Shown here: piece after piece, positions 1 through 64,000 of the stretch | Position numbering within the stretch: the first letter of the stretch is position 1 | How the letters are laid out: each line of letters opens with the position of its first letter | DNA from: a phage | Strand: one strand, 5' to 3' | Length of the DNA stretch: 64,000 nucleotides | Sequence record: PV730300.1 | Notes under the pieces: model-generated | Told to the model about the DNA's origin: nothing | The model's input: only the letters and a program-made list of their open reading frames with translations | Databases searched by the model: none | Program-made: the position numbers and the translations under genes

Positions 1-40
1 TATACCGCTTCTTCCGATAGCTATTGTTGCTACACCCATC
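1..40 (-). CDS. partial CDS, 5' end only (gene continues beyond window start)
   Basis: ATG (rc of cat 38-40) preceded on the minus strand by AAGGAGG; reading frame open to position 1. Confidence 0.3.
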
Positions 41-74
41 AATCCTCCTTATAAATGGCTTCCCTGCCATGTTA

Positions 75-836
75 TTAAATAAACACTTCAGTAATCAGTT
101 TAGACAAACGTCCACGTTTATTATCGTCCGTTGTCAGTTCAACGTATCCAATAAAATCTACAATTGGCTCACGAACACCTTCTTCATTTTCTGGATACAA
201 AAGTTCCAAAATTTGATGCAGACCATTACTACGTTTTTTAATTGCATATGTCTGGCGAACATCGCCTAATACAATAACATGCGTATTAATACCTGCACGT
301 TCAATAAGAAGTTTAAGTGTTTCTGTTGACATAAGTTGTGCTTCGTCAATAATGACGATTGTATTATCCAGGGTAGCCCCTAACAAATAGTTAGGAATAT
401 TCAATTCGATCTTACCTGATCCAATATCGTTTTCCAATTTGTTGGCTGTCATGAATTGCTGGAAAATACGTTTTGTAGATTCATAGTGTGCTGCTAGTTT
501 ATCTGTTTTATCCCCCGACAAGAAACCAATCTGATCATCTCCGACTTCAGTAGGGTTCTTGATAAAAAGTAGTTTACGGAAGTCTCCTGAGCGAAGCATC
601 TGCAAAGCTTTCCATAAAGCAACAGAGGTTTTACCAGTCCCTGCCGGAGCATTTACAACAGTCAGATCATTCCAAATCATGCTTTGAACAATCTTATTTT
701 GGTCCCCTTCAGGCATAAATTCATCTAAACGGTAATCGTCATTACCTACCGCTTTTGCTGCATAACGGCTTTCAATCTTTGCTGAATTAGCCAGTTTCTG
801 CCGTTGTGTTTTAGCTGCGGTTTTATTTCCCATAGT
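75..836 (-). CDS. phoH: PhoH-like ATPase
   Basis: Walker A GTGKTS, IIDEAQ Walker B-like motif, PhoH-like overall pattern; start moved to the internal MGNK Met, which has AAGGAG 8 nt upstream and avoids overlap with the lysozyme gene. Confidence 0.8.
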   Translation of the reverse strand, partial: TMGNKTAAKTQRQKLANSAKIESRYAAKAVGNDDYRLDEFMPEGDQNKIVQSMIWNDLTVVNAPAGTGKTSVALWKALQMLRSGDFRKLLFIKNPTEVGDDQIGFLSGDKTDKLAAHYESTKRIFQQFMTANKLENDIGSGKIELNIPNYLLGATLDNTIVIIDEAQLMSTETLKLLIERAGINTHVIVLGDVRQTYAIKKRSNGLHQILELLYPENEEGVREPIVDFIGYVELTTDDNKRGRLSKLITEVFI

Positions 837-850
837 AGCACTCCTTTTAG

Positions 851-870
851 AAGGGGCCGAAGCCCCTTTA
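851..870 (-). promoter_or_regulatory. GGGGCUUCGGCCCC hairpin between lysozyme and phoH (second copy of the nrdA/nrdB hairpin)
   Basis: Identical 14-nt stem-loop to 5139-5152; weak U tract, so processing/attenuation site rather than a clear terminator. Confidence 0.35.
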
Positions 871-1371
871 TTAGTTGTAAGCATCTAAAGTTCCAGAAGT
901 CAGAACTTTAATTACTCGTTCAGCACGGTTTGGCGTCTGGCTATACCATCGGCTTTTACGCATGTTTTTACCTGCTTGAGTATAATATGCATTGCTGATT
1001 AAAGTCAAGCTATTTTGAAACCCTTCAGCACCTTTTAACCCCAACTGGAAAACCATGTTGATTATTCCCAATTTACGAGTATCACTAACCTTATCATAGA
1101 TTGGTGATAAGATAGTACTGTTTTTTATGTCTCTCTTCACTTTTGCAACATCGTCAGCAAAGATTTGACGGGCTTCTTTTTCTGTGATAACTCCATTAGT
1201 CTTACGACCAAGAAGATTATCTAAGATTTGAATAGCCTTTGCTTTATCTTTTATTTTAGTCAGAAGGTGTCCTATGCCGACTGTCCAATAACCAAGATGG
1301 TCTTGATAAACAGTAAGCTTCAGTCCTTCATCGACTCGTAGCATATCAAACTCATCTACTACTTTAGCCAT
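871..1371 (-). CDS. e: T4-type lysozyme (endolysin)
   Basis: Translation aligns along its length with T4 lysozyme (EGL..Y.D..GYWT(V/I)GIGHLLTK, INMVFQ(L/M)G, KSRWY.QTPNRA.RVI). Confidence 0.85.
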   Translation of the reverse strand: MAKVVDEFDMLRVDEGLKLTVYQDHLGYWTVGIGHLLTKIKDKAKAIQILDNLLGRKTNGVITEKEARQIFADDVAKVKRDIKNSTILSPIYDKVSDTRKLGIINMVFQLGLKGAEGFQNSLTLISNAYYTQAGKNMRKSRWYSQTPNRAERVIKVLTSGTLDAYN

Positions 1372-1378
1372 TTACTTC

Positions 1379-1528
1379 CTATTCGTCGTCTCCTACTCCG
1401 TGATCCAACTCGTTAAACAACAGATGTTCTGGAGAAGTTTCACGTTTTGGTTTCGTTTTCTTTATGTTGGACTTCAGCTCATTTGCCAAAGCACGAGAAA
1501 AGATCTTACGTTTCTGTTTACTTTTCAT
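1379..1528 (-). CDS. small basic hypothetical protein (49 aa)
   Basis: Unlisted short ORF MKSKQKRKIFSRALANELKSNIKK... with GGAG ribosome-binding site, filling the lysozyme-glutaredoxin gap. Confidence 0.3.
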   Translation of the reverse strand: MKSKQKRKIFSRALANELKSNIKKTKPKRETSPEHLLFNELDHGVGDDE

Positions 1529-1533
1529 AATTG

Positions 1534-1794
1534 TTACTCCGCAATTTGAGCCATGAGATCACGCAGTTCGGTAAAACCGCCTACGTATGTTACCTCCCCG
1601 TTCACTTCAGACAGAATTTGTGGAAATGTGCGTGGAGGAACTCCGGTAAGATCAACAACTGTTTTAGTCATTGATTCTAAATCGTAGTCTTGGTCAAGAC
1701 TTAAATATTCAAACTGTTTATTGCGCATAGTCAATAGTTGTTTTGACATTTCACAAAATTGACAGTTAGGTTTACCAAAAATTACAAATTCCAT
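1534..1794 (-). CDS. glutaredoxin / NrdH-like redoxin
   Basis: 86 aa with CQFC active-site-like motif near the N-terminus; close to the ribonucleotide reductase genes. Confidence 0.6.
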   Translation of the reverse strand: MEFVIFGKPNCQFCEMSKQLLTMRNKQFEYLSLDQDYDLESMTKTVVDLTGVPPRTFPQILSEVNGEVTYVGGFTELRDLMAQIAE

Positions 1795-2636
1795 TACCTC
1801 TCCTTATTAAGTAATACTGCTAAAGACTGTTCAATACCTTTATTTAAATCTGATTTTGTAAGATAGTGACTGGTTACTAGTTGTGACTTCACCGGACGTG
1901 CTGCTGGAGCATTATAGGTTGAAGCTGATACCGCCGATATCTTAACAGGTTCTGGCATCTGTGTCAAGATCTTTTCCGCAAACTCCGCCCAAGAAATAAG
2001 ATGGCTTCCTGCAAAATGGTAAGTCTTAACAGACCTTGACCAACCTGTTTTTAATACTTCAAAAATAGCTTCTGCTAAATCTGGAGCATATGTTGGACAA
2101 GAGAACTGATCAGCAACAATAATAAAATCACGTTGTCCATCATTATAGCGAGACAACATGGTTTTTAGAAAGTTATTTCCAAATTCGCTATATACCGAGG
2201 CTGTTCGAATAATATATGCATTTGGGTTAACTCCTCGCACCATTTTTTCACCAAGTTCTTTCGTATACCCATAATTGTTTATTGGGTTAGGTGTAGTATC
2301 TTCAAAAATAGGATGAGAATAATTAAAAATATAGTCTGTAGAAATATGCACAAAATCAATTTTAAGTTTGCTGCACACTGCCGCAATATTTGCAGGTCCA
2401 TACGCATTAACAGCCAAAGCAGTAGCAAAATCATGTTCTGCTTTATCTACAGCCGTATAAGCAGCGCAGTTAATAACACCGTCTACATAATCTTCAACAA
2501 TAGCGTTTCGCACAGCTTCAAAATTTGTAATATCTACACGTTCTTTAGGATAAATTAAAGATACGTTTGAAGGAACCACTTTACGTAAAGCTTGTCCCAG
2601 TTGTCCATTACCACCCAATACCAGATATGTTAGCAT
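1794..2636 (-). CDS. rmlD: dTDP-4-dehydrorhamnose reductase-like (RmlD family) NAD(P)-dependent reductase
   Basis: N-terminal Rossmann motif LVLGGNGQLG, 280 aa, RmlD-like pattern; overlaps RmlC gene start. Confidence 0.6.
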   Translation of the reverse strand: MLTYLVLGGNGQLGQALRKVVPSNVSLIYPKERVDITNFEAVRNAIVEDYVDGVINCAAYTAVDKAEHDFATALAVNAYGPANIAAVCSKLKIDFVHISTDYIFNYSHPIFEDTTPNPINNYGYTKELGEKMVRGVNPNAYIIRTASVYSEFGNNFLKTMLSRYNDGQRDFIIVADQFSCPTYAPDLAEAIFEVLKTGWSRSVKTYHFAGSHLISWAEFAEKILTQMPEPVKISAVSASTYNAPAARPVKSQLVTSHYLTKSDLNKGIEQSLAVLLNKER

Positions 2637-3196
2637 ACACCCTCACTACGCAACTGTTGAAAAGATTTAGCCATTGCATCTTTTGTTGATAAGATAGGTT
2701 TAAAACCTTCGTCAAAAATCATATCGAAGCCCCAATCGATCCCTATGTCAGGATCATCCCAACGTAAACTTTGTTCGCTAGAAGGGTCGTATGGAGTTGT
2801 GCATTTGTATTCAAAGATAGCGTCCATACTCAAAACTATAAAACCATGTGCCAAACCAGGGGGAAGCCAAAACTGCGTATGGTGTCGTGCACTAAGAACA
2901 ACACCGTCCCAAGCACCGTAAGTTGGACTATCTTTACGTAAATCTACAGCGAAATCCAATACTTCTCCACTTACACAACGAACAAGCTTACCTTGCGGGT
3001 TATTTGTTTGAAAGTGCATTCCTCGCAAAACACCGAAGTTTGATTTAGACATATTATCTTGAACGAAAGTTTGTTTACCAATGATATCTTCGTATTTTTG
3101 TTCATTGTATGTTTCTAAAAAGAAACCACGATCATCTTTATAAACGTCTGGTTTGATAATTACCGCACCTTCAATTTTTGTTTTTTCTACTTTCAT
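2630..3196 (-). CDS. rmlC: dTDP-4-dehydrorhamnose 3,5-epimerase-like cupin (RmlC family)
   Basis: 188 aa; IEGAVIIKPDVYKDDRGFFLE N-terminus and HGF / cupin pattern typical of RmlC. Confidence 0.6.
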   Translation of the reverse strand: MKVEKTKIEGAVIIKPDVYKDDRGFFLETYNEQKYEDIIGKQTFVQDNMSKSNFGVLRGMHFQTNNPQGKLVRCVSGEVLDFAVDLRKDSPTYGAWDGVVLSARHHTQFWLPPGLAHGFIVLSMDAIFEYKCTTPYDPSSEQSLRWDDPDIGIDWGFDMIFDEGFKPILSTKDAMAKSFQQLRSEGVC

Positions 3197-3205
3197 TTTC
3201 TCTCC

Positions 3206-3532
3206 TTACCAGACATGTTGAGAAATAATAGTTTCCGTTTTAATGTTATATTTTTCAAGTAGCTCTGCATAGGCTTCTTTTGCATTCTCATTTACTTTCT
3301 CAAGATCTACAGCTACGCTTCCTTCTCCGCCTTCTAAATAAATACCATATATGCAATAAGACTCATCAGCATCGTAGAAAGGAGAGATGCGACTTAAGTC
3401 AAGACCTTCTTGTAAGAACCAGTTAAAATCTCCGTCAAATTCTTCTTCAATTCTAGGGTCTTCTCCTACAGCCTCTTCCCATTTATTAAAAGGTGCACCC
3501 TGTAACATACGCCATTCGATATCAATACCCAT
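3206..3532 (-). CDS. acidic hypothetical protein
   Basis: ORF with Asp/Glu-rich translation. Confidence 0.4.
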   Translation of the reverse strand: MGIDIEWRMLQGAPFNKWEEAVGEDPRIEEEFDGDFNWFLQEGLDLSRISPFYDADESYCIYGIYLEGGEGSVAVDLEKVNENAKEAYAELLEKYNIKTETIISQHVW

Positions 3533-3707
3533 TTTTCATCTCCTCCTCTTCTTGAGCAGCTTTAATAATTGCTTCATAAATATCGTAAGCAATGCCTCCA
3601 CAACATCTAGCTTCGAAAGCTATTGCTTCTGCAATGTGATCTGTTAATTCTCGTGGAATACGGACATACTCTTTTTCATTCTCCATCTTCCACCTCTTCT
3701 TTTTCAA
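3522..3707 (-). CDS. hypothetical protein (true start probably the internal ATG MENEKEY)
   Basis: ORF; internal ATG overlaps the stop of the upstream zinc-ribbon ORF. Confidence 0.3.
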   Translation of the reverse strand: MKKKRWKMENEKEYVRIPRELTDHIAEAIAFEARCCGGIAYDIYEAIIKAAQEEEEMKNGY

Positions 3708-3822
3708 AGACTACTACTCGTCCCTCACCATGACAATTCAGGCAAGGAAATGTTACCATAATTTCCACTTCCATCTGTCCAGTCCCACCGCACACAGGAC
3801 AAAAAATAAGTTTTTCAGCCAT
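3676..3822 (-). CDS. small zinc-ribbon protein (48 aa)
   Basis: Unlisted ORF MAEKLIFCPVCGGTGQMEVEIMVTFPCLNCHGEG... with two CxxC pairs; AAGGAGG 5 nt upstream. Confidence 0.35.
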   Translation of the reverse strand: MAEKLIFCPVCGGTGQMEVEIMVTFPCLNCHGEGRVVVFEKEEVEDGE

Positions 3823-4031
3823 TATTCCTCCTTAATTATTTCAAACTTGGCAACACCGTTTACAATAATATGACCACAAGACATAACTCCTAGCCAAGGA
3901 TCGCCGTTTTTCTTCGGGCGTTTACCGAATACATCACAAAAACCATTCTTCATTTCGGAGGCTTCATAAGAAGCCCCTTTGTCAAAAACGTCTTTGAATG
4001 TGTCGATTATACCAACACATCTCAAAATCAT
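3822..4031 (-). CDS. hypothetical protein
   Basis: ORF in tight gene array. Confidence 0.35.
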   Translation of the reverse strand: MILRCVGIIDTFKDVFDKGASYEASEMKNGFCDVFGKRPKKNGDPWLGVMSCGHIIVNGVAKFEIIKEE

Positions 4032-5116
4032 TAGAAGTCAAGCTCCTCATCATCAGAGAGATCTTTGTTAGCTGAATTCAATTTGTAATTAGTTAACTGA
4101 ATCTCTTGGGCTGCTGACTGAATCAAATCAGGATTCAACCATTTTTCCATCCAAGCTAAAGGACTATGTTTAGGTGCTTTAAACTTAGCTTTCATTTTCA
4201 ATCGACGATAAATAGGAGCAGCATTGAAATAAACCCACTGTTTAGACAATTCGGCGTTAAGACCTACAATAAAACGACCTTCACTAAACAGGTAGTCACA
4301 CCACTGTTCCTCTTGTTCAACAACAGTGTCGAGGATCAAAGTCAACTCTTCAATATTGTCTTCGTAAATTTTACGCCAAATTGGGTCATGCATCAATGCA
4401 TCAATTACAGCATAATCCATCTTAACATGCAAGATTTCATCTAACATAATTTTCTGGATCAGTTTACAAGCCCCAACAAACAGTTGTTGTTCTGCCATAG
4501 CAAAAGTAGCAGAGAAGGAAGATATAAACTGAATACCTTCTAATCCAATCAGGGCTACCATCCCTTTAAGAATCAGCAGTCGAAGTTCATCGTTAGCTTC
4601 AATCAATCCTAGAGCATACTTATGACCAGCTTCTTCCAACTGACCCATGATATCAGCAATGATACCCATACGATTGAAAATTTTATCATTAATCATAATC
4701 TGATTGATGACTTCGATTGGATCTGGAGTACATTGACGGATTATTTCAGAATACGTTAACGCATGGAGAACTTCCATTTCACTCTGCTTCATCATCATAG
4801 CACAGGCTTCATTGTTACTCAAGAATGGAGAGAACAAAGTGATGATTGATTTTGCAAGAGAATCATTTTCCCATTGGAACGATAAGTTTTTAATCATAAC
4901 ATCATAGTTGTTTTTAGAACAAGCTACGAAATCTTTACGTGTCTGATCCAGATTGACTTCATTCTCATCCCAATCTTGTGCTTTTTGAAGTTTGTAGAGT
5001 TTGTGCATTTCTGGATAAGTTACGTTAACAGAATCAAAGATCCCTAATTGTTCCCCTAAAAATACTGGATATTTTCCTGTTTTGTAAACTTCATTGTGTA
5101 AATTAATTGCTGCCAT
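4031..5116 (-). CDS. nrdB: ribonucleotide reductase class I small (beta) subunit
   Basis: Ferritin-like NrdB pattern (LEGIQFISSFSATFA, DEILHVKMDY); adjacent to nrdA. Confidence 0.8.
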   Translation of the reverse strand: MAAINLHNEVYKTGKYPVFLGEQLGIFDSVNVTYPEMHKLYKLQKAQDWDENEVNLDQTRKDFVACSKNNYDVMIKNLSFQWENDSLAKSIITLFSPFLSNNEACAMMMKQSEMEVLHALTYSEIIRQCTPDPIEVINQIMINDKIFNRMGIIADIMGQLEEAGHKYALGLIEANDELRLLILKGMVALIGLEGIQFISSFSATFAMAEQQLFVGACKLIQKIMLDEILHVKMDYAVIDALMHDPIWRKIYEDNIEELTLILDTVVEQEEQWCDYLFSEGRFIVGLNAELSKQWVYFNAAPIYRRLKMKAKFKAPKHSPLAWMEKWLNPDLIQSAAQEIQLTNYKLNSANKDLSDDEELDF

Positions 5117-5133
5117 TTAAAATTCTCCTCAAT

Positions 5134-5155
5134 AAAAGGGGGCCGAAGCCCCTTT
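5134..5155 (-). terminator. hairpin/attenuator between nrdA and nrdB (minus strand, UUCG tetraloop)
   Basis: Minus-strand RNA reads GGGGC-UUCG-GCCCC followed by CUUUUAUU. Confidence 0.5.
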
Positions 5156-5184
5156 ACGTTTACCCTTCTTCACCTGTTCTCCTA

Positions 5185-7428
5185 CTACATTTTACAGGCA
5201 CTACACCCTTCGTCTTCAGAATCTTCTTGTGCTAAAGAGTCTGCTGATTTTGTTCTACTATTAAGGTAATACAATGACTTGCCACCCAGTCTGGCAAAAT
5301 TCAGAATAAACTGCATCTCAGCTTTCACTGATAAACGTCCACCTACCAATTTAGAATAATCTAGCCAAGAATCACAAGAAATTCCTTGGTCCGTGAACTT
5401 GGTAAAGATACCATACATTTCTGCAAGATCTTTAGCCGGAGTATCCCAGGCGGATTGGTAGAACATTTTCAGTTTTTCGTAGTCTGGAACAATAAATAAT
5501 ACACTACCTTTCTGACTTTGTTTATACATAATAGTATCACGAACAGGATACAGAGAGTTAGTAGTATTGCTTACCAAACTGCTGGACTCATTAGGTGCAA
5601 TAGCAGCCAAGACACTGTTACGGATACCACCTTGTTCAATGATTTCAGCACGTAAGCCTTCCCAGTCCATTTTAAGATCAAAATTACCGATACTATCTAC
5701 TGTTTTAGCATAAGTGTCAATTGGTAGCCAACCTTGAGGCCATTTGGTTTTATCGATCCATTCCGCATTACCTTTTTCCTTAGCCAGACGCAGAGAGGCT
5801 TTTGCCAACCAAAAGTAATGACGTTCTGCAAGTTCATGCATTAATTTTTTAGCATAAGCATCTGAATAATTTACAAAATTGCTTGCCAAGTAATGCGCTA
5901 AGTTTGTAATACCTACACCAATAGATCTACGTGCTTTAGCAGTTATTTCGTTATGTTTAAATGGATAATCCATTGTTTCAATAACGTTGTCAATTGTCAA
6001 TACAGTGTAGTATGCAACATCCTCATATTCTTCAGGTAATACACGACCAGCAACAATAGAAGATAAGAAGCATAAAGCCAATTCTTGATCTTCTGTATTC
6101 TCACCAGTAAAGAGATCCGGCATACTGTGGAAAGCTTTAGTTGGTAAGAAGATCTCTTGACACAGGTTTGATTGATATACCGTATCCAGGAAAGGTGTAT
6201 GGTTGTTAACGTTGTCAGCAAAGAACATGTAAATACGTCCTGTTTCTGCACGTTGAACAATAATCTCTGTCAGAAGATCACGAGCCTTAACAAATTTTTT
6301 CTTAATGCGACGACGGCTTACTTTGTCATAAACTGCATCAAACTCTTCTTCACTTTTATACAAAGCTTCATAAAGTTCAGGAGCATCATCACAACTAACT
6401 AACATCCAGTCTTCGTTTTTTGCTGCTCGACGCAAGAACGAACGGTTAACAACAATAGAATAATCTAGTTTATCCACTCGTTTATCTATAGGTGTTGTTG
6501 GATTCTTCAGTCGAATCAGATCGTCGAAGTCTGGTTCAAGTATGGTAAAGGTAACTGTAGCACTACCTCCACGGCTTGCTTGCTTTGAAGCTCCAACACT
6601 ATCTTCCATCCATTTCAGATACGGAAGAAGACCACCGTGAATAATACGATTATTCTTAACACCTTGACCTGTGGCACGAGTTTGAAGATTAACACCAATA
6701 CCTGCGTTATTCAACGTATACTCATGAGCTAAGTAATTAGCAATGGCTAAAGACTCTGCTGTATCGTCTGCACGGAATAAACAACAAGACGCACTTCCTT
6801 TGATCGGAGTTCGTAGAGTTGTCAGATACGGCGATGGCAGATTAATCTTAAGATCGCTAACATAAGTATAAAGTTTTTTAATATCTTCTATACGGCGTTC
6901 TTTTGGTTGGATCTCCATAACCTTCATTGCGACACCAATGAAAAGAAACTGTGGAGACTCATGCACCACATCGTTTACTGCATCTCGAATAAGATATTTA
7001 TCCACCATTTGACGTAAAACAGAATAACCATAAGTTAGATTTTTATTATGCTTTACAATCTTACCGATTTCTTTGATCTCTTCATCAGTATAATCCATTT
7101 TAGCCCAATGACCACGTTCTACCATATCATGATAAAAGGTATTCAGTGAAGGGATACTGTGGTATCCCCCATGAGCCTGTTTGTAAATCATACCCAGAAG
7201 AAGTCTTCCTGCCATATCACTGTAAGCTTGTGTTTTCTTGTCAATACACGCTGCAATCATTGCTTTATGCAGATCACGTGTAGACACACCGTCATAACAC
7301 CGCTTCACAGCTTCTAATTCAATTTCAGACCAGTTTAGTTTACCTGCTGCAAATTCAGACCACTTGCGAAGTTTTTCTGGGTTAAACTCCTCTGTCTTAC
7401 CATTAGATTTAGTTACAAAACGAATCAA
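5185..7428 (-). CDS. nrdA: ribonucleotide reductase class I large (alpha) subunit
   Basis: 747 aa, NrdA-like, C-terminal Cys pair (CSACKM). Confidence 0.85.
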   Translation of the reverse strand: MIRFVTKSNGKTEEFNPEKLRKWSEFAAGKLNWSEIELEAVKRCYDGVSTRDLHKAMIAACIDKKTQAYSDMAGRLLLGMIYKQAHGGYHSIPSLNTFYHDMVERGHWAKMDYTDEEIKEIGKIVKHNKNLTYGYSVLRQMVDKYLIRDAVNDVVHESPQFLFIGVAMKVMEIQPKERRIEDIKKLYTYVSDLKINLPSPYLTTLRTPIKGSASCCLFRADDTAESLAIANYLAHEYTLNNAGIGVNLQTRATGQGVKNNRIIHGGLLPYLKWMEDSVGASKQASRGGSATVTFTILEPDFDDLIRLKNPTTPIDKRVDKLDYSIVVNRSFLRRAAKNEDWMLVSCDDAPELYEALYKSEEEFDAVYDKVSRRRIKKKFVKARDLLTEIIVQRAETGRIYMFFADNVNNHTPFLDTVYQSNLCQEIFLPTKAFHSMPDLFTGENTEDQELALCFLSSIVAGRVLPEEYEDVAYYTVLTIDNVIETMDYPFKHNEITAKARRSIGVGITNLAHYLASNFVNYSDAYAKKLMHELAERHYFWLAKASLRLAKEKGNAEWIDKTKWPQGWLPIDTYAKTVDSIGNFDLKMDWEGLRAEIIEQGGIRNSVLAAIAPNESSSLVSNTTNSLYPVRDTIMYKQSQKGSVLFIVPDYEKLKMFYQSAWDTPAKDLAEMYGIFTKFTDQGISCDSWLDYSKLVGGRLSVKAEMQFILNFARLGGKSLYYLNSRTKSADSLAQEDSEDEGCSACKM

Positions 7429-7444
7429 CTTCTCCTCCCTATTA

Positions 7445-7699
7445 TTAATGCATATTCAAAACATCTACATCATAACCGAACTTCATTTCATTAAAAAGTC
7501 CATTAGCATATAGAAAACCTTCAAAATGAGTTATGTCATCAAACCCTTTTGCTTTTGCTCGACGGTCTGCTTCTTGTCTTTTAGGAGATAAACGTTTTGA
7601 AGTGTCTAGAATTACAGTTACATTACAACCAACAGTTTCATCAAAATAGACTTCGATTTCACAGCCTTCATATTTATTATCAGTCATTGTCCCTCTCAT
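7445..7699 (-). CDS. hypothetical protein
   Basis: ORF. Confidence 0.4.
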   Translation of the reverse strand: MRGTMTDNKYEGCEIEVYFDETVGCNVTVILDTSKRLSPKRQEADRRAKAKGFDDITHFEGFLYANGLFNEMKFGYDVDVLNMH

Positions 7700-8106
7700 T
7701 GATTAGTATCATCTGCTTTCGCAGGATCATAAGAGTTACCGAAATCATCCATCTTAATATGTGACGCACCCCAACCTGTAAATTCTTCATCACCAAAATG
7801 AAAAATATCATTTTCTTGGTAGATTCGTTTAAAACCACAATTAGGTGAAACAGGGAAAGTGAAAAGCGTTGTATTTGCAAACACTACTCGCTTATCGTTA
7901 TTGCTTCGGATATTCACATTACGCTCAACAGAATAGTGTGAATCTTCAGCCATACCCAGCATTACAAGCGACGCTCTAATAACAGCATTTTGTTTCTCGT
8001 GTGGGATATTGCCATTGTGTTTATTTGATTCTAGTTTCCAGATAGGGGTAGACATTACAGTAGACATGCTTACGGTAGCCCAAGTTGTAGTATTTACTAA
8101 TGACAT
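7696..8106 (-). CDS. hypothetical protein
   Basis: ORF; start placed at the MSLVNTT Met, which has GAAGGAG at good spacing. Confidence 0.4.
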   Translation of the reverse strand: MSLVNTTTWATVSMSTVMSTPIWKLESNKHNGNIPHEKQNAVIRASLVMLGMAEDSHYSVERNVNIRSNNDKRVVFANTTLFTFPVSPNCGFKRIYQENDIFHFGDEEFTGWGASHIKMDDFGNSYDPAKADDTNQ

Positions 8107-8160
8107 ATTTTCTCCTTCGTTTTGAATGGGAGGACTCACCTCCTCCCAGTATTGTGCTAT

Positions 8161-8188
8161 ATTATACTAAAACTAATACTAAAGTCAA
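8161..8188 (-). promoter_or_regulatory. sigma70-like promoter on minus strand (TTGACT-N16-TATAAT)
   Basis: rc of 8183-8188 is TTGACT, rc of 8161-8166 is TATAAT, 16-nt spacer. Confidence 0.5.
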
Positions 8189-8204
8189 TAACTATTTAAA
8201 CAGA

Positions 8205-9203
8205 TCACCATTTAGTATGATTTGTTAAAAGTTGACGATGTTGAATCCAGCCTTTGAAATTGCCAGACCAAAACTTACCATTACGATCTACATGGGTAAT
8301 ACCTGGTTCCCAAGAGTTAAAATCCCAAGGAGCATTGATAAACAAATCTTCAAAACAGTTCTCTCCATATTGTTCGCATGTTTCTTGCATTGGAGTGGCT
8401 TGATGTTCAAACGGAGAAGCATGAACCTTGCGCCCAGTCAGCAAACGACCATAGATATCTAAAGCTTTATCTTTAGTTGCATTCAAACGACGATAGCTAA
8501 CCTGTGCACAACACGAAGCTGAAATAGCTTTGGCTTCTTCCAAAGTAAGCACAACAACTTCTCCAGATTCATCTTGAACGTAGTATCCACCAAAAACAAA
8601 ATGATCGTCACCTTCTGTGCCAATATTATCATAGAAATGGTCTACATAAGGTGTGTGCCATTGCCCTGGTTTCAGCACCTCTGGTGTAGATTCTTCATAC
8701 TCTTTGTGCATATCTTTAGCCAAAGCTTCGATAGTAGGATCGGCTTCTTTGTCATCACGTAGCCACCAGAAATTTTCATATTCTGTTGCTGTCAGAACTG
8801 TTTTAATTCGTTGGAAAGGTTCTAGAAGACGGTTTGCAACTTGTTTGTGGTACCCTGCCAAAGAGAATTCTTCTGCAAAACGTGCTGCACTAAGCGCGGC
8901 AAGATCCCACCACTCTTGAGCAGTATAACCTGCATCAATAAGAGCGTCATGATCAACACCTTTATCCTGCATACCAGGTTGGTTAGCCCCAAAACGATAA
9001 GGACGAGCAGGTTGATTTCGCACCATTTCAATCAGTGTTTTAACAGGTATAGCACGGCTAGAAGCAGCATTACGACTGAACAGGCGGTGAGTCATCAATT
9101 CTGAATGAATAATACGTGGATATTCTAGTTCAAAAGTTACAATCTCTTTTCCGTCTTCAGTGATGGAATGCGCAATAATACTAGCCGAAATCTGTTTTGT
9201 CAT
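8205..9203 (-). CDS. thyX: flavin-dependent thymidylate synthase (ThyX-like)
   Basis: ThyX N-terminal pattern including HRLFSRNAASSR (RHR-x7-S-like signature). Confidence 0.65.
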   Translation of the reverse strand: MTKQISASIIAHSITEDGKEIVTFELEYPRIIHSELMTHRLFSRNAASSRAIPVKTLIEMVRNQPARPYRFGANQPGMQDKGVDHDALIDAGYTAQEWWDLAALSAARFAEEFSLAGYHKQVANRLLEPFQRIKTVLTATEYENFWWLRDDKEADPTIEALAKDMHKEYEESTPEVLKPGQWHTPYVDHFYDNIGTEGDDHFVFGGYYVQDESGEVVVLTLEEAKAISASCCAQVSYRRLNATKDKALDIYGRLLTGRKVHASPFEHQATPMQETCEQYGENCFEDLFINAPWDFNSWEPGITHVDRNGKFWSGNFKGWIQHRQLLTNHTKW

Positions 9204-9212
9204 TTTTTCTCC

Positions 9213-9821
9213 TTAGTTTTTAAAATTGTTCAAAGTGTTAAAAACATCCAAACATGTTAGCCACTGATCTTCTAAACCTGTGATCACAACATTTGGTTTT
9301 TTCTTTAGTTCTTCTAGATGGTTATCTTTATAAGGCGTATTAAAATATATTTTAACCACTTCATCTGGAAAATATAGTAGGTTATCAGCCCTGTCATCTA
9401 TTGCTATATCACAAGGCAATAAGTATTTTTCTTTCGTAGCAAAAAAGCCGTTACCAGATCCTTTGCTAAAATCAATCGTATCTAACGTTCTTAAAACATG
9501 CTTATGTTTAGAACTTAAGTGACCACCTTTTGTCACACTTGCGATCAAAAGATTGCTACCTTTCCTTGAAACATACTTTAAGAAATCCGGCATACCTGGA
9601 ACAAAACCCATTGTATCATAGAGATGAGGATTATCCAGAAATCCGTAAGGATCTATATTGAACTCCTCCCTGAAACCAGGAAAGTAGTTGGTAAGATCAT
9701 AGTCTGCATTTTTTGTGAATGTGTCTATCTTAACACCAAGTCCACTAATCTTATTCAACCATTCTAACCAAGCAACATCTAATGGAGCCACAACTAAATC
9801 CCAATCACATACTATCTGCAT
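9213..9821 (-). CDS. HAD-like phosphatase, possible 5'(3')-deoxyribonucleotidase
   Basis: N-terminal DxD-type motif (CDWDLVV); nucleotide-metabolism neighbourhood. Confidence 0.35.
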   Translation of the reverse strand: MQIVCDWDLVVAPLDVAWLEWLNKISGLGVKIDTFTKNADYDLTNYFPGFREEFNIDPYGFLDNPHLYDTMGFVPGMPDFLKYVSRKGSNLLIASVTKGGHLSSKHKHVLRTLDTIDFSKGSGNGFFATKEKYLLPCDIAIDDRADNLLYFPDEVVKIYFNTPYKDNHLEELKKKPNVVITGLEDQWLTCLDVFNTLNNFKN

Positions 9822-9857
9822 AAAACCTCCTCTCTCTTTTAGTATAGTTATCTTATA

Positions 9858-10433
9858 CTAACTTTCAATTTCCTGCAATAGGATTTTGACTATTTGTTTA
9901 CGGCGTTTTGCTACTGTGCTTTCAGGTTCTATTTTACGCTTCTTCAACCAAGCCTTATCTTTCTTAGCTCTACACAAAGCTATCGCTTCTTTTTCAGCTT
10001 TTGCTTCTTCAAAAGATATGCCTTGCTTGTCTGCATAAGCAAGAATAGAGTTGCACAATTTACAAACCATTCGCAAATCTTCTTCTTTCACATAGATCAA
10101 ACGGAAAACAAAAAGAGGGATATCATCAAAACATTGAAGTTGTTTTGCTGCGTGAATATGATCCACTTGGAAGTCTTTCATTCCTCCTCTATGTCCACAT
10201 ATTTCGCACTCACAATTCCAAACTTGTTTTGGTTTTCCAGTTTTCTTATCTATCATTACATTGCCGTCTTTATCTACACGATCAACTTTAAAACGCCTTG
10301 CATTGATAACCTTAATTTTATTAGGGTGTCTCATCCATGCTTTTCTAAAGCATCCCCTAAGATAAGTATAAAATTCAGCTTGTGTTTTCCAGGGTGTTCC
10401 TTCACCCCACATTATTTTTGGTTCACCTGCCAA
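9858..10433 (-). CDS. HNH homing endonuclease
   Basis: CECEICGHRGG...DHIHA...CKLCN: HNH motif with Zn-ligand Cys pairs. Confidence 0.7.
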   Translation of the reverse strand: MAGEPKIMWGEGTPWKTQAEFYTYLRGCFRKAWMRHPNKIKVINARRFKVDRVDKDGNVMIDKKTGKPKQVWNCECEICGHRGGMKDFQVDHIHAAKQLQCFDDIPLFVFRLIYVKEEDLRMVCKLCNSILAYADKQGISFEEAKAEKEAIALCRAKKDKAWLKKRKIEPESTVAKRRKQIVKILLQEIES

Positions 10434-10656
10434 TATTGCTCACCTTTTTAGCTGTATATTCCCCTGGTGGGATATTGTGTTTAAAAAACAAAAGGCGGTC
10501 TAACCCAGCCTTGCACATTGTTTCTGGAATAGTCAAAGTTAGTAAAAGTTTATCACCTTTTCGGTTGAATATTTTATAAACTTCTCCTGCTCCATATTGT
10601 TTAGTATTACTCGCCACTAATACGTTCCTTAAGTTGTTTAATAGCTTCGATTGCAT
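10423..10656 (-). CDS. hypothetical protein
   Basis: ORF. Confidence 0.35.
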   Translation of the reverse strand: MQSKLLNNLRNVLVASNTKQYGAGEVYKIFNRKGDKLLLTLTIPETMCKAGLDRLLFFKHNIPPGEYTAKKVSNIGR

Positions 10657-11002
10657 CTACATAAGAAGAGTTATACATGTGTTTCAGTGCTACTCGTACT
10701 AAAGGATCTTTTGTGAAGAAATCAATAAGAAGCATAGCTTGATCATGTTTAGCTGCATTTGTCATAGATGGATAATTTTCACGAACCATATACGTGTTAT
10801 TTTGCATAAGGGTTCTTTCTAGTTCAATACAATGAATAGCTTTATCTAGGTTAATCTGACGTTCACCTTTGATACGTGTTGCGTATTTTGCCAATTTGCA
10901 AAAACAAGGTGTGCCACCAACCAAATAAGCTAGTTCAATAGGTTGCATTGCCATTTTTGTGTAGTGATCACCGTCAACCTGATTATCAAAAGCATTAGAC
11001 AT
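10607..11002 (-). CDS. hypothetical protein
   Basis: ORF. Confidence 0.4.
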   Translation of the reverse strand: MSNAFDNQVDGDHYTKMAMQPIELAYLVGGTPCFCKLAKYATRIKGERQINLDKAIHCIELERTLMQNNTYMVRENYPSMTNAAKHDQAMLLIDFFTKDPLVRVALKHMYNSSYVDAIEAIKQLKERISGE

Positions 11003-11258
11003 AATTTTCCTCCTGAATTCCTACTGCGCCGTCTTCTGGGTAGTCTGTATAATAAGCTACCCTACCTTGATAGATAACATCACCATCGCTATTGTAGATT
11101 GCTGTATCTTCTTGAATTGTTATTTCAACGTCAAGTAAATCTGGGTCTTTCTCGATGGTATAGTTCAAACCTAACATTTCAAACAGTTCGAAAATTTCGT
11201 TACCTGTTAATGTAATGCTCATATTTCCTCCTTTTATTGTGGTTAGCAGAGTATACAC
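10995..11258 (-). CDS. hypothetical protein
   Basis: ORF; preceded by a minus-strand promoter. Confidence 0.4.
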   Translation of the reverse strand: MYTLLTTIKGGNMSITLTGNEIFELFEMLGLNYTIEKDPDLLDVEITIQEDTAIYNSDGDVIYQGRVAYYTDYPEDGAVGIQEENYV

Positions 11259-11278
11259 TAATATAAAATTTTTGTCAA
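11250..11278 (-). promoter_or_regulatory. sigma70-like promoter on minus strand (TTGACA-N17-TATACT)
   Basis: rc of 11273-11278 is TTGACA, rc of 11250-11255 is TATACT. Confidence 0.5.
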
Positions 11279-11280
11279 TA

Positions 11281-11303
11281 AAAAAGGGAGCAATAAGCTC
11301 CCT
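11281..11303 (-). terminator. intrinsic terminator (minus strand)
   Basis: GGGAGC-loop-GCTCCC hairpin followed on the minus-strand RNA by a U-run. Confidence 0.5.
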
Positions 11304-11308
11304 GATTA

Positions 11309-12268
11309 TTAGATTCCAATAATAGTTGCTGCTCGTTTATCCTTGGATCTGGTGTTTGCTCTACTACGTGACAAACCTCCACAAGATTCACAACGAATGA
11401 TATCGAAAGAACTTACCGCAGTGTGGTATTGCTTACCAGTAACAACGTGAACATGATCACTTCCGCAACGAGAACAACGGACTTTCTCATCTGGGTAATA
11501 AGCGGATAAGTTAGGATGTTGTGGAATCCACGGAAGGATTTTCATATACAAATCACGGAGTGAAACAACATCACCATCGTTGTAAATCTGCATACGTTCA
11601 AAAGCATCACGATCACCTTCACAACATGCTTTCCATAAAGGGAACCCCTCGTTATCCAGTTTTTCACTCTCTGTTTCGAAATATGCTCCCATTTCTTTAA
11701 GGGAGTTGGAAGGAAGTGCAAATTGTTTCTTAGCTGCCTTCAATGTATCAACAACTACATAATTAGAAGGAGGAGCCATATCGTGATATGCAAATCGTTG
11801 GTTAATGTATGCACGGTCAAACTTATACCCGTTGTGTGCCACAACTACATCTGCCTCATTCAGAAGGTTCCAAAGATCTTGGCAAAGCTCCCAATCATCT
11901 GTATGATCAATATCAAAAAGAGGATAAGAAGACAAATTCTTACCTTCCACTTCACCAGTATACAGATCAGCAGAAGAATAAGATAACAAATAACCTCTGC
12001 GAATTACCTGGTCTGGAGAAATGAAGGCTTTGAATCGACGGAAAGTATATGCAATCTCTGGTGCAGTTTCAACATCAATAATTTTAATAACTGGTTGTTT
12101 CTTTTTAACGGGTTCTTGTTTACTTCCACTGAAACGTGCAAGGAAATCATTTACTGTGCTTTTTCTTGTTGGGCTACCTAAAACAATTGCTGCAATATTG
12201 CGAGAAGACATACCCTCTGCACTCATACTAAGGATATCTGCTTTCTGCTCTTCTGTTAATCTGCTCAC
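11309..12268 (-). CDS. putative nuclease (RNase H-fold exonuclease-like) with C-terminal zinc ribbon
   Basis: IDVET acidic motif; C-terminal CSRCG...CESCGG. Confidence 0.4.
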   Translation of the reverse strand: MSRLTEEQKADILSMSAEGMSSRNIAAIVLGSPTRKSTVNDFLARFSGSKQEPVKKKQPVIKIIDVETAPEIAYTFRRFKAFISPDQVIRRGYLLSYSSADLYTGEVEGKNLSSYPLFDIDHTDDWELCQDLWNLLNEADVVVAHNGYKFDRAYINQRFAYHDMAPPSNYVVVDTLKAAKKQFALPSNSLKEMGAYFETESEKLDNEGFPLWKACCEGDRDAFERMQIYNDGDVVSLRDLYMKILPWIPQHPNLSAYYPDEKVRCSRCGSDHVHVVTGKQYHTAVSSFDIIRCESCGGLSRSRANTRSKDKRAATIIGI

Positions 12269-13383
12269 TCTGCCTCCTGTTGTGAGATGTATGACTGAAG
12301 CATACTCTCAAATGTTGTATCGTCATTATCCCAGCGTTTCATGTATACCAACTGGAAAATTGTTTCTATCCATTCATCTGTTGTCATATGGACTTCTTCT
12401 CCATCCCAAGAAGTAAAATTAACACCATCTGGGAACCACGAGTAGTAAGTATCTTTAACTGTTTGGAAAAGCTCTGCTTGAGTTTTACAAGCTGAAAGAA
12501 GATTAAAACAAGTAATATCTCCAAACTTAATATCAAAATCTTGATAAGGTCGAATACTATCTGTTTTATCTCCCATTAGCATCTGATATGCTAACCAGTA
12601 ACTGCCCCAACCTTTAACTTCTTTCTTTTTACCTTTATCTACGATCCATATATCGCCAATAGACTCGTCAATAAGAATTATATCTGGATTTTTAAATACT
12701 CCATCCTCTTTGTAGAAATTAAAAAGGATACTAGGAGTATGTAAACTATCTTTATCTATAGACACTACGATATAAGAAAATTTACCCGTCCTTTTATAAT
12801 CTTTATAACCTTGGAAACCATACTTCTCTAACTCATCATCGGCTTCTATTACAGTAACAACATCACCATTGTGGAACTCCACAAGATAATCTTTGGTTTC
12901 TGAAAGCTGAAGTGGTTTGATATCTAATCGTTCAGATTTATATTCTACAGGCATTTTGAAGGCGTGTCTGAAAGTTTTTCCTACGCCAATAACTCCGCAA
13001 TATTTTTCTAAACGTAGATGTTTTAGAATACCTAAGACTTTTGTTTTAGCTGCTTGGAAGGTGTGTCCGATATCTTCTGGCGGGTATTGCTTATCAATGA
13101 TTTCGAACTCTTCCTTTGTGAAGGGACGTTTGTTTTTGGAGGCTCTTTCTGCATTTGTATCTCCTAGCCAACCTCCAATTTTAGTCTTGCTTTTACCCCA
13201 AAACTCTGTCTTATTTTTAAATTCCTTTTGAGCACCTGAAGGGATGTGCTTCGCAATGATTGTTCTTTTCTCTAATGCAGATGCTGCTTGGAAAGCGATC
13301 TGATCATAATCAATTGCAGCTATTGTTTCTTCGTTGACATATAAATGAAGATCTTCAGGTTTAATTAAAATATAACCGCTAAT
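12265..13383 (-). CDS. hypothetical protein; frame is open well upstream of the listed ATG (12954), start uncertain
   Basis: Same frame runs without a stop from 13395 to 12954 with protein-like translation (contains GVIGVGKT just upstream of the ATG); no ATG/GTG/TTG in that stretch; candidate ATT start at 13383 after a GGGGGA ribosome-binding site. Confidence 0.35.
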   Translation of the reverse strand: MSGYILIKPEDLHLYVNEETIAAIDYDQIAFQAASALEKRTIIAKHIPSGAQKEFKNKTEFWGKSKTKIGGWLGDTNAERASKNKRPFTKEEFEIIDKQYPPEDIGHTFQAAKTKVLGILKHLRLEKYCGVIGVGKTFRHAFKMPVEYKSERLDIKPLQLSETKDYLVEFHNGDVVTVIEADDELEKYGFQGYKDYKRTGKFSYIVVSIDKDSLHTPSILFNFYKEDGVFKNPDIILIDESIGDIWIVDKGKKKEVKGWGSYWLAYQMLMGDKTDSIRPYQDFDIKFGDITCFNLLSACKTQAELFQTVKDTYYSWFPDGVNFTSWDGEEVHMTTDEWIETIFQLVYMKRWDNDDTTFESMLQSYISQQEAE

Positions 13384-13395
13384 ATTTCCCCCTAA

Positions 13396-13605
13396 TTATT
13401 CATCGTCATCCTCTGTTGAGAATGTTTTAGTATACGGACATTGACGACTTTTCGGGATTGCTATAACTTCATCTTGGTTAGCGTTAGAATAGTAGCAATA
13501 TTTTGTATTGCCATTAACTTCAGAATCAGACAAGATTAAAGTAATTTGACCTGCTGCTACTGTGAAACTAAAAGCTAAAAGAACGACTGTCAGAATCTTT
13601 TTCAT
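13396..13605 (-). CDS. small secreted protein (N-terminal signal peptide)
   Basis: MKKILTVVLLAFSFTVAAGQ signal-peptide-like N-terminus; AGGAGG ribosome-binding site. Confidence 0.4.
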   Translation of the reverse strand: MKKILTVVLLAFSFTVAAGQITLILSDSEVNGNTKYCYYSNANQDEVIAIPKSRQCPYTKTFSTEDDDE

Positions 13606-13611
13606 AACGCC

Positions 13612-13641
13612 TCCTAAAAAGCCTACCTCATTAAGTAGGTA
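13612..13641 (-). terminator. intrinsic terminator (minus strand)
   Basis: GCCTACCT-loop-AGGTAGGC hairpin followed by a U-run on the minus-strand RNA. Confidence 0.55.
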
Positions 13642-13677
13642 GGCATAATATCATAACTAATCCCGCAAGTCAAGAAC

Positions 13678-14556
13678 TTATTTAAGGATTGTTGCTTTGG
13701 TTAAATCTTCCATCAGACCTCGAATCTCATTGAAGCACAGAAGGACTGAAGCTTCAATACTACCTTCTTCGTCTGCAAAATATTTCGGAAAACGTAGTTT
13801 AGAAAGTTTAAACTCTTTATCCACTACAAAATCTACAACACCATCATATTCAAGACCGATTGCAACCACATCTTTACCATCTTCTTTTAGTTCGACAGCT
13901 TTAGACTCGTATAGGGATTCTTTACTCCAAACAACAACGCCCTCGCTATCCTCCATTTTGATATAATTTCCGAGAGTAATACGATCTGCTTCGTGATTCT
14001 CCAACAATTCGCCAAAACCTTTTACAATAGCTTCTTCGTGCACACTAAAACCTACCGAAGGGAAAGTCCCCAGAACGGAACGGAGGAAAGAAGTAATCTC
14101 TTCTGCAACCTTTTTACTTCCATTAAGAACATAAAGAAGATTCGTAGTTTTATCCAAGACAACATAGTTAAAGAAATCTTCAGGTTCTGTTTCAGGCAAT
14201 AGTGCAAATTCAATATCTTCCTTCATCGCTTTGACTACTTCTTTATCGACATAAAACTCTTTACCTTCGCTCTCCATGTCCTGACGCATTTCTTCTAGAC
14301 GTTCATTCAGAATACGTTTAACTTTCTTTTTATCTACCTTCTTCACAGATTGACCTACATTAAGCAGTTCAAGATCTGAAAACTCTTTTACAAATTTAGA
14401 GTCATCTTCGAAACGAACAAGACCGATAGTGTGTGACTGGGAGCCTTCTGCTGTTACAAATTCCAGAGGAATATCTGTAATGCTGTTAAGGGATGCTACA
14501 GAAGCATTGTCACCAACAACCATAGGCAGAGCGGATTTAAAAGATTTTACAAACAT
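13678..14556 (-). CDS. RdgC-like recombination-associated protein
   Basis: About 290 aa; resemblance to RdgC recalled from memory, not aligned. Confidence 0.35.
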   Translation of the reverse strand: MFVKSFKSALPMVVGDNASVASLNSITDIPLEFVTAEGSQSHTIGLVRFEDDSKFVKEFSDLELLNVGQSVKKVDKKKVKRILNERLEEMRQDMESEGKEFYVDKEVVKAMKEDIEFALLPETEPEDFFNYVVLDKTTNLLYVLNGSKKVAEEITSFLRSVLGTFPSVGFSVHEEAIVKGFGELLENHEADRITLGNYIKMEDSEGVVVWSKESLYESKAVELKEDGKDVVAIGLEYDGVVDFVVDKEFKLSKLRFPKYFADEEGSIEASVLLCFNEIRGLMEDLTKATILK

Positions 14557-14612
14557 GTTTCCTCCTATTTAATACATCTCACATTACCGCCCATAAAGGG
14601 CGGCTTACAACA

Positions 14613-15338
14613 TTACTTGTTAATAATACCTGCAATATTAGGTTTAATGAAACCTGACCACTTCATGATCTTACCTTTATCATCAAAGAACACATACACT
14701 TTCTGTTTTTCATTATAAACAGCATGAACACCAGTGTATGCCCCTTCTGGACGATTGGCATTTCGTTCTTCAATTGCAGCACATTCTTGTGCAATGGCTG
14801 AATCGATATCTGAAGTTTTCCAAGTTTTCAGCAACTGTTGTTTAGTTGGATACTTGGAATCATTGCTTTTCAATACCTCTTTAATAACTTTCTTTTCTGG
14901 ATATTTTGAACGGATTAGAGTGTCACGAGACATACGCATAATACCCGCAGCCATTAGCGCCATTTGAACTGGCTCTGTAAATGTTTGTTCCAAAGCATCG
15001 AAATCGGTATACACAGTTGGAGTAAAAACATCGCCTACAGCATAGTCCAAGAAATTCATCGTATGTTCTTCACCAAAGAACATGTAAGTCAGATAACTGG
15101 ATACTACAAAAATATCCGCTGCTGCATCCAAGAGTTCTACATGATCGTTTACTTTCGCGGCTGTTTCATACTCTTTAAGCTCTTCACGAACGAACCCGAT
15201 TTGGGACATAAATAGCTCTTGAGTGAATTCAGGTTGTTCGCCACCTCGTGCTTTGGCATTCCAATCAATCACGTGCTTTGCTGCATTTTTGAAAAATTCA
15301 GTATCGAATTTAATATCTTTAAAAAAATTCTCGATCAT
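14613..15338 (-). CDS. MazG-like nucleotide pyrophosphohydrolase
   Basis: EELKEYETAAKVNDHVELLDAAADIFV: MazG-type EExxE...D helix motif. Confidence 0.55.
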   Translation of the reverse strand: MIENFFKDIKFDTEFFKNAAKHVIDWNAKARGGEQPEFTQELFMSQIGFVREELKEYETAAKVNDHVELLDAAADIFVVSSYLTYMFFGEEHTMNFLDYAVGDVFTPTVYTDFDALEQTFTEPVQMALMAAGIMRMSRDTLIRSKYPEKKVIKEVLKSNDSKYPTKQQLLKTWKTSDIDSAIAQECAAIEERNANRPEGAYTGVHAVYNEKQKVYVFFDDKGKIMKWSGFIKPNIAGIINK

Positions 15339-15347
15339 TATAACTCC

Positions 15348-15608
15348 TTATTTAAAATAGCTTTCTAGAAAGTTGCTAATATTTACTACAGTCTCACCCA
15401 TGTAAATTCCTGCGAAACCGAAAACAAGCATACGTGGAATATTGAAATACCATTTATCCGCCGGAAAAGATGCCAGAATTACAATAGCAATTGCTATCAA
15501 CATCATAAGAATTGTTGCTAAGATTATCATAAAAATGCCTCCAGGTATTTTGCACAATGATAAGCTAAGAAACAAGAAACTACCGCATACCCAACTCCAG
15601 ACATACAT
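15348..15608 (-). CDS. small membrane protein
   Basis: Hydrophobic predicted transmembrane segments. Confidence 0.35.
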   Translation of the reverse strand: MYVWSWVCGSFLFLSLSLCKIPGGIFMIILATILMMLIAIAIVILASFPADKWYFNIPRMLVFGFAGIYMGETVVNISNFLESYFK

Positions 15609-15721
15609 GAATCAATCGCAACACATATGGTTCTTTTCTTTGAATTCTTAGGAAAGTTTTCAGAAGCATTCATACAATAAAAAGAAAGCACACTGAAAAC
15701 GATTAAAATGGCTAAGAACAT
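15527..15721 (-). CDS. small membrane protein (overlaps the previous ORF; only one may be real)
   Basis: Hydrophobic ORF. Confidence 0.25.
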   Translation of the reverse strand: MFLAILIVFSVLSFYCMNASENFPKNSKKRTICVAIDSCMSGVGYAVVSCFLAYHCAKYLEAFL

Positions 15722-15730
15722 TTTTCCTCC

Positions 15731-16858
15731 TTATTCTGCTGGTTCCCAAGTGCCTGGGATCATTTCTCGGATACGAACACCAACAGGTTTTGTTGGAATA
15801 CCTTCATCTGAAAATTCTTCATACTCTATTTCAACGAACTGATTAATCAAGGTAGAAGCATTCTCTGCTTTACGATAATTGATAGTCTCATGAGCATCTT
15901 TACGCATTAAGAATTCGACTACTTTACCATTTTCCATCTCACCTGTCAACACTCCATCGCCATTTTTATCACTTTTTGAATTTATTACTTTAACTTCAAG
16001 CGTATGACGAGGCTTACGTTTAATAACATCATAAGAACGTTTATCAAATTCGTAAACTCCGTGAGCATTACGATATACTACACCTTCAGCTTTCTCAAGT
16101 AAAGCTTTTTCATAGAAAGCATCAAACTGTTCTTGGTTTTCAATATACTCTGTATGAACTACACAAATAAGCTCATCAAGACCATAATCCTCCACTACTG
16201 CCTTAAGAGCAGTAAGAACATCAACACGTTTTTCAAACGGTAGATCTGGAACTGGAATATCGTATACGTAATAATTCAGCAAAGGTGTATTTGCATTATG
16301 CTTCTTCCAGGCACTGTTAATTTGTTGCAGACTAAGAACACCTAACCCAGCAAACACTTCACCATCAAGAGGATGACCAACAACTTCACTAATAAAGTTT
16401 GGAATACCTTTCCAATGAGGTGGCAGGTTGTACACTTCCCCAGCTTTTGATAAACACTCCCCTTTCATGTTAATCATAGAACGTAACCCGTTCAGTTTGT
16501 ATTGTGCATAACCAGGGAACACAACCCTTTCAGGATAATCTTTATAATCCTGGCATTTCATTGGTGTGGAAGGAACATGGTTTTCAGCTTCTTCTTTTGT
16601 TTTATAATAGCCATTCTTTAACTGTTTTGTCCATTTGGCAAAAGCTTCAAGTTCAGCTTGTTCTTCCGGTGTTGTTTCATTGGAACGACCAATGTTTTTT
16701 GCTTCTGCTGTATAAGATTTTTCTGTGATTTTTCCACCTACCCTTCCATGAGCTACAGTAACAACTGCACCATCTGTATACACTGTCCACTGTTTAAGTT
16801 TTCCTTTTGAATCTTTACCATACAGCGTTTGATTTGTTTGTTGCATTAGTCCTCCCAC
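15731..16858 (-). CDS. ATP-dependent DNA ligase
   Basis: Nucleotidyltransferase motif I KLNGLR (KxDG-type); size about 375 aa as in T7-type ligases. Confidence 0.7.
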   Translation of the reverse strand: MGGLMQQTNQTLYGKDSKGKLKQWTVYTDGAVVTVAHGRVGGKITEKSYTAEAKNIGRSNETTPEEQAELEAFAKWTKQLKNGYYKTKEEAENHVPSTPMKCQDYKDYPERVVFPGYAQYKLNGLRSMINMKGECLSKAGEVYNLPPHWKGIPNFISEVVGHPLDGEVFAGLGVLSLQQINSAWKKHNANTPLLNYYVYDIPVPDLPFEKRVDVLTALKAVVEDYGLDELICVVHTEYIENQEQFDAFYEKALLEKAEGVVYRNAHGVYEFDKRSYDVIKRKPRHTLEVKVINSKSDKNGDGVLTGEMENGKVVEFLMRKDAHETINYRKAENASTLINQFVEIEYEEFSDEGIPTKPVGVRIREMIPGTWEPAE

Positions 16859-17067
16859 TTAAAAACTGAAATTTTCAATCTGTTACACACTTCATCCAAA
16901 TCTGCGTCGAGTAACGTTGTAGATGTTGCCAACATATAATCAATACTTGTGAAACCTTGCCCTTTGGCATAGTCAAGCATATCTTCATACATATCTTCAA
17001 GATCACCGTCATCAAAAGTAGCTAGAAAATCCTCGTCTCCGCTACGAACATAAAATGCAGTACTCAT
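16846..17067 (-). CDS. strongly acidic small protein
   Basis: 73 aa with many more Asp/Glu than Lys/Arg. Confidence 0.4.
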   Translation of the reverse strand: MSTAFYVRSGDEDFLATFDDGDLEDMYEDMLDYAKGQGFTSIDYMLATSTTLLDADLDEVCNRLKISVFKWED

Positions 17068-17255
17068 TCTTCTTCATCCCAAGATTCAAAAGCACAACAA
17101 TCATCGGTTTCTATAATACCAACACGTCCGCAGGTATTGCAAGTGATTTTATCCCCGTAGAATAAATAATTTTTATCACCCTCTGTGTTTACAGTTATGT
17201 CATTACTACCACAAGGGCAAGTCAGCCAACCAACAACAACGATATCTTTTTTCAT
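17064..17255 (-). CDS. small zinc-ribbon protein
   Basis: CPCG...CNTCG Cys pairs. Confidence 0.4.
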   Translation of the reverse strand: MKKDIVVVGWLTCPCGSNDITVNTEGDKNYLFYGDKITCNTCGRVGIIETDDCCAFESWDEEE

Positions 17256-17264
17256 AATCCCTCC

Positions 17265-17591
17265 TTAAGCGTTAAGTTCGTTGTTGAGTTCGTAAATCTC
17301 TTCTTGAAGAGCATCAATCTCTTCCTCCAAACGGGAGATCTCTTCTTTTAGATATACCATTTCGGATTCTTTCTCTTCTAATTCATTTTCAAATTTTACT
17401 TTATTAGCCTCATTTTCATAATGCAGTTCAGCGTAATCATCACGCATTTGTTCAATAAGATGAATCAGAGACAAGATATAATTGTCTCCCGTTTCATCAC
17501 GCCACTCTTCACCGTGACGGAGAACGGTAATTCGTCCAGTATCTTCATCTAAAATTGTCTCATATTTACGATCATCTGTATAAATCTGCAT
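17265..17591 (-). CDS. coiled-coil protein
   Basis: Heptad-rich C-terminus (EEISRLEEEIDALQEEIYELNNEL). Confidence 0.4.
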   Translation of the reverse strand: MQIYTDDRKYETILDEDTGRITVLRHGEEWRDETGDNYILSLIHLIEQMRDDYAELHYENEANKVKFENELEEKESEMVYLKEEISRLEEEIDALQEEIYELNNELNA

Positions 17592-17600
17592 TATTTCTCC

Positions 17601-18005
17601 TTATTGAAGTTTAAGTGAACCACGAAGACGTTTCTCTTGCTGATCACGGATATATTGTGGAACCTCGTGAATTGAATCATTACCGTGCCTATTTTCAACA
17701 ACTAAAGAGATAACTTGATAACCAAACTCTTCAGCAAGAGCTAGGTAAGGTTTAAGTTCTTTCTCTGTGGTTGAAGTATTAGAAACAATAATCTTGTTAA
17801 GATTAGATGCCATAGCATCACGAACAATACCCTGACACCATGCGTGTGCTTTACCTACATTTTCTGGCTTCCAATCGTAAACACCACTTTCTGTGTAATG
17901 ATATTGATCTGCCTCACAGATAGGCCAATAACCTTCAGAAATAATTTCTGCTACTGTAGATTTACCAGCACCTGAAACGCCACGTAAAATGATAAGTTGT
18001 TTCAT
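17601..18005 (-). CDS. P-loop kinase, putative polynucleotide 5'-kinase
   Basis: Walker A GVSGAGKST in a 134-aa protein; adjacent to RNA ligase and phosphoesterase genes. Confidence 0.5.
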   Translation of the reverse strand: MKQLIILRGVSGAGKSTVAEIISEGYWPICEADQYHYTESGVYDWKPENVGKAHAWCQGIVRDAMASNLNKIIVSNTSTTEKELKPYLALAEEFGYQVISLVVENRHGNDSIHEVPQYIRDQQEKRLRGSLKLQ

Positions 18006-18938
18006 TTATCCTCCAAAAAAGTTTTCGATTTTTTCACGTCGCTCTTGCTGATTTAAAGCAGCCCATTGAGTCTTCGTAAAATTATTTCGAATCCATTCTA
18101 ACAAAGCGTAATATTCTTCGTCAACCATTTGCTTGGCATTTTTTGGATTATCCCAAATCAGATCCCACTTTTTATCTCCACCACGCATAAGAAACTTCTT
18201 AGTAAGATAGTGTGGTGATTTAATTTTTAAAAGTAAGTTGAACGGATAGTTTGTTTCACGAACTACAAACCCTTCGTGTTTACAATGTTTAGACATTTCA
18301 ACCACATCTGAAAATTTAATCATCGGATAAACTTCAGGACGTTTAAATTTTGTAATAGATGCAATCCCATCAAGCACACCTTCAGGTAACATAAAACTTG
18401 TCCCATCAGGATTTTGAATTCTGGCACCAATTAAGTATGCACCTGGTTCTTCTTCGACAATATGCGGATCAGAAGGATCACAGATTTCAAACAGGAAAGT
18501 TGCTTTTGCACTCTCTGCCCATTTGATGAAATGTTCTATGTCATCGCACTCTGAAACAATATGATTCTTTGCAATACTTGCAAAATCTGATTCAAGGCTT
18601 CCTGTTGTCGATACAATAAGTTGACCTTTATATACACCTACAGAGGCCATAAAACCATTTACTTTACGAACCACATCTACAAGTTCATCCGCTGGTAGAT
18701 CTGTGCCATTCTCAAAACGATTAAAAATCTTAGTGAAAGGCCAAATAACAACATTGTCATCAGCATCAACAACGATTCCGCGACATTCTAGAAGACGAGA
18801 ATCAATGCTCCATAAGTTATCCCAGAAAACTTTGTTCTTATACTTAAGAACAGATAGACCAGAATACTCTCCTTCTTTATATGTTTTCTTATGAACTAAA
18901 CCTTTTTCAACCAAATCGTCGCAATTAAATTTAGTCAC
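18006..18938 (-). CDS. RNA ligase-like covalent nucleotidyltransferase
   Basis: Motif I KVNGF (KxNG), motif IV EGFVVR, motif V LLKIKS in the correct order. Confidence 0.6.
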   Translation of the reverse strand: MTKFNCDDLVEKGLVHKKTYKEGEYSGLSVLKYKNKVFWDNLWSIDSRLLECRGIVVDADDNVVIWPFTKIFNRFENGTDLPADELVDVVRKVNGFMASVGVYKGQLIVSTTGSLESDFASIAKNHIVSECDDIEHFIKWAESAKATFLFEICDPSDPHIVEEEPGAYLIGARIQNPDGTSFMLPEGVLDGIASITKFKRPEVYPMIKFSDVVEMSKHCKHEGFVVRETNYPFNLLLKIKSPHYLTKKFLMRGGDKKWDLIWDNPKNAKQMVDEEYYALLEWIRNNFTKTQWAALNQQERREKIENFFGG

Positions 18939-18939
18939 A

Positions 18940-19491
18940 TTACTCTCCTTTGATTATTTTGTGATGGTCTACAGTCACGATATCTCGTTTACTCATCATA
19001 GAAATTATCTCATCAAAATGCAAGATTTTTCCGTGTGCATCCCAACCCACATCTAACATTTTACCATAAGCTTCATCAGGGAAAGATCCGTGGGAATGCC
19101 CGTGTAGCATGATTGATCCACGACCTTGTTTATTCCAGGAGGCTATAGGGTAATGGCTTAAGACGAAGAACAGCTTCTGATATTTCACTTCGTCATAATA
19201 CACCACTTCTCCATACTCTGCAAGCACTTCTCGGTGTTTGCTGTAGTCATGGTTCCCAACACAGTAGGTGATATCTCCTTGGAGACGGGAAGCAATTTTA
19301 CGGGTATCTTCTTCAGTTCCGAAACAGAAGTCGCCCAAATGCCACATCTTAACACCAGGAGTAGTAGCACATTTGTTCCATGCTTCGATCAAGGCTTCTG
19401 TCATGTGGTCCATATCTTCCCACGGACGATATTCAGGAGCAAACTCTCGAATACGTTTATGCATAAAATGCAAATCGCTTGTAATAAACAT
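18940..19491 (-). CDS. calcineurin-like metallophosphoesterase
   Basis: DLHF, GDFCFG, GNHD, LHGHSHG metallophosphoesterase signature blocks. Confidence 0.7.
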   Translation of the reverse strand: MFITSDLHFMHKRIREFAPEYRPWEDMDHMTEALIEAWNKCATTPGVKMWHLGDFCFGTEEDTRKIASRLQGDITYCVGNHDYSKHREVLAEYGEVVYYDEVKYQKLFFVLSHYPIASWNKQGRGSIMLHGHSHGSFPDEAYGKMLDVGWDAHGKILHFDEIISMMSKRDIVTVDHHKIIKGE

Positions 19492-19847
19492 TAGTATAAT
19501 CCCTCGCTAAATAATTCATGGTCGTGACCATTACGCTCATGGTCGATCTGGTCAGCATTTTCCGCGATGATGTAAGCATCCGCACGACTCCACCAATTGT
19601 AATACTGATCGATAAAGCCTTGATTATCTGGTGTGCACAAAGTTTTGTTGATTACACCTGCTTCTTTCAACACGTTTAACTGTGCATATAGTACAGGATT
19701 TGCATGTCGAACACAAGGAATAATTAATTCTTCACCATTATTCAAAATATACTTATTCGCAGCACAGACGATAACACGTTGCGCATAATGGCCCTCACCA
19801 ATCCAGGTGAGAGGTTGGTAACAAATGTTCTGATCAATACTACTCAT
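19491..19847 (-). CDS. hypothetical protein
   Basis: ORF. Confidence 0.4.
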   Translation of the reverse strand: MSSIDQNICYQPLTWIGEGHYAQRVIVCAANKYILNNGEELIIPCVRHANPVLYAQLNVLKEAGVINKTLCTPDNQGFIDQYYNWWSRADAYIIAENADQIDHERNGHDHELFSEGLY

Positions 19848-19858
19848 TAAATTTCTCC

Positions 19859-20215
19859 TTAATAGTGAACACGAATCATTTTAATACCATAACGCAGCAT
19901 GGATTCTTTTGCAAGCATGAATTTATCCCCAGCGGCGGGATTAGAAGTATGCACGAAAATGGTAGGTGAACCAAAGCAAGGTTTACCAAACGCCAGAAGT
20001 TCTTCCAAACGCAAGAAAACATCATACCCGTCTTGATCAGAATCTTCACCCAAATCGTTGTCAAAATGCCACTCGTCTACAAAACGATAACCCTTCTGCA
20101 CCTCATTCATGTAACGAGAGGCAAGAAGTTCCTGTGAGGTTTTAAACCAGATTGCATCTGGACAACCATAATCTTTTGGATCACGTAAATCATCAAGCCA
20201 AATAATAGTACCCAT
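19859..20215 (-). CDS. hypothetical protein
   Basis: ORF. Confidence 0.4.
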   Translation of the reverse strand: MGTIIWLDDLRDPKDYGCPDAIWFKTSQELLASRYMNEVQKGYRFVDEWHFDNDLGEDSDQDGYDVFLRLEELLAFGKPCFGSPTIFVHTSNPAAGDKFMLAKESMLRYGIKMIRVHY

Positions 20216-20225
20216 ATAACCTCCT

Positions 20226-20696
20226 CTAAGCTGGCATTATTAAAAAAGAACTCTCCACTTCAAAATGCCAATCATCCACAAGCCCTGATTCCCAATCCTT
20301 CTCTTCATGGAAAGAGCAAATCCAACGGTACATACCTGGCGGTGTATTCTCAACATCTTCTGGCAACCCGTAATCCAAAGCTGTCAAACCGTTCTCTGTA
20401 AAACTAGGATGGAGATTAGGAGCTTTCAATACAGAAACCATGCCTCCAACATCTACAGCCACAATCCACTCTGTCATGTATGGGCTGTCATATTGAGGCT
20501 CATCAGAACCTACCTCAACAGCCTCTGTGCGTAAGATGATAATAGCCTGCTCTGTGATTGGGGCTTTGACAATATACCCGTGGTCCTCAAAAAGATCGAT
20601 AACCTCGAACTCATCACCGTTTTCGATACCATAGCTCTTATTCAAAGAGATAAACTTCGGGTTATCATCGTAAGCTTTAGTTACTTTAATTTTCAT
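20226..20696 (-). CDS. acidic hypothetical protein
   Basis: ORF. Confidence 0.4.
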   Translation of the reverse strand: MKIKVTKAYDDNPKFISLNKSYGIENGDEFEVIDLFEDHGYIVKAPITEQAIIILRTEAVEVGSDEPQYDSPYMTEWIVAVDVGGMVSVLKAPNLHPSFTENGLTALDYGLPEDVENTPPGMYRWICSFHEEKDWESGLVDDWHFEVESSFLIMPA

Positions 20697-20917
20697 TTTT
20701 CCTCCTTCACTTTAACCTCAAATTCTACAGGCTTGCCCTCAATGTAAAAACACTGATACTCTGACTTATCATCCTCATCACGAGGCCAAGTTACCAAGGA
20801 GTTATAGCAATCTTCTGGTGCTTTGAAGATGTTTTTAGTCTCCACAGTAACATTCCCATTAAGTGTTGCCAATACCACCCAACCAGCTACAGGGATCATA
20901 GTGTCTCCACTTTCCAC
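20693..20917 (-). CDS. hypothetical protein
   Basis: ORF. Confidence 0.4.
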   Translation of the reverse strand: MESGDTMIPVAGWVVLATLNGNVTVETKNIFKAPEDCYNSLVTWPRDEDDKSEYQCFYIEGKPVEFEVKVKEEK

Positions 20918-21078
20918 GTTTTACCATTATCAACCAAGGTCTTTGCTACAGCATACTCCTTCCCATTAATAATGAAATAATAAACTATAAAAGATTTTCC
21001 GATTGTTACTGTCTTAGTAACCTCTACGCGTTTAACACCTTGCATGTATTTCGCCTTACCGGAATAGAGTAAAATCAT
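20896..21078 (-). CDS. hypothetical protein
   Basis: ORF. Confidence 0.35.
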   Translation of the reverse strand: MILLYSGKAKYMQGVKRVEVTKTVTIGKSFIVYYFIINGKEYAVAKTLVDNGKTWKVETL

Positions 21079-21356
21079 TTTGCATTCCTCTTGTTGTTGA
21101 TAACATCCATAGTAGTATATGGTTTATTAGTGCCATGATACTCTAGAATCATTGGAGAGCCTTCTTGCACTACTTCAAAAATACCATAAACAGAACTTTC
21201 AGCAAATACCATTTGCTTCGTGCCTTCATCGTTTACAACGAGAGAAAACTTCTTGCCTGTCCCGTTGAGGATCTCGTATTTCTTGCCAGCAGTGAATAAT
21301 CCAGAGTACCACTCGTTATCTGTTGCTTTTACACACTTCAGGAAAGTCTTGATCAT
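21075..21356 (-). CDS. hypothetical protein
   Basis: ORF. Confidence 0.4.
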   Translation of the reverse strand: MIKTFLKCVKATDNEWYSGLFTAGKKYEILNGTGKKFSLVVNDEGTKQMVFAESSVYGIFEVVQEGSPMILEYHGTNKPYTTMDVINNKRNAK

Positions 21357-21706
21357 TTCTTTTTGCTCCTCTTTTTAGATTTCTCATACAAACCTAACAC
21401 AGCCGCTTCTTTTGCACAAGTAGGAACTGAAGTCATTCCTCTTCTTTTTGCTTCTGGTAGTTGCAAAGTCCATATTCCCCACCAATAAATTTGGTCTGCC
21501 GTGAGTGGTTCAGCCATTGGATCTGCCTCCTGCTCCTCAAGACGTTGCAACGCTTCTTCAATCTTCTCGATTGGTGTGTCAAAGACGAATGCCTCCGTAT
21601 CAAATTTATCTTTCTTAGGAACTGATTTGGCTACTTTGAGAACCTCGTTTTTCGGTTTCTTAGTAACGTTCTTTGGCTTTGATAACTTCTTCGGTGTTTT
21701 CGCCAC
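21353..21706 (-). CDS. lysine-rich hypothetical protein
   Basis: ORF with basic N- and C-termini. Confidence 0.4.
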   Translation of the reverse strand: MAKTPKKLSKPKNVTKKPKNEVLKVAKSVPKKDKFDTEAFVFDTPIEKIEEALQRLEEQEADPMAEPLTADQIYWWGIWTLQLPEAKRRGMTSVPTCAKEAAVLGLYEKSKKRSKKK

Positions 21707-21899
21707 TTACTACCTCCATACGATCTAAAAAGTCATTCACAAATCTCCAGTAACGTTGACCTGTTCTAAGATCTTCATAGATAACCACAGGATCAAACAC
21801 TTTAGATATTCCGGCAGGTTTTGGAAATTCCACTACTGTATATAAACCACCTTTTGCTACACAAGAATAGGTTACGCCTGTAATTGGATAGTTGCTCAT
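21660..21899 (-). CDS. hypothetical protein
   Basis: ORF. Confidence 0.35.
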   Translation of the reverse strand: MSNYPITGVTYSCVAKGGLYTVVEFPKPAGISKVFDPVVIYEDLRTGQRYWRFVNDFLDRMEVVSGENTEEVIKAKERY

Positions 21900-22090
21900 T
21901 TCTTTACGTACTCCATGATTGGGGTATGGTCGCCAGTAAGCGTAACACGGCTGTAGGACACATCTTGTGTCTTCAGTGTATCAATCCACTCTAAGAAGTG
22001 TTCTTTCGCTTCTGTGTAGTTCTGTGTGCCTTTAACAACGTGTATACCATCTAGAGTTACACGGAATACCATTTGAATAACGTCTTTCAT
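21896..22090 (-). CDS. hypothetical protein
   Basis: ORF. Confidence 0.35.
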   Translation of the reverse strand: MKDVIQMVFRVTLDGIHVVKGTQNYTEAKEHFLEWIDTLKTQDVSYSRVTLTGDHTPIMEYVKK

Positions 22091-22186
22091 TTCTTACCTC
22101 CTTTGTTGTCAAAATAACTTACCAGAACATCGTGAACCACACACATGGCAAAAATCAGAACAATTGTTGTCAGGACTGGATTCTCA

Positions 22187-22510
22187 CTAATTAGTGCTAT
22201 CATCTTTAACCACCTCCAATTGCCTTTCGAGTTTGACTTTGTTTGAGAACTGATAATGACACAACTTACATTGCATGTCAACAATCTGATCGTGATTTAA
22301 CCCTACAATTTTAACTTCCTTTGCACCATCCCACTCCAAATACTCAAAGCCATCCAAATGATTACTCTTGTCCAACAGGAATGCTATCTGCTGCCATTCA
22401 ATCTGAATGTCATTTAAATGATATGCTGCACAGAAGATATCCTCATAGTAAAAGACGATCATTGTCATTGCTTCGTCCAGCACAACTACCTCTTGTCTTG
22501 TAAATCTCAT
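22187..22510 (-). CDS. hypothetical protein (first gene of the leftward arm)
   Basis: ORF. Confidence 0.4.
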   Translation of the reverse strand: MRFTRQEVVVLDEAMTMIVFYYEDIFCAAYHLNDIQIEWQQIAFLLDKSNHLDGFEYLEWDGAKEVKIVGLNHDQIVDMQCKLCHYQFSNKVKLERQLEVVKDDSTN

Positions 22511-22621
22511 TCTAGCCTCCTAAACGCGTCTCTGACGCACTTTTTATATATAAGATGATAAATCACCTTACCTAGTAAGTGAACTTGCTCTACGAGCCTC
22601 TTATGAAGCTTATGTTATAGG

Positions 22622-22649
22622 TTATACTATTGCTACCTGTTTAAGCAAG
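22622..22649 (-). promoter_or_regulatory. sigma70-like promoter on minus strand (TTGCTT-N16-TATAAC)
   Basis: rc of 22644-22649 and 22622-22627; sits in the divergent control region. Confidence 0.4.
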
Positions 22650-22991
22650 GTTTTTGCACACAGAAAATAATTTTTAATAAAACTCTTGACTTTTGTGTTC
22701 GAAGTATGCTACCCTAGAAATCTATTAACGAGCGCAGCGAGTTAAGGTTTTAGGTTGTTGATGTAGTACTCTGTACTCAAGTACTGTACTCCGTACTAGA
22801 TTAATAATTATTAAATATTAATAATAAATAATTATTAGATCTAACAAACAGGTACAGTGTATCAGAACTGGTACGTACAGATCAACTTCTATCAATTAAA
22901 AATAAAATAATAAATTATTATAAATAATACTTGATCTATAGATCAGTATGAAGTACAGTACGGAACATCTTAACAAGAATGGAGGTGTGCA

Positions 22992-23177
22992 ATGATTAGT
23001 GAGAATCCGTGCAAATGGCATCATGTGCCTATTAAAGATTGTATGTCTTGTAATCCACGTTCTATTTATAACATTGCATCTTATGATGATGACAATGTGT
23101 TAGACGATGATGAAGGCTGGGAGGATTTGGATTGGACTGGTTATGAAACCAAAAAGGATAAAATTATTCCTAGTTGA
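22992..23177 (+). CDS. hypothetical protein
   Basis: ORF; GGAGG ribosome-binding site. Confidence 0.4.
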   Translation: MISENPCKWHHVPIKDCMSCNPRSIYNIASYDDDNVLDDDEGWEDLDWTGYETKKDKIIPS

Positions 23178-23214
23178 CTTAAGATATCCTTCGTGCTAAA
23201 CTAGAAGTGAGGAG

Positions 23215-23466
23215 ATGCCGATCACTCCCCATTTGGGGTTCGAAGGATATATGCAAAATAGCTTTTATTTTAGGTGCCGTGCTTGTAATAGGCATTTGAC
23301 AAACCACTCCAGACGTGATAAAAATGGAGTCATCAAGGAATCAGACCTCTGTTCTATTTGCACAGGTTTGGCTTTTGATGATAGTCCCGAAAGGGTTTAT
23401 CAGCATCAATGTATAACAGACGTTCTCGTGTCAAACTTGGTAGAGGACGAACAACTAACAGATTAG
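23215..23466 (+). CDS. small Cys-rich protein
   Basis: CRACN...CSICTG Cys pairs. Confidence 0.35.
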   Translation: MPITPHLGFEGYMQNSFYFRCRACNRHLTNHSRRDKNGVIKESDLCSICTGLAFDDSPERVYQHQCITDVLVSNLVEDEQLTD

Positions 23467-23475
23467 GAGGAACAA

Positions 23476-23723
23476 TGTCTCTATTAGAAAAACACGTGTT
23501 TGAAGATGGTAACGGCAATGCAGTTTTTCTTTTCCATCCAGAAAAATACACATCTGAAAACAATGGTACAACTTCTATTGTAATCACTAAAGATGTTAAA
23601 GTTATTGATTTCTTGGCTCTGATGCGAGAGATGGATCTTGAAATTAATACTTTTAACGCAGAAGCTTTGGTTGTTGCTCTTCTGGAAAAGAAAGATAGTG
23701 AAGAAGTAGCAGAATATGCTTAA
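23476..23723 (+). CDS. acidic hypothetical protein
   Basis: Start placed at MSLLEKHV with AGGAGG upstream. Confidence 0.4.
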
Positions 23724-23730
23724 ATAACTA

Positions 23731-23760
23731 TTGACAAACGTATCCTTCATATGTTAGGAT
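23731..23760 (+). promoter_or_regulatory. sigma70-like promoter at the head of the tRNA/RNA cluster
   Basis: CTATTGACA motif at 23731-23736, then about 17 nt and a TGTTAGGAT-type -10. Confidence 0.45.
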
Positions 23761-23762
23761 AC

Positions 23763-23952
23763 GTTCATCAAGTGTGGTAACAGGGTCGTTGACTTTTGTT
23801 AAGAGGGGCTTGCACTGCGGTAGTGTTAGAGACTACTTCTTCAGAGGTTAGCTACCAAAGAGGAAAAGGAATAGTCTCGGCTCAAGAACTTTTACGCTGA
23901 AAGTTGGGCTTGGTCTTAGAGAATGTAGCGGTTCTCTACAATCGTCAGCGTC
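23763..23952 (+). ncRNA. candidate structured small RNA 1
   Basis: Perfect 10-bp terminal helix GTGGTAACAG (23763-23772) / CTGTTACCAC (23943-23952) enclosing nested helices; no coding potential; no tRNA T-loop. Confidence 0.35.
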
Positions 23953-23969
23953 TCTGTTACCACATTTAT

Positions 23970-24044
23970 GGCCCTGTAGCTCAATGGGAGAGCTGTCGGC
24001 TCATAACCGATAGGTAGCTGGATCGAAACCAGCCAGGGCCACCA
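23970..24044 (+). tRNA. tRNA-Met (anticodon CAT)
   Basis: Manual cloverleaf: acceptor GGCCCTG/CAGGGCC, anticodon loop CTCATAA, CCA encoded. Confidence 0.7.
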
Positions 24045-24046
24045 AC

Positions 24047-24121
24047 GTCTTTATGGTGTAATGGATAGCACAGGAGTCTTCTAAACTCTTAGTCAAGGTT
24101 CGATTCCTTGTAAAGACACCA
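24047..24121 (+). tRNA. tRNA-Arg (anticodon TCT)
   Basis: Acceptor GTCTTTA/TAAAGAC, anticodon loop CTTCTAA, T arm CAAGG-TTCGATT-CCTTG. Confidence 0.65.
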
Positions 24122-24122
24122 G

Positions 24123-24306
24123 AACATTTTAACATGAATTAGCTCAAGTGATTTGAACCCACTACTGATCATGGTGGCAGAGAATGAGGCAAGTATGTCA
24201 GACATTATAAACAAAGGCCACGGTTATATTAGAAGACATAAATGCTCGAAGAGCACCGTTCGTTGAGAACGGGGGTTGGTGGAGTCACCATTCATGGTAA
24301 AATGTT
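24123..24306 (+). ncRNA. candidate structured small RNA 2
   Basis: 16-nt terminal helix AACATTTTAACATGAA (24123-24138) / TTCATGGTAAAATGTT (24291-24306), 15 of 16 paired, enclosing several hairpins. Confidence 0.35.
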
Positions 24307-24317
24307 TTAAAAAACTA

Positions 24318-24347
24318 TTGACAACTAACATTATTTTATGTTAGATT
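24318..24347 (+). promoter_or_regulatory. sigma70-like promoter (internal to the tRNA cluster)
   Basis: AAACTATTGACA at 24318-24323, 17 nt, TGTTAGATT-type -10. Confidence 0.45.
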
Positions 24348-24355
24348 ATAAGTAT

Positions 24356-24446
24356 GGAAGGGCAAATCGACGTGGCGACGAAAACGGTCTTGAAAACCGC
24401 CGAGCTTGAAAGAGCCTTGGGAGTTCGACTCTCCCTCCTTCCGCCA
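24356..24446 (+). tRNA. tRNA-Ser (anticodon TGA), class II
   Basis: Acceptor GGAAGGG/TCCTTCC, anticodon loop CTTGAAA, long variable arm, CCA encoded. Confidence 0.7.
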
Positions 24447-24451
24447 GATTA

Positions 24452-24537
24452 GGTAGATTGGTGAAATGGTAGCCACGACAGTTTGCTAAACTGTAGTCGG
24501 AAACGGCGTGTAGGTTCGAGTCCTACATCTACCGCCA
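24452..24537 (+). tRNA. tRNA-Ser (anticodon GCT), class II
   Basis: Acceptor GGTAGAT/ATCTACC, anticodon loop TTGCTAA, long variable arm. Confidence 0.7.
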
Positions 24538-24667
24538 AGTTCTTTTTAATATAGCTTACTTTAATAGAGTAAACTTTCGGCAGATGGCCCCCACCATCTT
24601 ACCGATAACTCATAGTTAGTGGTGTGAACACTGGCTATTTTAAAAAGAATTTAAATATTAGTATTTA

Positions 24668-24755
24668 GGTGAGTTAATTCCGTAGGGGTAGCGGGGCAGA
24701 CTGTAAATCTGTTATCATTGCGATTCGGGTGGTTCGACTCCATCACTCACCACCA
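24668..24755 (+). tRNA. tRNA-Tyr (anticodon GTA), class II
   Basis: Acceptor GGTGAGT/ACTCACC, anticodon loop CTGTAAA. Confidence 0.7.
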
Positions 24756-24761
24756 AATTAA

Positions 24762-24847
24762 GATGAGTTGGCTGAATGGTTTAAGCGGCGGACTGTTAAT
24801 CCGTGTTCGAAAGAACGATATAGGTTCAAATCCTATACTCATCGCCA
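24762..24847 (+). tRNA. class II tRNA, isotype uncertain (anticodon loop reads CTGTTAA, i.e. GTT)
   Basis: Acceptor GATGAGT/ACTCATC, T arm ATAGG-TTCAAAT-CCTAT, about 15-nt variable arm; anticodon assignment ambiguous by hand. Confidence 0.45.
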
Positions 24848-24937
24848 GAATTATGGACTTGTAGAGTTAAGGTAAACCCCCAGTCGCCAAGAGGCTTCTG
24901 AAATTGCAGGTATCGAATCCTGCCGAGTCCCAGCTTT

Positions 24938-25012
24938 GCTCCTATAGTATAATGGCTATTACAACGGTTTTGTAATCCGTGGATCTCTGTTCGATTCAGA
25001 GTGGGAGCACCA
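24938..25012 (+). tRNA. tRNA-Thr (anticodon TGT)
   Basis: Acceptor GCTCCTA/TGGGAGC, anticodon loop TTTGTAA, T arm CTCTG-TTCGATT-CAGAG. Confidence 0.6.
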
Positions 25013-25287
25013 ACACAACATTAAGAGCACTGTGATTGATCGTCGTATCCTGTGCACAAGGTCTGTTCGAAAGACAGTGTTCTTAGTATTGTGTTGATCA
25101 CACAAAAAGAGTTACCTGAAACTTGACCGGAGTAGGGTTGGATGGGGCAAAAGAAGAAGCGGCTCTCCCATCGACAGCAACGAAGAATAATATTTGACTT
25201 TGGTTTTGTATTATTTTAAGTTAGCTTACCGAACGTAGGGCTAGTCACCCAATGGGATACTCGTCACTGTCCCACTCAATAAAACTA

Positions 25288-25317
25288 TTGACAACCAATA
25301 GTAAAATGTAGTATAGT
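25288..25317 (+). promoter_or_regulatory. sigma70-like promoter (internal to the tRNA cluster)
   Basis: AAACTATTGACA at 25288-25293, about 18 nt, TATAGT. Confidence 0.45.
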
Positions 25318-25328
25318 AAAGATGTAGG

Positions 25329-25403
25329 GCGTTCTTGGTGTAGCGGTAGCATTCCGTCCTTCCAAGTCGGCGGCACGAGTTCGATCCTCGTAGAACGCTC
25401 CAA
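25329..25403 (+). tRNA. tRNA-Gly (anticodon TCC)
   Basis: Acceptor GCGTTCT/AGAACGC, anticodon loop CTTCCAA, T arm ACGAG-TTCGATC-CTCGT. Confidence 0.7.
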
Positions 25404-25500
25404 ATTATTTAATAAAGGGTTGCCAGAAAACTTTCTCTTTTACTCATGGTTTTCTCCTTCTCTCACACCTCTTCTGGTTGCCCTTCATTAAATGATTTAT

Positions 25501-25576
25501 TGGTTTGTAGTGTAGTCCGGTAGCACACGACACTTTGACTGTCGTAGGTTTGGTTCAAATCCAGACAGACCAGCCA
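25501..25576 (+). tRNA. tRNA-Gln (anticodon TTG)
   Basis: Anticodon stem CGACA/TGTCG, loop CTTTGAC, T loop TTCAAAT. Confidence 0.7.
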
Positions 25577-25581
25577 TATAA

Positions 25582-25658
25582 CGGAATTTAGCTCAGTTTG
25601 GTAGAGCATACGCTTTGGGAGCGTAGGGTCGCAGGTTCGAATCCTGCAATTCCGACCA
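25582..25658 (+). tRNA. tRNA-Pro (anticodon TGG)
   Basis: Acceptor CGGAATT/AATTCCG, D stem GCTC/GAGC, anticodon loop TTTGGGA, T arm CGCAGG-TTCGAAT-CCTGC. Confidence 0.8.
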
Positions 25659-25664
25659 ATTTAA

Positions 25665-25738
25665 TGTTTCGTAGTTCAATGGTAGAACCCACGACTGATA
25701 ATCGTGAGACACAAGTTCGATTCTTGTCGAAACAACCA
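25665..25738 (+). tRNA. tRNA-Ile (anticodon GAT)
   Basis: Acceptor TGTTTCG/CGAAACA, anticodon stem CACGA/TCGTG, loop CTGATAA. Confidence 0.75.
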
Positions 25739-25740
25739 GT

Positions 25741-25810
25741 TTCCCGTTAGACTTACAGGATAAGAGTTCCACAGCTTATTGTGATGCTGGTTCGAATCCA
25801 GCACGGGATA
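25741..25810 (+). tRNA. putative tRNA, anticodon not assignable by hand
   Basis: Canonical T arm GCTGG-TTCGAAT-CCAGC and pairing acceptor ends, but no clean anticodon arm could be folded. Confidence 0.3.
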
Positions 25811-25816
25811 CCTAAT

Positions 25817-25895
25817 AGCGGGATAGAGGAGTCTGGTCGTCCTCGCCAGTTTCATATGCTGGAGATCATCGGTTCGAATCCGATTCCCGCCTCCA
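25817..25895 (+). tRNA. tRNA-Met (anticodon CAT), possibly initiator-like or Ile2-type
   Basis: Anticodon loop TTCATAT, T arm ATCGG-TTCGAAT-CCGAT, A1-C72 mismatch at the top of the acceptor stem. Confidence 0.6.
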
Positions 25896-26009
25896 AATAT
25901 CGCTTGCCAGCGGTATCTTTGAAGACCTTGCCTGGTTCCTTCTAAGATGGAGGGGTGCGACTCCTTAACGCACAATTATAATAAAGCATTTCAACTTAAC
26001 AGTATTTAT

Positions 26010-35259: not shown

Positions 35260-35747
35260 TGGAAAGTGAGATCTTACCAGGTGACGATACAGATTGGGGA
35301 ACCATTATCAAAAAGATGATGGACCTTGAACAAGTTCAAATCGAAGCTGGTTTTTTAACAAACAAAAGGCATCCTGAATCAGATCTCACTATTCCTGCAA
35401 TAGCAGCTATTCAACAATATGGTAATGAAACAAACAACATACCTGCTCGCCCTTTTATAACAGATGGTGCTGTTATCTCACAGAACAATATCGCTAAAAA
35501 GATGAAGCAGGTGTTTGCAAATTACTTACTGAATAATGTCGGGTTAGCTGTTTTTGAGCCTATAGCGAGAGCCTCTAGAGAAGGAATAGCTCAAGCGATT
35601 GCAATGCAACGTTATCGTCCTTTATCTCCTGTGACAATTAAGATACGACAAGATAAAGGCAACTATTCTAATCATATCTTAATAGATACGGCACACATGA
35701 TAAATGCAATCGAAACAAAAATCACAAAAAGCAAGTCTAAAAAATAA
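35259..35747 (+). CDS. neck / head completion protein (putative)
   Basis: Position only. Confidence 0.35.
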   Translation: MESEILPGDDTDWGTIIKKMMDLEQVQIEAGFLTNKRHPESDLTIPAIAAIQQYGNETNNIPARPFITDGAVISQNNIAKKMKQVFANYLLNNVGLAVFEPIARASREGIAQAIAMQRYRPLSPVTIKIRQDKGNYSNHILIDTAHMINAIETKITKSKSKK

Positions 35748-35748
35748 C

Positions 35749-35777
35749 TTGCATAAACTTTGTTTTTGATGTATACT
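35749..35777 (+). promoter_or_regulatory. sigma70-like promoter (TTGCAT-N17-TATACT)
   Basis: TTGCAT at 35749-35754, TATACT at 35772-35777. Confidence 0.45.
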
Positions 35778-35792
35778 AAAAAGGAGATACAA

Positions 35793-36209
35793 GTGTTACT
35801 AGATCAATTTACTCTCCTTGATCTAACTGAATACCAAGGTCGTAGACGAGTCTACAAAGAGGCCGTTGGTTCAGTTATTGCTAACTTAGAAAGTAGTGTA
35901 GAATATGAACCATTTACTATTGAAGCTGCAAGCTTACAACCGATATCTGGTAAAACACTGAATGCACTACCTGAAGGTTACAGATCTAAGGCTCAATATA
36001 GTTTCTGGACTAAAACAGAAATGAAGGGGTTACAACAAGGAACAGAACAGTTATCAGATCAGATATTGATAGATGGTAAATGGTATTCTGTTTATTCCCT
36101 TAAAGATTGGACCAGAACATCTTTCTTAGTCCATCATCACTGTGTTGCAATATTAGACGATCAAAACAACTCCTGGTCTTATGGAACAGAAGGAGGAAAC
36201 TTTGGCTAA
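35793..36209 (+). CDS. tail completion / neck protein (putative)
   Basis: GTG start with AAGGAG upstream. Confidence 0.35.
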   Translation: MLLDQFTLLDLTEYQGRRRVYKEAVGSVIANLESSVEYEPFTIEAASLQPISGKTLNALPEGYRSKAQYSFWTKTEMKGLQQGTEQLSDQILIDGKWYSVYSLKDWTRTSFLVHHHCVAILDDQNNSWSYGTEGGNFG

Positions 36210-36840
36210 TATTTACCAACAAATAGAAGCATACGAAAATGCCATCTACTTAAATATAGGTGGCTTCCTTCAAGAATTAGTGGGGTTGCCAGTCTATGTT
36301 ATGGATAAGCCATTCATTAAACCGGATACTCCTTACCTAGCACTACGTATTATCACTTCCAGCGATTCTGGAGGTTGGTCTTACCGAAGCTCTATTCAAA
36401 ATGATATGTATTCCTACGAGATGGATAATACCTACGAGATTGAACTTGTAGCCTATCGTGGAAGACCTACCACTTTGATGAGCTATGTTCTGGCTGCTCT
36501 CCGTGGTGCAGAGGAATTAAAATACAAACATCTCTATTCTAAAGGTCTTGGTTTTTTAGGAGCCTCCAATATAGCTCAAGCCAATACAATTGTAGACGGA
36601 GATAAGACTGAATTAAGAGCGCGTATGGTTATGACGTTCAACACTCGTATGAGTATTGAAGATATTGCTACTACACCAATAGAAGCAATCAACATGCACA
36701 TCCGTTCATTCAGAGATAGTTACAATGATCCTATCCCTTTAGATTTAATTCTAAACAGGGTTTATGCAATTACTTTGGTTCCAGGCGAATACTCGTCAGT
36801 CAATCAAAATGGATCATTATTTAACAACCCTACCGAATAA
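36181..36840 (+). CDS. tail-associated protein (putative; start may be the TTG at 36202)
   Basis: ORF overlapping the upstream gene end; AAGGAGG precedes the in-frame TTG. Confidence 0.35.
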   Translation: MEQKEETLANIYQQIEAYENAIYLNIGGFLQELVGLPVYVMDKPFIKPDTPYLALRIITSSDSGGWSYRSSIQNDMYSYEMDNTYEIELVAYRGRPTTLMSYVLAALRGAEELKYKHLYSKGLGFLGASNIAQANTIVDGDKTELRARMVMTFNTRMSIEDIATTPIEAINMHIRSFRDSYNDPIPLDLILNRVYAITLVPGEYSSVNQNGSLFNNPTE

Positions 36841-36874
36841 ACTCATTGGAATTAAGTTTCTAACAGGAGCATAA

Positions 36875-38248
36875 ATGGCAACTTTTCGTGAAAAGGTAGC
36901 AACCGTAACTTTACTGTATGGTGCTACATCAATTCGTGAAACCCAGTTCGATATTCCCCTGATCCTTACAGGTCAGAACGTAACTGGCGAAGCGATTCAA
37001 TATTACTCTTCTTCCGATGCACTTTTGGAAGCAGGTTATGGATTAAATGATCCAGCGTATATTATGGCAGTCAAACTGTTTAACGGTTTGTTCCCACCAG
37101 ATCAAGTCATGGTTGGTAAGCGTGAAGTTACAAACTTTACTCTAACTCCAATCGTAGAAGATAGTGCAACTTACACAATTACCATCAAAAATGGTACCAA
37201 GAAAAAAGAATTTAAATTCATTGCTGATGACACTGCAACTGCACAAGAGATTGTAGTTGGTCTGACTGAAATGATCAATGCAGATCTTGTTTATGGCCCA
37301 CTGTTTACAGTAGCTAACAACGGCGCTGCAATGACTTTCACTCCAGTAGAAGGTAAGTTTGGTTCTATTGACAGCACAGGTTTCACTCAAGAAACTGTCT
37401 ATGCTAATGCTATTACGGAAGATATCGCTGCTCTGCATGATATTGATAGTAGCTGGTTCTGGACCCTTTCAGATTCCCATGAAACAGAAGATGTTCTAGC
37501 TTTGGCTGCATGGGTAGAAGAGAATGATAAAGTTTACTTCTTCTCTAGCTCTGAACCTGGAATTAAAACGAAAGCAGAAGATAACGTTCTGGAACGACTG
37601 AATGACCTCGGTTATAATAACACTTGCTTTGCTTTGTGGATGACCGATGCAGATTCTGTATTCCCAGAAGCGGCAGTTGTTGGTGCAATCTGTTCTCGTC
37701 AACCTGGTTTAACTACTCTTCACGGTAAAACACTGGTAGGTGTAGAGATCGAGAAACTGGATCAGACTTCGGAAAACAATATTGTTCAACAGAACGGTAA
37801 CATCTATCGTAAAGAGCATGGAACTCTGTTCTATCGTGATGGATTGATGGTTAGCGGTTTCTTTGTTGACTATGTTGTTCATGCTTTGTGGTTTAAAGCT
37901 CGCACAGAAGAATCACTGTTTACACTGTTTAAACAACAGTCTATGCTGGGTGGTGGTGTTCGTGCTACTTCAAACGGTCTGGCTTTGATTCGACAAGCTG
38001 TTCTGGCTAACCCGATCCAAGTAGGTATCCTCAACGGTTCCATCGCTAATGAAGTTGTTACTTCTGAAGAGACTGGTTTGCGTGTCGATCTGAAACCTAT
38101 TGTTTATATTCCTTCTCGTGCCGATATGACTGATGCGCAAATCAATGCTCGTCTGGTCGATGGGATGAAGATTGAATATGTTTACGCTGGCTTCTTCCAT
38201 TACGTTAAAGTTCAGGTCAACGTCCTGACTAACCGTACTGCAAACTAA
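36875..38248 (+). CDS. tail sheath protein (putative)
   Basis: 457 aa, high-expression codon usage, immediately upstream of a tube-sized gene. Confidence 0.5.
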   Translation: MATFREKVATVTLLYGATSIRETQFDIPLILTGQNVTGEAIQYYSSSDALLEAGYGLNDPAYIMAVKLFNGLFPPDQVMVGKREVTNFTLTPIVEDSATYTITIKNGTKKKEFKFIADDTATAQEIVVGLTEMINADLVYGPLFTVANNGAAMTFTPVEGKFGSIDSTGFTQETVYANAITEDIAALHDIDSSWFWTLSDSHETEDVLALAAWVEENDKVYFFSSSEPGIKTKAEDNVLERLNDLGYNNTCFALWMTDADSVFPEAAVVGAICSRQPGLTTLHGKTLVGVEIEKLDQTSENNIVQQNGNIYRKEHGTLFYRDGLMVSGFFVDYVVHALWFKARTEESLFTLFKQQSMLGGGVRATSNGLALIRQAVLANPIQVGILNGSIANEVVTSEETGLRVDLKPIVYIPSRADMTDAQINARLVDGMKIEYVYAGFFHYVKVQVNVLTNRTAN

Positions 38249-38252
38249 TACG

Positions 38253-38275
38253 GCGGGGGTTAAGCCCCCGTTATC
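38253..38275 (+). terminator. terminator-like hairpin after the sheath gene
   Basis: CGGGGG-TTAA-CCCCCG hairpin with a weak T tract. Confidence 0.4.
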
Positions 38276-38294
38276 AAAATAAAGAGGATCTATA

Positions 38295-38774
38295 ATGGAT
38301 AAAATGCTTACTGGCGTAATGGCCTACGACCCATCTCAAGTTATCCTTTCATTAGGTGGTTGGGAACCGTGGGGTTTTGCGGCTGATACTAAAATCGTTA
38401 TTGCTAAATCTAACGATATTATCAACCCTTATGCAGGGACTGATGGCGACGTTTCACTAGCTTTGAGTCGTAACCGTTTGGGAACACTCACAATGTCTTT
38501 GCAACGCACATCTCCAGCTAACGAAGTACTTGCAACATATGCACAAACAATGTATTCTACTCGTCAAGTAGCATTCAGCGTTTACTTGGAAGACCCACGT
38601 GGCTATTACATTAGCACGATTGGATGGATTCAAAGTCAGCCTGAAGATACTATTGGCGAAATGATTACAGAGAACCAATGGGTTATTGGTCTTAAAGATG
38701 CAAGCCTTCTGCGTAATGAAGTTGGTGTAGGTTTGAGCACCCTTAACTCAATCTCTGCTCTGACAATTCAATAA
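38295..38774 (+). CDS. tail tube protein (putative)
   Basis: 159 aa following the sheath gene. Confidence 0.45.
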   Translation: MDKMLTGVMAYDPSQVILSLGGWEPWGFAADTKIVIAKSNDIINPYAGTDGDVSLALSRNRLGTLTMSLQRTSPANEVLATYAQTMYSTRQVAFSVYLEDPRGYYISTIGWIQSQPEDTIGEMITENQWVIGLKDASLLRNEVGVGLSTLNSISALTIQ

Positions 38775-38781
38775 TAAATAA

Positions 38782-38803
38782 AGGGCAGAAATGCCCTTTT
38801 TAT
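38782..38803 (+). terminator. intrinsic terminator
   Basis: AGGGCA-GAAA-TGCCCT hairpin followed by TTTTT. Confidence 0.6.
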
Positions 38804-38819
38804 CATTAGAGAGGAAAAT

Positions 38820-39302
38820 ATGTCACAAGAACAAGATAACACAATTCAAAAATATGCTCGACCAGAAGAAGTAGTTGAGATTCCGTTAGATGGAAACAGA
38901 TCTGTTACTTTCCGTATTATGAAGTGGAGTCCATCTAAAGTGTTTGACAGGATTCCAGAATTGGGTAGTGTTCTGGTTGTTCCTATGACTATGTATAGCA
39001 CAGCAACAATGTCCGCAGACGAAGACCTTGAGTCACGTATTGCTATGGCACTGATCCAACTTTTTGCGGGTTTGGAAGAAAAGAATTTAACTGTCTTTTT
39101 GCGTAAAATTTTAGATGAGGTTTATACTCAAGACGGTTATAACGTTGCAGAAAATTTTGATGAATTATTTATGGCTCACCCAGAACTAGTGTTAGATCTT
39201 ACTGCTAAAGTTCTGGAGGTAAACTACGGCCCTTTTTTCAAACGAGGTTTCGGAAAACTGTTCACACAGCTTCAGGCGATGACGAGTTTAGCAGCAAATT
39301 AA
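38820..39302 (+). CDS. tail assembly chaperone (putative) with candidate -1 frameshift extension to 39568
   Basis: Slippery heptamer T_TTT_TTC at 39233-39239 in frame 0; the -1 frame is open from there to 39568. Confidence 0.45.
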   Translation: MSQEQDNTIQKYARPEEVVEIPLDGNRSVTFRIMKWSPSKVFDRIPELGSVLVVPMTMYSTATMSADEDLESRIAMALIQLFAGLEEKNLTVFLRKILDEVYTQDGYNVAENFDELFMAHPELVLDLTAKVLEVNYGPFFKRGFGKLFTQLQAMTSLAAN

Positions 39303-39564
39303 CACCTGCGATTGAACATGCTATCGACACAGCAACGAAAACCCTTACTTTGAAGTGGTATGAGGTTATTCTTTGCAAAGTCGTTAAAGATACCTCGGAA
39401 ACACTGAAAACATTGGATAACTACGGTGTAGATTATCTTTTAAAACTATATGAGTATTTAACATACGAAGAGTATGTTGAAGCCATGTATGTTAAAGACA
39501 CTTCAATAAAGAGAAAACATCAAAACCAAACAAATAAAATGTCAGATTTGTTTAAGAAACTTGT

Positions 39565-39593
39565 TTGACTTTAAAACGTCACGGTGGTATACT
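39565..39593 (+). promoter_or_regulatory. sigma70-like promoter (TTGACT-N17-TGgTATACT) upstream of the endonuclease ORF
   Basis: TTGACT at 39565-39570, TATACT at 39588-39593. Confidence 0.5.
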
Positions 39594-39620
39594 TCTTTTA
39601 TTGAATAGAGGAGGAACATC

Positions 39621-40937
39621 ATGCGTGGCGTTTTAAATATTATAGGTCAAGACCCAAACAATCCAGACAAAATTCTGGTTACATGCTCTATCTGTTCAGA
39701 AGATAAAGAACTTTATCCTCAACCTTTCAGCATGTTCAAAAGTAACTTTGGTAGGCAAACACCTTGTGGTTGCTCAAAATGTCCAAAACTAAGTGAAGAT
39801 CAAGCCTACATTGTAGCAAAGAGAGCTACAGAAGCTTTAGGATACACTTTTTTAGGTTGGAGTAAAGAATACACAGGCTCAAGTTCTACAAAAATCCGTT
39901 GTGTTTGTCCTGAACATGGGGAATGGAACACTGGTATAATTTCAACGATTCGGAAGGGTGTGGGTTGTCCAAAGTGTGTAGATCCTAGGAAAAGAAAAGA
40001 TTTAGTAAAAGCTGAAGATTTCTTGGCAACAGGCTTCTTTGAAGATGGGACTACTTTTACCAAATCTGAAAGAAAAGATAAAAATGGTTGGAGTCCTTAT
40101 TGGTTTGTTACCTGCCCTACATGTTCAAATGATAAGTTTGTAAAAGCTGGACTTTGCTCTGGTATCTTTGAAGGCATGAAGTCTAATCTTTTGAAGGGTG
40201 CTAAACCTTGTCGTTGTTCTTCAAGGTATGTATACACTGAAGAGCAATATATTTTACGAATTAACACTGAAACACCTTATAGCTTTATTCGTTGGATTGG
40301 GAAGTTTAAAGGTAATCGCTCAAAAGTTGTAGTTTTTTGCGAAGAACATGGCGGTGAGATAGAGATGACTGTTTTTGGTTTGTTATCGGGAAACCGTTGT
40401 ATTACTTGTCACGGACACAAACCGAAACCAGAGACTGACATGAAAGAACAATTGAAAAAGGTTTGTGAGGAACGTGGATACACTTTTGTAAAGCTTATTG
40501 ATTACAAATCAAATAAGAGTTCTTTTCAATACTCTTGCAAAACCCACGGCATCCAACAAATATCAATCACAAACTTTATACACGGTGAACAAGGTTGTCC
40601 AGAATGTAGAGGTAAAAATCAGACCTATGCTTATATTCACCTGGTGGAAGATGAGGGTCTTGGTATTATTGGTCTTAAATTTGGAATAACAAAAAATCCA
40701 AGAATAAGAATAAGGCAACAGAATCGACTTGCTAAATATAAACTACGCAAGTTTAAGTTATATAGATTTGAAACTGTGGCAGCTTGTCGCACCGCAGAGA
40801 AAGAAGTGAAAGACGTTTTACCTTGCGGAGTTTTCTCCCAACAAGACATTCCAGACGGGTGGACAGAGACAACTTATATCTACAACCTGGAAAACATTAT
40901 GAAAATCTTTGAAGATAATGGAGGAATACTTTGTTAG
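39621..40937 (+). CDS. homing endonuclease-like protein: five tandem Cys-rich zinc-ribbon repeats plus C-terminal T5orf172 / GIY-YIG-like domain
   Basis: Repeated Cys-pair zinc-ribbon modules (e.g. CPEHG...CPKC, CEEHG...CITC, CKTHG...CPEC); C-terminal YIHLVEDEGLGIIGLKFGIT...R...Q pattern; own ribosome-binding site (GAGGAGG); lies directly 5' of the intron core. Confidence 0.5.
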   Translation: MRGVLNIIGQDPNNPDKILVTCSICSEDKELYPQPFSMFKSNFGRQTPCGCSKCPKLSEDQAYIVAKRATEALGYTFLGWSKEYTGSSSTKIRCVCPEHGEWNTGIISTIRKGVGCPKCVDPRKRKDLVKAEDFLATGFFEDGTTFTKSERKDKNGWSPYWFVTCPTCSNDKFVKAGLCSGIFEGMKSNLLKGAKPCRCSSRYVYTEEQYILRINTETPYSFIRWIGKFKGNRSKVVVFCEEHGGEIEMTVFGLLSGNRCITCHGHKPKPETDMKEQLKKVCEERGYTFVKLIDYKSNKSSFQYSCKTHGIQQISITNFIHGEQGCPECRGKNQTYAYIHLVEDEGLGIIGLKFGITKNPRIRIRQQNRLAKYKLRKFKLYRFETVAACRTAEKEVKDVLPCGVFSQQDIPDGWTETTYIYNLENIMKIFEDNGGILC

Positions 40938-40994
40938 AAATTAACGCCTTAACTTAGGGGCTAATGTGTAGTGATACACATTATCAACTTTGTG

Positions 40995-41185
40995 AATTGC
41001 TGGGACACCCTTAGAGCCACACTACCACTGCGAATCGAAAGATGAAGCCACGGTTTGAAAAGTGTGTGGATTGGGTAATCAGCAGCCAAGCTCCGTTTAG
41101 GAGAAGGTTCAACGACTATCCCGTAAGGGAGTAGGATCAAGTGGTCCGAAGCGCAAAGCGTCTCATGTAGATGAAGATATAGTCT
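40995..41185 (+). ncRNA. group I intron catalytic core (P, Q, R, S elements)
   Basis: P-like AATTGCTGGGAC (40995-41006), Q AATCAGCAGC (41077-41086), R GTTCAACGACTA (41107-41118), S AAGATATAGTCT (41174-41185), in canonical order, with GACTAT/ATAGTC able to form P7. Confidence 0.7.
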
Positions 41186-41264
41186 AATCTGTAGGGAAAC
41201 TTACAGCAGCGAAAGCGGGGAAGAATTAACGAATCTTCCCGAATACAATGCAAAAATTAGTAAC

Positions 41265-43220
41265 GTGGTTACGTTTAAGGTGGACAAGAACAGTCTCAAG
41301 GAAGCAAAAGATGCCGTGTTGAGTGTTCAGAAGTTTGCAAATAAAATGCAACCCACTATGAACATGACCAAGTTTAGACAACAAATGAAAGAGATTGAGC
41401 GTGAACTTAAGAAAGCTCAAACTCAAAGTCAAAAACCTATGCGAGCACCTACTCCCGCTGGAGCGGGTGCTCCTGTAGGTGGATCTGGCAGACCTAGAAC
41501 TCCTAAAACCCCGCAAGGAAGAGAAGAAGAAAAAGCTCGTAAAGCGGCTGAACGCGAAGCTAAAGCAGCAGCACGTAGGGAAGATTTAGGTAATCTTCGT
41601 TTGCAGAACTTTAACTACCGAGCAAAAGCATTTAGTAAAGCCAGTCCTGGCGCTATGCAAGAAGCTAGAGACGTTATGGGTAAAGCTGTAGAGCAATATA
41701 AGAAGGGTGAAATAACTCTTCAACGTATGAACCAAGCTCTTGCTCACCAGTTAGATGCTTTACGCAGATCTCATCGTGAAAAGAATGCTGAAATAGAAGA
41801 CGAGGTTCGCGGTCGTCGCCGTATTCGTAGAGAGCTAGAAGCAGAAGCTAAAATGCGTATACGTATGCGAAACCGTGAACTTAGAGATATAGAACGCAAC
41901 CGTAAGCGTGAATTAGCTCAGCAAAAACGTGATCGTGATCGTCGATATGGACAATTAAAAGAAGGTGCAGCAGGTCTTAATCCACGCATGATTGCATCCT
42001 CTTTGATAGGTGCTGGACTGTTTGCAGGTGGTTCTGTAGTTGGTAACACTTTGATGAATACTAACGAAAGAATTAAAATGGTTAGTCGCGGTGCTGAAAA
42101 CGTCCAAACGAATGCTAACTCTATTTTAACAATGACCGCATGGGGTGAACAAAACGGTGTAGACTCGGCAAATATCATTAAAGCAATAGATAACATTAAA
42201 GACGTTCGTGAACGTCTAGGTAATACCATGATGAACACCAAATGGAACGCAAAAGAAGGGAAATGGAAAGGTGGTGATAACGGTATTACTGATATTATGA
42301 ATGCTTTTGGTTGGAACCCCGATCAAATAAAACATTTGCAAAATGACCCGTTAGCTTTTATCCAAGCCACTGTTAATGAAGGCGAACGTCGAGGCATGAA
42401 CTCTGCTCAAATCGGGCGACTTCTTGAAAACCTTGGTGATGACCTTATGCACTACCAACGTATGTTTAGTAAAAACGGCGAAGGGTATAACGAAGTATTG
42501 AAAATGCTTCAAAGAACAGGTGCAACATTAACTCAAGAACAAATAGATGCTTCTAAAGAGTTTACTCGTTTTGCTGCAACAGTTCAGCTTGTAGGTCAAG
42601 GTATGCAGAACCATTTCCTGGAAGGTTTTGTAAAAGCTTTACCTAAAGATGATTCTTGGTTGGATAATGTTAAAGTGCTAGATCAGTTCGCCAAAGATTT
42701 AGGTGAAGAACTTGGTAAAACAACAGTTCAACTTGGTGGTTTTGCTAAAGAATTGGGAGATGGTTTCGGATCTTTTACCAATTGGCTTAAAGAAACATTC
42801 CCCGATACCTTCGGAGACAACACAGATCCTAATAAATCTATGGCACAAAAAGCATATGAGGCAACGCAAAGTGGAGACAGTAACCCTGTAGCAGATTGGT
42901 TGTACAATTTAACAGGTATTGATACACAAGATATTGGTCGTATGTGGAGAGGAGAGCAAACAAGGACACGTGCTTTTGGATTTGGTAATCCTCTTGAGGA
43001 TTTACGTGAATCAGCCTATACACCTAACGTAAGTTTGGCTCGTAATCAACCTGTTGTTGAGAATACGGTAGCAATACCAAGTGATCTTATCAAAGTTACG
43101 ATCAGCCCTTCTTCCGAGTTTGGAAATATTCTTGATGCAAGAATTCAAAACAGCGGAAATAGCATTTTCCAACGTTTGTCTCTTTCAACTCTAAGTGGAC
43201 AATCTAACACTGGTGGTTAA
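41265..43220 (+). CDS. tail tape measure protein (putative); 5' end probably supplied by splicing
   Basis: 651 aa, coiled-coil and basic-rich, followed by a strong terminator; the listed GTG start has no ribosome-binding site and the frame is open upstream to 41175. Confidence 0.55.
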   Translation: MVTFKVDKNSLKEAKDAVLSVQKFANKMQPTMNMTKFRQQMKEIERELKKAQTQSQKPMRAPTPAGAGAPVGGSGRPRTPKTPQGREEEKARKAAEREAKAAARREDLGNLRLQNFNYRAKAFSKASPGAMQEARDVMGKAVEQYKKGEITLQRMNQALAHQLDALRRSHREKNAEIEDEVRGRRRIRRELEAEAKMRIRMRNRELRDIERNRKRELAQQKRDRDRRYGQLKEGAAGLNPRMIASSLIGAGLFAGGSVVGNTLMNTNERIKMVSRGAENVQTNANSILTMTAWGEQNGVDSANIIKAIDNIKDVRERLGNTMMNTKWNAKEGKWKGGDNGITDIMNAFGWNPDQIKHLQNDPLAFIQATVNEGERRGMNSAQIGRLLENLGDDLMHYQRMFSKNGEGYNEVLKMLQRTGATLTQEQIDASKEFTRFAATVQLVGQGMQNHFLEGFVKALPKDDSWLDNVKVLDQFAKDLGEELGKTTVQLGGFAKELGDGFGSFTNWLKETFPDTFGDNTDPNKSMAQKAYEATQSGDSNPVADWLYNLTGIDTQDIGRMWRGEQTRTRAFGFGNPLEDLRESAYTPNVSLARNQPVVENTVAIPSDLIKVTISPSSEFGNILDARIQNSGNSIFQRLSLSTLSGQSNTGG

Positions 43221-43226
43221 TAAAAT

Positions 43227-43250
43227 ACCTCGCTTCGGCGGGGTTTTTTC
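43227..43250 (+). terminator. intrinsic terminator (UUCG tetraloop)
   Basis: ACCTCGC-TTCG-GCGGGGT hairpin followed by TTTTTT. Confidence 0.7.
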
Positions 43251-43257
43251 GTTTCCC

Positions 43258-43287
43258 TTGACACGAAGTTTCTATATGTGTTACAAT
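43258..43287 (+). promoter_or_regulatory. sigma70-like promoter (TTGACA-N18-TACAAT)
   Basis: TTGACA at 43258-43263. Confidence 0.45.
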
Positions 43288-43346
43288 AATCAATATGGGA
43301 AGATCTTGCATCTTCCTTTTGGCATTATCATTACTACGAGGTTATC

Positions 43347-44054
43347 ATGGCAGCAATGACTCCACAACAGTCGGTGAGAGCCGTCTATAAGGCAGAACAG
43401 GAAATCAACTCTACCGAGAATAAAAATACCTCGGCATCTACCGTAAAGGGTGATAATGGTTTCTGTATTTTAGCAAGTGTTTATAATAGTTCAAGCGATC
43501 AATACATTCAAAACTTTAAAGCAATTACTTTCGATTCAGTCCCTGAAATAGGTGTAACTCGTGAAGCAGATGTTACAAGTTTTCCTGTGGAATCAGGATC
43601 GGATGTAAGTGACCACGTTCAAATAAAAAACAACAGATTTAAACTTTCAGGTATAATTACCGAAACACCAATTCGGCTTATGCGAGATCAATTATACAGT
43701 GCAGGTGTAAATGGGGCAAGGATTTCTCAAGCAATAGAATATCTAGATCAAATATTTGAGTCAAGACAACCAATAGTTCTTTTGACAGAACACAGAACTT
43801 TTGAAAATGTTATTCTCAAAGGCTACTCTTATGATTATAAATCTGAATTTGCTATGCAATTTGATTTAGAGTTCGAACAAATCCGTCTAGTCTCTAAGGC
43901 CACCACTAACGCTATCGCTGTAAAAACAGCACCAAATAAGTCAACTGGTGGTGATGTGAAAGGACAAGTTCCATCTGGCGGTCCTAAAGTGGATAACCCA
44001 ATTACAAGAAACACTGCGTCATCTACTGGAACACCAACTAATACGGGGAATTAA
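43347..44054 (+). CDS. baseplate/tail protein (putative)
   Basis: Position in the tail module. Confidence 0.35.
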   Translation: MAAMTPQQSVRAVYKAEQEINSTENKNTSASTVKGDNGFCILASVYNSSSDQYIQNFKAITFDSVPEIGVTREADVTSFPVESGSDVSDHVQIKNNRFKLSGIITETPIRLMRDQLYSAGVNGARISQAIEYLDQIFESRQPIVLLTEHRTFENVILKGYSYDYKSEFAMQFDLEFEQIRLVSKATTNAIAVKTAPNKSTGGDVKGQVPSGGPKVDNPITRNTASSTGTPTNTGN

Positions 44055-44056
44055 TA

Positions 44057-44470
44057 ATGGCAACATATTCTAAGACAACCCGATCTACAAGCAACTCTGG
44101 TTATAGTGCAGTATATTTAGAAGATCATTCAACATACTTTGCGTGGTATTTGAAAACAGAGGAATATCCAGATCAAACTTATACGGTAACTTTAGATGGG
44201 GTTGATTACGACATTCGTTTAAGGTGGAACACTAGGGACGAGTCTTGGCAATGTCAAATAGGGCTGTCTGGAGACGATCCAAGTATTACTTTTAAAGTTA
44301 CAAATGGTTTAGATCTTCTTAAACCTTATAAATATCTTGAAAGTGTGCCAGATGGTCAATTATATATAGTAGATACAGTCAAGATTAATGGTCGTCCTGG
44401 GTATACAACTACAGGTCGAGATAAACGTTTTGTATTGGTTTATATTGATAACAAACCTAATCAGGCGTAA
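44057..44470 (+). CDS. baseplate/tail protein (putative)
   Basis: Position in the tail module. Confidence 0.35.
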   Translation: MATYSKTTRSTSNSGYSAVYLEDHSTYFAWYLKTEEYPDQTYTVTLDGVDYDIRLRWNTRDESWQCQIGLSGDDPSITFKVTNGLDLLKPYKYLESVPDGQLYIVDTVKINGRPGYTTTGRDKRFVLVYIDNKPNQA

Positions 44471-44479
44471 GGAGATAAT

Positions 44480-45490
44480 ATGGCAGAAAGAGAGTATACA
44501 AAAGCTCCTGCCCCTAATTTAAACAGGGCATACAAATTATTAATTGGTTCTGCCACAAACACAATACAGAAGAGAACTAAGAACTCGGCATTTAAATCTA
44601 CAGTAGATTTGGATACCAAGTTAGGGACAACAGAAAAATCCTCTTCTAATTTGTATTTGTTGCAAGACCATCAAATAACCTTCAGTATTAAGAAAGATAA
44701 TAACAAAGATCCTAACCAAGCAGAGATTGTAGTTTATAACCTTTCGGATGATACTGTTAACTATATAAACCGTGGTATCCGAAATAACTTGGCTGTTGCT
44801 TTAGCGGTAGGATACGAAGGTGAAGAGTTGGTTATGATCTTCAAAGGAACTATCCAGTGGGTTAGTGATACTTTTGACTCGGTAGACAGGAAAACCACTT
44901 TACACTGTTTAGATGGCGGTATTAACATTGCAGAAGCAAGAACAAGCCGCAGTTATCCAAAAGGAACTAAAATAAAACGTGTTGTGACAGATTTAGTAAA
45001 GGATTTAGGAACTACAGAAGGTAATATACACGTAGATAATGATCAAACCTTATCCTCAGCAACAGCTATGTGTGGAAACACTTCACATTACCTAGAACAT
45101 ATTTGTAAAAGTATTGATCACAATGTGTCAATACAAGATGGATCTGTTTATGTCACTCCTCGTTCACAAATGTCTAGTGCACGTAGCGCCTATATTAGCC
45201 CTGAAACTGGTCTGATAGGAAGTCCAGAACCATTCCACAACGATATAAAACCTACTAAAAAAGTTACCAAGTCCTCTAAGAAGGCAAAGAAACCTACAGA
45301 TGGTGTTAAATTCAAATGCCAAATGAATGGTGCAATATTACCAGAAAAAACAATCTGGTTAAAAAGCCGAGATTATGATGGTCCATTTAAAGTTGTTTCT
45401 GTTTCTCACAATGGTGATAAAGAGGGTAAAGAGTGGGTTACTGAAGTGGAGTGTGTATCCGTGTCTGAAATAATGACTAAGGAGAAATAA
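44480..45490 (+). CDS. baseplate hub-like protein (putative)
   Basis: Position in the tail module. Confidence 0.35.
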   Translation: MAEREYTKAPAPNLNRAYKLLIGSATNTIQKRTKNSAFKSTVDLDTKLGTTEKSSSNLYLLQDHQITFSIKKDNNKDPNQAEIVVYNLSDDTVNYINRGIRNNLAVALAVGYEGEELVMIFKGTIQWVSDTFDSVDRKTTLHCLDGGINIAEARTSRSYPKGTKIKRVVTDLVKDLGTTEGNIHVDNDQTLSSATAMCGNTSHYLEHICKSIDHNVSIQDGSVYVTPRSQMSSARSAYISPETGLIGSPEPFHNDIKPTKKVTKSSKKAKKPTDGVKFKCQMNGAILPEKTIWLKSRDYDGPFKVVSVSHNGDKEGKEWVTEVECVSVSEIMTKEK

Positions 45491-46224
45491 TGGATGCATT
45501 GAATTTTGTCACAGCAATGCGTGGCTTAATGACAGAACAATTAGCAGAAGTCCATACAGCCCTGCCAGTCCGTGTGACTGGTGTTAATTATGGTGCTAAG
45601 ACTGTCACCTTAGAATCTATTGTTAAAAACACACGATCTAGCGAAGATGAAATAGATTACCCTACTTTTGAAGATGTTCCTTTTATGGTTAATGGTGGTG
45701 GGACAGGAAGAATCTCATTCCCTATTAAAGCTGGCGATTTAGGAACTGTTATATTTTCTGAAAGAGATCCTTCTAATGCACTGCAAACTAATGGGGAAAC
45801 CTCTTCATCATCCACTTTTATGCAACCTTGTGGATTATACCCTATTTGTTTTATTCCCAAAATAGCTACAGGAACAGATTCAACAGAAGCTGTAGATTCT
45901 GAAAAGGTAGTTATTTCTAATAACAAAAACACGTACGCTTCTTTCGACCCTACAGGTAATATCTCAATATGGAATAGTCAAGGGATGAAAATAGATATTA
46001 CTACCTCCGGTATTACTATTACAGATGGCACAGGGACTTTGGATCTAAAAGGTGGTAATTTAACTTTCAAAGGCGGCGTGGCAGATATCAATGGTCTTAA
46101 AATAGATCAGAACGGTTTGATGACAGATGGCAATGGCATCGGATTCCATACTCACACGCACACGGTTCGTAACATTCAGAGCGGTAACTCAAGTGCCGAG
46201 TCCTTAAAACCAACAGGAGCCTAA
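45490..46224 (+). CDS. baseplate spike-like protein (putative)
   Basis: Position in the tail module; Gly-rich C-terminus. Confidence 0.35.
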   Translation: MDALNFVTAMRGLMTEQLAEVHTALPVRVTGVNYGAKTVTLESIVKNTRSSEDEIDYPTFEDVPFMVNGGGTGRISFPIKAGDLGTVIFSERDPSNALQTNGETSSSSTFMQPCGLYPICFIPKIATGTDSTEAVDSEKVVISNNKNTYASFDPTGNISIWNSQGMKIDITTSGITITDGTGTLDLKGGNLTFKGGVADINGLKIDQNGLMTDGNGIGFHTHTHTVRNIQSGNSSAESLKPTGA

Positions 46225-46225
46225 C

Positions 46226-46852
46226 ATGGGAATCCCTTTTGACTTAAAACTTGGGCCAAACAACGACCTCATCATGGATGATGGGGATTTGGTCCTCACT
46301 ACAACCAGAACAGAAATTGCAGCACAAACTCTTGGGATAACTCTGAACACGTATCGTGGAGAGTGGTTTTTAAATACTAACTTCGGTGTTCCTTACTTAC
46401 AAGAGATTATTGGTGTTGCTAGAAAGAAAGATATTGTAGACAGAATATTTTTAGCAGAGATTGCCAAAAACGTTTACATAGATACAATAAACAGTTATAA
46501 ATCTGCTTATGATATGGACCAACGTTATTATTCAATGACAGTTATGGTCACAGTTGGAGCAGATACAGTAACATCTATATTCAATACTCAACCTTCTGAA
46601 GAGTTTATTTACCCTGAAGCTGGCGAAGACAATGCAGCGATCATTTGTGAAGCTTACAGTATTGTTGAGAATTCGAATAGACTTTATCGCTTTATCAACT
46701 TTGTTGGTTTGCCACGTGATACCTACTCTACTTGGTGGAATGAATGGTCTACAGAGTCAGCAGTGGAAAGAATCATGGTTAACGAAAAAGGTGATGCATT
46801 AGCTACAAACAATGATTTCGGTATAACAGCTATGACAGGAGTAGAAGAGTAA
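46226..46852 (+). CDS. baseplate wedge protein (putative)
   Basis: Position in the tail module. Confidence 0.35.
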   Translation: MGIPFDLKLGPNNDLIMDDGDLVLTTTRTEIAAQTLGITLNTYRGEWFLNTNFGVPYLQEIIGVARKKDIVDRIFLAEIAKNVYIDTINSYKSAYDMDQRYYSMTVMVTVGADTVTSIFNTQPSEEFIYPEAGEDNAAIICEAYSIVENSNRLYRFINFVGLPRDTYSTWWNEWSTESAVERIMVNEKGDALATNNDFGITAMTGVEE

Positions 46853-47325
46853 TGGCAGATTTAACTACGATCAAAATTTCTGATCTTACACAAACAACCT
46901 CTGTGTCTGATACAGATTTCTTTGTAACAGATCAGGCTGGAATAACAAAGAAAACTTCTTTGAAAGTGCTGTTGAGTGGTGCAGGGGTAACTAGAAACCG
47001 TCTGAATGCACGGGGAACAGTAACTAGCACCTTGGTATTAGATATTAGTTCGGCAGAATATTTTTCAGCAACTTTATCTTCTGCAACGTGCACAATTAGT
47101 TTTACTAATATTCCAGTAGCAACAAATGCAGTTTTAAACTTTACTTTAGCTTTGCGTCAAGGAAGTGGTGCAAATAAAGTCGTATGGCCTTCTTCTGTAA
47201 AATGGAGTTTTGGTCGTTCCCCAGTTTTGAGTTATCGTCAAGGTGCAACAGACACTTTTGAGTTTATCAGTTATGATAATGGAGCAACTTGGACAGGTAG
47301 CTTAGTTTTAGCAGGAGTTATTTAA
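46852..47325 (+). CDS. tail/baseplate protein (putative)
   Basis: ATGA start/stop overlap coupling with neighbours. Confidence 0.35.
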   Translation: MADLTTIKISDLTQTTSVSDTDFFVTDQAGITKKTSLKVLLSGAGVTRNRLNARGTVTSTLVLDISSAEYFSATLSSATCTISFTNIPVATNAVLNFTLALRQGSGANKVVWPSSVKWSFGRSPVLSYRQGATDTFEFISYDNGATWTGSLVLAGVI

Positions 47326-50201
47326 TGTCAAGAGTTAAGCACAATATTGACAACACGTTTCAGTTGATTGAAGGGTTGGTTCAGTTTTTGGAAAGAAATA
47401 CTGGGCTTACCATAGATCCTACGGTTCAGCATTACATTATCAACCCACAAAACGTATTGGCGAACAACAGACACTTTATTAACTGGACAGCGCAGGAAGG
47501 GCAACCAAACGGTGACGCTACTACCGAAGGTCAATCTGTGCTTATCACTGGTTTTGCTTATGCATATTTGGCTACAGGGGATAAAAAATATCTTGAATCT
47601 GCCGAGAAGTATTGGCAAGCCTATATAGATCACTTCTTCGGGGGCCAACCTATTCCTGATCCTCCGGCTAAGTATCGTCCCAACTGGATCATCAATGGTA
47701 AAGAACCACGTTTAGCACATTACCCTCTCACAGATGATGGGTATCCTACGCACGGCGGGTTCAAAGGTAGCATGATGACTTGGATTAACGGAAGGACTGT
47801 TATTCCTAAAGGTGCACCGCATTGGGGGGAATACTTAGATAAAGCTTGGTTTGCTTTCAATGGCAATCTTGGTTGGAACTCCGTTAACGCAACAGTGTAT
47901 GCAACTAACCCAGATGGTTCAACCAACTGGAAAGAATATGGAGATCAGTGGGACGTTGAATGGATTATAGATCGTCTAGGACGTAAAGTTGACTGGGATG
48001 GTAACATTTTATCCACTGGGCATAGCTTTGCAGAATATGGAACAGTGCAACTTAAAAACGCTTCTGTGAACGGTGACTATAAATTCAACTACGCTACATG
48101 CAACCCTGTAGAACACGGTGGATATCTGCTTAAGCGTAATGAGATGTGGCATAACCGTCCTGTAAACGTTCCGGTAGAGTTAGGTTATCAAGACAATGCT
48201 TCCGATGCTGAAACGTGGTGGTGTGATGCAAACTACTTGATGTATCAGATCACAGGAGAGAGAAAATACTGGCTTTGCTGGCAATCTTCTTTATTGTTGT
48301 GTCAAGACTACTCAAACATTGATATGTTTGATAAATTCTTCCGTAGATCTACGACAGCAATAATTCCTTTTACAGATGGTATCTCGTATGATTACTCATA
48401 CCCATCTACAGCAATACCTAAATATTCTCGTGACGAATTAGGATACACAGTAATTCGCCAAGATGTTTCAGCACAAACAACTCTAGAACAACAGGCAGTT
48501 TGGTTCAGAGTAGATCAGAATTCAAAACTGCGTATTGAGTTTCAAGGTGTAGATGATGCAGGGGAAGGTGTTCTTTTCCGTCCAGAGCTAGAATTAAGCA
48601 AAACTAAGAGTGAAACAGACACAGTGACATATCGTTGTGGCTTACCTCTTGGTGCAGCTAATATGACTAAGATGGATATACCTTTATCTAGTTTTATGCG
48701 CACTGAACCTCCTGGAGGTGGTGTATATATTATTGCTGAACCTAGAATCATTGTTGACTGGGGAAGCAATACTGTGATACAATATAAATATGCAACTGGT
48801 ATTGCTGGGACAAATAGTGATCAGATAGTTTCTGCTAATATGGATTCAGATGGTGGTTTTACTATTGGGTTTTGGTTAACACCAACTAAAACAACCAATT
48901 TAAAATCTATTACGTATCGTTCATACGCAGATGATTTTAACATCACTATTACGGATTCCGCAGGTTGGAGATGGTGGGCCATGTTAGAAAAAACAAATTC
49001 TGCATGGGTTACTAAAGCTTTAAGTCCTGCTGATTTCAAATTAAGTACTTGGCAACCTAATCACAATGACACAGAGACAAAACCTTCGTCAATAAACCTG
49101 ACTGCTGTTGATCAGATGAACATTGCATTGGATTCTGAACCTGCAAATGGCTTGACAGGGGCAATCGACTTTTATTGCGTTAACGATATCCCATCTTTGT
49201 ATTCTTCAGCCGCTGGTGATGATTACACAATGTATTTCAGGGTTACAGTTTCATCTGAAAATCCTTATACAGCAAAACTTGGAGATTGTACAATACTGGA
49301 CTACAAACTTGACAGTTTGAATTATACTCCAGGAATCATTCCATTTTCCAATATTAGTGATCCTAACACAGCATTATATGATGGTTGGCGTGGTATTCCT
49401 TACCCAGGTTATCAGTATCCATCCTTATATTGTTTTAAAGGGAGAGATATTGACTGGGTTCGTATGAACAACAGTATAGACTTTTTATATGATTCACAAA
49501 TGTGGTTTTATAATAAGTTTGCCCCTGTAATGCCTGGGCCAATGGCACAAGCTTATGTTTGGGATCGTTGGGATGCTCATAAATATGGAAACAAAAATGA
49601 GTTCACAATGTATCATTGGAACGATAAAGCTTGGGATGGTTATGAAGCAAGAGCATTCTTCTGTGCGTGTCATACGGTATACGAACTAAAGCGACGAGGA
49701 GCCGAAGTTCCTGAAAAACTTTTAACAGTTTGTAAAAACTGGATCAACTATCTGAAATGGTTCCAAGATAACAACGAAGGAAGAACACCAACAATATTTT
49801 ATCCCAATGGAGAAGTGGCTGCGCCTGTAGATGACTTTACAAGTCACATGTCTGCGCTCTTTATGGCGGGATGTGCTATAATGGGGATGGCTGGATATGA
49901 TTCAGAAATTCCTAACATTAAAATAGTAGCAGACCGCTGTTTTGAACTTATTCAGGAAAACTATATTGTTCTTGGTCCTAATCACGTCATGAATGGTTGT
50001 TGGAGTGCTGCTCCTAGACCAGACAGTGATAACGGAGTCTTCTTTGGCTTCCACGCTGGAGAGTTGTTACGTGGTTTTGGGTTGTATGCCTTATACAAAA
50101 AACTTAATCCCCAAAATGCATTACCTGTTTTGGATTCGAGCAATATTCCTGCACTTACTGTTTTGACAATGGCAAACATTAGTGTGGACGTTACCAAGTA
50201 A
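47325..50201 (+). CDS. large virion-associated protein with glycoside-hydrolase-like character
   Basis: 958 aa, very Trp/Tyr/Asp-rich; domain assignment not verified. Confidence 0.4.
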   Translation: MSRVKHNIDNTFQLIEGLVQFLERNTGLTIDPTVQHYIINPQNVLANNRHFINWTAQEGQPNGDATTEGQSVLITGFAYAYLATGDKKYLESAEKYWQAYIDHFFGGQPIPDPPAKYRPNWIINGKEPRLAHYPLTDDGYPTHGGFKGSMMTWINGRTVIPKGAPHWGEYLDKAWFAFNGNLGWNSVNATVYATNPDGSTNWKEYGDQWDVEWIIDRLGRKVDWDGNILSTGHSFAEYGTVQLKNASVNGDYKFNYATCNPVEHGGYLLKRNEMWHNRPVNVPVELGYQDNASDAETWWCDANYLMYQITGERKYWLCWQSSLLLCQDYSNIDMFDKFFRRSTTAIIPFTDGISYDYSYPSTAIPKYSRDELGYTVIRQDVSAQTTLEQQAVWFRVDQNSKLRIEFQGVDDAGEGVLFRPELELSKTKSETDTVTYRCGLPLGAANMTKMDIPLSSFMRTEPPGGGVYIIAEPRIIVDWGSNTVIQYKYATGIAGTNSDQIVSANMDSDGGFTIGFWLTPTKTTNLKSITYRSYADDFNITITDSAGWRWWAMLEKTNSAWVTKALSPADFKLSTWQPNHNDTETKPSSINLTAVDQMNIALDSEPANGLTGAIDFYCVNDIPSLYSSAAGDDYTMYFRVTVSSENPYTAKLGDCTILDYKLDSLNYTPGIIPFSNISDPNTALYDGWRGIPYPGYQYPSLYCFKGRDIDWVRMNNSIDFLYDSQMWFYNKFAPVMPGPMAQAYVWDRWDAHKYGNKNEFTMYHWNDKAWDGYEARAFFCACHTVYELKRRGAEVPEKLLTVCKNWINYLKWFQDNNEGRTPTIFYPNGEVAAPVDDFTSHMSALFMAGCAIMGMAGYDSEIPNIKIVADRCFELIQENYIVLGPNHVMNGCWSAAPRPDSDNGVFFGFHAGELLRGFGLYALYKKLNPQNALPVLDSSNIPALTVLTMANISVDVTK

Positions 50202-50209
50202 GGGGTAAA

Positions 50210-52363
50210 ATGAAACAAGCTATATTTACTGTCACGCGAGACAAGAGAGTAAATGCGAGTTCATTTAACTACACGACTGTTGACGGAACAGCAGTCGCTG
50301 GTAGAGATTATATTGCAAAATCGGGAACACTTGTGTTCCCTGATGATGCTGATTCTGCTACTATTGTGGTTGAAGTATTTGAACGACCAAAGAACTCAAT
50401 AGATCTTAACTTCTCCCTCCAAGTTTCAGGGATTAGTCAAAATAACATGATGGTTGAAACAACCATCAATTGTATTATAACTACTATCCAAGAAAATACT
50501 ACTCCAATAACTTGGACTACAAAAGACGTTAAAATGTTCTCTCCTATGTATTGGACAATAGATTCTCAAGCAACGGAAAGTTGTTCTATTGTATCTCATG
50601 GAGACTCTTTTACTGCAAGATTTGTAAACAGAACAACAGCAGGTTTGGCAGGGGTTATCTGGAGCACAGTTGACAAATATGACCATAAAGGTGTTGGGTA
50701 TTTACCCCACACAGATTTAAGTTCAGAGAAACTTTGGTTTAAAATGGAAATTAGTCAAAACATGCCAGGTTTTAAAGAAGAACCTTTGGTGCCGACTTTG
50801 ACTGTAACCCTCCTGGATAAAAGTGTTCATTATGTCAGTTTAGGATTCTATGCTTCAGATATTTCAGAAGATGGTAAAACAGCCACAATCAAGCTAGATT
50901 TTGGTAATATCTTTTCTGGCCCTAATAATGATATTCCTTTGGATATGAGTGCCGTAGACAATATTTTCTTCTCTTTGATTACAGCAAGGTATGAAAAAAT
51001 AGAGGAGATTGTACCTATTGACAGTCAAGAGGCTTGGTTTACTTTCACTCTTCTTGAACCTACTTCTGGTTATAGTATGATGAAAGTCAGCAACCTTGTC
51101 CAGCCTGAACATGATATTCGCATGTGCACATCTTATGATGATATGTATAACCTGACTCCAGAGAGAGTTATTTATAATACATATGCACTAGGTTATCGTG
51201 GAATGATTAACCATTACAACGGAATGTCTCACTATTATGAGTTCTCATGGAACGGAACATCTTGGGCTTTAAATAGATCTGTTTTCCTGAATCCGGCTAC
51301 AGAAGCTTGGCTTAACAGTTTCCATTCTATAGCTAATGAAAATGGCTACACAATAATGAACTCTTTGAGTTTTGAGTTGATGAGCACAGTTTGTCCTGTT
51401 GAATGGGTCCAGCATGATTGGAACGATGCTCTTGCAGCAACAGGGTATAAGCCTCCTAGTTACGTGTTGTCTCCAACTATTGACGAAGGCATGGAATATT
51501 TGCAAAATGTTATTAACAAAATAGCATCTATTTCTCAAGCTAATAACATTCCAGTCGTCATTCAAATTGGTGAACCTTGGTGGTGGTATAATACAGCAAG
51601 TAAAATGCCTTGCATATACGATTACACTACCAAACTGGCATTCAACACAGAAACTGGCTTATTTGCACAAGATGCAGGAACAATAGATAATTATAAAACA
51701 GGAACGCCGTTTGACGAATACTATGCGTTTTTGTCTCGTAAACTAGGATTAAGAGTTACAAAGTTTGCAACAGACACTAGAGCAACTTATCCAGGAGCTA
51801 AAGTAACATTGCTGCCATTCTTACCATCAATTATCGGCAATGGTTTAATGGAGAAAGTTAACTTTCCGTCTGATTACTACATTCCTGAAGCTTTTGATTT
51901 TTATTGTTCAGAGTGTTACGACTGGCTTCTGGAAGGTAAAATGATGAAAGCATTTGATGCAATTACCATACCACATGAAAAATTAGGTTTTGAATATTCT
52001 GATATTCACTATCTTGCAGGTTTTGTTCCAGATGCTACTCTTGCCCCTTTGTATGGCTTTGATCCTGAATCAAACTACCGCACGTATCTTTGGAAAATGA
52101 TTATAGGTAACATAGTGTTGAACGCCAATAAGTTTGACGGACTTACACAATATATATGGGCCTATCCTCAAATAATGCACGATTCTATCACGGTAGTTAA
52201 TTCTCAATCCCAAGTTTTCTATATGGGTAACGTGCCTTTGAACGCTTATTTACAGGATATCACTCTTAAGCAGGTAAATGTTGAGATTGCCACCCTAAGT
52301 GGAATTACATTAGCCACTAAATCTGGAGAAGATTTAGTAACAACACAAAAATTTTATATATAG
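50210..52363 (+). CDS. large tail fibre / baseplate protein (putative)
   Basis: 717 aa in the tail module. Confidence 0.4.
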   Translation: MKQAIFTVTRDKRVNASSFNYTTVDGTAVAGRDYIAKSGTLVFPDDADSATIVVEVFERPKNSIDLNFSLQVSGISQNNMMVETTINCIITTIQENTTPITWTTKDVKMFSPMYWTIDSQATESCSIVSHGDSFTARFVNRTTAGLAGVIWSTVDKYDHKGVGYLPHTDLSSEKLWFKMEISQNMPGFKEEPLVPTLTVTLLDKSVHYVSLGFYASDISEDGKTATIKLDFGNIFSGPNNDIPLDMSAVDNIFFSLITARYEKIEEIVPIDSQEAWFTFTLLEPTSGYSMMKVSNLVQPEHDIRMCTSYDDMYNLTPERVIYNTYALGYRGMINHYNGMSHYYEFSWNGTSWALNRSVFLNPATEAWLNSFHSIANENGYTIMNSLSFELMSTVCPVEWVQHDWNDALAATGYKPPSYVLSPTIDEGMEYLQNVINKIASISQANNIPVVIQIGEPWWWYNTASKMPCIYDYTTKLAFNTETGLFAQDAGTIDNYKTGTPFDEYYAFLSRKLGLRVTKFATDTRATYPGAKVTLLPFLPSIIGNGLMEKVNFPSDYYIPEAFDFYCSECYDWLLEGKMMKAFDAITIPHEKLGFEYSDIHYLAGFVPDATLAPLYGFDPESNYRTYLWKMIIGNIVLNANKFDGLTQYIWAYPQIMHDSITVVNSQSQVFYMGNVPLNAYLQDITLKQVNVEIATLSGITLATKSGEDLVTTQKFYI

Positions 52364-52371
52364 GAGTAAAA

Positions 52372-54012
52372 ATGTCAACTACAATTACTAATTTACCTGA
52401 AACATCAAAAGTTAATGGTTCTGATTACCTGGTTTTAGACCAACCTGATAAGACTGTTAAAAGCACAGTTTCCAACTTTCTTACTGACACTGGGGTGGTT
52501 TTAGCCACCCAGTTGAAAGATACAGATGGAGCAGGTTTAGTTAACACATCTAGCGGAGATTCAGTCCAAACCGTTATTGATTATCTGATAGATACTGACC
52601 TGGCTCATCTTAGTAATCTGGCTACTGCCAAAGCGTCTACCATTAAAGCCAACAACATTAATATTGCTTATAAATATGGTAATGTTTCTTATCTCTCTAC
52701 CGGCACTACTGGTACGCCTTCAACTGGTAACGCACATACTTTTTATGATGCAACTGGTAAGGGGTTTAAGATAAATGCACCGCAACGGCAGAAAAACACT
52801 TCTGGTGTAATAGCATTCTCGGAAGTATGGACTAAGTTAGATTTAGACCCTACTCTATTCGAAAAAGCAATATCGCTAGGAATTGGTACATTCATGTTCT
52901 ATACCTGGACAGCGCCAGTACAGACATATAAAGATTTCCTCGACCTTGCGAGTATTTACGGATTTGATGTTATTTTACAGGCAGTACCAAATAGTACGTA
53001 TTCATCCGACCTGGACGCGGATTTCGCTAAACTGTCTCCTTTATTCGACCATGACGCTGTAGTAGGGTTATACCTATTCGACGAGCCGAACTTGTCTACA
53101 TACCCTCTTACCCGCCAGGGTGAGATTATTGCTAAAGCGAAAACACTTAGTAACCTACCGCTGTACGCCGCTAGTAATGCAGAAGTTAACGGGGAATCTC
53201 TACCACTCCATATGGATATTGATTACGTATTTACATCCCAGTACGCGCATTTCATAGGTGCAGTTGGTATCCGTCGATACGCTGCCTCTATGTGGTCGGC
53301 TATGGAGGAGGAGGGGATGAGGGCAGGACGTATCATCCCGTTACTAACAGCGTATTGGTATGAGAACGAGGCCCCAACTTTAAAATCCGCACAGATTACA
53401 GCGGTTAATAACTTCATCTGTAAAAACTTTTCTAAGATTGGCATGTGGGCTTTCTATGCTAATAAAAATGGGCACTTTCTGGAAAACGATGACCAGATAT
53501 ATAATCTCGTGAAACAAAGTCTTGCCATCCGCAAGAGTAAAATAAAAGACTGTAAGTTGATACGTACACTATTCCGAAAGGCTAACGCCCTGCCCGCTAA
53601 CTGCTATAAATACCAGACAAAACCAACTGTCGTAGGGGATGTGTTCTGGCTAGATCCTGCATCAACCGCTACATGGAACGACCCCGCAGGAGTTATTCGA
53701 ATTAAGACAGGGGAGCAATTCGCCATAAACTTTGGGCGACCAGTACGTCTGGAGGCGATTATAGCAGCTTTCACCGACAACAACGGTTCAAGTAACAGCG
53801 CCACCCTGTCCCTCACTTTCAACCCAACTATCGCATCTGGTAGGGTGTATGATACTACTGTCACAAAAGTAGGCGGCGGCGATTTTGAGTGGTTTTTTAC
53901 GGATTTATCGAACCCACCACATTTAGTTACTACAGTGGCTATAAAGGTTGTATCGTCTACTGGCTCTGACTATCTGATATTGGAGCGTATTGGTTTTGTA
54001 GTAACTGAGTAA
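52372..54012 (+). CDS. tail protein with possible glycosidase-like domain
   Basis: 546 aa; central region suggestive of a TIM-barrel glycosidase; terminator follows. Confidence 0.4.
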   Translation: MSTTITNLPETSKVNGSDYLVLDQPDKTVKSTVSNFLTDTGVVLATQLKDTDGAGLVNTSSGDSVQTVIDYLIDTDLAHLSNLATAKASTIKANNINIAYKYGNVSYLSTGTTGTPSTGNAHTFYDATGKGFKINAPQRQKNTSGVIAFSEVWTKLDLDPTLFEKAISLGIGTFMFYTWTAPVQTYKDFLDLASIYGFDVILQAVPNSTYSSDLDADFAKLSPLFDHDAVVGLYLFDEPNLSTYPLTRQGEIIAKAKTLSNLPLYAASNAEVNGESLPLHMDIDYVFTSQYAHFIGAVGIRRYAASMWSAMEEEGMRAGRIIPLLTAYWYENEAPTLKSAQITAVNNFICKNFSKIGMWAFYANKNGHFLENDDQIYNLVKQSLAIRKSKIKDCKLIRTLFRKANALPANCYKYQTKPTVVGDVFWLDPASTATWNDPAGVIRIKTGEQFAINFGRPVRLEAIIAAFTDNNGSSNSATLSLTFNPTIASGRVYDTTVTKVGGGDFEWFFTDLSNPPHLVTTVAIKVVSSTGSDYLILERIGFVVTE

Positions 54013-54021
54013 TAATACATT

Positions 54022-54046
54022 CCCCTCTTAGGAGGGGTCTTTTTCT
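54022..54046 (+). terminator. intrinsic terminator
   Basis: CCCCTC-TTAG-GAGGGG hairpin followed by TCTTTTT. Confidence 0.7.
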
Positions 54047-54067
54047 TAGAAAAACAAAGAGGTACTT

Positions 54068-54220
54068 ATGAACGAATTATTCTCCCAAGGCGGTATTGCC
54101 CCAGGTATTACTGCCATTGGTCTTAGTGCTGCCGGAGTATTAGTTCACTCTGCTGGTAATGTGGACCTTGGGGAATTAGCTGCATATCGTGATTTAAAAA
54201 GTAATGAGAACGCACTATGA
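54068..54220 (+). CDS. small membrane protein (50 aa)
   Basis: Unlisted ORF with AAAGAGG ribosome-binding site and hydrophobic core GIAPGITAIGLSAAGVLV; stop overlaps the next start (ATGA). Confidence 0.3.
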   Translation: MNELFSQGGIAPGITAIGLSAAGVLVHSAGNVDLGELAAYRDLKSNENAL

Positions 54221-54459
54221 GAAAATTTTTAATAGGTATGTTCTGTACATATCCTGATAATAAAGTCAGTTCTACGAAAGTCTGGAACGCTGTAGGCATG
54301 TCGGTTATGACAGGCATGTTTATCTTTTTAGGAATAGAAAAAGAAATTCCTGAATGGATGGGTTGGGCTTTTGTTTTCATGATAACTCCTTCTCGCCTCA
54401 TGAAAAATCTTATTGATTTACGCTGGGGCAGATCACAATCTACCAAAGAGGATGACTAA
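54217..54459 (+). CDS. small membrane protein (80 aa, two predicted transmembrane segments)
   Basis: Translationally coupled to neighbours on both sides. Confidence 0.35.
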   Translation: MRKFLIGMFCTYPDNKVSSTKVWNAVGMSVMTGMFIFLGIEKEIPEWMGWAFVFMITPSRLMKNLIDLRWGRSQSTKEDD

Positions 54460-55946
54460 TGGACGAATATGGTTTGACAGATGCGGGATTTGTAATCCCG
54501 ACTTTTGACGATGTTTTAAACAACTACATGACAGCAGTAAAAAACACATTTGGTGCAGATGCAGCCACTTCGGAAGATACTGTGATCGGACAACTGTTTA
54601 GAATAATTGCATACACAGATTACACATTGTGGGAAGGTATGCAAGGTGTTTATAATACTCAAACACTGGATGGTGCAGAAGGTATTTATCTTGATGAAAT
54701 CTTTTCTAAACGCGGTTTCTATCGAGCAGGTGCAGCAGCAAGTACAGGTTATGCATATGTTAAGAGTAATAACAAAGCAGCTTGGACTTATGAGCTAGGC
54801 ACGGATATTTACTTCAACTCTGATAGTGATATGAACTACTATGTTAGCACACCAACCATGTTGAATGCTAAGATTGCAGCTTATCAAATCTCTCGTGCTA
54901 ATGCAACTGCTACAGGTGTTCCAAATATTACTTTTTATGCACAAAGTGCGGTCGATGGAGGACTAAACAGCAAAACACTTGCACCTGGTTCTTCTACATT
55001 TATAACCGATCTTGAAACTTTTATCAAGGCAAATTTAACAGAAGCTGATCGTAGTCTTGTATTTTCTGATTCAGGTAACTTATCAATTGGTTTTACTTCT
55101 TTAACCAGTGATACTCCAGTGGGGCTGGTAACTCCTATTAAATTTTATGCTAGTGTTCCGGTTGGAACCAAGTGGAGTGAGATTCCGGTAGTTGCAGCAG
55201 AGAAAGGATACAATCCTGTTGGTGTGGAGTCTATTACAGGGATATCTTCTACCTTTACAGGTTATCTTGACAGTGGTAACTTCTATTCATTTTCTCCTGG
55301 TCGAGATGTTGAGACAGACGCAGAATTCCGCTCTCGTTTCAATGACAACGTTGATGAAGCTAACGCAGGGACACGAGCAGCTATTGTGAAAGCTCTGTTG
55401 CTTACAGATGGTGTTACTAAGGTGAAGATTTATGATAACCCTACGTTACATGATCAAGAACACGCTCCAGCTATGACTTTCCAGACTATAGTTTATGGTG
55501 GCAGTGCAGAAGAAATTGCAAATGTTATCTATAAAACCAAACCAATCAACACTTTGACACACGGAACAACTAACATAACAGTTACAACAGAAGATGGAGG
55601 ACAAGAAATTATTCGCTTCTCCCCTGGTGCTTCTGCTACGTATTCTGTAAAACTTGTTTATCAAACTGTCAACGGAACAACTTTAAGTGGAACAGAAAAA
55701 CAAAACATCGTAGAAGCTTTACAAAACCTGCAAGCTTACTTTGAGTTAGGTTCTTCAGTAACGAACGATCAAATCAAAGGTGTTATTTATGCAGCACTTG
55801 CTTTTGGACGCTTGACTTCTCTTCGTGTTTATGTTAAACTTAATACTGAGGATGACAGTAAATATACAGAGAATAATATAGTTCCTGCTTATAATGTTGT
55901 CCCTTCTTTTGACCTTGATAACATTTCTTACGAGTATGGAGTGTAA
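54459..55946 (+). CDS. tail fibre / structural protein (putative)
   Basis: 495 aa in the tail module. Confidence 0.4.
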   Translation: MDEYGLTDAGFVIPTFDDVLNNYMTAVKNTFGADAATSEDTVIGQLFRIIAYTDYTLWEGMQGVYNTQTLDGAEGIYLDEIFSKRGFYRAGAAASTGYAYVKSNNKAAWTYELGTDIYFNSDSDMNYYVSTPTMLNAKIAAYQISRANATATGVPNITFYAQSAVDGGLNSKTLAPGSSTFITDLETFIKANLTEADRSLVFSDSGNLSIGFTSLTSDTPVGLVTPIKFYASVPVGTKWSEIPVVAAEKGYNPVGVESITGISSTFTGYLDSGNFYSFSPGRDVETDAEFRSRFNDNVDEANAGTRAAIVKALLLTDGVTKVKIYDNPTLHDQEHAPAMTFQTIVYGGSAEEIANVIYKTKPINTLTHGTTNITVTTEDGGQEIIRFSPGASATYSVKLVYQTVNGTTLSGTEKQNIVEALQNLQAYFELGSSVTNDQIKGVIYAALAFGRLTSLRVYVKLNTEDDSKYTENNIVPAYNVVPSFDLDNISYEYGV

Positions 55947-55948
55947 AA

Positions 55949-56578
55949 ATGGCAGTGAGTGTTGACCATGTAACAACTTGGGCCAGTATCAACGAAGATG
56001 TTAAAAACCTTCTGATTGAAGATTTTAAATCTTCTCCTAACATTGTCAAGCTCCTCTACATCGTATCCAGTGAAAAGCAAAAGATAGATCAGGCAATGAT
56101 CTATCTTGCTAAACACCGCTTGATCTCTACAGCCACAGGCAAATACCTAGATATTCTAGGGGAAGAAATGGGGATCGAACGTAATGGCTCTGATGATGAA
56201 GAGTATAGAACAATATTAAAAATCAGGGCTTACCGCGTAGCCTCATCGGGGACTCGTGGTGACATAATTGATATCTTCGCCCGTTTCACAGGAACAGAGC
56301 GTGAAACGCTTAATACTTACGTAGGTTTGAATAAAACCTTTGATGTGTTTTTCTACAACCTGTGTCTTCAATCTGATCAAGCTTTAGAGCAGTTGCTAAG
56401 TGTTTTCCCTATTATTAGTAGCTACCGTCTTGGAGCAAAAGCAGGATCAGCTTTTGGTTTTAGTTCTTATTATGCTACCAAACCGCCTCATGGTATTGGT
56501 GGTTTAGGTTCCCTGTACATGGAATCTACTGGGGATGAAACAGGACGCATGTGTACGCTTCTCAAGCAAATAGATTAA
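55949..56578 (+). CDS. tail-associated protein (putative)
   Basis: Position only. Confidence 0.35.
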   Translation: MAVSVDHVTTWASINEDVKNLLIEDFKSSPNIVKLLYIVSSEKQKIDQAMIYLAKHRLISTATGKYLDILGEEMGIERNGSDDEEYRTILKIRAYRVASSGTRGDIIDIFARFTGTERETLNTYVGLNKTFDVFFYNLCLQSDQALEQLLSVFPIISSYRLGAKAGSAFGFSSYYATKPPHGIGGLGSLYMESTGDETGRMCTLLKQID

Positions 56579-56587
56579 GGAGTTTAA

Positions 56588-57649
56588 ATGGCGAAGCCAA
56601 TATATTATCCTGACTGGGCTACACAAACTGTAACGCTCCCAGGAACTTTAAACACAAACAAAATTAGACCTAAAGAAACCATCCGCACAGTTGGTATGGA
56701 TTATGGTCAAATCATGACTTGCGAAGAAATGAACTGGATTCTTAATAATATCGGTTTATGGATTCGCTATTTGGTGGATGACTTTCTTCCAACTTTACCT
56801 AATACCTACTTGCCTTTAGTGGGAACTAAGATTACAATGGCAGGTGATGCTACTGGTGAGGCTACTTGGAACGGTAACAAAGAAGTTACTTTATCTATCC
56901 AAGTTCAAGATAACAGTCATAATCACTTGTCGGCAAACATTACAGATGCCACTAGTTCAACAGTAACACCAAACGTGTTGGTAAAACGTGATGCGGGTGG
57001 TGCTATTTATGGTGGCGATGTTTATGTTAACGGTACTTCCACAACAGATCCTGCAACACTGTTCTTCAAAAACTTCGCAGGACAAACAAATGGTGAGATT
57101 TCTGCCGAGTATCAAAGCGGAGGTCAGCTTTACATCTATCGTAGAAATCCTAGCACAGGTAATGTATCGGCAGGTGTTCGTTTATATGATGCAGGTTATG
57201 TTCTAATAGACAGTCCAAGATCAAACAGTGGGCAAGATACTTCTAACGGAAACGCTTTAGTTCGCTTAGATTATCTGAATTCTCGTTTGACTTCTCTTCA
57301 GAACACATTGCAGACGAATATTAACACTGTTCAAAACAACCTGAATAGTGTTAACAACAACCTCTCTTCTCGTATAAACAATGTAGAAAGTAATCATCAA
57401 AGTCAGATTACAAATAACTACAACTATGCTAACGGAACCTTTGTAAGAGATATTCGTTATACTAGCCAAGGTGTGTATTATCCCCCAGGGAACGAGGTTT
57501 CTTGGACTTATATCTGTTCTTCTGGTTATGTTCTTTCTGGTATTATCGTACAGGAAACAGGACGTAGCTCTGCGGATAACATCGGTGGGGTTTACTTCAA
57601 ACGCCTCCAGCGCAACGTTAACGGAAACTGGTACGATATTGGAGGCTAA
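56588..57649 (+). CDS. tail fibre protein (putative)
   Basis: Asn/Ser-rich heptad-like segment (NNLNSVNNNLSSRINNVESN) typical of fibre shafts. Confidence 0.4.
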   Translation: MAKPIYYPDWATQTVTLPGTLNTNKIRPKETIRTVGMDYGQIMTCEEMNWILNNIGLWIRYLVDDFLPTLPNTYLPLVGTKITMAGDATGEATWNGNKEVTLSIQVQDNSHNHLSANITDATSSTVTPNVLVKRDAGGAIYGGDVYVNGTSTTDPATLFFKNFAGQTNGEISAEYQSGGQLYIYRRNPSTGNVSAGVRLYDAGYVLIDSPRSNSGQDTSNGNALVRLDYLNSRLTSLQNTLQTNINTVQNNLNSVNNNLSSRINNVESNHQSQITNNYNYANGTFVRDIRYTSQGVYYPPGNEVSWTYICSSGYVLSGIIVQETGRSSADNIGGVYFKRLQRNVNGNWYDIGG

Positions 57650-58195
57650 ATGATATTTACAAACTTTAAAAAATATATTCCTGAAGACCCTGAACTAAAA
57701 GAATTGGTAGAAGCAGAGAACATTCTTTTTCTTCGTTGCGATCAAGGTTACGATTGGTATGATTTACGTAGCACAGAGTTCAATAACGATAAAATGAAAG
57801 TCGTTTTTGATGATCAAAATCGTATTGTGTTTTGGAATACTGATCCTACACTACTTTGCCCTGAAGATCTTTCTATAGCACAAGTAGACTTTAATATAGA
57901 TACTTTTGAGGATATTAGGAACAAGGTTCTGGATTTAGAAACCTTAACTCTTAAGGATAAAGAGTATTCCCGTGAAGAGTTGATGACACAAGCTAGTGCA
58001 AAAATTCGCTCTTTACAAGAAACAGCGGTAGCACTTATAACACCTTTACAGTATGCTAAAGATTTAGAAATGGCTACTGAAGACGAATTAGCTTATCTTA
58101 AAAATCTTCAAGTTTATGTAGTTAAACTAAATCGTGTTCCGCTTCAAAAAGACTATCCTTACGCTATAGATTGGCCTACATTACCGACAGAATAA
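57650..58195 (+). CDS. tail fibre assembly / accessory protein (putative)
   Basis: Position between fibre genes. Confidence 0.3.
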   Translation: MIFTNFKKYIPEDPELKELVEAENILFLRCDQGYDWYDLRSTEFNNDKMKVVFDDQNRIVFWNTDPTLLCPEDLSIAQVDFNIDTFEDIRNKVLDLETLTLKDKEYSREELMTQASAKIRSLQETAVALITPLQYAKDLEMATEDELAYLKNLQVYVVKLNRVPLQKDYPYAIDWPTLPTE

Positions 58196-58204
58196 GGGAT
58201 CACT

Positions 58205-58540
58205 ATGGAATTTCAAGAAGCATGGGGACTTGCAAAGGATGCAATAATCCCTTTAATCGGAGTCATCTGGTTCTTTTTCAAACAAAAAATGGATAAATTC
58301 GGCTCTGATCTTGAGGAAATGGAGGAGAAAAGTCGAGAGCTAGAGAAGAAGTTGGTCTTTGTTGAATCAACTTATGCAACTAAAGCCGAACTTACCCAGA
58401 TGCTAAATCAAATTAACTCTACATTAATGGCAAATAATAACACCCTTGAGCAAAAAATTGAAAAGATTATGGACCTCAAGAATGCGACTATCCAAATGAT
58501 GCTAGATGACATAGTTAAACGTACACAGAATAAGGGGTAA
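58205..58540 (+). CDS. small coiled-coil protein
   Basis: Heptad-rich sequence. Confidence 0.35.
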   Translation: MEFQEAWGLAKDAIIPLIGVIWFFFKQKMDKFGSDLEEMEEKSRELEKKLVFVESTYATKAELTQMLNQINSTLMANNNTLEQKIEKIMDLKNATIQMMLDDIVKRTQNKG

Positions 58541-58543
58541 TTA

Positions 58544-61500
58544 ATGGCAACATTCCCAACATATCCAGCAACGTCTCTCGAACAGGGCGTAGACCTGGTT
58601 ATTTTCTCATCTAACCAACTCCATGATGTTATTAATGGAAGTGCTACAGAGAGTATTGAAACAGAATCAGGGTTGATACCAACCCTGAGAAAAGCCCTTG
58701 TTGACAACTTTTTCTTTAAAAGCCCATTGGATTGGGCGCAAGGCACAAACGAAACAGTTTTTAACCAACTTCGTTATTTCCAGAATGGAGTATTGAGCGG
58801 TTATTACTATGCCCCTAACGCTACATTGGTTAACCCAATCCCTATGCAAGGGACTCCAGTAGGAGATAACAACTGGGTATTGTGGGGACTGAAAACAGAA
58901 CAACTAGCAACAGAAGTCACCCCGTGGGTATACTCTGGTGCAACGGGTTATGAAACAGTAATTAGTCCTCCTTACATCTTTGATAGTGCTATTGTTACGA
59001 TCAATGGTGTTATTCAGGTTCTGGGGGAAGCTTTCCGTATAGAAGATAGTAAGATCATCTTATCTGAACCTTTGGGACACGATCCTGCAACAGGACTGCC
59101 AAACAAGCTTTTTGCTTATATTGGTAAAATCGTAGCTTCAGCAGATACAGATCCTAACCTAGAGAATCGTCTTGTTAGTTTAGAAACAAAAACGGAAGAA
59201 CTAACAGAAAGCATGGATAAAGTCCCTCTGCAAACTATTGCTCGTAAATATGGTTTGTTAGATGATGAGGTGGCTTACGCAACAGCAGGTCAATCGTTAA
59301 CAGGGATTAAAGCTCTGTATGATCCAGTAGCACAGTCTTCCTACACATTACCTCCTAACATCACAGGAACTTTAACATCCTTATCTGTTTCTGGAGTAAT
59401 GACTTATTCTGGTGGGTCTGTAGATCTTTCTGCACTAGCTGTTGAACGTGGACAGTTTGTTCATTTGCCTACAAGCTTTGGTAATAACGTAACTCTGACA
59501 GCTAAAAATCAGACGATTGGACGTGGTGCTGGTCGTTATCGTTGGGCTGGAAGTTTACCAAAAAGTATTTTGGCCTCCGATACATTGGAGACAAGCGGTG
59601 GATTAGGTCCAAATGCATGGGTTCTGACCAATACAGAAGGACTGTTAACCCCTCGTGGTGGAACATACAACGACTTATTCGATGTTGTCTACTTGTCAGA
59701 ATTTGCTAACAACACAACAGCATATACCACACCAGAAGCAGCTTTCCAAGCAGCACTGTTAGCAGCAAAAGCTTCTAAAAGCAAGATTCTCGATGCTTAC
59801 GGTTGTGATATGACTTTCACGACAAGCTCTTTTGATATTCAAGGTATCACTTTGCGTGGGGGTGTGTTCCGTGGTCAACGCGACTATCGTGTGCAAAATG
59901 CTACAGTAGAAGGCACAACTTTCCGTAACTCTCGTGTTATGTATTGGGGTGGTGCTGTGCGCATGTTCGATTGTTTGTGGGACGGTGCTCCTCGCGCAGG
60001 TCAAGTTGGTAGCTTGGTATTCCAAGGCAACCCAATATCAGGTACTTTTGAAATTGATAACTGTACTTTTAAAAACGGGTTGTATGGCATCCTTCAACAA
60101 GGAACAGGGGAACCAGTAACACGTGGTGTCTTCCGTAACCTTACCTTCATGGACATGCAAGGTGATGCAATAGAACTGAACGTCATCAATAAACATTATG
60201 ACGATGGTTGTGTGATTGAGAATATTTACCTGTCTAATATCGATGGGACTAACGCTCCTATTCCTCTGTCCAACTGGGGTATCGGTATCGGTGTAGCTGG
60301 TAAAGGACCATATGGTTACGGAATCCCTGATGATCAATATTGCAAGAATATTACAATTCGTAACGTTTTTGCAAAACGTTGTCGTCAGATTGTCCACGTA
60401 GAAGTTGGTCGTAATATCTCTATCGAAAACATTCATGGCGATCCAGACCAGACCGTATCTGTTGGGACAGGTTTGGCAACTGGCGCAGTTGTAATGTATG
60501 GAAGTAAAGATTTTACGATTGACGGTGTTTACGGAGAGCCTAAAACAGACGGTAGCACACTTGCAAGTAATATCCGTATGATTTATTTGGAGTGGGGAAC
60601 TAACGCAGTTCTGGATGAAGAGGGTAATCCGGTAGTTCCGGCACAGGGCAGACCTTCAAATCCATGCTTTAACTATTCTGTTCGTAACATTCACACCAAA
60701 ACTGGGCGTGTTTTTGCGGGAGTTTCCGCTGGACCAGGTTATGAAAACAGAGTTAGCTTTGAAAATATTCGTTGCGCTGCATTGCAGTTGTTCGGTATAG
60801 CTTCTTGGCTTTCAATGTCTAACATCACCTGTAATATCTTCGATTGTGTTGGTCAACCTGAATCTGGTCCAGGGACATTTTATGATGGATTCTTCCGTAG
60901 AGAAAAATCTGTTCTTGAAATGGTTAACGTAAACTGTTACCCAGATGGCAAGACGATGGTTACTGGTCGTCCACAGTGGAGCCGTTGCCGTTACTCTGAT
61001 ATTCATCGTGTCAACTGTAATGTTGAAGCTAATATGTATACCAATATCGCAGGTGGTATTGGAGCTATTGTAGGGACAACGGGCAAAGTTTATTACTTAG
61101 AGCCTAATCCTAGTCGAAACATTGATGGAATGCATTTCCCAACAGGGAAAGAGTTTGACAAAGGTGATATGATAGTCAAGGCGGATAATACGTTCTTCCT
61201 TGTAACAACAAGTGGGGCATATATTCCAGATATCCCAGCTTTCGGTATTCGAGCTACACAGGCAGGAGATACCTTCCTAACACAGAACTTGACTCCTAAC
61301 GGGACAGCAACAAATGCTTCTTGGTTGTATCATTACCCTCTGTCAGCAGGGACACGTATCCGTATTCCTGGTGCTGGCGTAGGTGGAGCAGATTTGGACA
61401 CAGTTATTACTCGTGCACCTTATCAAGATAATGATACGTGGACTAACCCAGTTAAAATAGACATTGCAGATCCAATTGTAACGCCTACAAGTGCTGGAGT

Positions 61501-61597
61501 TAGAATTAAAACCATACCTAATGATTCCAGCAATGTTTCTGTAGGTAATACTGCGGTTATTCGCCCAACGCCAGTAGTAGATGTGCCAACAACCTAA
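58544..61597 (+). CDS. tailspike-like protein with probable beta-helix (possible depolymerase)
   Basis: 1017 aa; Gly/Asn/Thr/Val-rich repeats suggestive of a right-handed beta-helix; terminator-like hairpin follows. Confidence 0.45.
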   Translation: MATFPTYPATSLEQGVDLVIFSSNQLHDVINGSATESIETESGLIPTLRKALVDNFFFKSPLDWAQGTNETVFNQLRYFQNGVLSGYYYAPNATLVNPIPMQGTPVGDNNWVLWGLKTEQLATEVTPWVYSGATGYETVISPPYIFDSAIVTINGVIQVLGEAFRIEDSKIILSEPLGHDPATGLPNKLFAYIGKIVASADTDPNLENRLVSLETKTEELTESMDKVPLQTIARKYGLLDDEVAYATAGQSLTGIKALYDPVAQSSYTLPPNITGTLTSLSVSGVMTYSGGSVDLSALAVERGQFVHLPTSFGNNVTLTAKNQTIGRGAGRYRWAGSLPKSILASDTLETSGGLGPNAWVLTNTEGLLTPRGGTYNDLFDVVYLSEFANNTTAYTTPEAAFQAALLAAKASKSKILDAYGCDMTFTTSSFDIQGITLRGGVFRGQRDYRVQNATVEGTTFRNSRVMYWGGAVRMFDCLWDGAPRAGQVGSLVFQGNPISGTFEIDNCTFKNGLYGILQQGTGEPVTRGVFRNLTFMDMQGDAIELNVINKHYDDGCVIENIYLSNIDGTNAPIPLSNWGIGIGVAGKGPYGYGIPDDQYCKNITIRNVFAKRCRQIVHVEVGRNISIENIHGDPDQTVSVGTGLATGAVVMYGSKDFTIDGVYGEPKTDGSTLASNIRMIYLEWGTNAVLDEEGNPVVPAQGRPSNPCFNYSVRNIHTKTGRVFAGVSAGPGYENRVSFENIRCAALQLFGIASWLSMSNITCNIFDCVGQPESGPGTFYDGFFRREKSVLEMVNVNCYPDGKTMVTGRPQWSRCRYSDIHRVNCNVEANMYTNIAGGIGAIVGTTGKVYYLEPNPSRNIDGMHFPTGKEFDKGDMIVKADNTFFLVTTSGAYIPDIPAFGIRATQAGDTFLTQNLTPNGTATNASWLYHYPLSAGTRIRIPGAGVGGADLDTVITRAPYQDNDTWTNPVKIDIADPIVTPTSAGVRIKTIPNDSSNVSVGNTAVIRPTPVVDVPTT

Positions 61598-61603
61598 TGG
61601 AAC

Positions 61604-61626
61604 AGAGGGGGATTCCCCCTCTTCTT
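61604..61626 (+). terminator. terminator-like hairpin
   Basis: AGAGGGGG-ATT-CCCCCTCT followed by TCTTCC. Confidence 0.45.
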
Positions 61627-61658
61627 CCAATAGAATGGTCTAATGATAGGAGAGATAA

Positions 61659-63683
61659 ATGAATTTAACAAGACCTAATAGTGCGATAGCCGATCTGGTA
61701 GAAGCTACTTATCGAAAACGTCGCAGCTTTGAGGCAGGTTTTACATTACGTAATTCCCGTGAAGTTTTGCTGTTAGCAGCAGAAGGGAATTATTACCAAT
61801 GGAAAGGAACTTTTCCTAAAGTAGTTCCAGCAAACTCTACGCCAGCCACCACAGGTGGTATTTCTTCCCTTGCATGGCAAAGTGTTGGGACCGCTGATGA
61901 TATAGCAATTATCAATGCCAAGTTTACGGCAATGCAGCAACAGATTGATGATCTGTCGGAAACAATACCTGAAGCTGGTAAATCGGCTTATCAGATCGCA
62001 CTTGATAATGGTTTTGTTGGAACAGAAGCACAATGGCTTGCTTCTTTGAAAGGGGATACTGGTGCTCAACTTAATATTAAAGGATCATTAGCAAGCACTA
62101 GTGAGCTACCATCTACAGGTAACGTTGCAGGGGACGGTTATATCGTAGGCGATGTAATCTATGCTTGGGATGGTTCTGTTTGGAAGCTTATTTCTTCTCT
62201 TGGACCAGAAGGGAAATCAGCTTATGAGGTATGGTTGGCAGATGGTAATACAGGATCTGTTTATGATTTTCTTACCTCTATAAAAGGTGATAAAGGTGAT
62301 GTTGGTCCTACAGGGCCACAGGGAGCACCTGGTGTTAACGCCAACGGTTTTGATTATCGTGGAGATTTGCCTTCTACAAGTAACTTACCACAACCTAACT
62401 CTGAAAACGTAAGCCAAGCTTATTCTATCAATGGTAATCTTTATGTCTCTAATGGGACAGCTTGGGTCAACATGGGTAATATTGTTGGTCCTCAAGGTCC
62501 ACAAGGTGAGGCAGGTAAAGACGGTCTTGATGGAACAGATGGAGATGAAGGGAAATCTGCATATCAAAGTTGGCTGGATGCTGGTAATGAAGGGACAGAA
62601 GTAGATTTTATTGCCTCACTTAAAGGTCCAAAAGGAGACAAGGGTGATCAAGGAGAGCGAGGTCCACAAGGTGAACTAGGTCCACAAGGACCAGTGGGTG
62701 CAACAGGATCAGGCTTAGAGATTATCGGGGTTCTGAACAGTGAAGCTGAACTTCCTCCTACTGGAGAAGTAGGTGATGCATATAAAATTAATAATGATTT
62801 GTATGTTTGGATTCAAGATGCTACGGAATGGATGAATGTTGGCAGTCTTGGAGGAACATCAATTACAGCTAAAGGTCATGTTCCGAACAGTGAAGCTCTC
62901 CCTGTTTATAATAACTATGGTGATGCCTATTTAACTGAAGACACTAGTAATCTTTACATCTATACCTACGATCAAGACACCAATTCCGCATCTTTTGTTG
63001 ACATGGGAAGTATTAAAGGCGACAAAGGTGAAAAAGGGGATAAAGGAGATAAGGGTGATCCTGGAACAAACGGAACCAACGGTACTAATGGGACCAACGG
63101 TAAAGACGGCGCACAGTGGTTTGTAGCAACAACTAATCCAGTCGCAGGTGATGGTGTTATCAATGATTACGCTTTCAACACTACCACTGGAGCAGTGTTT
63201 AAGAAAACAGATTCTTCTACGTGGACACTTATAGGAACTCTTCCTAGTATACCAGAAGCACCTCAAGACGGCTTGACGTATGGTCGTTCTGATGGGAACT
63301 GGATCGAAATATCAGGATCAGATCCTACAGAAGCTATAACACCAACTAAAGTTACAGCAGGTTTCATGGAACTTGAAACAACTACTGCCAACTCTGGAGC
63401 ATCTTGGACTCCTTCTGGAACTTCCAATATGTATGTTGTTACAGTAACTGACGCTCTGACAGTTGGAGCATGGCCTGGTGTCACTGGCTCTACAAAGCCT
63501 AAAGCGTTTTCAGCAATGATTTATTTGATTCAAGATACAACGGGACACACGGTTACACTAGATGCGTCTTATGGAGCACTGAATGATACAGAAATAGCAA
63601 CTACTGCTAACGCAGTAACAATTTTGCAATTAACGTATCCTGGTGTGGGTAATGTCGTGGACATGGTTGTTGTAACACGATAA
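61659..63683 (+). CDS. tail fibre protein with collagen-like Gly-X-Y repeats
   Basis: GPKGDKGDQGERGPQGELGPQGPVGATG and GDKGEKGDKGDKGDPGTNGTNGTNGTNGKDG tracts; thrice-repeated GKSAY..WL...GN.GTE..F..SLKGDKGD module. Confidence 0.6.
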   Translation: MNLTRPNSAIADLVEATYRKRRSFEAGFTLRNSREVLLLAAEGNYYQWKGTFPKVVPANSTPATTGGISSLAWQSVGTADDIAIINAKFTAMQQQIDDLSETIPEAGKSAYQIALDNGFVGTEAQWLASLKGDTGAQLNIKGSLASTSELPSTGNVAGDGYIVGDVIYAWDGSVWKLISSLGPEGKSAYEVWLADGNTGSVYDFLTSIKGDKGDVGPTGPQGAPGVNANGFDYRGDLPSTSNLPQPNSENVSQAYSINGNLYVSNGTAWVNMGNIVGPQGPQGEAGKDGLDGTDGDEGKSAYQSWLDAGNEGTEVDFIASLKGPKGDKGDQGERGPQGELGPQGPVGATGSGLEIIGVLNSEAELPPTGEVGDAYKINNDLYVWIQDATEWMNVGSLGGTSITAKGHVPNSEALPVYNNYGDAYLTEDTSNLYIYTYDQDTNSASFVDMGSIKGDKGEKGDKGDKGDPGTNGTNGTNGTNGKDGAQWFVATTNPVAGDGVINDYAFNTTTGAVFKKTDSSTWTLIGTLPSIPEAPQDGLTYGRSDGNWIEISGSDPTEAITPTKVTAGFMELETTTANSGASWTPSGTSNMYVVTVTDALTVGAWPGVTGSTKPKAFSAMIYLIQDTTGHTVTLDASYGALNDTEIATTANAVTILQLTYPGVGNVVDMVVVTR

Positions 63684-63686
63684 CAG

Positions 63687-63712
63687 AAGCCCCGAAAGGG
63701 GCTTTCTTTTTA
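63687..63712 (+). terminator. intrinsic terminator
   Basis: AGCCCC-GAAA-GGGGCT hairpin followed by TTCTTTTT. Confidence 0.7.
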
Positions 63713-63724
63713 TGGAGGGTTTAA

Positions 63725-64000
63725 ATGTTTCCAATTCCAATATTTACTATTATGACTAGCACTGGTGTCGTTCCTCTGCCAGCAGGTATTGTTAAAAAAG
63801 TGATTACTTTAGATTACCCAGATAACGCTGGTAATTCTAACAACAGTTTAGCAATTTTGCTTAATGATGGTAGATTGTTTACTCAAGGCGCAAACCTCTT
63901 TGGTGAGATTGCAGATGGAACTCGTAGTGCACGATTCAATAATTTCCACTTAGCTTCTACTGTAGTAGCGGACGTGTTTACCGCAGATCGTTGTTTTGTT
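63725..64000 (+). CDS. partial CDS (3' end beyond window), tail-associated
   Basis: ATG with GGAGGG ribosome-binding site after the terminator; open to the window end. Confidence 0.35.
   Translation, partial: MFPIPIFTIMTSTGVVPLPAGIVKKVITLDYPDNAGNSNNSLAILLNDGRLFTQGANLFGEIADGTRSARFNNFHLASTVVADVFTADRCFV

Follow-up and report, generated by a model that had tools for sequence, protein, structure and literature searches.

The window analyzed here is the whole 64,000-nt stretch of phage sequence record PV730300.1, which derives from a Phapecoctavirus (phAPEC8-like E. coli myovirus). Within a one-directional gene block of ∼23 kb on its minus strand, two gaps of 37 to 68 nt separating same-strand genes each carry a short hairpin located 2 to 32 nt past the stop codon of the preceding gene (Table 1). 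The first hairpin (site 1) lies between the stop codon of the lysozyme open reading frame (ORF) and the start of the PhoH ORF, and the second (site 2) lies between nrdA and nrdB. On the plus strand, the sequence GGGGCCGAAGCCCC was found exactly twice in the window, at positions 853 to 866 and 5139 to 5152, and was absent from all of 100 dinucleotide-preserving shuffles of the window. Read in the minus-strand sense, both copies (866..853 and 5152..5139) are GGGGCUUCGGCCCC and could fold as GGGGC-UUCG-GCCCC, with the UUCG loop closed by a C-G pair. The identical 14-nt stem-loops reported for these two gaps in a preliminary description are therefore real; the coordinates given there were exact for the second copy and one base off for the first (854 to 867).

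Table 1. Features surrounding the two repeated hairpins and a third UUCG hairpin in the window
Feature	Coordinates	Strand	Details
PhoH-family ORF	75..833	-	Pfam E = 1e-36
Site-1 tail CUAAA and phoH Shine-Dalgarno AGGAG (845..841)	841..850	-	
Site-1 hairpin AAGGGGC-UUCG-GCCCCUU	851..868	-	7 bp, inner five G-C
Phage_lysozyme-family ORF	871..1371	-	Pfam E = 5e-11
nrdB (annotation from relatives)	4031..5116	-	
C and UUUUAUU tract (5138..5131), then nrdB Shine-Dalgarno GAGGAG (5130..5125)	5125..5138	-	
Accidental 14-codon mini-ORF (GTG ... UGA)	5129..5173	-	Read from sequence
Site-2 hairpin GGGGC-UUCG-GCCCC	5139..5152	-	5 G-C pairs, predicted -10.6 kcal/mol
32-nt scar of free-standing HNH-family endonuclease gene	5153..5184	-	
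nrdA (annotation from relatives)	5185..7428	-	
Third C(UUCG)G hairpin ACCUCGC-UUCG-GCGGGGU, then UUUUUCG	43227..43244	+	

Both stems comprise five G-C pairs with zero to two additional A-U pairs and carry a 4-nt loop, within the limits used here for intrinsic terminators (a G+C-rich stem of at least ∼5 bp and a loop of 3 to 8 nt), and both follow a gene and are oriented with its transcription, as terminators are. A 5-bp stem is at the low end of the terminator range. Folding of 60 to 81 nt of surrounding sequence added only scattered, interrupted outer pairs (z-scores of −0.6 and +0.8); the local helices were 5 to 7 bp, or 8 bp on the nontranscribed plus strand. Rfam searches returned no match reaching the gathering score at either hairpin position in the window, and at an E value of ≤1 the region from 700 to 5400 gave nothing but an irrelevant weak snoRNA match elsewhere.

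The two copies differ in what follows them, and the earlier observation that a U tract accompanies only the nrdA/nrdB copy was borne out: the site-2 tail, CUUUUAUU, is U rich and the site-1 tail, UUCUAAAA, is not. The site-1 hairpin, AAGGGGCUUCGGCCCCUU, has a predicted energy of −12.1 kcal/mol and begins 2 nt after the lysozyme stop codon, with the phoH ATG at 833..831. Counted from the end of the G-C stem, its tail holds three U residues in 8 nt, a poor tract that falls short of the terminator U-tract threshold in the window, and a terminator scan called copy 1 on the plus strand only and not on the minus (sense) strand. In relatives, the first 8 nt of the site-1 tail contain three to five U residues; the tail shared by phi92 and Paula, UUUUAUAA, is sufficiently U rich, and the annotators of the related phage Paula recorded this hairpin as a predicted terminator. 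Judged by its sequence, site 1 is probably a weak terminator or a 3′-end stabilizer. At site 2, the U tract is adequate, the terminator scan made a minus-strand call, and relatives always have five to seven U residues in the next 8 nt. The nrdB ATG (5116..5114) is only 22 nt from the stem, leaving no room for an nrdB promoter, so that a terminator at this position would necessarily be leaky. Site 2 most likely represents a canonical, leaky intrinsic terminator, and its description as attenuator-like fits this resemblance to a leaky terminator within an operon.

Both hairpins are conserved in the orthologous gaps across the subfamily Stephanstirmvirinae. Site 1 was compared in 19 distinct relatives sharing ∼60 to 78% DNA identity with the window over a 314-nt region. 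All 10 stem columns were invariant and all 4 loop columns were variable in these relatives, and only 24 to 33% of the flanking coding columns were invariant. The loops identified at site 1 were UUCG, GCAA, GUAA, and GAAA, every one belonging to the UNCG or GNRA family when read on the sense strand and none when read on the opposite strand; the probability of four such loops arising by chance is (12/256)^4, or ∼5e−6. At site 2, the loops were UUCG, GAAA, and GGAA. Here, phi92 carries a C-G to U.G change, whereas L006, L007, and Paula have lost the closing pair, a loss compensated by the change of an outer pair from A-U to G-C. Because four stem pairs never vary, classical covariation gives thin support: a single compensatory pair was found, and the observed score was reached in 27 of 500 shuffles. 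Since the loops are extra stable only on the gene-sense strand, selection acts on the RNA, and the constancy of the stem while UUCG and GNRA caps are swapped shows selection for hairpin stability on the sense strand. The preliminary view that these hairpins were not chance occurrences thus held. Within single relative genomes, the loops at the two sites were paired as GCAA/UUCG, GAAA/U-UUCG-G, GUAA/GAAA, GUAA/GGAA, or GAAA/CUUUGU, and UUCG was present at both sites only in the lineage of the window. Loop changes at one site are thus independent of those at the other from lineage to lineage, and the exact repeat is no sign of a shared recognition site.

The site-2 hairpin was retained after nrdA, or after an inserted HNH gene, in every relative examined and persisted across five gap architectures: nrdA-hairpin-nrdB, nrdA-HNH-hairpin-nrdB, nrdA-scar-hairpin-nrdB, nrdA-hairpin-ORF-nrdB, and nrdA-HNH remnant-hairpin-ORF-nrdB. 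A full 218-amino-acid endonuclease gene occupies the equivalent position in iGC_PHA_EC001 (PHROG HNH endonuclease; E value, 7e−57); its product gave no match in Pfam. The 99%-identical phage ZCKP1 carries a larger remnant of the HNH gene than the window, whose scar is common to phage DE16 only. This scar consists of a Shine-Dalgarno sequence (UAGGAGA) and the first seven codons (GTG AAG AAG GGT AAA CGT AAA), joined directly to the hairpin via TAAA microhomology. In the window and DE16, loss of the HNH gene left behind its ribosome-binding site and a start codon that precedes the terminator hairpin by 21 nt. The mini-ORF created by the scar traverses the hairpin and ends in the U tract; the majority allele, of which Mt1B1_P17 is an example, lacks it. 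If the mini-ORF were translated, ribosomes following the polymerase would melt the hairpin and make nrdB expression dependent on translation. It is conceivable, but quite improbable, that the mini-ORF is a newly born leader-peptide-style attenuator built from a mobile-element scar and, more broadly, that the four GGGGC-UUCN-GCCCC hairpins, three with UUCG and one with UUCU, found in ZCKP1 constitute a dedicated punctuation signal exploited by mobile endonuclease genes as ready-made terminators.

The insertions and deletions adjoining the hairpins could also suggest a role at the level of DNA. The palindromes might mark places of recombination or insertion, might be targets or boundaries for homing-endonuclease cassettes, or might be a terminator that travels with the mobile HNH gene. 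In iGC_PHA_EC001 and phi92, 7 to 8 nt separate the end of the HNH gene from the site-2 hairpin. The HNH deletion in the window stops precisely at the stem's first G, the majority allele and the window become similar right at the hairpin, and a metagenomic relative has a 320-amino-acid ORF inserted just upstream of the site-1 hairpin. However, a DNA-level role does not predict the strand-asymmetric choice of loops, in which stable tetraloops form on the sense RNA only. In addition, the site-2 hairpin lies directly after nrdA in the HNH-less phages PsgM04F, L002 to L007, phi1_175008, and Mt1B1_P17, so the mobile gene did not bring the hairpin in. We regard such a role as quite unlikely. Insertion of promoterless endonuclease genes between a stop codon and a pre-existing terminator is the simpler reading and agrees with the case of T4 mobE, a gene reliant on transcription from upstream (PMC2790892).

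The exact repeat had been taken in the preliminary description to suggest a shared processing or regulatory site rather than a chance terminator. Under such an explanation, GGGGCUUCGGCCCC would be recognized by a factor of phage or host origin, be it RNase III or E, an antiterminator, or an RNA-binding protein, with coordinated processing or regulation of both transcripts as the outcome. The two exact copies in the window would fit this, as would the invariance of the GGGGC/GCCCC stem at both sites across the subfamily. So would ZCKP1, the closest complete genome: its strong UUCG hairpins are all intergenic and sense oriented (9 of 9), and three of them contain the exact 14-mer and a fourth is the near-copy GGGGC-UUCU-GCCCC. 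The loops of the two sites nevertheless differ within the same genome in every lineage but that of the window, and wholesale replacement of UNCG by GNRA loops, or the reverse, fits selection for stability and not sequence-specific contact. RNase III requires helices far longer than 5 to 7 bp (∼20 bp, roughly two turns), which makes those found here too short. The hairpins match no Rfam family, and the UUCG loop is described in a review as binding no protein (PMC4371310). Moreover, unrelated viral contigs, from phages spanning 33 to 68% G+C, contain terminator-like hairpins built around this 14-mer. Across 122 distinct 14-mer contexts from such contigs, further Watson-Crick pairs extended the 14-mer in 74% (25% expected), a T tract followed on the UUCG strand in 54 and on the other strand in 21 (P = 2e−4), and a Shine-Dalgarno-like motif followed in 19 and 1, respectively. 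A shared sequence-specific site is therefore very unlikely, and the contrast drawn between a regulatory site and a terminator is false, both elements being terminator-class hairpins under selection. That two functionless, unrelated G+C-rich palindromes are identical by coincidence is extremely improbable: a 5-bp G-run stem with the commonest stable loop is a simple solution, the 14-mer is carried by many unrelated phages, and the additional upstream TAAA identity in the window arose incidentally where the HNH deletion was joined, but not even one copy arose in the shuffles, both hairpins are conserved at orthologous positions, their stems better than the coding DNA beside them, and the strong UUCG hairpins of ZCKP1 are uniformly placed and oriented. 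Absence of function is refuted by the conservation data, and what survives is the coincidental identity between the two sites.

Both hairpins are ordinary terminator-type RNA hairpins, and 1988 is the year from which this kind has been known in phage T4. C(UUCG)G hairpins were reportedly described in the intercistronic mRNA of that phage. Those in the window share with them the same exceptionally stable UUCG loop on a C-G pair and an intergenic, sense-oriented location in a large lytic coliphage, and the placement of the nine strong ZCKP1 hairpins exceeds orientation-blind chance. They differ in belonging to Stephanstirmvirinae and not Tevenvirinae and in having flanks without sequence homology to those of T4. 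C(UUCG)G hairpins are present in T4 mRNA (PMC4371310). The window has one more C(UUCG)G hairpin just past the tape-measure gene, in the sense orientation; its stem differs from those of sites 1 and 2, and it is a canonical terminator. UUCG and GNRA loops are said to be overrepresented in intrinsic terminators. Like those of E. coli and its phages, the elements described here have a G+C-rich stem and a 4-nt loop after a stop codon, with a U tract directly 3′; site 2 has all of these sequence features in every relative. In contrast, site 1 in the window lacks an adequate sense-strand U tract, both stems are short (5 to 7 bp), and both hairpins lie inside operons without a downstream promoter.

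A parallel to site 2 is a weak intrinsic terminator between T4 nrdA and nrdB (Wilson and Edgell 2009, PMC2790892), which was mapped experimentally, is 30 to 50% efficient, and falls within the 5′ end of mobE, an HNH homing-endonuclease gene. The neighborhoods are alike in consisting of nrdA, a free-standing HNH-family endonuclease gene (here by PHROG match) without an evident promoter of its own, and nrdB, with a tetraloop hairpin and U tract in a gap that is an insertion hotspot. The hairpin starts 21 nt past the start codon of the scar in the window and 27 nt past the mobE AUG in T4. However, the T4 terminator is found only in mobE-carrying phages, inside the 5′ end of that gene, and a T4 middle promoter for nrdB lies inside mobE; the hairpin described here is present with or without the endonuclease gene, lies 3′ of it, and has no such promoter apparent. 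For site 1, intercistronic mRNA-stabilizing hairpins, e.g., REP elements in malEFG and the puf operon hairpins, offer a second comparison. They too are stable intercistronic stem-loops without a good U tract, and by analogy site 1 could block 3′ exonucleases and set differing message levels within the operon, although REP and puf elements are longer and mostly unrelated in sequence. The exchange of UUCG and GNRA tetraloops reportedly also occurs at homologous positions of rRNA. As there, an orthologous hairpin keeps a constant stem and exchanges its loop for a different one from the two stable families, but here this takes place in terminator-type hairpins of phage mRNA. Both tetraloop classes have been described previously (PMC4371310).

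In our judgment it is highly likely that both elements are intercistronic stem-loops of the intrinsic-terminator class, with site 2 a partial terminator, site 1 a weak terminator or stabilizer, and the identity of the copies not reflecting a functional linkage. Both stem-loops belong to the leftward early/middle gene block and would form in its sense transcripts, each combining a very short all-G-C stem with an extra-stable tetraloop on a C-G closing pair, placed directly after a stop codon and directly before the ribosome-binding site of the next gene. Being inside operons without a downstream promoter, both must be leaky. Site 2 most likely serves as an attenuator or partial Rho-independent terminator: a fraction of the RNA polymerases would stop there and leave a hairpin-protected nrdA 3′ end, and the remainder would read through, allowing nrdB expression. 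The site-1 hairpin most likely causes weak termination or pausing and, by hindering 3′-to-5′ exonucleases, stabilizes the upstream message. The copies would be identical as both retain an old, strongly selected GGGGC/GCCCC stem, the UUCG cap at both being a happenstance of lineage. Literature searches found no transcript 3′ ends, read-through, or decay data for Phapecoctavirus or Justusliebigvirus.

For specialists, these hairpins may offer a natural experiment on loop choice in an orthologous mRNA hairpin. The nrdA/nrdB hairpin is likewise of interest as a fixed landmark while an HNH gene and a small ORF come and go on either side, paralleling T4 nrdA-mobE-nrdB. Neither the loop swapping nor the fixed landmark alters current understanding. 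The practical value is modest: for phages of Phapecoctavirus and Justusliebigvirus, which are being gathered with a view to treating pathogenic E. coli, regulatory signals have until now been software predictions only, and the two hairpins provide a first evidence-based element of operon punctuation.

The window contains exactly two copies of the plus-strand 14-mer GGGGCCGAAGCCCC (853-866 and 5139-5152), and none were found in 100 dinucleotide-preserving shuffles; a search permitting three mismatches added only unrelated hairpins. The preliminary description had located the second copy exactly and the first one base off. Read on the minus strand, each copy is GGGGC-UUCG-GCCCC; both lie within a minus-strand block of early/middle genes that includes positions 1 to ~22,800. 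The first 6 kb of the window is 98 to 99% identical to genomes of Phapecoctavirus (phAPEC8-like E. coli myoviruses of ~150 kb, subfamily Stephanstirmvirinae), the closest being ZCKP1. ORF positions and family matches agreed with the genes previously assigned to the two gaps, lysozyme and phoH at copy 1 (site 1) and nrdA and nrdB at copy 2 (site 2).

As read from the minus strand, site 1 is arranged UAA-UA-AAGGGGC-UUCG-GCCCCUU-CUAAA-AGGAG-(7 nt)-AUG and site 2 GGGGC-UUCG-GCCCC-C-UUUUAUU-GAGGAG-(8 nt)-AUG. In the sense transcript, folding predicted a very stable local stem-loop at each site, with a stem of 7 bp (−12.1 kcal/mol) at site 1 and of 5 bp (−10.6 kcal/mol) at site 2. Three of the eight bases following the site-1 G-C stem are U. 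A terminator scan classed site 2 as terminator-like on the minus strand and called site 1 solely on the non-transcribed plus strand; the annotation of phage Paula carries predicted terminators on both strands at the site-1 hairpin. The promoter scan identified no promoter between either hairpin and the next gene, where the 17 to 22 nt left is too short for one in both gaps. Neither hairpin was matched in Rfam, at the gathering score across the whole window or at E ≤ 1 across 700-5400. Dinucleotide-shuffle folding z-scores (−0.6 and +0.8, 60- to 81-nt context) were uninformative, because a short G+C palindrome dominates any shuffle.

Coordinates of genes and elements discussed in the text
Feature	Sequence	Position	Strand	Remarks
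PhoH-family ORF	window	75..833 (ATG 833..831)	minus	flanks copy 1
Phage_lysozyme-family ORF	window	871..1371	minus	flanks copy 1
nrdB	window	4031..5116	minus	flanks copy 2
14-codon ORF	window	5173..5129	minus	created by the scar, crosses the hairpin
HNH gene scar	window	5184..5153	minus	Shine-Dalgarno and seven codons, ATG to GTG
nrdA	window	5185..7428	minus	flanks copy 2
Free-standing endonuclease ORF	window	39621..40937	plus	438 aa; PHROG endonuclease E = 1e−89, HNH E = 1e−24
Group I intron	window	40938-41206	plus	Rfam RF00028, 92.9 bits
Third exact copy, GGGGCUUCGGCCCC	ZCKP1	3225-3238	sense	between a Sir2-like gene and its neighbour
Near-copy GGGGC-UUCU-GCCCC	ZCKP1	84749-84762	sense	after the DNA polymerase gene

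To compare site 1 across relatives, orthologous gaps were drawn from IMG/VR contigs, metagenome contigs and GenBank phages, the last including phiWec181, PsgM04F, phi92, Paula and phi1_175008. This gave 19 distinct sequences, ~60 to 78% identical to the window over a 314-nt region; 65 GenBank records were at least 99% identical to the window at this site. All ten stem positions were invariant across the 19 sequences, compared with only 24 to 33% of columns in the lysozyme and phoH coding sequence on either side, and none of the four loop positions was. The loops found were UUCG (the window's lineage), GCAA, GUAA and GAAA. On the sense strand all four fall in the UNCG or GNRA extra-stable tetraloop families, and none of their complements (CGAA, UUGC, UUAC and UUUC) does; the chance of four arbitrary loops all lying within those 12 of 256 tetramers is ~5e−6. 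Of the evidence that selection acts on the element as an RNA hairpin in the gene-sense transcript, loop family combined with strand is the strongest. A covariation test at site 1 was not useful, since all ten stem positions are invariant. The tails following the stem varied (UUCUAAAA, UUCUAUAA, UUAUAAAG, UUAUUAAG, UUAUUCAA and UUUUAUAA), and the U tract here is therefore poor to moderate and not the conserved part. The invariant stem and stable sense-strand caps bear out the earlier view that the hairpins are under selection rather than chance features.

At site 2 the hairpin lies immediately 5′ of the ribosome-binding site of the next gene in every relative. The forms found among relatives were GGGGC-UUCG-GCCCC, GGGGC-GAAA-GCCCC, GGGGGC-GGAA-GCCCC, GGGGU-UUCG-GCCCC in phi92 (closing C-G to U.G) and GGGGG-CUUUGU-CCCCC in Paula and two contigs of relatives, L006 and L007 (closing pair lost, outer A-U to G-C). 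Four pairs were invariant, one had a one-sided change and one a compensatory change; the observed covariation score was reached by 27 of 500 shuffles, so that covariation support, from a single compensatory pair plus one wobble change, is weak. All versions have 5 to 7 U in the next 8 nt. Across the relatives compared, the stems are under strong purifying selection with caps limited to stable tetraloops, and the U tract is conserved at site 2 only. The nrdA/nrdB copy had been described as attenuator-like, which fits its conserved U tract, its terminator-like call and the lack of space for a downstream promoter.

The identical repeats had been taken as a shared processing or regulatory site, and for a shared specific site no evidence was found: outside the window's lineage, the site-1 and site-2 loops differ within single genomes. 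The respective loops were GCAA and UUCG in PsgM04F and the L002/L009 contig, GAAA and U-UUCG-G in phi92, GUAA and GAAA in the L003/L010 and L004/L013 contigs, GUAA and GGAA in phi1_175008, and GAAA and CUUUGU in Paula and the L006/L011 and L007/L015 contigs. UUCG occupies both sites in the window's lineage only. With ~5 acceptable caps, chance would yield one such coincidence among ~7 lineages, and the exact identity of the two copies is a coincidence of this lineage. Duplication, as might be read from the extra TAAA upstream of both copies, was rejected; at site 2 the TAAA is missing from the majority allele and arose at a deletion junction.

For a genome-wide count, ZCKP1 (NC_047994.1; 150,925 bp) was reassembled from four pieces. 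Three exact 14-mers were identified, all on the minus (sense) strand and two of them at the orthologous sites. Downstream of each of these copies, and of the near-copy, come a U-rich stretch, a Shine-Dalgarno sequence and then ATG. Among strong hairpins (at least 5 pairs with G.U allowed, including at least 4 G-C pairs), UUCG was the joint commonest tetraloop with CCAT (n = 9 each), and all nine UUCG hairpins were intergenic and in sense orientation, with differing stems. A third such hairpin in the window, at 43227-43244, follows the tape-measure gene. The count proposed in the preliminary description therefore did return further copies, but these belong to a general class of hairpins of the terminator type. 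Separately, the nine CCAT hairpins, together with seven of ATGG (its other-strand reading), suggest that the ZCKP1 genome has a second family of repeated hairpins.

The exact 14-mer was also present in at least 120 IMG/VR contigs of 33 to 68% G+C. This number was rejected as evidence of enrichment, being a lower bound in a collection so large that, by rough estimate, a random 14-mer is expected in it many times; use of these data was limited to flanking-sequence statistics for 122 distinct contexts among the matches listed. In these, the stem was extended by at least one Watson-Crick pair in 74% (25% expected) and by at least two in 51% (6% expected). Five or more T in the next 8 nt occurred 54 times on the UUCG strand versus 21 on the other (p = 2e−4), and a Shine-Dalgarno-like motif lay downstream in 19 versus 1. 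The 14-mer is a generic, recurrently evolved core of phage intercistronic terminator hairpins.

The nrdA/nrdB gap is an insertion hotspot in which the hairpin is the fixed point; it was seen in five architectures. Most E. coli Phapecoctavirus, e.g., Mt1B1_P17, have nrdA-hairpin-nrdB with an 8-nt spacer and UUUUUAUU. An HNH gene precedes the hairpin in iGC_PHA_EC001 and phi92 (gp074), a small ORF (phrog_17458) follows it in PsgM04F, L002-L007, phi1_175008 and Paula, and ZCKP1 carries an HNH remnant before the hairpin and the small ORF after it. The 218-aa HNH gene product matched PHROG HNH-endonuclease families (E = 7e−57) and no Pfam model. The window's form, otherwise found in phage DE16 only, retains 32 nt of the HNH gene 5′ end as a scar joined to the hairpin via TAAA microhomology. 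The scar and the last ~45 nt of nrdA (together 5153-5230, minus) make up the HNH-linked allele, which differs from the majority Phapecoctavirus allele and is shared with DE16 only; the sequence matches the majority again from exactly the hairpin's first base onward. The tract was probably produced by co-conversion, with the endonuclease gene deleted afterwards. That the hairpin was part of a mobile HNH cassette was rejected: HNH-free relatives carry it directly after nrdA, and it is therefore older than the mobile gene and did not arrive with that gene. The 14-codon ORF is probably an accident, since it is absent from the majority allele, and it is very unlikely that the scar made a translated mini-ORF across the terminator that couples nrdB expression to translation.

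A second case of gene insertion just upstream of one of these hairpins was seen in the phi92-like metagenome contig CYGL01000168.1 (L152), where a 320-aa ORF (199-1161) separates the lysozyme gene from the site-1 hairpin. By eye only, a helix-turn-helix-like segment can be made out at the N terminus of its product, along with DEDD-exonuclease-like motifs and, at the C terminus, a CxxC pair.

Several other features of the window were recorded. A mobile cassette at 39621-41249 (plus) is missing from 63 of 65 close relatives and common to phage nepoznato only; with a free-standing endonuclease beside an ORF-less intron, it resembles "collaborative homing." Comparison with the intron-less ZCKP1 placed the intron bounds at ~40951-41249, after tape-measure codon 6 plus one base, with U preceding the 5′ splice site and G as the last intron base; splicing would restore the residues A-S-K-I-S. 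Because the intron splits the 5′ end of the gene, ORF finders mis-started it at GTG 41265. At 1794-3196 (minus) only dTDP-4-dehydrorhamnose reductase-like and 3,5-epimerase-like genes are present, leaving the rhamnose-nucleotide pathway incomplete; several relatives (ESCO5, AV126, tuntematon and phAPEC8_ev052) have ~2.8 kb more there, with dTDP-glucose 4,6-dehydratase and glucose-1-phosphate thymidylyltransferase. A canonical terminator hairpin at 11303-11285 (minus; AGGGAGC-UUAUU-GCUCCCU, then UUUUUAUU) is directly followed by a near-consensus σ70 promoter (TTGACA-17-TATACT; region 11250-11303), and a comparable pair of promoter-like site and hairpin lies at 13621-13673 (minus); unlike the intra-operon hairpins at sites 1 and 2, these are true unit boundaries. 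Eleven tRNA genes cluster at 23970-25892 (plus), where the leftward block switches to the rightward block, with a GGGGC-UUU-GCCCC hairpin just downstream (26415-26427).

The closest experimental precedent is T4, in which nrdA and nrdB are separated by the HNH gene mobE; this gene is promoterless and contains a tetraloop terminator with a measured efficiency of 30 to 50% (PMC2790892). The first C(UUCG)G hairpins to be noticed were those of T4 mRNA (PMC4371310). No published transcript maps for Phapecoctavirus, phi92 or phAPEC8 were found in the literature. With helices of just 5 to 7 bp, a role for RNase III is unlikely; RNase E may cut in the A/U-rich tails. Overall, the hairpins belong to a well-known kind of element. 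Site 1 may act as a weak terminator or pause site and as an exonuclease barrier stabilising the upstream message. Site 2 would be a partial intrinsic terminator, acting as an attenuator because nrdB needs read-through, and would protect the 3′ ends left on nrdA (or nrdA and HNH gene) messages.

Follow-up and report, generated by a model that had tools for sequence, protein, structure and literature searches.

A phage-borne rmlC–rmlD pair in a Phapecoctavirus coliphage as the remnant of a four-gene rml operon

Gene content of the locus and identity of the encoded enzymes

The window, i.e., the whole analyzed stretch of 64,000 nucleotides from phage sequence record PV730300.1, represents a virulent, phAPEC8-like coliphage of the genus Phapecoctavirus, subfamily Stephanstirmvirinae. 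Its first 8 kb show 99.1% identity to Klebsiella phage ZCKP1, dozens of Escherichia phages from the same genus reach at least 98%, and the window as a whole corresponds to positions 14,456–79,285 of ZCKP1. A first-pass annotation, made from the sequence without database searches, had proposed two overlapping genes encoding an RmlD-like NAD(P)-dependent reductase with a GGNGQLG motif and an RmlC-like cupin epimerase, surrounded by lysozyme, glutaredoxin and ribonucleotide reductase genes. The boundaries and the overlap of both reading frames were reproduced exactly, and all of these neighbors, together with a gene for PhoH, were found. The features of the locus are listed below in the order of their coordinates.

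75–884, neighbor gene encoding PhoH
850–869, next terminator-like hairpin, located after the lysozyme gene
871–1371, neighbor gene encoding a T4-type lysozyme
1534–1794, minus strand, glutaredoxin gene (PF00462, E = 1.8e-9); its start codon overlaps the rmlD stop codon
1794–2636, minus strand, rmlD, predicted dTDP-4-dehydrorhamnose reductase of 280 aa (family models and motifs)
2630–3196, minus strand, rmlC, predicted dTDP-4-dehydrorhamnose 3,5-epimerase of 188 aa (family models and catalytic residues)
3197–3205, minus strand, intergenic spacer GGAGAGAAA of 9 nt, rmlC Shine-Dalgarno sequence and scar of the rmlB-rmlA deletion
3206–3532, minus strand, conserved hypothetical gene of 108 aa (phrog_15453), directly upstream of rmlC
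4031–5116, minus strand, nrdB (open reading frame and annotation of relatives)
5152–5139, minus strand, terminator-like hairpin just upstream of nrdB
5185–7428, neighbor gene nrdA

The rmlC and rmlD genes overlap by 7 nt (ATGCTAA). The rmlD stop and the glutaredoxin start codon share the motif TAATG, an arrangement suggestive of translational coupling. As judged from the positions of the two hairpins, rmlC and rmlD appear to be located in a single transcription unit, of which nrdB is probably the first gene.

The 188-aa protein matched the equivalog model TIGR01221 with 226.8 bits (curated cut-off 155.75) and PF00908 with 226.3 bits (E = 2.4e-67, cut-off 27), and the solved structures nearest to it are all RmlC enzymes, e.g., 1dzr (E = 1.7e-56). 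In alignments with E. coli K-12 RfbC and with solved RmlC structures, H61 (in GMHFQ), K70 (QGKLVR), Y130 (EYKC) and D173 (STKD) fall on the same catalytic residues; the catalytic set of the Salmonella enterica enzyme is H63, K73, Y133 and D170. The protein is identical to the RmlC of phage ESCO5 at 187 of 188 positions and features a serine at position 102, where all 17 genomes compared encode an arginine. The encoded protein is a genuine RmlC by these characteristics and is predicted to catalyze the C3/C5 epimerization of dTDP-4-keto-6-deoxy-D-glucose.

Regarding the 280-aa protein, the score against TIGR01214 (238.2 bits) exceeds the curated equivalog cut-off of 224.05 by a narrow margin, and PF04321 was matched with 247 bits (E = 2.6e-73, cut-off 27). 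The nearest solved structures are the RmlD enzymes 3sc6 (E = 3.7e-44), 1vl0 and 1kbz. The dinucleotide-binding GxxGxxG motif reads GGNGQLG (residues 8–14), and the catalytic residues typical of short-chain dehydrogenases/reductases (SDR), namely T100 (in STDY) as well as Y122 and K126 of the YxxxK motif (YGYTK), are aligned with those of 3sc6 and K-12 RfbD. In comparison to the ESCO5 protein, 278 of 280 residues are identical. With 118.1 bits, the protein remained below the cut-off of 308 for the enterobacterial RfbD model NF007440/PRK09987. Accordance of family models and motifs identifies the product as an RmlD of another subtype than the host RfbD. Since the E-values are so low, chance family matches can be excluded for both proteins, and the family assignments proposed before were thus confirmed by profile searches.

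The phage proteins have enzyme families and catalytic residues in common with the bacterial dTDP-L-rhamnose pathway as encoded by the K-12 rfb genes and rffG/rffH. However, the order of the phage rml genes is unlike that of K-12, and they reside in a nucleotide-metabolism unit instead of an O-antigen cluster. Identities to the K-12 proteins are 51% for RmlC (RfbC) and 33% for RmlD (RfbD), and amount to 63–64% for RmlA and 52–53% for RmlB of related phages. Because of these low values, and because RmlD falls below the NF007440 cut-off, the phage genes do not represent a recent capture from E. coli.

Four-gene relatives and the deletion of rmlB and rmlA

Genes for RmlA and RmlB, the enzymes for the first two steps of the pathway, had been reported missing by the first-pass annotation. 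In line with this, tblastn searches with ESCO5 RmlA and RmlB as queries revealed no homologs of these enzymes in the 64-kb window, the sole match being RmlD itself (26% identity to RmlB), and neither enzyme is present in the full annotation of ZCKP1, the closest genome.

The locus was compared across 20 GenBank loci. The slot is filled by rmlB-rmlA-rmlC-rmlD in ESCO5, tuntematon, phAPEC8, ukendt, ESCO13 and others, and the same four genes occupy the same place in the divergent Phapecoctavirus phages phiWec179 and phiWec188 as well as in phi92 of the sister genus Justusliebigvirus. In these four-gene relatives, the 108-aa gene (phrog_15453) directly precedes rmlB. Since three divergent lineages carry the four genes in one slot, the operon rmlB-rmlA-rmlC-rmlD is ancestral to the Stephanstirmvirinae. 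The operon of phAPEC8, ESCO5, tuntematon and phi92 resembles the window in its slot, which extends from the small open reading frames on the nrdB side to the glutaredoxin gene, and in the order of rmlC and rmlD, whereas it possesses the rmlB and rmlA genes, both of which are absent from the window. An architecture and a junction identical to those of the window were found in the rmlCD-only phages ZCKP1, ESCO37, nepoznato, anhysbys, Mt1B1_P17, WPEC1, SF1-1, ECO340P1 and ECML-183-2, essentially leaving RmlC S102 as the sole difference. Furthermore, a scan of IMG/VR with RmlC retrieved two related loci.

The rml locus is mosaic among Phapecoctavirus members. RmlB and RmlA of phiWec179 are 94–97% identical to those of ESCO5, and RmlC and RmlD only approximately 65%; therefore, the boundary between rmlA and rmlC represents a recurrent recombination point.

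The rmlCD block was detected in 71 phage records at an identity of at least 95%, and the rmlBA block in 48 records, approximately 41 of which contain it in full length at this identity; hence, about 28 records are rmlCD-only. The rmlCD-only genomes were not among the 48 records holding the rmlBA block.

The junction of the window, TAA-GGAGAGAAA-ATG, is identical in 10/10 rmlCD-only sequences examined. In the four-gene phages phAPEC8 and tuntematon, TAAGGAGAACTGATG is located upstream of rmlB and GCGGAGAGAAAATG at the 3' end of rmlA. In these two genomes, GGAGA is present at both deletion ends, and a single copy is left in rmlCD-only genomes; the rmlA end reads GGAGG in ESCO5, ESCO13 and 3A1_SA_NWU. 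The junction and its flanking repeats thus indicate a deletion of 1,876 bp between 5-nt direct repeats, namely the Shine-Dalgarno motifs of rmlB and rmlC. The deletion between these GGAGA repeats removed rmlB together with rmlA and left rmlC with a ribosome-binding site at the correct spacing. In phage DIJ07P2, a separate deletion of approximately 800 bp eliminated roughly 240 residues from the start of RmlA and 24 from the end of RmlB, so that rmlA is destroyed and rmlB clipped, with rmlCD remaining intact. This event is a second loss, independent of the 1,876-bp deletion. An insertion of rmlBA instead of a deletion was rejected based on the presence of the four genes in the same slot of three divergent lineages and on the repeat-flanked junction.

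Host supply of the substrate and selection on the remaining genes

In E. coli K-12, the O-antigen cluster contains rfbB-rfbD-rfbA-rfbC, and the enterobacterial common antigen (ECA) cluster contains rffG-rffH adjoining wecE, the product of which consumes dTDP-4-keto-6-deoxy-D-glucose. Among 5,426 complete E. coli genomes, rffG-rffH was present in 5,309 (98%), and rfbC was detectable in 2,348, where the resulting share of approximately 43% is a lower bound limited by the sensitivity of blastn. The host thus nearly always supplies the substrate of RmlC and often lacks the last two steps, which makes the loss of rmlBA tolerable.

Based on these frequencies and on the history of the locus, we regard it as probable, albeit far from certain, that RmlC and RmlD constitute a functional remnant which completes dTDP-L-rhamnose synthesis from a host-derived intermediate, probably for four phage glycosyltransferases. 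In such a pathway, host RfbA/RffH and RfbB/RffG would provide dTDP-4-keto-6-deoxy-D-glucose, the obligatory ECA precursor. The phage RmlC, acting as 3,5-epimerase, and RmlD, acting as NAD(P)H-dependent 4-reductase, would then convert this host intermediate to dTDP-L-rhamnose, a product that many E. coli strains presumably cannot make themselves.

Alternatively, the pair may act as a metabolic sink. A pull on dTDP-4-keto-6-deoxyglucose would starve the synthesis of ECA and of some O-antigens, with superinfection exclusion and fewer progeny lost on debris as the possible surface effect, or the dTDP-L-rhamnose formed would inhibit host RmlA-type enzymes by feedback and thereby spare dTTP for DNA replication. 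RmlA is allosterically inhibited by dTDP-L-rhamnose. Moreover, the K-12 locus implies that RmlC competes with WecE for one substrate of the ECA pathway, and rmlCD is apparently co-transcribed with nrdAB, the glutaredoxin gene (grx), thyX and nucleotidase genes, both of which fit a sink. However, the RmlA and RmlB enzymes of the four-gene relatives would restore the pool of the intermediate at the expense of dTTP, and the four phage glycosyltransferases suggest that the sugar is used and not merely accumulated. A sink is therefore considered improbable.

A further alternative is that rmlCD, as a leftover in phages without rmlBA, has lost its function but has not had time to decay. Half of the pathway was lost, and the single junction common to all rmlCD-only genomes is compatible with one, possibly recent, event. 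However, the full 1,403-bp rmlCD block is kept at an identity of at least 97.6% in all of the approximately 28 rmlCD-only records listed, and these phages were obtained from many countries and hosts. Both genes are intact in 18/18 genomes examined, and none of the 10 rmlCD-only sequences examined contains a stop codon or frameshift. Within the rmlCD-only genomes, dN/dS values according to Nei and Gojobori were 0.031 for rmlC and 0.123 for rmlD, in comparison to 0.018 and 0.097, respectively, in four-gene genomes. At the same time, dS of rmlC is sizeable in the rmlCD-only group (approximately 0.10), and low ratios at such divergence argue against drift of a dead gene pair. Codon variants private to the rmlCD-only genomes comprised 11 synonymous and 3 nonsynonymous changes in rmlC (approximately 1:4 under neutrality), and 15 and 9, respectively, in rmlD (approximately 1:3.4 under neutrality). 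The three private nonsynonymous variants of rmlC, compared to none in the four-gene genomes, are in line with decay. The low dN/dS values and the ratios of private variants show that the constraint on rmlCD persists without rmlBA: purifying selection continues, with at most a slight relaxation in rmlC. Part of the constraint signal on rmlCD could come from four-gene genomes since these phages recombine, as documented for an ESCO5 × ESCO37 recombinant (PMC10269720). The correctly spaced ribosome-binding site that survived the deletion and the independent DIJ07P2 deletion, which again spared rmlCD, likewise speak against a leftover, and this explanation is rated as quite unlikely.

Completion of a host nucleotide-sugar pathway had been one of two functions suggested by the first-pass annotation. 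This suggestion is favored by the frequency of rffG-rffH among host genomes and by the purifying selection on rmlCD, and the first-pass interpretation as a whole is supported in part. The surface modification or superinfection exclusion connected with it in that annotation is speculative. The other suggestion, namely DNA modification, is addressed below.

Candidate glycosyltransferases and the fate of the sugar

A search for glycosyltransferases in the remainder of the genome, as recommended for the locus in the first-pass annotation, was answered by ZCKP1, the closest full genome, which encodes four adjacent enzymes of this type (gp134–gp137) at 91.5–94.7 kb, outside the window. The cluster is flanked by a primase/helicase gene and a gene for a SleB-like hydrolase, and genes encoding a Dam methylase and DNA polymerase are also located beside it. 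The four proteins comprise two GT-B paralogs (42% identical to each other), one GT-A-like protein and one member of a phage-only glycosyltransferase phrog; transmembrane segments were predicted in none of them. In case of a functional rmlCD remnant, dTDP-L-rhamnose would most probably serve as the donor for these four soluble enzymes, encoded approximately 75 kb away, and their acceptor would more likely be a protein or glycan than DNA. The phage distributions of gp136 (approximately 127 records) and RmlC (132 records) are alike, but since the rml genes and the cluster go back to a single shared ancestry, their co-occurrence speaks only weakly for a functional connection. Furthermore, the glycosyltransferase module is kept in distant metagenomic relatives.

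The sequences of gp134, gp136 and gp137 showed no meaningful match to solved structures. The AlphaFold model of gp136 (pLDDT 87) adopts a GT-A fold, and the structures nearest to it are GlfT2, polypeptide GalNAc-T1, K4CP, TarP, the dTDP-rhamnose-dependent RmlT of Listeria and SpsA in its dTDP-bound form. These neighbors utilize many different sugar donors; a glycan or protein acceptor would fit the modeled fold.

Virus-encoded sugar-nucleotide pathways and glycosyltransferases that serve capsid glycosylation occur in chloroviruses and in mimivirus. Virion glycosylation involving viral glycosyltransferases is also a feature of the mycobacteriophages Che8, Corndog and Myrna. Homologs of gp136 were recorded in approximately 330 mycobacteriophage records by tblastn. 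A link to the virion glycosylation of Che8 is not claimed since direct BLASTP comparisons were non-significant (gp136 with gp109 and gp110, gp134 with gp108, and gp137 with gp110; all E >= 0.1).

Glycosylation of phage DNA or nucleotides by means of dTDP-rhamnose, comparable to the hypermodification of T4, was also considered. Rhamnose on hydroxymethylated nucleotides was put forward as a speculation by Olsen et al. in 2020 (PMC7552041), and the idea also appears in PMC10844046. It accords with the position of the rml genes in a nucleotide-metabolism module and of the glycosyltransferase cluster next to the primase/helicase, DNA polymerase and Dam methylase genes. Weak local matches connect gp136 to the TET-associated glycosyltransferase family PF20691 (19.4 bits, cut-off 27.5) and to a phrog of beta-glucosyl-HMC alpha-glucosyltransferases (7.6e-6). 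However, these matches span residues 32–70 only, i.e., the generic DXD region of GT-A enzymes, and none of the structures nearest to the gp136 model is a DNA glycosyltransferase, all being GT-A enzymes that act on glycans, teichoic acids or proteins. Moreover, no dCMP/dUMP hydroxymethylase or TET/JBP enzyme was found among the nucleotide-metabolism genes of the window or in the ZCKP1 annotation, and the sole thymidylate-synthase-like protein is of a divergent ThyX type (PF02511, 33.9 bits). In the BASEL study (PMC8594841), phi92-like relatives, which share the rml and glycosyltransferase genes, were described as 'exceptionally susceptible' to restriction-modification, and restriction sensitivity is also covered in PMC10844046. 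Given the ThyX-only gene content, the lack of hydroxymethylase and TET/JBP genes, the restriction-sensitive relatives and the fold of gp136, the DNA-modification option of the first-pass annotation is disfavored, and such a use of the sugar is deemed very unlikely.

Regarding previous knowledge, PMC7552041 drew attention to a complete rhamnose pathway in these phages in 2020, and PMC10269720 stated in 2023 that ESCO37 lacks RmlA and RmlB. Most related Phapecoctavirus records already annotate both genes as RmlC and RmlD. The pair is real and probably functional, yet both genes already carry their annotation in dozens of public records. The literature on these phages reports no Rml activity, dTDP-rhamnose measurement or rhamnosylated product, and for Stephanstirmvirinae, the publications retrieved on what phage rml genes do, on rhamnosylated DNA or on glycosylated virions contain speculation only. 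This study adds a mechanism for the deletion, a further loss that occurred independently, the continued constraint on rmlCD, a quantified argument for complementation by the host, and a likely consumer of the sugar, namely the glycosyltransferase cluster.

Combining these elements, a scenario of low probability can be formulated in which RmlC, RmlD and the four soluble glycosyltransferases perform cytoplasmic rhamnosylation of a virion protein, a host protein or nucleic acid, with the rmlCD-only variants drawing on the ECA precursor pool. If true, rmlCD-only phages would also deplete the ECA glycan, which is a reported target of Vequintavirinae and phi92-like phages. Phages that naturally carry four, two or only part of these genes, combined with rfb and rff mutants of the host, represent a ready genetic system for studying the dependence on the ECA pool and the targets of glycosylation. 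Phapecoctavirus-type coliphages are widespread candidates for phage therapy, and if their virion proteins are rhamnosylated, this would have a bearing on the immunogenicity and host range of therapeutic phages.

Mosaic rml operons and related records

Mosaic rml operons were found in phages phiWec179 and phiWec188 (3602-6877 of the respective locus extracts, L007/L008) and in Pseudomonas phage PsgM04F (OR584014.1). In these operons rmlBA is of the phAPEC8 type, as reflected by amino-acid identities of the phiWec phages to ESCO5 of 90-94% for RmlB and 97% for RmlA, and by a nucleotide identity of 93.7% for rmlBA of PsgM04F. The attached rmlC and rmlD genes are only approximately 65% identical. 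The recombination breakpoint is located at the rmlA/rmlC boundary and coincides with the position of the rmlB-rmlA deletion in the window.

Moreover, RmlC of the window (2630-3196, minus strand) carries Ser at residue 102, as opposed to Arg in all 17 Phapecoctavirus genomes compared. Since bacterial RmlC features Ser at the matching position (LSA motif), Ser102 appears to restore the consensus residue of the family.

Campylobacter phage B15 and Acinetobacter phage ABPW7 matched across the 8-kb query at 98% identity or more, while Dompiswa phage TSP7_1 and PsgM04F reached 97.5-99.4% and 93.7%, respectively, over the rml blocks. Because these four records closely match the coliphages considered here, their host labels may be unreliable.

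Furthermore, relatives encode four soluble glycosyltransferases in a conserved cluster (ZCKP1 gp134-137, 41511-44655 of extract L023; also in extracts L029 and L030), for which no solved homologs were found by sequence. The cluster is bordered by a SleB-like hydrolase gene on one side and a primase/helicase gene on the other; in relatives, genes of a tellurite-resistance-like set (TerC, TelA, TerD, TerF) flank it.

Nucleotide- and RNA-metabolism genes

The following features were recorded in the window:

5152..5139, terminator-like hairpin within the nrdB-nrdA spacer
8205-9203, minus strand, ThyX-like protein of 332 aa ('thymidylate synthase'; PF02511)
9213-9821, NT5C-like deoxynucleotidase, following the ThyX-like gene
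17601-20215, minus strand, four ORFs, candidate RNA-repair module
23970-25895, plus strand, 10 tRNA genes (Met x2, Arg, Ser, Asn, Thr, Gly, Gln, Pro, Ile)

The ThyX-like protein is long and, judging from its PF02511 match of only 33.9 bits covering the C-terminal two-thirds of the profile, very divergent. The spacer between nrdB and nrdA comprises only 68 nt (5117-5184), whereas one or two additional ORFs are present there in ZCKP1 (L003 6104-6650), ESCO5 (L001 7985-9035) and phi92 (L025 272-928), with phi92 carrying an HNH endonuclease at this site. The site therefore appears to be polymorphic for the presence of an insert of the homing-endonuclease type.

The four ORFs at 17601-20215 encode a P-loop kinase-like protein (AAA_33), a putative RNA ligase (annotated as such in ZCKP1), a metallophosphoesterase and a protein with a cyclic-phosphate-processing receiver domain (PF20274), and possibly constitute an RNA-repair module. 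The tRNA cluster explains the GC-rich, ORF-poor character of its stretch.

Tail and tail-fibre region

Within this region, 39566-41253 and 52539-54094 showed no megablast match to ZCKP1. The former represents approximately 1.7 kb additional in the window, and in the latter approximately 1.5 kb replaces approximately 2.9 kb of ZCKP1. Both differences probably represent exchanges of receptor-binding-protein cassettes.

Follow-up and report, generated by a model that had tools for sequence, protein, structure and literature searches.

A putative FEN-like exonuclease gene of a Phapecoctavirus phage that most likely begins at an AUU codon

Where does a gene begin when the long open frame in front of its listed start contains no accepted start codon? 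The question is raised by a putative exonuclease gene on the minus strand of the phage record PV730300.1, of which a stretch of 64,000 nucleotides (the window) was analysed; the phage is a Phapecoctavirus (phAPEC8-like). The frame of the listed ORF, 12265-12954, stays open upstream as far as 13395, immediately past the TAA (13398-13396) of a small signal-peptide ORF, and the 147 codons from 13395 to 12955 include no ATG, GTG or TTG. An earlier note had described about 440 nt of open, protein-like frame lacking a canonical start, beginning directly after that TAA and with a GGGGGA in front of an ATT codon at 13383. Each of these points is borne out, with GGGGGA at 13392-13387 and the ATT at 13383-13381 (minus strand). 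As explanations, the same note had proposed non-canonical initiation, readthrough or recoding of the upstream stop, or a decaying gene.

An open frame of 147 codons without a canonical start exceeds chance expectation. The probability that 147 codons are all free of stops, computed from base composition, is about 5.5e-5; the in-frame frequency of ATG, GTG and TTG in the window (4.8%) gives about 7-9e-4 for meeting none of them in 143-147 codons. Among the coding-strand open frames of at least 100 codons in the window, the exonuclease is the sole real gene that has to be read past 30 codons before a canonical start is reached (index 147). Selection against such codons throughout the N-terminal part was considered and ruled out, because relatives have one to six of them there. 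Within the shorter interval that runs from the upstream in-frame stop to the conserved N-terminal sequence, ATG, GTG and TTG are absent from the window, from Justusliebigvirus and from the related loci L008, L014, L015, L026-L031 and L038-L046. The exception is L009, with a TTG directly before its Shine-Dalgarno sequence. Across 53 phage records, the 86 nt surrounding the junction show 100% identity, and 65 records share at least 95% identity over the entire 1.9-kb region.

Profile matches and a structural model both indicate that the open stretch is the genuine N-terminus, the front third, of a putative FEN-like 5'-3' exonuclease gene. The full-length coding sequence (12265..13383, minus strand) runs for 372 codons from ATT 13383 to the TGA at 12267-12265, and its product matches the phrog_107 “exonuclease” profile over residues 14-371 (E=9.9e-56). 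The N-terminal part alone matches positions 110-185 of that profile (E=5e-7) and the C-terminal part positions 191-378, the two being collinear. The full-length protein can be aligned over its entire length with homologues of 350-375 aa. The search with the extended translation that had been suggested earlier thus finds both a family profile and homologues that cover the N-terminal part. The 142 codons that follow the ATT (12955..13380, minus strand), which are missing from most public annotations, hold an IDYDQ motif (13314-13300) whose invariant Asp codons lie at 13311-13309 and 13305-13303. Among 24 sequences, the residues D29, D31, E184, D186, D187, D214, D216, D276 and D279 are invariant; they may be one-to-one counterparts of the catalytic residues of T5 D15.

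In the AlphaFold2 model (pLDDT 93.2, pTM 0.86), the N-terminal part and the rest form one domain, and disorder is confined to residues 1-4, which are located upstream of the ATT. The top 11 Foldseek matches in the PDB are all ExoIX or T5 D15, with probabilities of 0.97-1.0. The matches to ExoIX and T5 FEN have E values of 5e-5 to 1e-3 and TM-scores of 0.38-0.59 normalised to the target, or 0.40 normalised to query length. Sequence searches of the PDB with the protein and with the family profile gave no meaningful match, so the link to FENs comes from the fold comparison alone. Judging by Pfam searches, the exonuclease is a divergent branch beyond the reach of Pfam. Against PF02739 (5_3_exonuc_N) the window protein yields nothing at E≤1, and elsewhere only noise (DTP-pb9 and SH3_2, far under their cut-offs), while the homologue P0038 scores 26.6 bits against PF02739, below the gathering cut-off of 34.3. 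Differences within the N-terminal part amount to a non-synonymous proportion of 0.16-0.26 versus a synonymous proportion of 0.64-0.80, given as raw proportions and not as dN/dS since synonymous sites are saturated. By this measure, the N-terminal part is evidently under purifying selection.

At which codon, then, would translation begin? From the Shine-Dalgarno sequence to the conserved SGYILI... segment, no near-cognate codon occurs other than the ATT at 13381..13383 (minus strand). The Shine-Dalgarno sequence, AGGGGGA (13387..13393), matches the GGAGG core at four of five positions and lies 4 nt upstream of the ATT, a spacer that is also the modal one in the window (26 of 82 genes). The internal ATG at 12952..12954, Met144 of the 372-aa protein and the start in most GenBank records, is judged not to be genuine: it lacks a Shine-Dalgarno sequence (two of five core matches), its Met is not conserved, and its product would begin inside the 5_3_exonuc_N-like domain. 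The earlier note had considered that orthologues might start at the equivalent of this Met, with unrelated sequence upstream; what was found is a homologous N-terminal part and, in many homologues, Leu in place of the Met. On codon context and comparison, translation of the exonuclease most likely initiates at ATT 13383-13381.

Since ATT, ATC and ATA are all three codons for Ile, a conserved “I” cannot by itself tell a start from a sense codon, and the argument for the start codon rests instead on upstream stops, frame shifts and Shine-Dalgarno geometry. Relatives were compared by codon alignments that covered Phapecoctavirus, Justusliebigvirus, 15 IMG/VR loci and 8 metagenome contigs, down to 48% identity. 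All examined relatives of at least 48% identity have ATT, ATC or ATA at the equivalent position, 4-5 nt behind a GGAGG- or GGGGG-type Shine-Dalgarno sequence. At the homologous position of 22 more distant loci, the codon is ATG (7), GTG (6) or TTG (9), and these relatives with a canonical start are of the Vequintavirinae type. The comparison of orthologues that had been recommended therefore yields a start at the same place in close and distant relatives, written as ATT/ATC/ATA in the former and as ATG/GTG/TTG in the latter.

The sequence in front of the codon points the same way. The Shine-Dalgarno sequences of relatives, GGAGGT, GGAGGA, GAGGAG or AGAGGG, occupy the same place, and the residues that they would encode vary (GG, EG, ED, EE*, RG). 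An in-frame TAA stands directly before the ATC in L015/L037, and a TAG lies three codons upstream of the start in L031 and in the Phapecoctavirus genomes with a run of six Gs. In two of the genus, ETEC-TG and PNJ1809-36, this one extra G places the small ORF in another frame; because a change of 1 nt in the length of the run is tolerated, translation must start 3' of it. In this light, the AUU/AUC/AUA start appears as an ancient and maintained feature of the exonuclease lineage, and non-canonical initiation at ATT 13383, the first of the explanations proposed earlier, is supported by the orthologous codons, the Shine-Dalgarno spacing and the upstream stops. We consider it highly probable that the locus is one intact gene, 13383-12265, encoding an AUU-initiated FEN-like exonuclease of 372 residues, of which the 229-aa form is an annotation truncation.

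Two other start positions deserve mention. A canonical alternative is present in single lineages, as a TTG 11 codons downstream in L011/phiWec181 and as the TTG of L009 noted above. One database protein, P0035 (“MGGTIT...”), starts at the equivalent of TTA 13395; its TTG has no Shine-Dalgarno sequence, and the GGAGG-CACC-ATT that follows fits better, so this start was rejected.

By analogy with infC and pcnB, initiator fMet-tRNA would read the AUU, on which the ribosome would be placed by AGGGGGA, the strong Shine-Dalgarno sequence that lies 4 nt before it. The product is predicted to begin (M)SGYILIKPEDLH..., that is, in its (f)Met form, (f)Met-SGYILIKPEDLHLYVNEETIAAIDYDQIAFQAASALEK. In E. 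coli, AUU starts have been confirmed for two genes, infC and pcnB, and no other start outside ATG, GTG and TTG is confirmed there; initiation at AUA, AUC and AUU reaches about 1-2% of that at AUG, with Met as the N-terminal residue (bioRxiv 10.1101/063800). An excess of IF3 inhibits non-canonical starts (PMC2268962). A weak AUU, AUC or AUA start would most likely keep synthesis of the nuclease low and might be IF3-sensitive. The window encodes 10 tRNAs, including tRNA-Ile(GAT) and two with a CAT anticodon, and by inspection none has an obvious initiator-type GGG/CCC anticodon stem.

What part does the small ORF play? It encodes 69 aa (13396..13605, minus strand; phrog_4641) and is a homologue of phi92 gp086, which carries a SignalP feature in the phi92 annotation. 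Its TAA sits 12 nt before the ATT and in the same frame as the exonuclease. Because it ends just 12 nt before the AUU, re-initiation may contribute, and perhaps a share of initiation comes from ribosomes that re-initiate after terminating on the small ORF. It is possible, if rather unlikely, that initiation at the AUU depends mainly on such termination-reinitiation, as an obligate translational coupling; this would be a refinement of the best explanation and not a contradiction of it. In nearly all relatives, whichever gene lies upstream, its stop falls 9-12 nt before the ATT, ATC or ATA or overlaps the Shine-Dalgarno sequence (TAGGAGG), and at the infC-like junction UAA GGU AUU re-initiation and de novo initiation have about equal shares, with approximately half of expression due to the former (PMC3592434). 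However, tight gene packing is general in the window phage, so that proximity is not specific to the exonuclease, and the Shine-Dalgarno sequence is strong and optimally spaced, which suggests that ribosomes could initiate de novo. Nor does secondary structure sequester the start site: RNA structure around it, compared with shuffled controls, is none beyond chance (z=0.05).

Transcription of both ORFs may begin a short way upstream. A promoter-like TTGACT-17-TATTAT (13673-13645, within an element at 13621..13673, minus strand), with 10 of 12 consensus matches and an extended -10 TG, was found by a consensus scan; between it and the small ORF comes a G+C-rich hairpin with a T-run (13644-13621). 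The transcription unit to which the exonuclease belongs is likely to start at this promoter-like site (13621..13673).

It is tempting to go one step further and view the AUH start as a regulatory sensor, translation rising as the IF3:ribosome ratio falls in infection or depending on ribosomes delivered by the upstream ORF, and we put this forward as a speculation of distinctly low probability. IF3 disfavours AUH starts, and for this reason the exonuclease would be translated more as that ratio falls (through host shut-off or ribosome overload). If this reading were true, the start would serve as a translational timer for a potentially genome-damaging nuclease, and the bias of the sister clade to weak GTG and TTG would reflect such selection in a milder form.

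The remaining explanations deny that a gene starts at the ATT. One is that the gene is decaying, a split pseudogene that has lost its start and yields only a 229-aa C-terminal fragment from ATG 12954, or nothing. In its favour, ATT initiates poorly, at the 1-2% of AUG cited above, and the records checked other than ESCO13 annotate a short or otherwise truncated form. However, the frame shows no break in any relative, its 147 codons being kept open in more than 120 genomes from two genera and in many metagenomic sequences. Non-synonymous change is low although synonymous sites have reached saturation, D29 and D31 never vary, and the fold is modelled with confidence. The ATG at 12954, moreover, has neither a Shine-Dalgarno sequence nor a conserved Met, and a fragment starting there would miss the first strands and the aspartates of the FEN core. 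Decay, the third explanation of the earlier note, is therefore very improbable, and we reject it on the homologous N-terminus, the purifying selection and the invariant aspartates.

Readthrough or recoding of the TAA at 13398-13396, the second of those explanations, would fuse the signal-peptide ORF to the exonuclease. The window and the loci L008, L014, L015, L028 and L029 do have both ORFs in one frame, most simply with a single stop between them, and a database protein cluster, P0005 (444 aa), displays such a fusion. However, P0005 is a gene-calling artefact: the DNA of its contig reads TAG at the position of a Q in the protein, and its translation does not give the query. Justusliebigvirus, L011/phiWec181, ETEC-TG and PNJ1809-36 all have the small ORF out of frame with the exonuclease, in L015 two in-frame stops separate the ORFs, and more distant relatives that start with ATT or ATA have another upstream gene, such as a methyltransferase in L026. 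A signal peptide on a cytoplasmic DNA nuclease would also be implausible. Given the differing frames and, in one relative, the second stop before the ATC, we discard readthrough as even less credible than decay. Least credible of all, to a degree that hardly calls for discussion, is a sequencing or assembly error at 13380-13400 that hides a canonical ATG: the G-run does vary between 5 and 6 G among records, as is typical of homopolymer miscalls, but the 86 nt are identical across 53 independently sequenced phage genomes, and ATT, ATC or ATA occupies the start position in divergent lineages with different flanks.

How, then, is the probable AUU initiation of an intact gene reflected in public annotations? 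The 229-aa “exonuclease” of most records is a product cut short in annotation, by gene callers that recognise no start other than ATG, GTG and TTG. ESCO13 (KX552041.2, AQM50955.1) has a putative exonuclease annotated as 372 aa, with the same ATT and coordinates and an RBS feature; its flanking 86 nt are 100% identical to the window, and the start is known there as a database annotation. The ESCO13 genome announcement makes no mention of an ATT start or of evidence for it (PMC5374246). In the other Phapecoctavirus and Justusliebigvirus records checked the gene is truncated, and literature searches for a described ATT start, or for start-site data, in Phapecoctavirus-type phages found none. A truncated exonuclease is listed in at least 120 deposited genomes of E. 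coli phages that are candidates for therapy (Phapecoctavirus, Justusliebigvirus), and in many metagenomic calls; such a protein is without its first putative active-site aspartates or without its entire N-terminal third, and some records place spurious small ORFs in the apparent gap. Such truncation misleads function prediction, pangenome clustering and structure prediction. Confirmed starts other than ATG, GTG and TTG are very rare in E. coli biology, and a family that keeps AUU, AUC or AUA down to about 48% protein identity, versus a sister clade with ATG, GTG or TTG, would offer a clean natural case for studying selection for weak starts.

Comparison with known systems concerns both the protein and its start. 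By Foldseek, the window exonuclease has the same fold as T5 D15 and E. coli ExoIX (probability 1.0), and it has clusters of invariant acidic residues that may match those of their family (PF02739; phrog_107); it differs in a sequence identity to the solved structures of just 10-13% and in having insertions and about 100 residues more than T5 D15 or ExoIX. As regards the start, a rare ATT also attenuates expression of Enterococcus faecalis ebpA, for which the database had used a downstream ATG (PMC4447247). The misannotated ATG is offset by 120 bp in ebpA and by 429 bp here, and the ebpA start was experimentally verified, whereas that of the window exonuclease, a different protein in a different organism, is deduced from sequence (PMC4447247).

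E. coli infC and pcnB are the closest parallels, with an AUU behind a Shine-Dalgarno sequence, an unusual codon conserved among orthologues, and initiation that is weak and discriminated by IF3. In infC, the upstream cistron ends a few nucleotides before the AUU, much as the small ORF does before the exonuclease. Unlike infC, the window gene encodes a phage nuclease; since this is no translation factor, no autoregulatory loop suggests itself. Unlike both genes, it has orthologues with all three AUH codons (AUU, AUC and AUA) at the putative start. Initiation of the infC/pcnB type is a known mechanism, of which this exonuclease would be a new and deeply conserved candidate case.

The 69-codon signal-peptide ORF (13605-13396, minus strand) terminates at TAA 13398-13396 and is followed, in the same frame, by 376 open codons ending at TGA 12267-12265 (minus strand). 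The earliest ATG, GTG, or TTG in this frame is ATG 12954, 147 codons in, bearing out the earlier note's long open frame without a canonical start. The junction, TAA TTA GGG GGA AAT ATT AGC GGT TAT, also shows that its GGGGGA (13392-13387) and ATT (13383-13381) were placed correctly. Among real genes in the coding-strand open frames of 100 codons or more in the window, only this one reaches its first canonical start beyond codon 30. Given the base composition, a run of 147 codons without a stop has a probability of about 5.5e-5. At the window's in-frame ATG/GTG/TTG frequency of 4.8%, about seven such codons would be expected in 143–147 codons, and the chance of none is about 7–9e-4; the 143 codons of the N-terminal part (12955-13383, minus strand) contain none, so that gene callers here fall back to Met144. 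Since the same part in relatives carries one to six canonical codons, selection against internal starts is not evident, and the complete absence is lineage-specific rather than selected.

Start sites were compared at the codon level across relatives. In all those examined with at least 48% identity, ATT, ATC, or ATA lies 4–5 nt past a GGAGG/GGGGG-type motif. The window's junction is shared by 53 identical records, while Justusliebigvirus has TGA TGA ATA GGA GGT AAT ATT AGC GGT TAC and phiWec181/L011 has GGG GGA ATT ATC AGC. Other relatives' contigs and loci read TAG GAG GGT AAT ATC GGC (L008), TAG GAG GAT AAC ATC (L014), TAG GAG GAG TAA ATC GGT (L015, with an in-frame stop immediately before ATC), GGG GGA ACT ATC (L028), GGA GGG AGT ATT (L029), GGG GGA AAG ATT (L030), TGA TTG GGA GGC ACC ATT (L009), GGA GGA AAG ATT (L043 and L026), GGA GGA AAA ATA (L027), TAG AGA GGG AAA ATT (L031), TAG GAG GAT GTT ATT (seven IMG/VR loci, 65% identity), and GGA GGT AGT ATA (L045, 52% identity). 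The purine-rich motif is kept as nucleotides and not as amino acids (it encodes GG, EG, ED, EE-stop, or RG), the pattern to be expected of a Shine-Dalgarno. In L026, L027, and L031, gene callers picked a downstream ATG; the peptide I-T/N-x-x-F-K/N-T-I-S between ATT/ATA and that ATG is conserved across the contigs, which argues that it is translated. The Shine-Dalgarno sequence before ATT 13383 is strong and well placed, its 4-nt spacer (GGAGG-aligned core to ATT) being the window's commonest (26 of 82 genes with a recognisable Shine-Dalgarno); none stands in front of ATG 12954. The relatives of 40–43% identity are Vequintavirinae such as CR3, phiTE, and CarlMeissner, and 22 IMG/VR loci (within L047-L069). 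There, ATG GGT TAT of CR3 aligns to the window's ATT AGC GGT TAT, and the aligned position in the 22 loci is ATG (7), GTG (6), or TTG (9), followed by G-Y-P.

AUU initiation might depend obligately on ribosomes terminating 12 nt upstream. In nearly all relatives, the upstream stop lies 9–12 nt before ATT/ATC/ATA or overlaps the Shine-Dalgarno (TAGGAGG), even where the upstream gene is a different one; however, genes are tightly packed throughout the window phage, and the start site is not masked by RNA structure (z=0.05). Readthrough or recoding of the TAA, which the earlier note entertained and which would join the small ORF to the exonuclease, is excluded. The two are in frame in some lineages only, and are out of frame in Justusliebigvirus, phiWec181, and the Phapecoctavirus genomes ETEC-TG (OR786310.1, L022) and PNJ1809-36 (MT944117.1, L023), which have six G rather than five at the equivalent of 13388-13392. 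TAG therefore directly precedes GGG GGA AAT ATT in these two genomes, and it follows from this indel that translation has to start downstream of the G-run. The extra G, which also slightly alters the Shine-Dalgarno sequence, may be real variation or a miscalled homopolymer. An apparent fusion of the small ORF and the exonuclease, the 444-aa database protein cluster P0005 (48 member sequences), is an artefact: the caller read TAG as Gln, and the contig (L008, Logan SRR30397360) has a stop at that position. Alternative-code gene calling thus accounts for a whole family of spurious fusions.

The upstream stretch encodes the true N-terminus of the exonuclease. The 376-aa translation matches phrog_107 ('exonuclease') with E=1e-55. 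Taken by itself, the 147-aa upstream part hits profile positions 110-185 (E=5e-7), collinear with the hit of the 229-aa part to positions 191-378. Homologues found in a search of 5.8 billion proteins are 343–380 aa long, with 91–99% query coverage, and their alignment shows no variation at D29 and D31 (motif IDYDQ, 13314-13300) or at E184, D186, D187, D214, D216, D276, and D279; Met at 12954 is replaced by Leu in many of the homologues. An AlphaFold2 model on this alignment has a mean pLDDT of 93.2 and pTM of 0.86, with pLDDT below 50 only at residues 1-4 (LGGN), upstream of ATT, and the best eleven Foldseek matches in the PDB are E. coli ExoIX and T5 D15 flap endonuclease. In a homologue of 50% identity, alignment places the beginning of a sub-threshold Pfam 5_3_exonuc_N match about 35–40 residues ahead of the internal Met, which would put the first residue of the 229-aa product inside this domain. 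Against five relatives of 72–83% identity, synonymous sites of the N-terminal part are saturated (differences 0.64–0.80) versus non-synonymous differences of 0.16–0.26, which indicates purifying selection. All these results, from profile match, homologues, and invariant residues to model, fold, and selection, contradict the decaying gene that the earlier note had also considered. With its rivals excluded and an AUH codon and Shine-Dalgarno kept across relatives, that note's remaining reading, non-canonical initiation, is supported. Comparative evidence shows an intact, conserved, FEN-like exonuclease gene of 372 codons, with ATT 13383 as its sole plausible start.

The region shares 95–99.4% identity with records of 65 phages in the genus Phapecoctavirus (phAPEC8-like, Stephanstirmvirinae), and the 100% identity of 86 nt around the junction in 53 records, from that many independent genomes, rules out a sequencing error there. 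It is also matched by records named Campylobacter phage B15, A145, and A110a, Acinetobacter phage vB_AbaM_ABPW7, Klebsiella phage ZCKP1, and Pseudomonas phage PsgM04F (A145, A110a, and PsgM04F with 80–84% identity over the 86 nt); such host labels on E. coli Stephanstirmvirinae-like records may stem from contamination or from claims of an unusually wide host range. In phAPEC8, vB_Ec-G1, Ro121c4YLVW, and iGC_PHA_EC001, the 229-aa product is the sole form annotated. Some such records (phAPEC8, vB_Ec-G1) add in the gap a 40-aa 'hypothetical protein' (MQKEPPKTNV..., 13032-13154, minus strand), which lies out of frame within the coding sequence for the exonuclease N-terminus and is almost certainly not a real gene; vB_Eco_PATM has an antisense CDS in the same gap. 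Justusliebigvirus records (phi92, ESCO32, SD2) set the start at a GTG just past the IDYDQ motif, and that of phi92 itself remarks 'No RBS identified; weak Prodigal statistics'.

As for the surroundings, a near-consensus sigma-70-like promoter site (TTGACT-17-TATTAT, with TG before the -10) lies within 13621-13673 (minus strand); a G+C-rich hairpin with a T-run comes directly after it, shortly before the Shine-Dalgarno of the small ORF. This hairpin could terminate transcription of an rdgC-like gene, or it could stabilise the 5′ end of the new transcript as a stem-loop. Downstream, the exonuclease TGA overlaps, as GTGA (12265-12268, minus strand), the GTG of an RNase_H_2-like 'DNA polymerase exonuclease subunit' gene (11309-12268, minus strand), which starts 42 nt further downstream in some records (Ro121c4YLVW). 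Ten tRNA genes cluster at 23970-25895 (plus strand): Met(CAT) twice, Arg, Ser, Asn, Thr, Gly, Gln, Pro, and Ile(GAT). On inspection, no initiator-type tRNA is apparent among them; the first CAT tRNA presumably resembles E. coli tRNA-Ile2, which reads AUA after lysidine modification.

The initiation mechanism belongs to a known type, and the ATT start is already encoded in one GenBank record, that of ESCO13 (KX552041.2), whose 372-aa 'putative exonuclease' AQM50955.1 begins at the counterpart of ATT 13383 and carries an RBS feature; its genome announcement (PMC5374246) makes no mention of this start. What we add is a comparative case for the ATT start and against readthrough and decay, the apparent use of AUU, AUC, or AUA at the exonuclease start by the whole lineage, and the extent of the misannotation in records. 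Because these codons are kept down to about 48% protein identity, and GTG/TTG starts make up 15 of 22 loci in the 40–43% clade versus 21 of 82 window genes (a far higher weak-start share, only suggestive as the loci are not phylogenetically independent), it is tempting to suggest that low or conditional production of the nuclease is selected for.

By analogy with the E. coli literature, AUU 13383 would be decoded by fMet-tRNA with an efficiency a few percent that of AUG and be discriminated against by IF3, as AUU-type starts are (PMC2268962). In reporters, AUA, AUC, and AUU give 1–2% of AUG, with N-terminal Met (bioRxiv 10.1101/063800); in another system, AUU is six- to eight-fold below AUG, and about half of the activity at an infC-like UAA-GGU-AUU junction comes from re-initiation (PMC3592434), which may likewise supply about half at 13383. 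The nearest precedents are infC and pcnB, which are the only E. coli genes with a confirmed AUU start (bioRxiv 10.1101/063800), and E. faecalis ebpA, in which initiation at ATT attenuates expression and annotators had placed the start at a later ATG (PMC4447247).

Follow-up and report, generated by a model that had tools for sequence, protein, structure and literature searches.

Three consecutive genes on the minus strand of a phAPEC8-like coliphage (17601-19491 in the window, our term for the whole 64,000-nucleotide stretch of record PV730300.1 that was analyzed) encode a predicted polynucleotide kinase, RNA ligase, and metallophosphoesterase. We consider it likely, at roughly 70%, that these genes, probably together with an upstream cREC gene, form one transcription unit that mends cut RNA, likely tRNA, as a counter-defense. 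The reading of the cassette as an RNA heal-and-seal system is well supported, with the enzymatic activities and the substrate being inferred. The anti-defense role, which we only infer, draws on analogy to T4 Pnkp plus Rnl1.

A first-pass annotation, made from the letters of the DNA, had proposed three adjacent minus-strand genes for separate proteins rather than a fused Pnkp-type enzyme. The list of open reading frames (ORFs) bears this out, with three distinct ORFs of 134, 310, and 183 amino acids (aa) lying base for base where that annotation had placed them. Every motif that it named was found, and matches to Pfam, PHROG, and family profiles show that these are not due to chance. The three PHROG matches have E values of 2e-56, 2e-70, and 9e-56, the last being that of the phosphoesterase to phrog_547, and the named motif residues are invariant in the family alignments (at least 90% for D6 of the phosphoesterase). 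The cassette is under purifying selection, with a dN/dS of 0.07-0.13 against a relative at 89-94% amino-acid identity. Its three genes are translationally coupled: the ligase and kinase meet at a stop/start junction (TAA then ATG), the GTG start of the ligase is one base past the phosphoesterase stop, and a TAATG overlap sits upstream of the phosphoesterase. No terminator-like sites were seen in a scan of the cassette. A promoter scan returned 32 sites, close to the 30.1 that chance alone would give, and thus offers no grounds for claiming a dedicated promoter.

The three predicted enzymes

The kinase (17601..18005, minus strand, 134 aa) is a stand-alone polynucleotide 5'-kinase-like P-loop protein. 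It carries the P-loop G9-V-S-G-A-G-K-S-T17 (17955-17981, minus strand) and a candidate general base, D33 (17907-17909, minus strand), and it scored 41.1 bits against Pfam AAA_33 (cut-off, 27; E = 2.7e-10). Five residues, G12, G14, K15, D33, and R106, are invariant in the family alignment. D33 aligns with D35 of T4 Pnk, which we take to be the general-base Asp after strand 2. At the position of T4 R38, which together with R126 is presumably a phosphate-binding Arg, the phage protein has H36, and its invariant R106 aligns near T4 R122/R126, in a loop where the alignment is uncertain. The best fold and sequence matches of the kinase are RNA-repair polynucleotide kinases, and its structure is nearer to those of polynucleotide kinases than to those of (d)NMP kinases. 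These matches support the earlier call of a small P-loop kinase and point to a polynucleotide 5'-kinase-like enzyme, not a dNMP kinase. A C-terminal HAD (DxDxT) 3'-phosphatase domain is absent from the protein, which is the kinase domain alone.

The second gene encodes an Rnl1-clade ATP-dependent RNA ligase (18006..18938, minus strand, 310 aa, GTG start). Its motif I contains K92 (K92-V-N-G-F, 18651-18665), and motifs IV (E222-G-F-V-V-R, 18258-18275) and V (L236-L-K-I-K-S241, 18216-18233) follow on the same minus strand. It matched the whole of the Pfam PF09511 RNA_lig_T4_1 profile (positions 1-227) at 55.5 bits (cut-off, 28.3; E = 9.4e-15). Searches of the PDB with the single ligase and kinase sequences gave nothing useful; the matches came with family profiles, and the ligase profile found T4 Rnl1 as the sole sequence relative in the PDB. 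Among 26 ligase homologues, R53, K70, F72, K92, G95, E151, E222, G223, K238, and K240 are invariant. These align with the corresponding T4 Rnl1 positions, covering all of the nucleotidyltransferase motifs (I, III, IV, and V) as well as those upstream of motif I, where we take R54, K75, and F77 to be the Rnl1-specific residues of T4 (Shuman-lab mutagenesis). Where T4 has K119, the phage ligase family has an invariant Thr, T112. The fold is nearest to T4 Rnl1/Trl1, not to Rnl2, Rnl3, Rnl5, or DNA ligases, and the RNA-ligase-like nucleotidyltransferase of the first-pass annotation can thus be placed in the Rnl1 clade by both sequence and fold. Judged by its profile score and alignment, it is not a T4 RnlA equivalog and lacks the full-length architecture with a C-terminal tRNA-binding domain: it scored 24.2 bits against NCBIfam TIGR02308 (the T4 RnlA equivalog; cut-off, 242), and its sequence alignment with T4 Rnl1 ends at T4 residue 250 (310 aa versus 374 aa).

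The third gene (18940..19491, minus strand, 183 aa) encodes a binuclear metallophosphoesterase of the aq_1665 family. All four blocks expected of a calcineurin-type enzyme were located on the minus strand: DxH (D6-L-H8, 19468-19476), GDxxxG (G53-D-F-C-F-G58, 19318-19335), GNHD (G79-N-H-D82, 19246-19257), and GHxH (G131-H-S-H134, 19090-19101). In an alignment of 30 sequences, H8, G53, D54, G79, N80, H81, H113, G131, H132, and H134 are invariant, and the protein appears from these residues to be a complete binuclear metallophosphoesterase with every metal ligand kept. Unlike the other two proteins, it scored slightly under the Pfam cut-off (Metallophos_2, 24.3 bits against 27; E = 3.4e-5), and 13 of 30 family members matched that profile at an E value of <0.01. 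The family profile found 1XM7 (aq_1665) in the PDB at an E value of 6e-23, then GpdQ, MJ0936, and YfcE. Other matches, at E values of up to 1, included 3CK2 (a COG0622 predicted phosphoesterase) and the metallophosphoesterase-domain chains 6UNC and 3RQZ; within that same limit, no match bore a lambda phosphatase or Pnkp phosphatase label. These profile matches place the protein in the uncharacterized aq_1665 family, outside the lambda-phosphatase/CthPnkp clade, and its closest characterized relatives (GpdQ, MJ0936, and YfcE) are general or small-molecule phosphodiesterases. According to two reports, binuclear metallophosphoesterases (CthPnkp and lambda phosphatase) heal 2',3'-cyclic phosphate ends (PMC2190708, PMC3675462). 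Because the aq_1665 family is uncharacterized and not of that type, the role of the phage protein as a candidate 2',3'-cyclic-phosphate/3'-phosphate end-healing enzyme is the most tentative of our assignments.

Linkage, fusions, and neighboring genes

At least 686 deposited phage genomes, those of Phapecoctavirus, Vequintavirus, and Pakpunavirus among them, encode the ligase. We examined 69 related viral loci whose ligase carries no fused kinase; a kinase gene lay within 8 kb in 65 and a phosphoesterase gene in 67. Kinase linkage was counted with an HMM of the kinase domain alone, as an earlier iterative profile had reached ligase ORFs by way of real kinase-ligase fusions. When ligases were clustered at 70% identity (n = 42), the kinase was within 2 kb or fused in 36 clusters, and the phosphoesterase was within 2 kb in 36. 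The gene order was phosphoesterase-ligase-kinase at 38 loci and kinase-ligase-phosphoesterase at 23, with a divergent order at one IMG/VR locus (L017) that matches the rV5 record (L083). Taken together, these counts show strong linkage: the three genes are co-inherited in different orders.

Fusions occur as well. Some phage lineages carry a kinase-ligase fusion (AAA_33 plus RNA_lig_T4_1). The phage lineage with this fusion has no aq_1665-family phosphoesterase within 8 kb, and the phosphoesterase is therefore not obligatory. In Cardiobacteriaceae, an aq_1665-family phosphoesterase is adjacent to a kinase-ligase fusion. In Leptolyngbyaceae cyanobacteria, the kinase, Metallophos, and RNA_lig_T4_1 domains stand in one chain of ~710 aa, and a scan of the neighbors at one Leptolyngbyaceae locus, L100, showed that RtcB is encoded 1.6 kb downstream of the fusion. 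We considered whether the cyanobacterial metallophosphoesterase domain is an orthologue of the phage phosphoesterase and rejected this (hhalign probability, 17%). Thus, the cyanobacterial fusion backs the pathway's logic but gives no support for this particular phosphoesterase family.

The functional unit probably extends beyond three genes, given the cREC gene on its upstream side and the MazG gene on its downstream side. The cREC (cyclic-phosphate-processing receiver-like) protein (19859..20215, minus strand, 118 aa) matched PF20274 cREC_REC at 50.5 bits (cut-off, 27; E = 3.4e-13). Its gene is 368 bp upstream of the cassette, and its receiver-type residues (DD, DxD, T/S, and K) are invariant, so that the acidic pocket is retained. 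Of 82 loci, 12 have cREC no more than 2 kb from the ligase, as does the rV5 relative (L083); an association of cREC with RNA ligases has been described previously (PMC7824862, PMC9503650). cREC is a predicted cyclic-phosphate esterase and a probable extra component of the cassette for 3'-end or cyclic-phosphate processing. The MazG-like nucleotide pyrophosphohydrolase (14613..15338, minus strand; PRA-PH, E = 2.7e-6; phrog_671) is a listed member of the rV5-type neighborhood (PMC9503650) and a recurrent neighbor of the cassette across this phage superclade (15 of 82 loci).

Between the cREC and phosphoesterase genes is an embedded 118-aa gene (19491..19847, minus strand; PF26092 "T4_Y16D," phrog_839), the stop of which overlaps the phosphoesterase start codon. 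It is near the ligase in just 5 of 82 loci and otherwise occurs in unrelated early-gene contexts, and it is probably a passenger. The idea that it replaces Sir2 was rejected, as it belongs to T4_Y16D and has unrelated contexts in T4-like and other phages. No sirtuin was found in the window, either by tblastn with rV5 Sir2 or by Pfam scans of 20 further ORFs. In related Phapecoctavirus and Justusliebigvirus genomes (Stephanstirmvirinae), Sir2 homologues lie ~30 kb from the ligase.

The first-pass annotation had also linked the cassette to a large tRNA array. An array of 10 tRNA genes is indeed present (23970..25895, plus strand; ARAGORN), but it is ~4.5 kb away on the opposite strand, and the two are linked just loosely. 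The array marks the junction of a leftward replication/nucleotide-metabolism module and a rightward structural module. In 41 of 80 related viral loci, tRNA genes are no more than 8 kb from the ligase, a proximity that may be an inherited genome layout of the rV5/phAPEC8 superclade.

Proposed repair pathway and its alternatives

In the pathway that we favor, the metallophosphoesterase would open and remove a 2',3'-cyclic phosphate, or remove a 3'-phosphate, to leave a 3'-OH, acting alone or after opening by cREC. The P-loop kinase would transfer a phosphate from an NTP to the RNA 5'-OH. The Rnl1-type ligase, adenylylated at K92, would then pass AMP to the 5'-phosphate and seal the break. The likeliest substrates would be host or phage tRNAs with anticodon-loop nicks made by host nucleases that act without a metal, for example PrrC/RloC-type or HEPN-type enzymes, or by colicin-like toxins. 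tRNA-cleaving defenses, including PrrC, RloC, PARIS, retrons, Cas13, and HEPN toxins, are now seen as common. To our knowledge, phage counter-measures beyond spare tRNAs are understood experimentally for T4 only.

It is also conceivable, if doubtful, that the cassette represents a third route of RNA 3'-end healing, in which opening of the 2',3'-cyclic phosphate would fall to cREC, and removal of the resulting monoester to the aq_1665-type metallophosphoesterase. In a more radical version, the short Rnl1-like ligase may act, as fungal Trl1 does, on ends with a 3'-OH and a 2'-phosphate, and the latter may be removed later by the phage Sir2, which has no linkage to this cassette; a KptA-like role for phage Sir2 was proposed by Iyer et al. 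(PMC9503650). Fungal ligases enforce their 2'-phosphate requirement via a His-Arg-Arg triad (PMC11404444), of which the family-invariant H159, R252, and R300 would in that version be analogues.

The alternative that survives best, to which we assign a small chance, keeps the same chemistry but directs it to the phage's own RNA repair or processing, be it collateral RNA damage or the upkeep and maturation of phage tRNAs, and not to counter-defense. In cells infected by the pakpunavirus PAK_P3, host RNA is massively degraded and the RtcBA repair operon of the host is switched on (PMC4933390), and PAK_P1, of the same genus, has a related cassette. The location of the coliphage cassette in a general nucleotide-metabolism and replication module also fits RNA upkeep. 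Additionally, Stephanstirmvirinae are still restricted by retron Eco2, a defense that nicks the acceptor stems of tRNAs (PMC12916289); any protection by the cassette is therefore not general. However, the sole phage analogue that is understood experimentally, T4 Pnkp/Rnl1, counters PrrC (background in PMC4933390), and the neighbors cREC, MazG, and, in rV5, Sir2 are conflict associated (PMC9503650). Counter-defense remains our preferred reading.

We regard as very unlikely a role for the phosphoesterase and cREC in breaking down immune signals that are cyclic nucleotides or derive from ADP-ribose, with the ligase and kinase nearby through the clustering of early anti-defense genes. An earlier proposal has cREC acting on cyclic ADPr or cyclic phosphates in NAD-centered conflicts (PMC7824862, PMC9503650), MazG and NAD-salvage genes neighbor the cassette in relatives, and small-molecule substrates would suit the nearest characterized relatives of the phosphoesterase. 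Yet in 36 of the 42 clusters the phosphoesterase stays no farther than 2 kb from the ligase despite the shuffled gene order, it adjoins the kinase-ligase fusion in Cardiobacteriaceae genomes, and cyanobacteria have a metallophosphoesterase domain placed between the kinase and the ligase in one fused chain. About equally unlikely is the healing of DNA ends (3'-phosphate and 5'-OH) by the kinase and phosphoesterase for a DNA ligase, with the Rnl1-like protein otherwise employed or serving as a second DNA-end joiner. In favor of this reading, a gap of 1.1 kb separates the cassette from a DNA ligase gene on its downstream side, 45 of 82 loci have a DNA ligase gene no more than 8 kb from that of the RNA ligase, T4 Pnk acts on DNA as well, and the phosphoesterase has a weak match to PdeM, a ligase-associated DNA-damage endonuclease (E = 0.004). 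The phage has its own ATP-dependent DNA ligase (15731..16858, minus strand; DNA_ligase_A_M, E = 1.2e-9; phrog_114, E = 2e-74) and does not need an Rnl1-like enzyme for DNA sealing.

The cassette is real and widespread, but its prediction is already in the literature and is not new: Iyer, Burroughs, Anantharaman, and Aravind described the RNA-repair neighborhood of rV5-like phages in 2022 (PMC9503650), and the cassette genes are annotated in GenBank records. The conceptual change is therefore small, a known prediction with expected chemistry. Our literature search found no biochemical or genetic work on aq_1665, the short phage Rnl1-like ligases, or the cassette. If active, the cassette would amount to an RNA-repair counter-defense that is both widespread and easy to test, and a function could be assigned to cREC and to the orphan aq_1665 metallophosphoesterase family. 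The Phapecoctavirus, Vequintavirus, and Pakpunavirus carriers include therapeutic candidates.

Comparison with known systems

Compared with T4 Pnkp plus Rnl1, the kinase here stands alone, without the HAD 3'-phosphatase domain, and the 3' end would be healed by a binuclear metallophosphoesterase encoded separately, possibly helped by cREC. The phage ligase falls 64 aa short of T4 Rnl1 in length. The genes are contiguous, whereas those for Pnkp and Rnl1 are unlinked in T4. Bacterial Pnkp/Hen1 systems combine a single kinase-phosphatase-ligase polypeptide with a Hen1 2'-O-methyltransferase. In contrast to the Clostridium thermocellum Pnkp/Hen1 and Capnocytophaga Pnkp1/Rnl/Hen1 systems, the cassette has its activities on separate polypeptides; its phosphoesterase is aq_1665-like, not lambda-phosphatase-like, and no Hen1-like methyltransferase was found among the scanned ORFs of the window. 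Fungal and plant Trl1 (ligase-kinase-CPD) includes a 2H cyclic phosphodiesterase that the cassette lacks, and the ligase had no sequence match to Trl1 even at an E value of 10.

There is also a resemblance in gene content to the rV5/Mydo-type neighborhood (PMC9503650), with which the cassette and its surroundings share a T4-like tRNA ligase, cREC, a nucleotide kinase, MazG, and a calcineurin-like phosphoesterase. The defining sirtuin, which is adjacent in the type 2 sirtuin-centered neighborhood of that study, is absent from the window, the gene order differs, and the T4_Y16D-like gene is inserted; the remaining components are present. Outside phages, the protein of Leptolyngbya sp. PCC 7375 (L100, 4768-6906) is cellular and fused, and its metallophosphoesterase domain is of another subfamily (PF00149). 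Its ligase domain is homologous to the phage ligase (30-35% identity), the Leptolyngbyaceae kinase domain is homologous to the phage kinase (hhalign probability, 94.7%), and the same three activities are predicted for both systems.

Organization and transcription of the cassette

The phage is a Phapecoctavirus-like coliphage of the phAPEC8 group (Stephanstirmvirinae), and positions 15500 to 21000 of the window are 98.4% identical to Escherichia phage Mt1B1_P17. The first-pass annotation had proposed a three-gene RNA end-healing and sealing cassette here, and that reading is correct. An ORF listing places three minus-strand ORFs at exactly the coordinates it had named, encoding a kinase (17601-18005, 134 amino acids), a ligase (18006-18938, 310 amino acids, GTG start), and a phosphoesterase (18940-19491, 183 amino acids), and every motif it had quoted is present in them. 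The feature is real, and its genes already bear names in GenBank and RefSeq: "ATPase" for the first, "RNA ligase" for the second, and either "phosphoesterase" or "metallophosphatase" for the third.

The phosphoesterase stop codon is followed by one base and then the ligase GTG, which is preceded by AAAGGAGAG; the ligase TAA leads immediately into the kinase ATG, and a TAATG overlap joins the phosphoesterase to its upstream gene. This packing fits translational coupling. Because a scan of the cassette region found no internal terminator-like hairpin and no excess of promoter-like matches (32 versus 30.1 in shuffled sequence), the cassette seems to be transcribed leftward as part of a longer unit. 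This unit falls within a replication and nucleotide metabolism module (ribonucleotide reductase, ThyX, exonucleases, RdgC, MazG, and DNA ligase); the structural module, which encodes terminase, portal, capsid, sheath, and tape measure proteins, fills the right half of the window. Purifying selection on all three cassette genes is strong (dN/dS, 0.07 to 0.13).

Two ORFs upstream of the phosphoesterase lies a minus-strand cREC gene (19859-20215; PF20274, E = 3.4e-13) with an invariant receiver-type DD/DxD/T/K constellation. Aravind's group, which defined the cREC domain, predicted that it processes cyclic phosphates and tied it to RNA ligases (PMC7824862). The minus-strand gene between them (19491-19847) belongs to the T4_Y16D family, to which no function is assigned; because this family turns up in unrelated contexts elsewhere, we treat the gene as a passenger. 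Public records misname the cREC gene "RNA ligase and tail attachment protein," the T4_Y16D-family gene "anti-restriction nuclease," and a 108-amino-acid coiled-coil gene (17265-17591) "DNA polymerase I" or "hol-like chemotaxis." Elsewhere in the window, an RmlD-like dTDP-4-dehydrorhamnose reductase and a dTDP-4-dehydrorhamnose 3,5-epimerase (1794-3196, minus strand; E = 2.6e-73 and 2.4e-67) may act in sugar-nucleotide or DNA/surface modification, and an HNH/endonuclease-family ORF (39621-40937, plus strand; phrog_681/559) that interrupts the tail gene module is probably a homing endonuclease.

Relatives of the three proteins

Profile searches bear out the RNA-ligase-like motifs read in the first pass. 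The full-length ligase matches Pfam RNA_lig_T4_1 (E = 9.4e-15), and T4 Rnl1 was the sole PDB relative picked up by a profile of 26 homologues (50 to 87% identity; E = 3.7e-11), with all nucleotidyltransferase motifs covered by the alignment. The invariant residues R53-G54, K70/F72, K92-x-N-G95, E151, E222-G223, and K238/K240 line up with T4 Rnl1 positions reported to be essential in the Shuman laboratory's mutagenesis; another of those positions, T4 K119, corresponds to an invariant Thr in the phage family. The C-terminal helices keep invariant basic residues (K248, R252, K257, and R300). The protein is nevertheless 64 residues shorter than T4 Rnl1 and is not an equivalog of T4 RnlA (24 bits versus a 242-bit cutoff). 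Its family comprises 1746 clusters at 90% identity and occurs in at least 686 deposited genomes, which come from Escherichia, Pseudomonas, Vibrio, Klebsiella, Acinetobacter, Aeromonas, and Streptomyces phages. A separate ATP-dependent DNA ligase is encoded at 15731-16858, and 45 of 82 loci have such a gene no more than 8 kb from the RNA ligase.

In Pfam, the kinase falls in AAA_33 (E = 2.7e-10), and in PHROG it hits the "polynucleotide kinase" family (E = 8e-8). Searched against the PDB, its family profile gave as best matches Pnkp1 of the Pnkp1/Rnl/Hen1 complex (5e-7), Mucorales RNA kinases, T4 Pnk, and CthPnkp, and its invariant D33 aligns opposite T4 Pnk D35. As far as computation can, these polynucleotide and RNA kinase relatives set aside a dNMP kinase, which had been the main worry.

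The metallophosphoesterase identity likewise holds: all binuclear-metal ligands are kept across 30 family members, and the family profile matches aq_1665, a structural-genomics protein (PDB 1XM7; E = 6e-23), and more distantly the phosphodiesterases GpdQ, MJ0936, and YfcE. Since the same PDB search detected no relation to lambda phosphatase or the CthPnkp phosphatase domain, we infer a role in RNA 3'-end healing from genomic context rather than from homology to a characterized healer.

Linkage of the three genes

Linkage was examined with local HMM searches in 80 viral loci and two GenBank relatives. Where the ligase is unfused, a kinase lies within 8 kb in 65 of 69 loci and a phosphoesterase in 67 of 69, mostly abutting. 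Clustering the ligases at 70% identity gave 42 clusters: 36 have the kinase fused or no farther than 2 kb away, 36 have the phosphoesterase within that distance, and 31 satisfy both. The gene order is phosphoesterase-ligase-kinase in 38 loci and kinase-ligase-phosphoesterase in 23, and one IMG/VR locus (L017) has a divergent order, the same as the rV5 record; the linkage thus survives rearrangements. Fusions strengthen the case. In twelve loci, kinase and ligase form one protein of ~430 amino acids (AAA_33 plus RNA_lig_T4_1), and in Cardiobacteriaceae such a fusion is followed by a phosphoesterase of the phage family.

Several members of the fused viral lineage (L055, L056, L059, L065 to L068, and L079) carry permuted, two-piece tmRNA genes (e.g., tag AANDANYGDYALAA) ~3.8 to 6.8 kb downstream of the ligase, with tRNA genes ~5 to 7 kb upstream, and another (L052) encodes an additional Rnl2-type RNA ligase with a PHA02142 OB domain (10518-11597). 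In Pseudomonas phage PAK_P1 (a Pakpunavirus; locus positions 1490-8849), genes bordering the cassette encode an HD-type "metal-dependent phosphohydrolase," PRPP synthetase, and the NAD salvage enzyme nicotinamide phosphoribosyltransferase.

Proposed role and comparison with known systems

Taken together, heal-and-seal chemistry on RNA is the best-supported model (probability, about 0.7). The phosphoesterase, with or without cREC, would strip a 2',3'-cyclic or 3'-phosphate, the kinase would phosphorylate the 5'-OH, and the Rnl1-type ligase would close the break via a K92-AMP intermediate.

The tRNA linkage noted in the first pass holds loosely: ten plus-strand tRNA genes (23970-25895) sit at the junction of the replication and structural modules, ~4.5 kb from the cassette, and 41 of 80 related viral loci (raw count) have tRNA genes no more than 8 kb from the ligase. 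These loci include lineages of differing gene order, which is suggestive; within the rV5/phAPEC8 superclade, however, proximity could be an inherited genome layout (terminase, tRNAs, early genes). One gene of the array, an 86-nucleotide "tRNA-Asn(GTT)" by ARAGORN (24762-24847, plus strand), shows class II architecture (long variable arm, D stem of 3 bp), discriminator G, and an encoded CCA end. Such a body is unusual for a tRNA with an Asn anticodon, and this tRNA might be anticodon altered; the array of the rV5-like L017 holds a class II tRNA-Tyr(GTA) (667-753).

Given the T4 precedent and conflict-associated neighbors, we lean slightly toward a cassette that would counter host anticodon nucleases. 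Infection by PAK_P3, of the same genus as PAK_P1, which bears the related cassette, strongly induces the host RtcBA RNA repair operon (PMC4933390), an indirect hint favoring protection. Broad protection is argued against by retron Eco2, a tRNA acceptor-stem nickase that remains effective against Stephanstirmvirinae (PMC12916289), and by the fused-ligase phage lineage, which has no nearby phosphoesterase of the cassette type.

The neighborhood is already in print as a computational prediction (PMC9503650): in rV5 and Proteus phage Mydo, Aravind's group described in 2022 a T4-like tRNA ligase, cREC, nucleotide kinase, MazG, a sirtuin with a proposed KptA-like role, and, in occasional cases, a calcineurin-like phosphoesterase. 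We reproduced this composition exactly at the rV5 locus. The window holds every part except the sirtuin, which a search with rV5 Sir2 did not find within it and which lies ~30 kb away in related Stephanstirmvirinae genomes. For Pakpunavirus Adele, a kinase-ligase pair was proposed for tRNA repair, and its authors noted the absent 3'-phosphatase domain (PMC12846349). Literature searches turned up no biochemical or genetic test of any family member. Beyond that literature are the near-universal tie of an aq_1665-type phosphoesterase to the ligase, the kinase-ligase fusions, and a cyanobacterial three-domain fusion.

In the last of these, Leptolyngbyaceae carry AAA_33 kinase, Metallophos, and RNA_lig_T4_1 domains in one chain of ~710 amino acids, found in ~28 Leptolyngbyaceae and other cyanobacterial genomes. 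In the chromosome of Leptolyngbya sp. PCC 7375 (locus positions 4768-9689), the ~712-amino-acid gene precedes a Pol-beta nucleotidyltransferase/DUF29 pair and an RtcB gene, the latter 1.6 kb downstream. Between the fusion and the phage cassette, the kinase domains are homologous (hhalign probability, 94.7%), but the metallophosphoesterase domain of the fusion is of another subfamily (17%), which points to convergence of the two on the same pathway logic.
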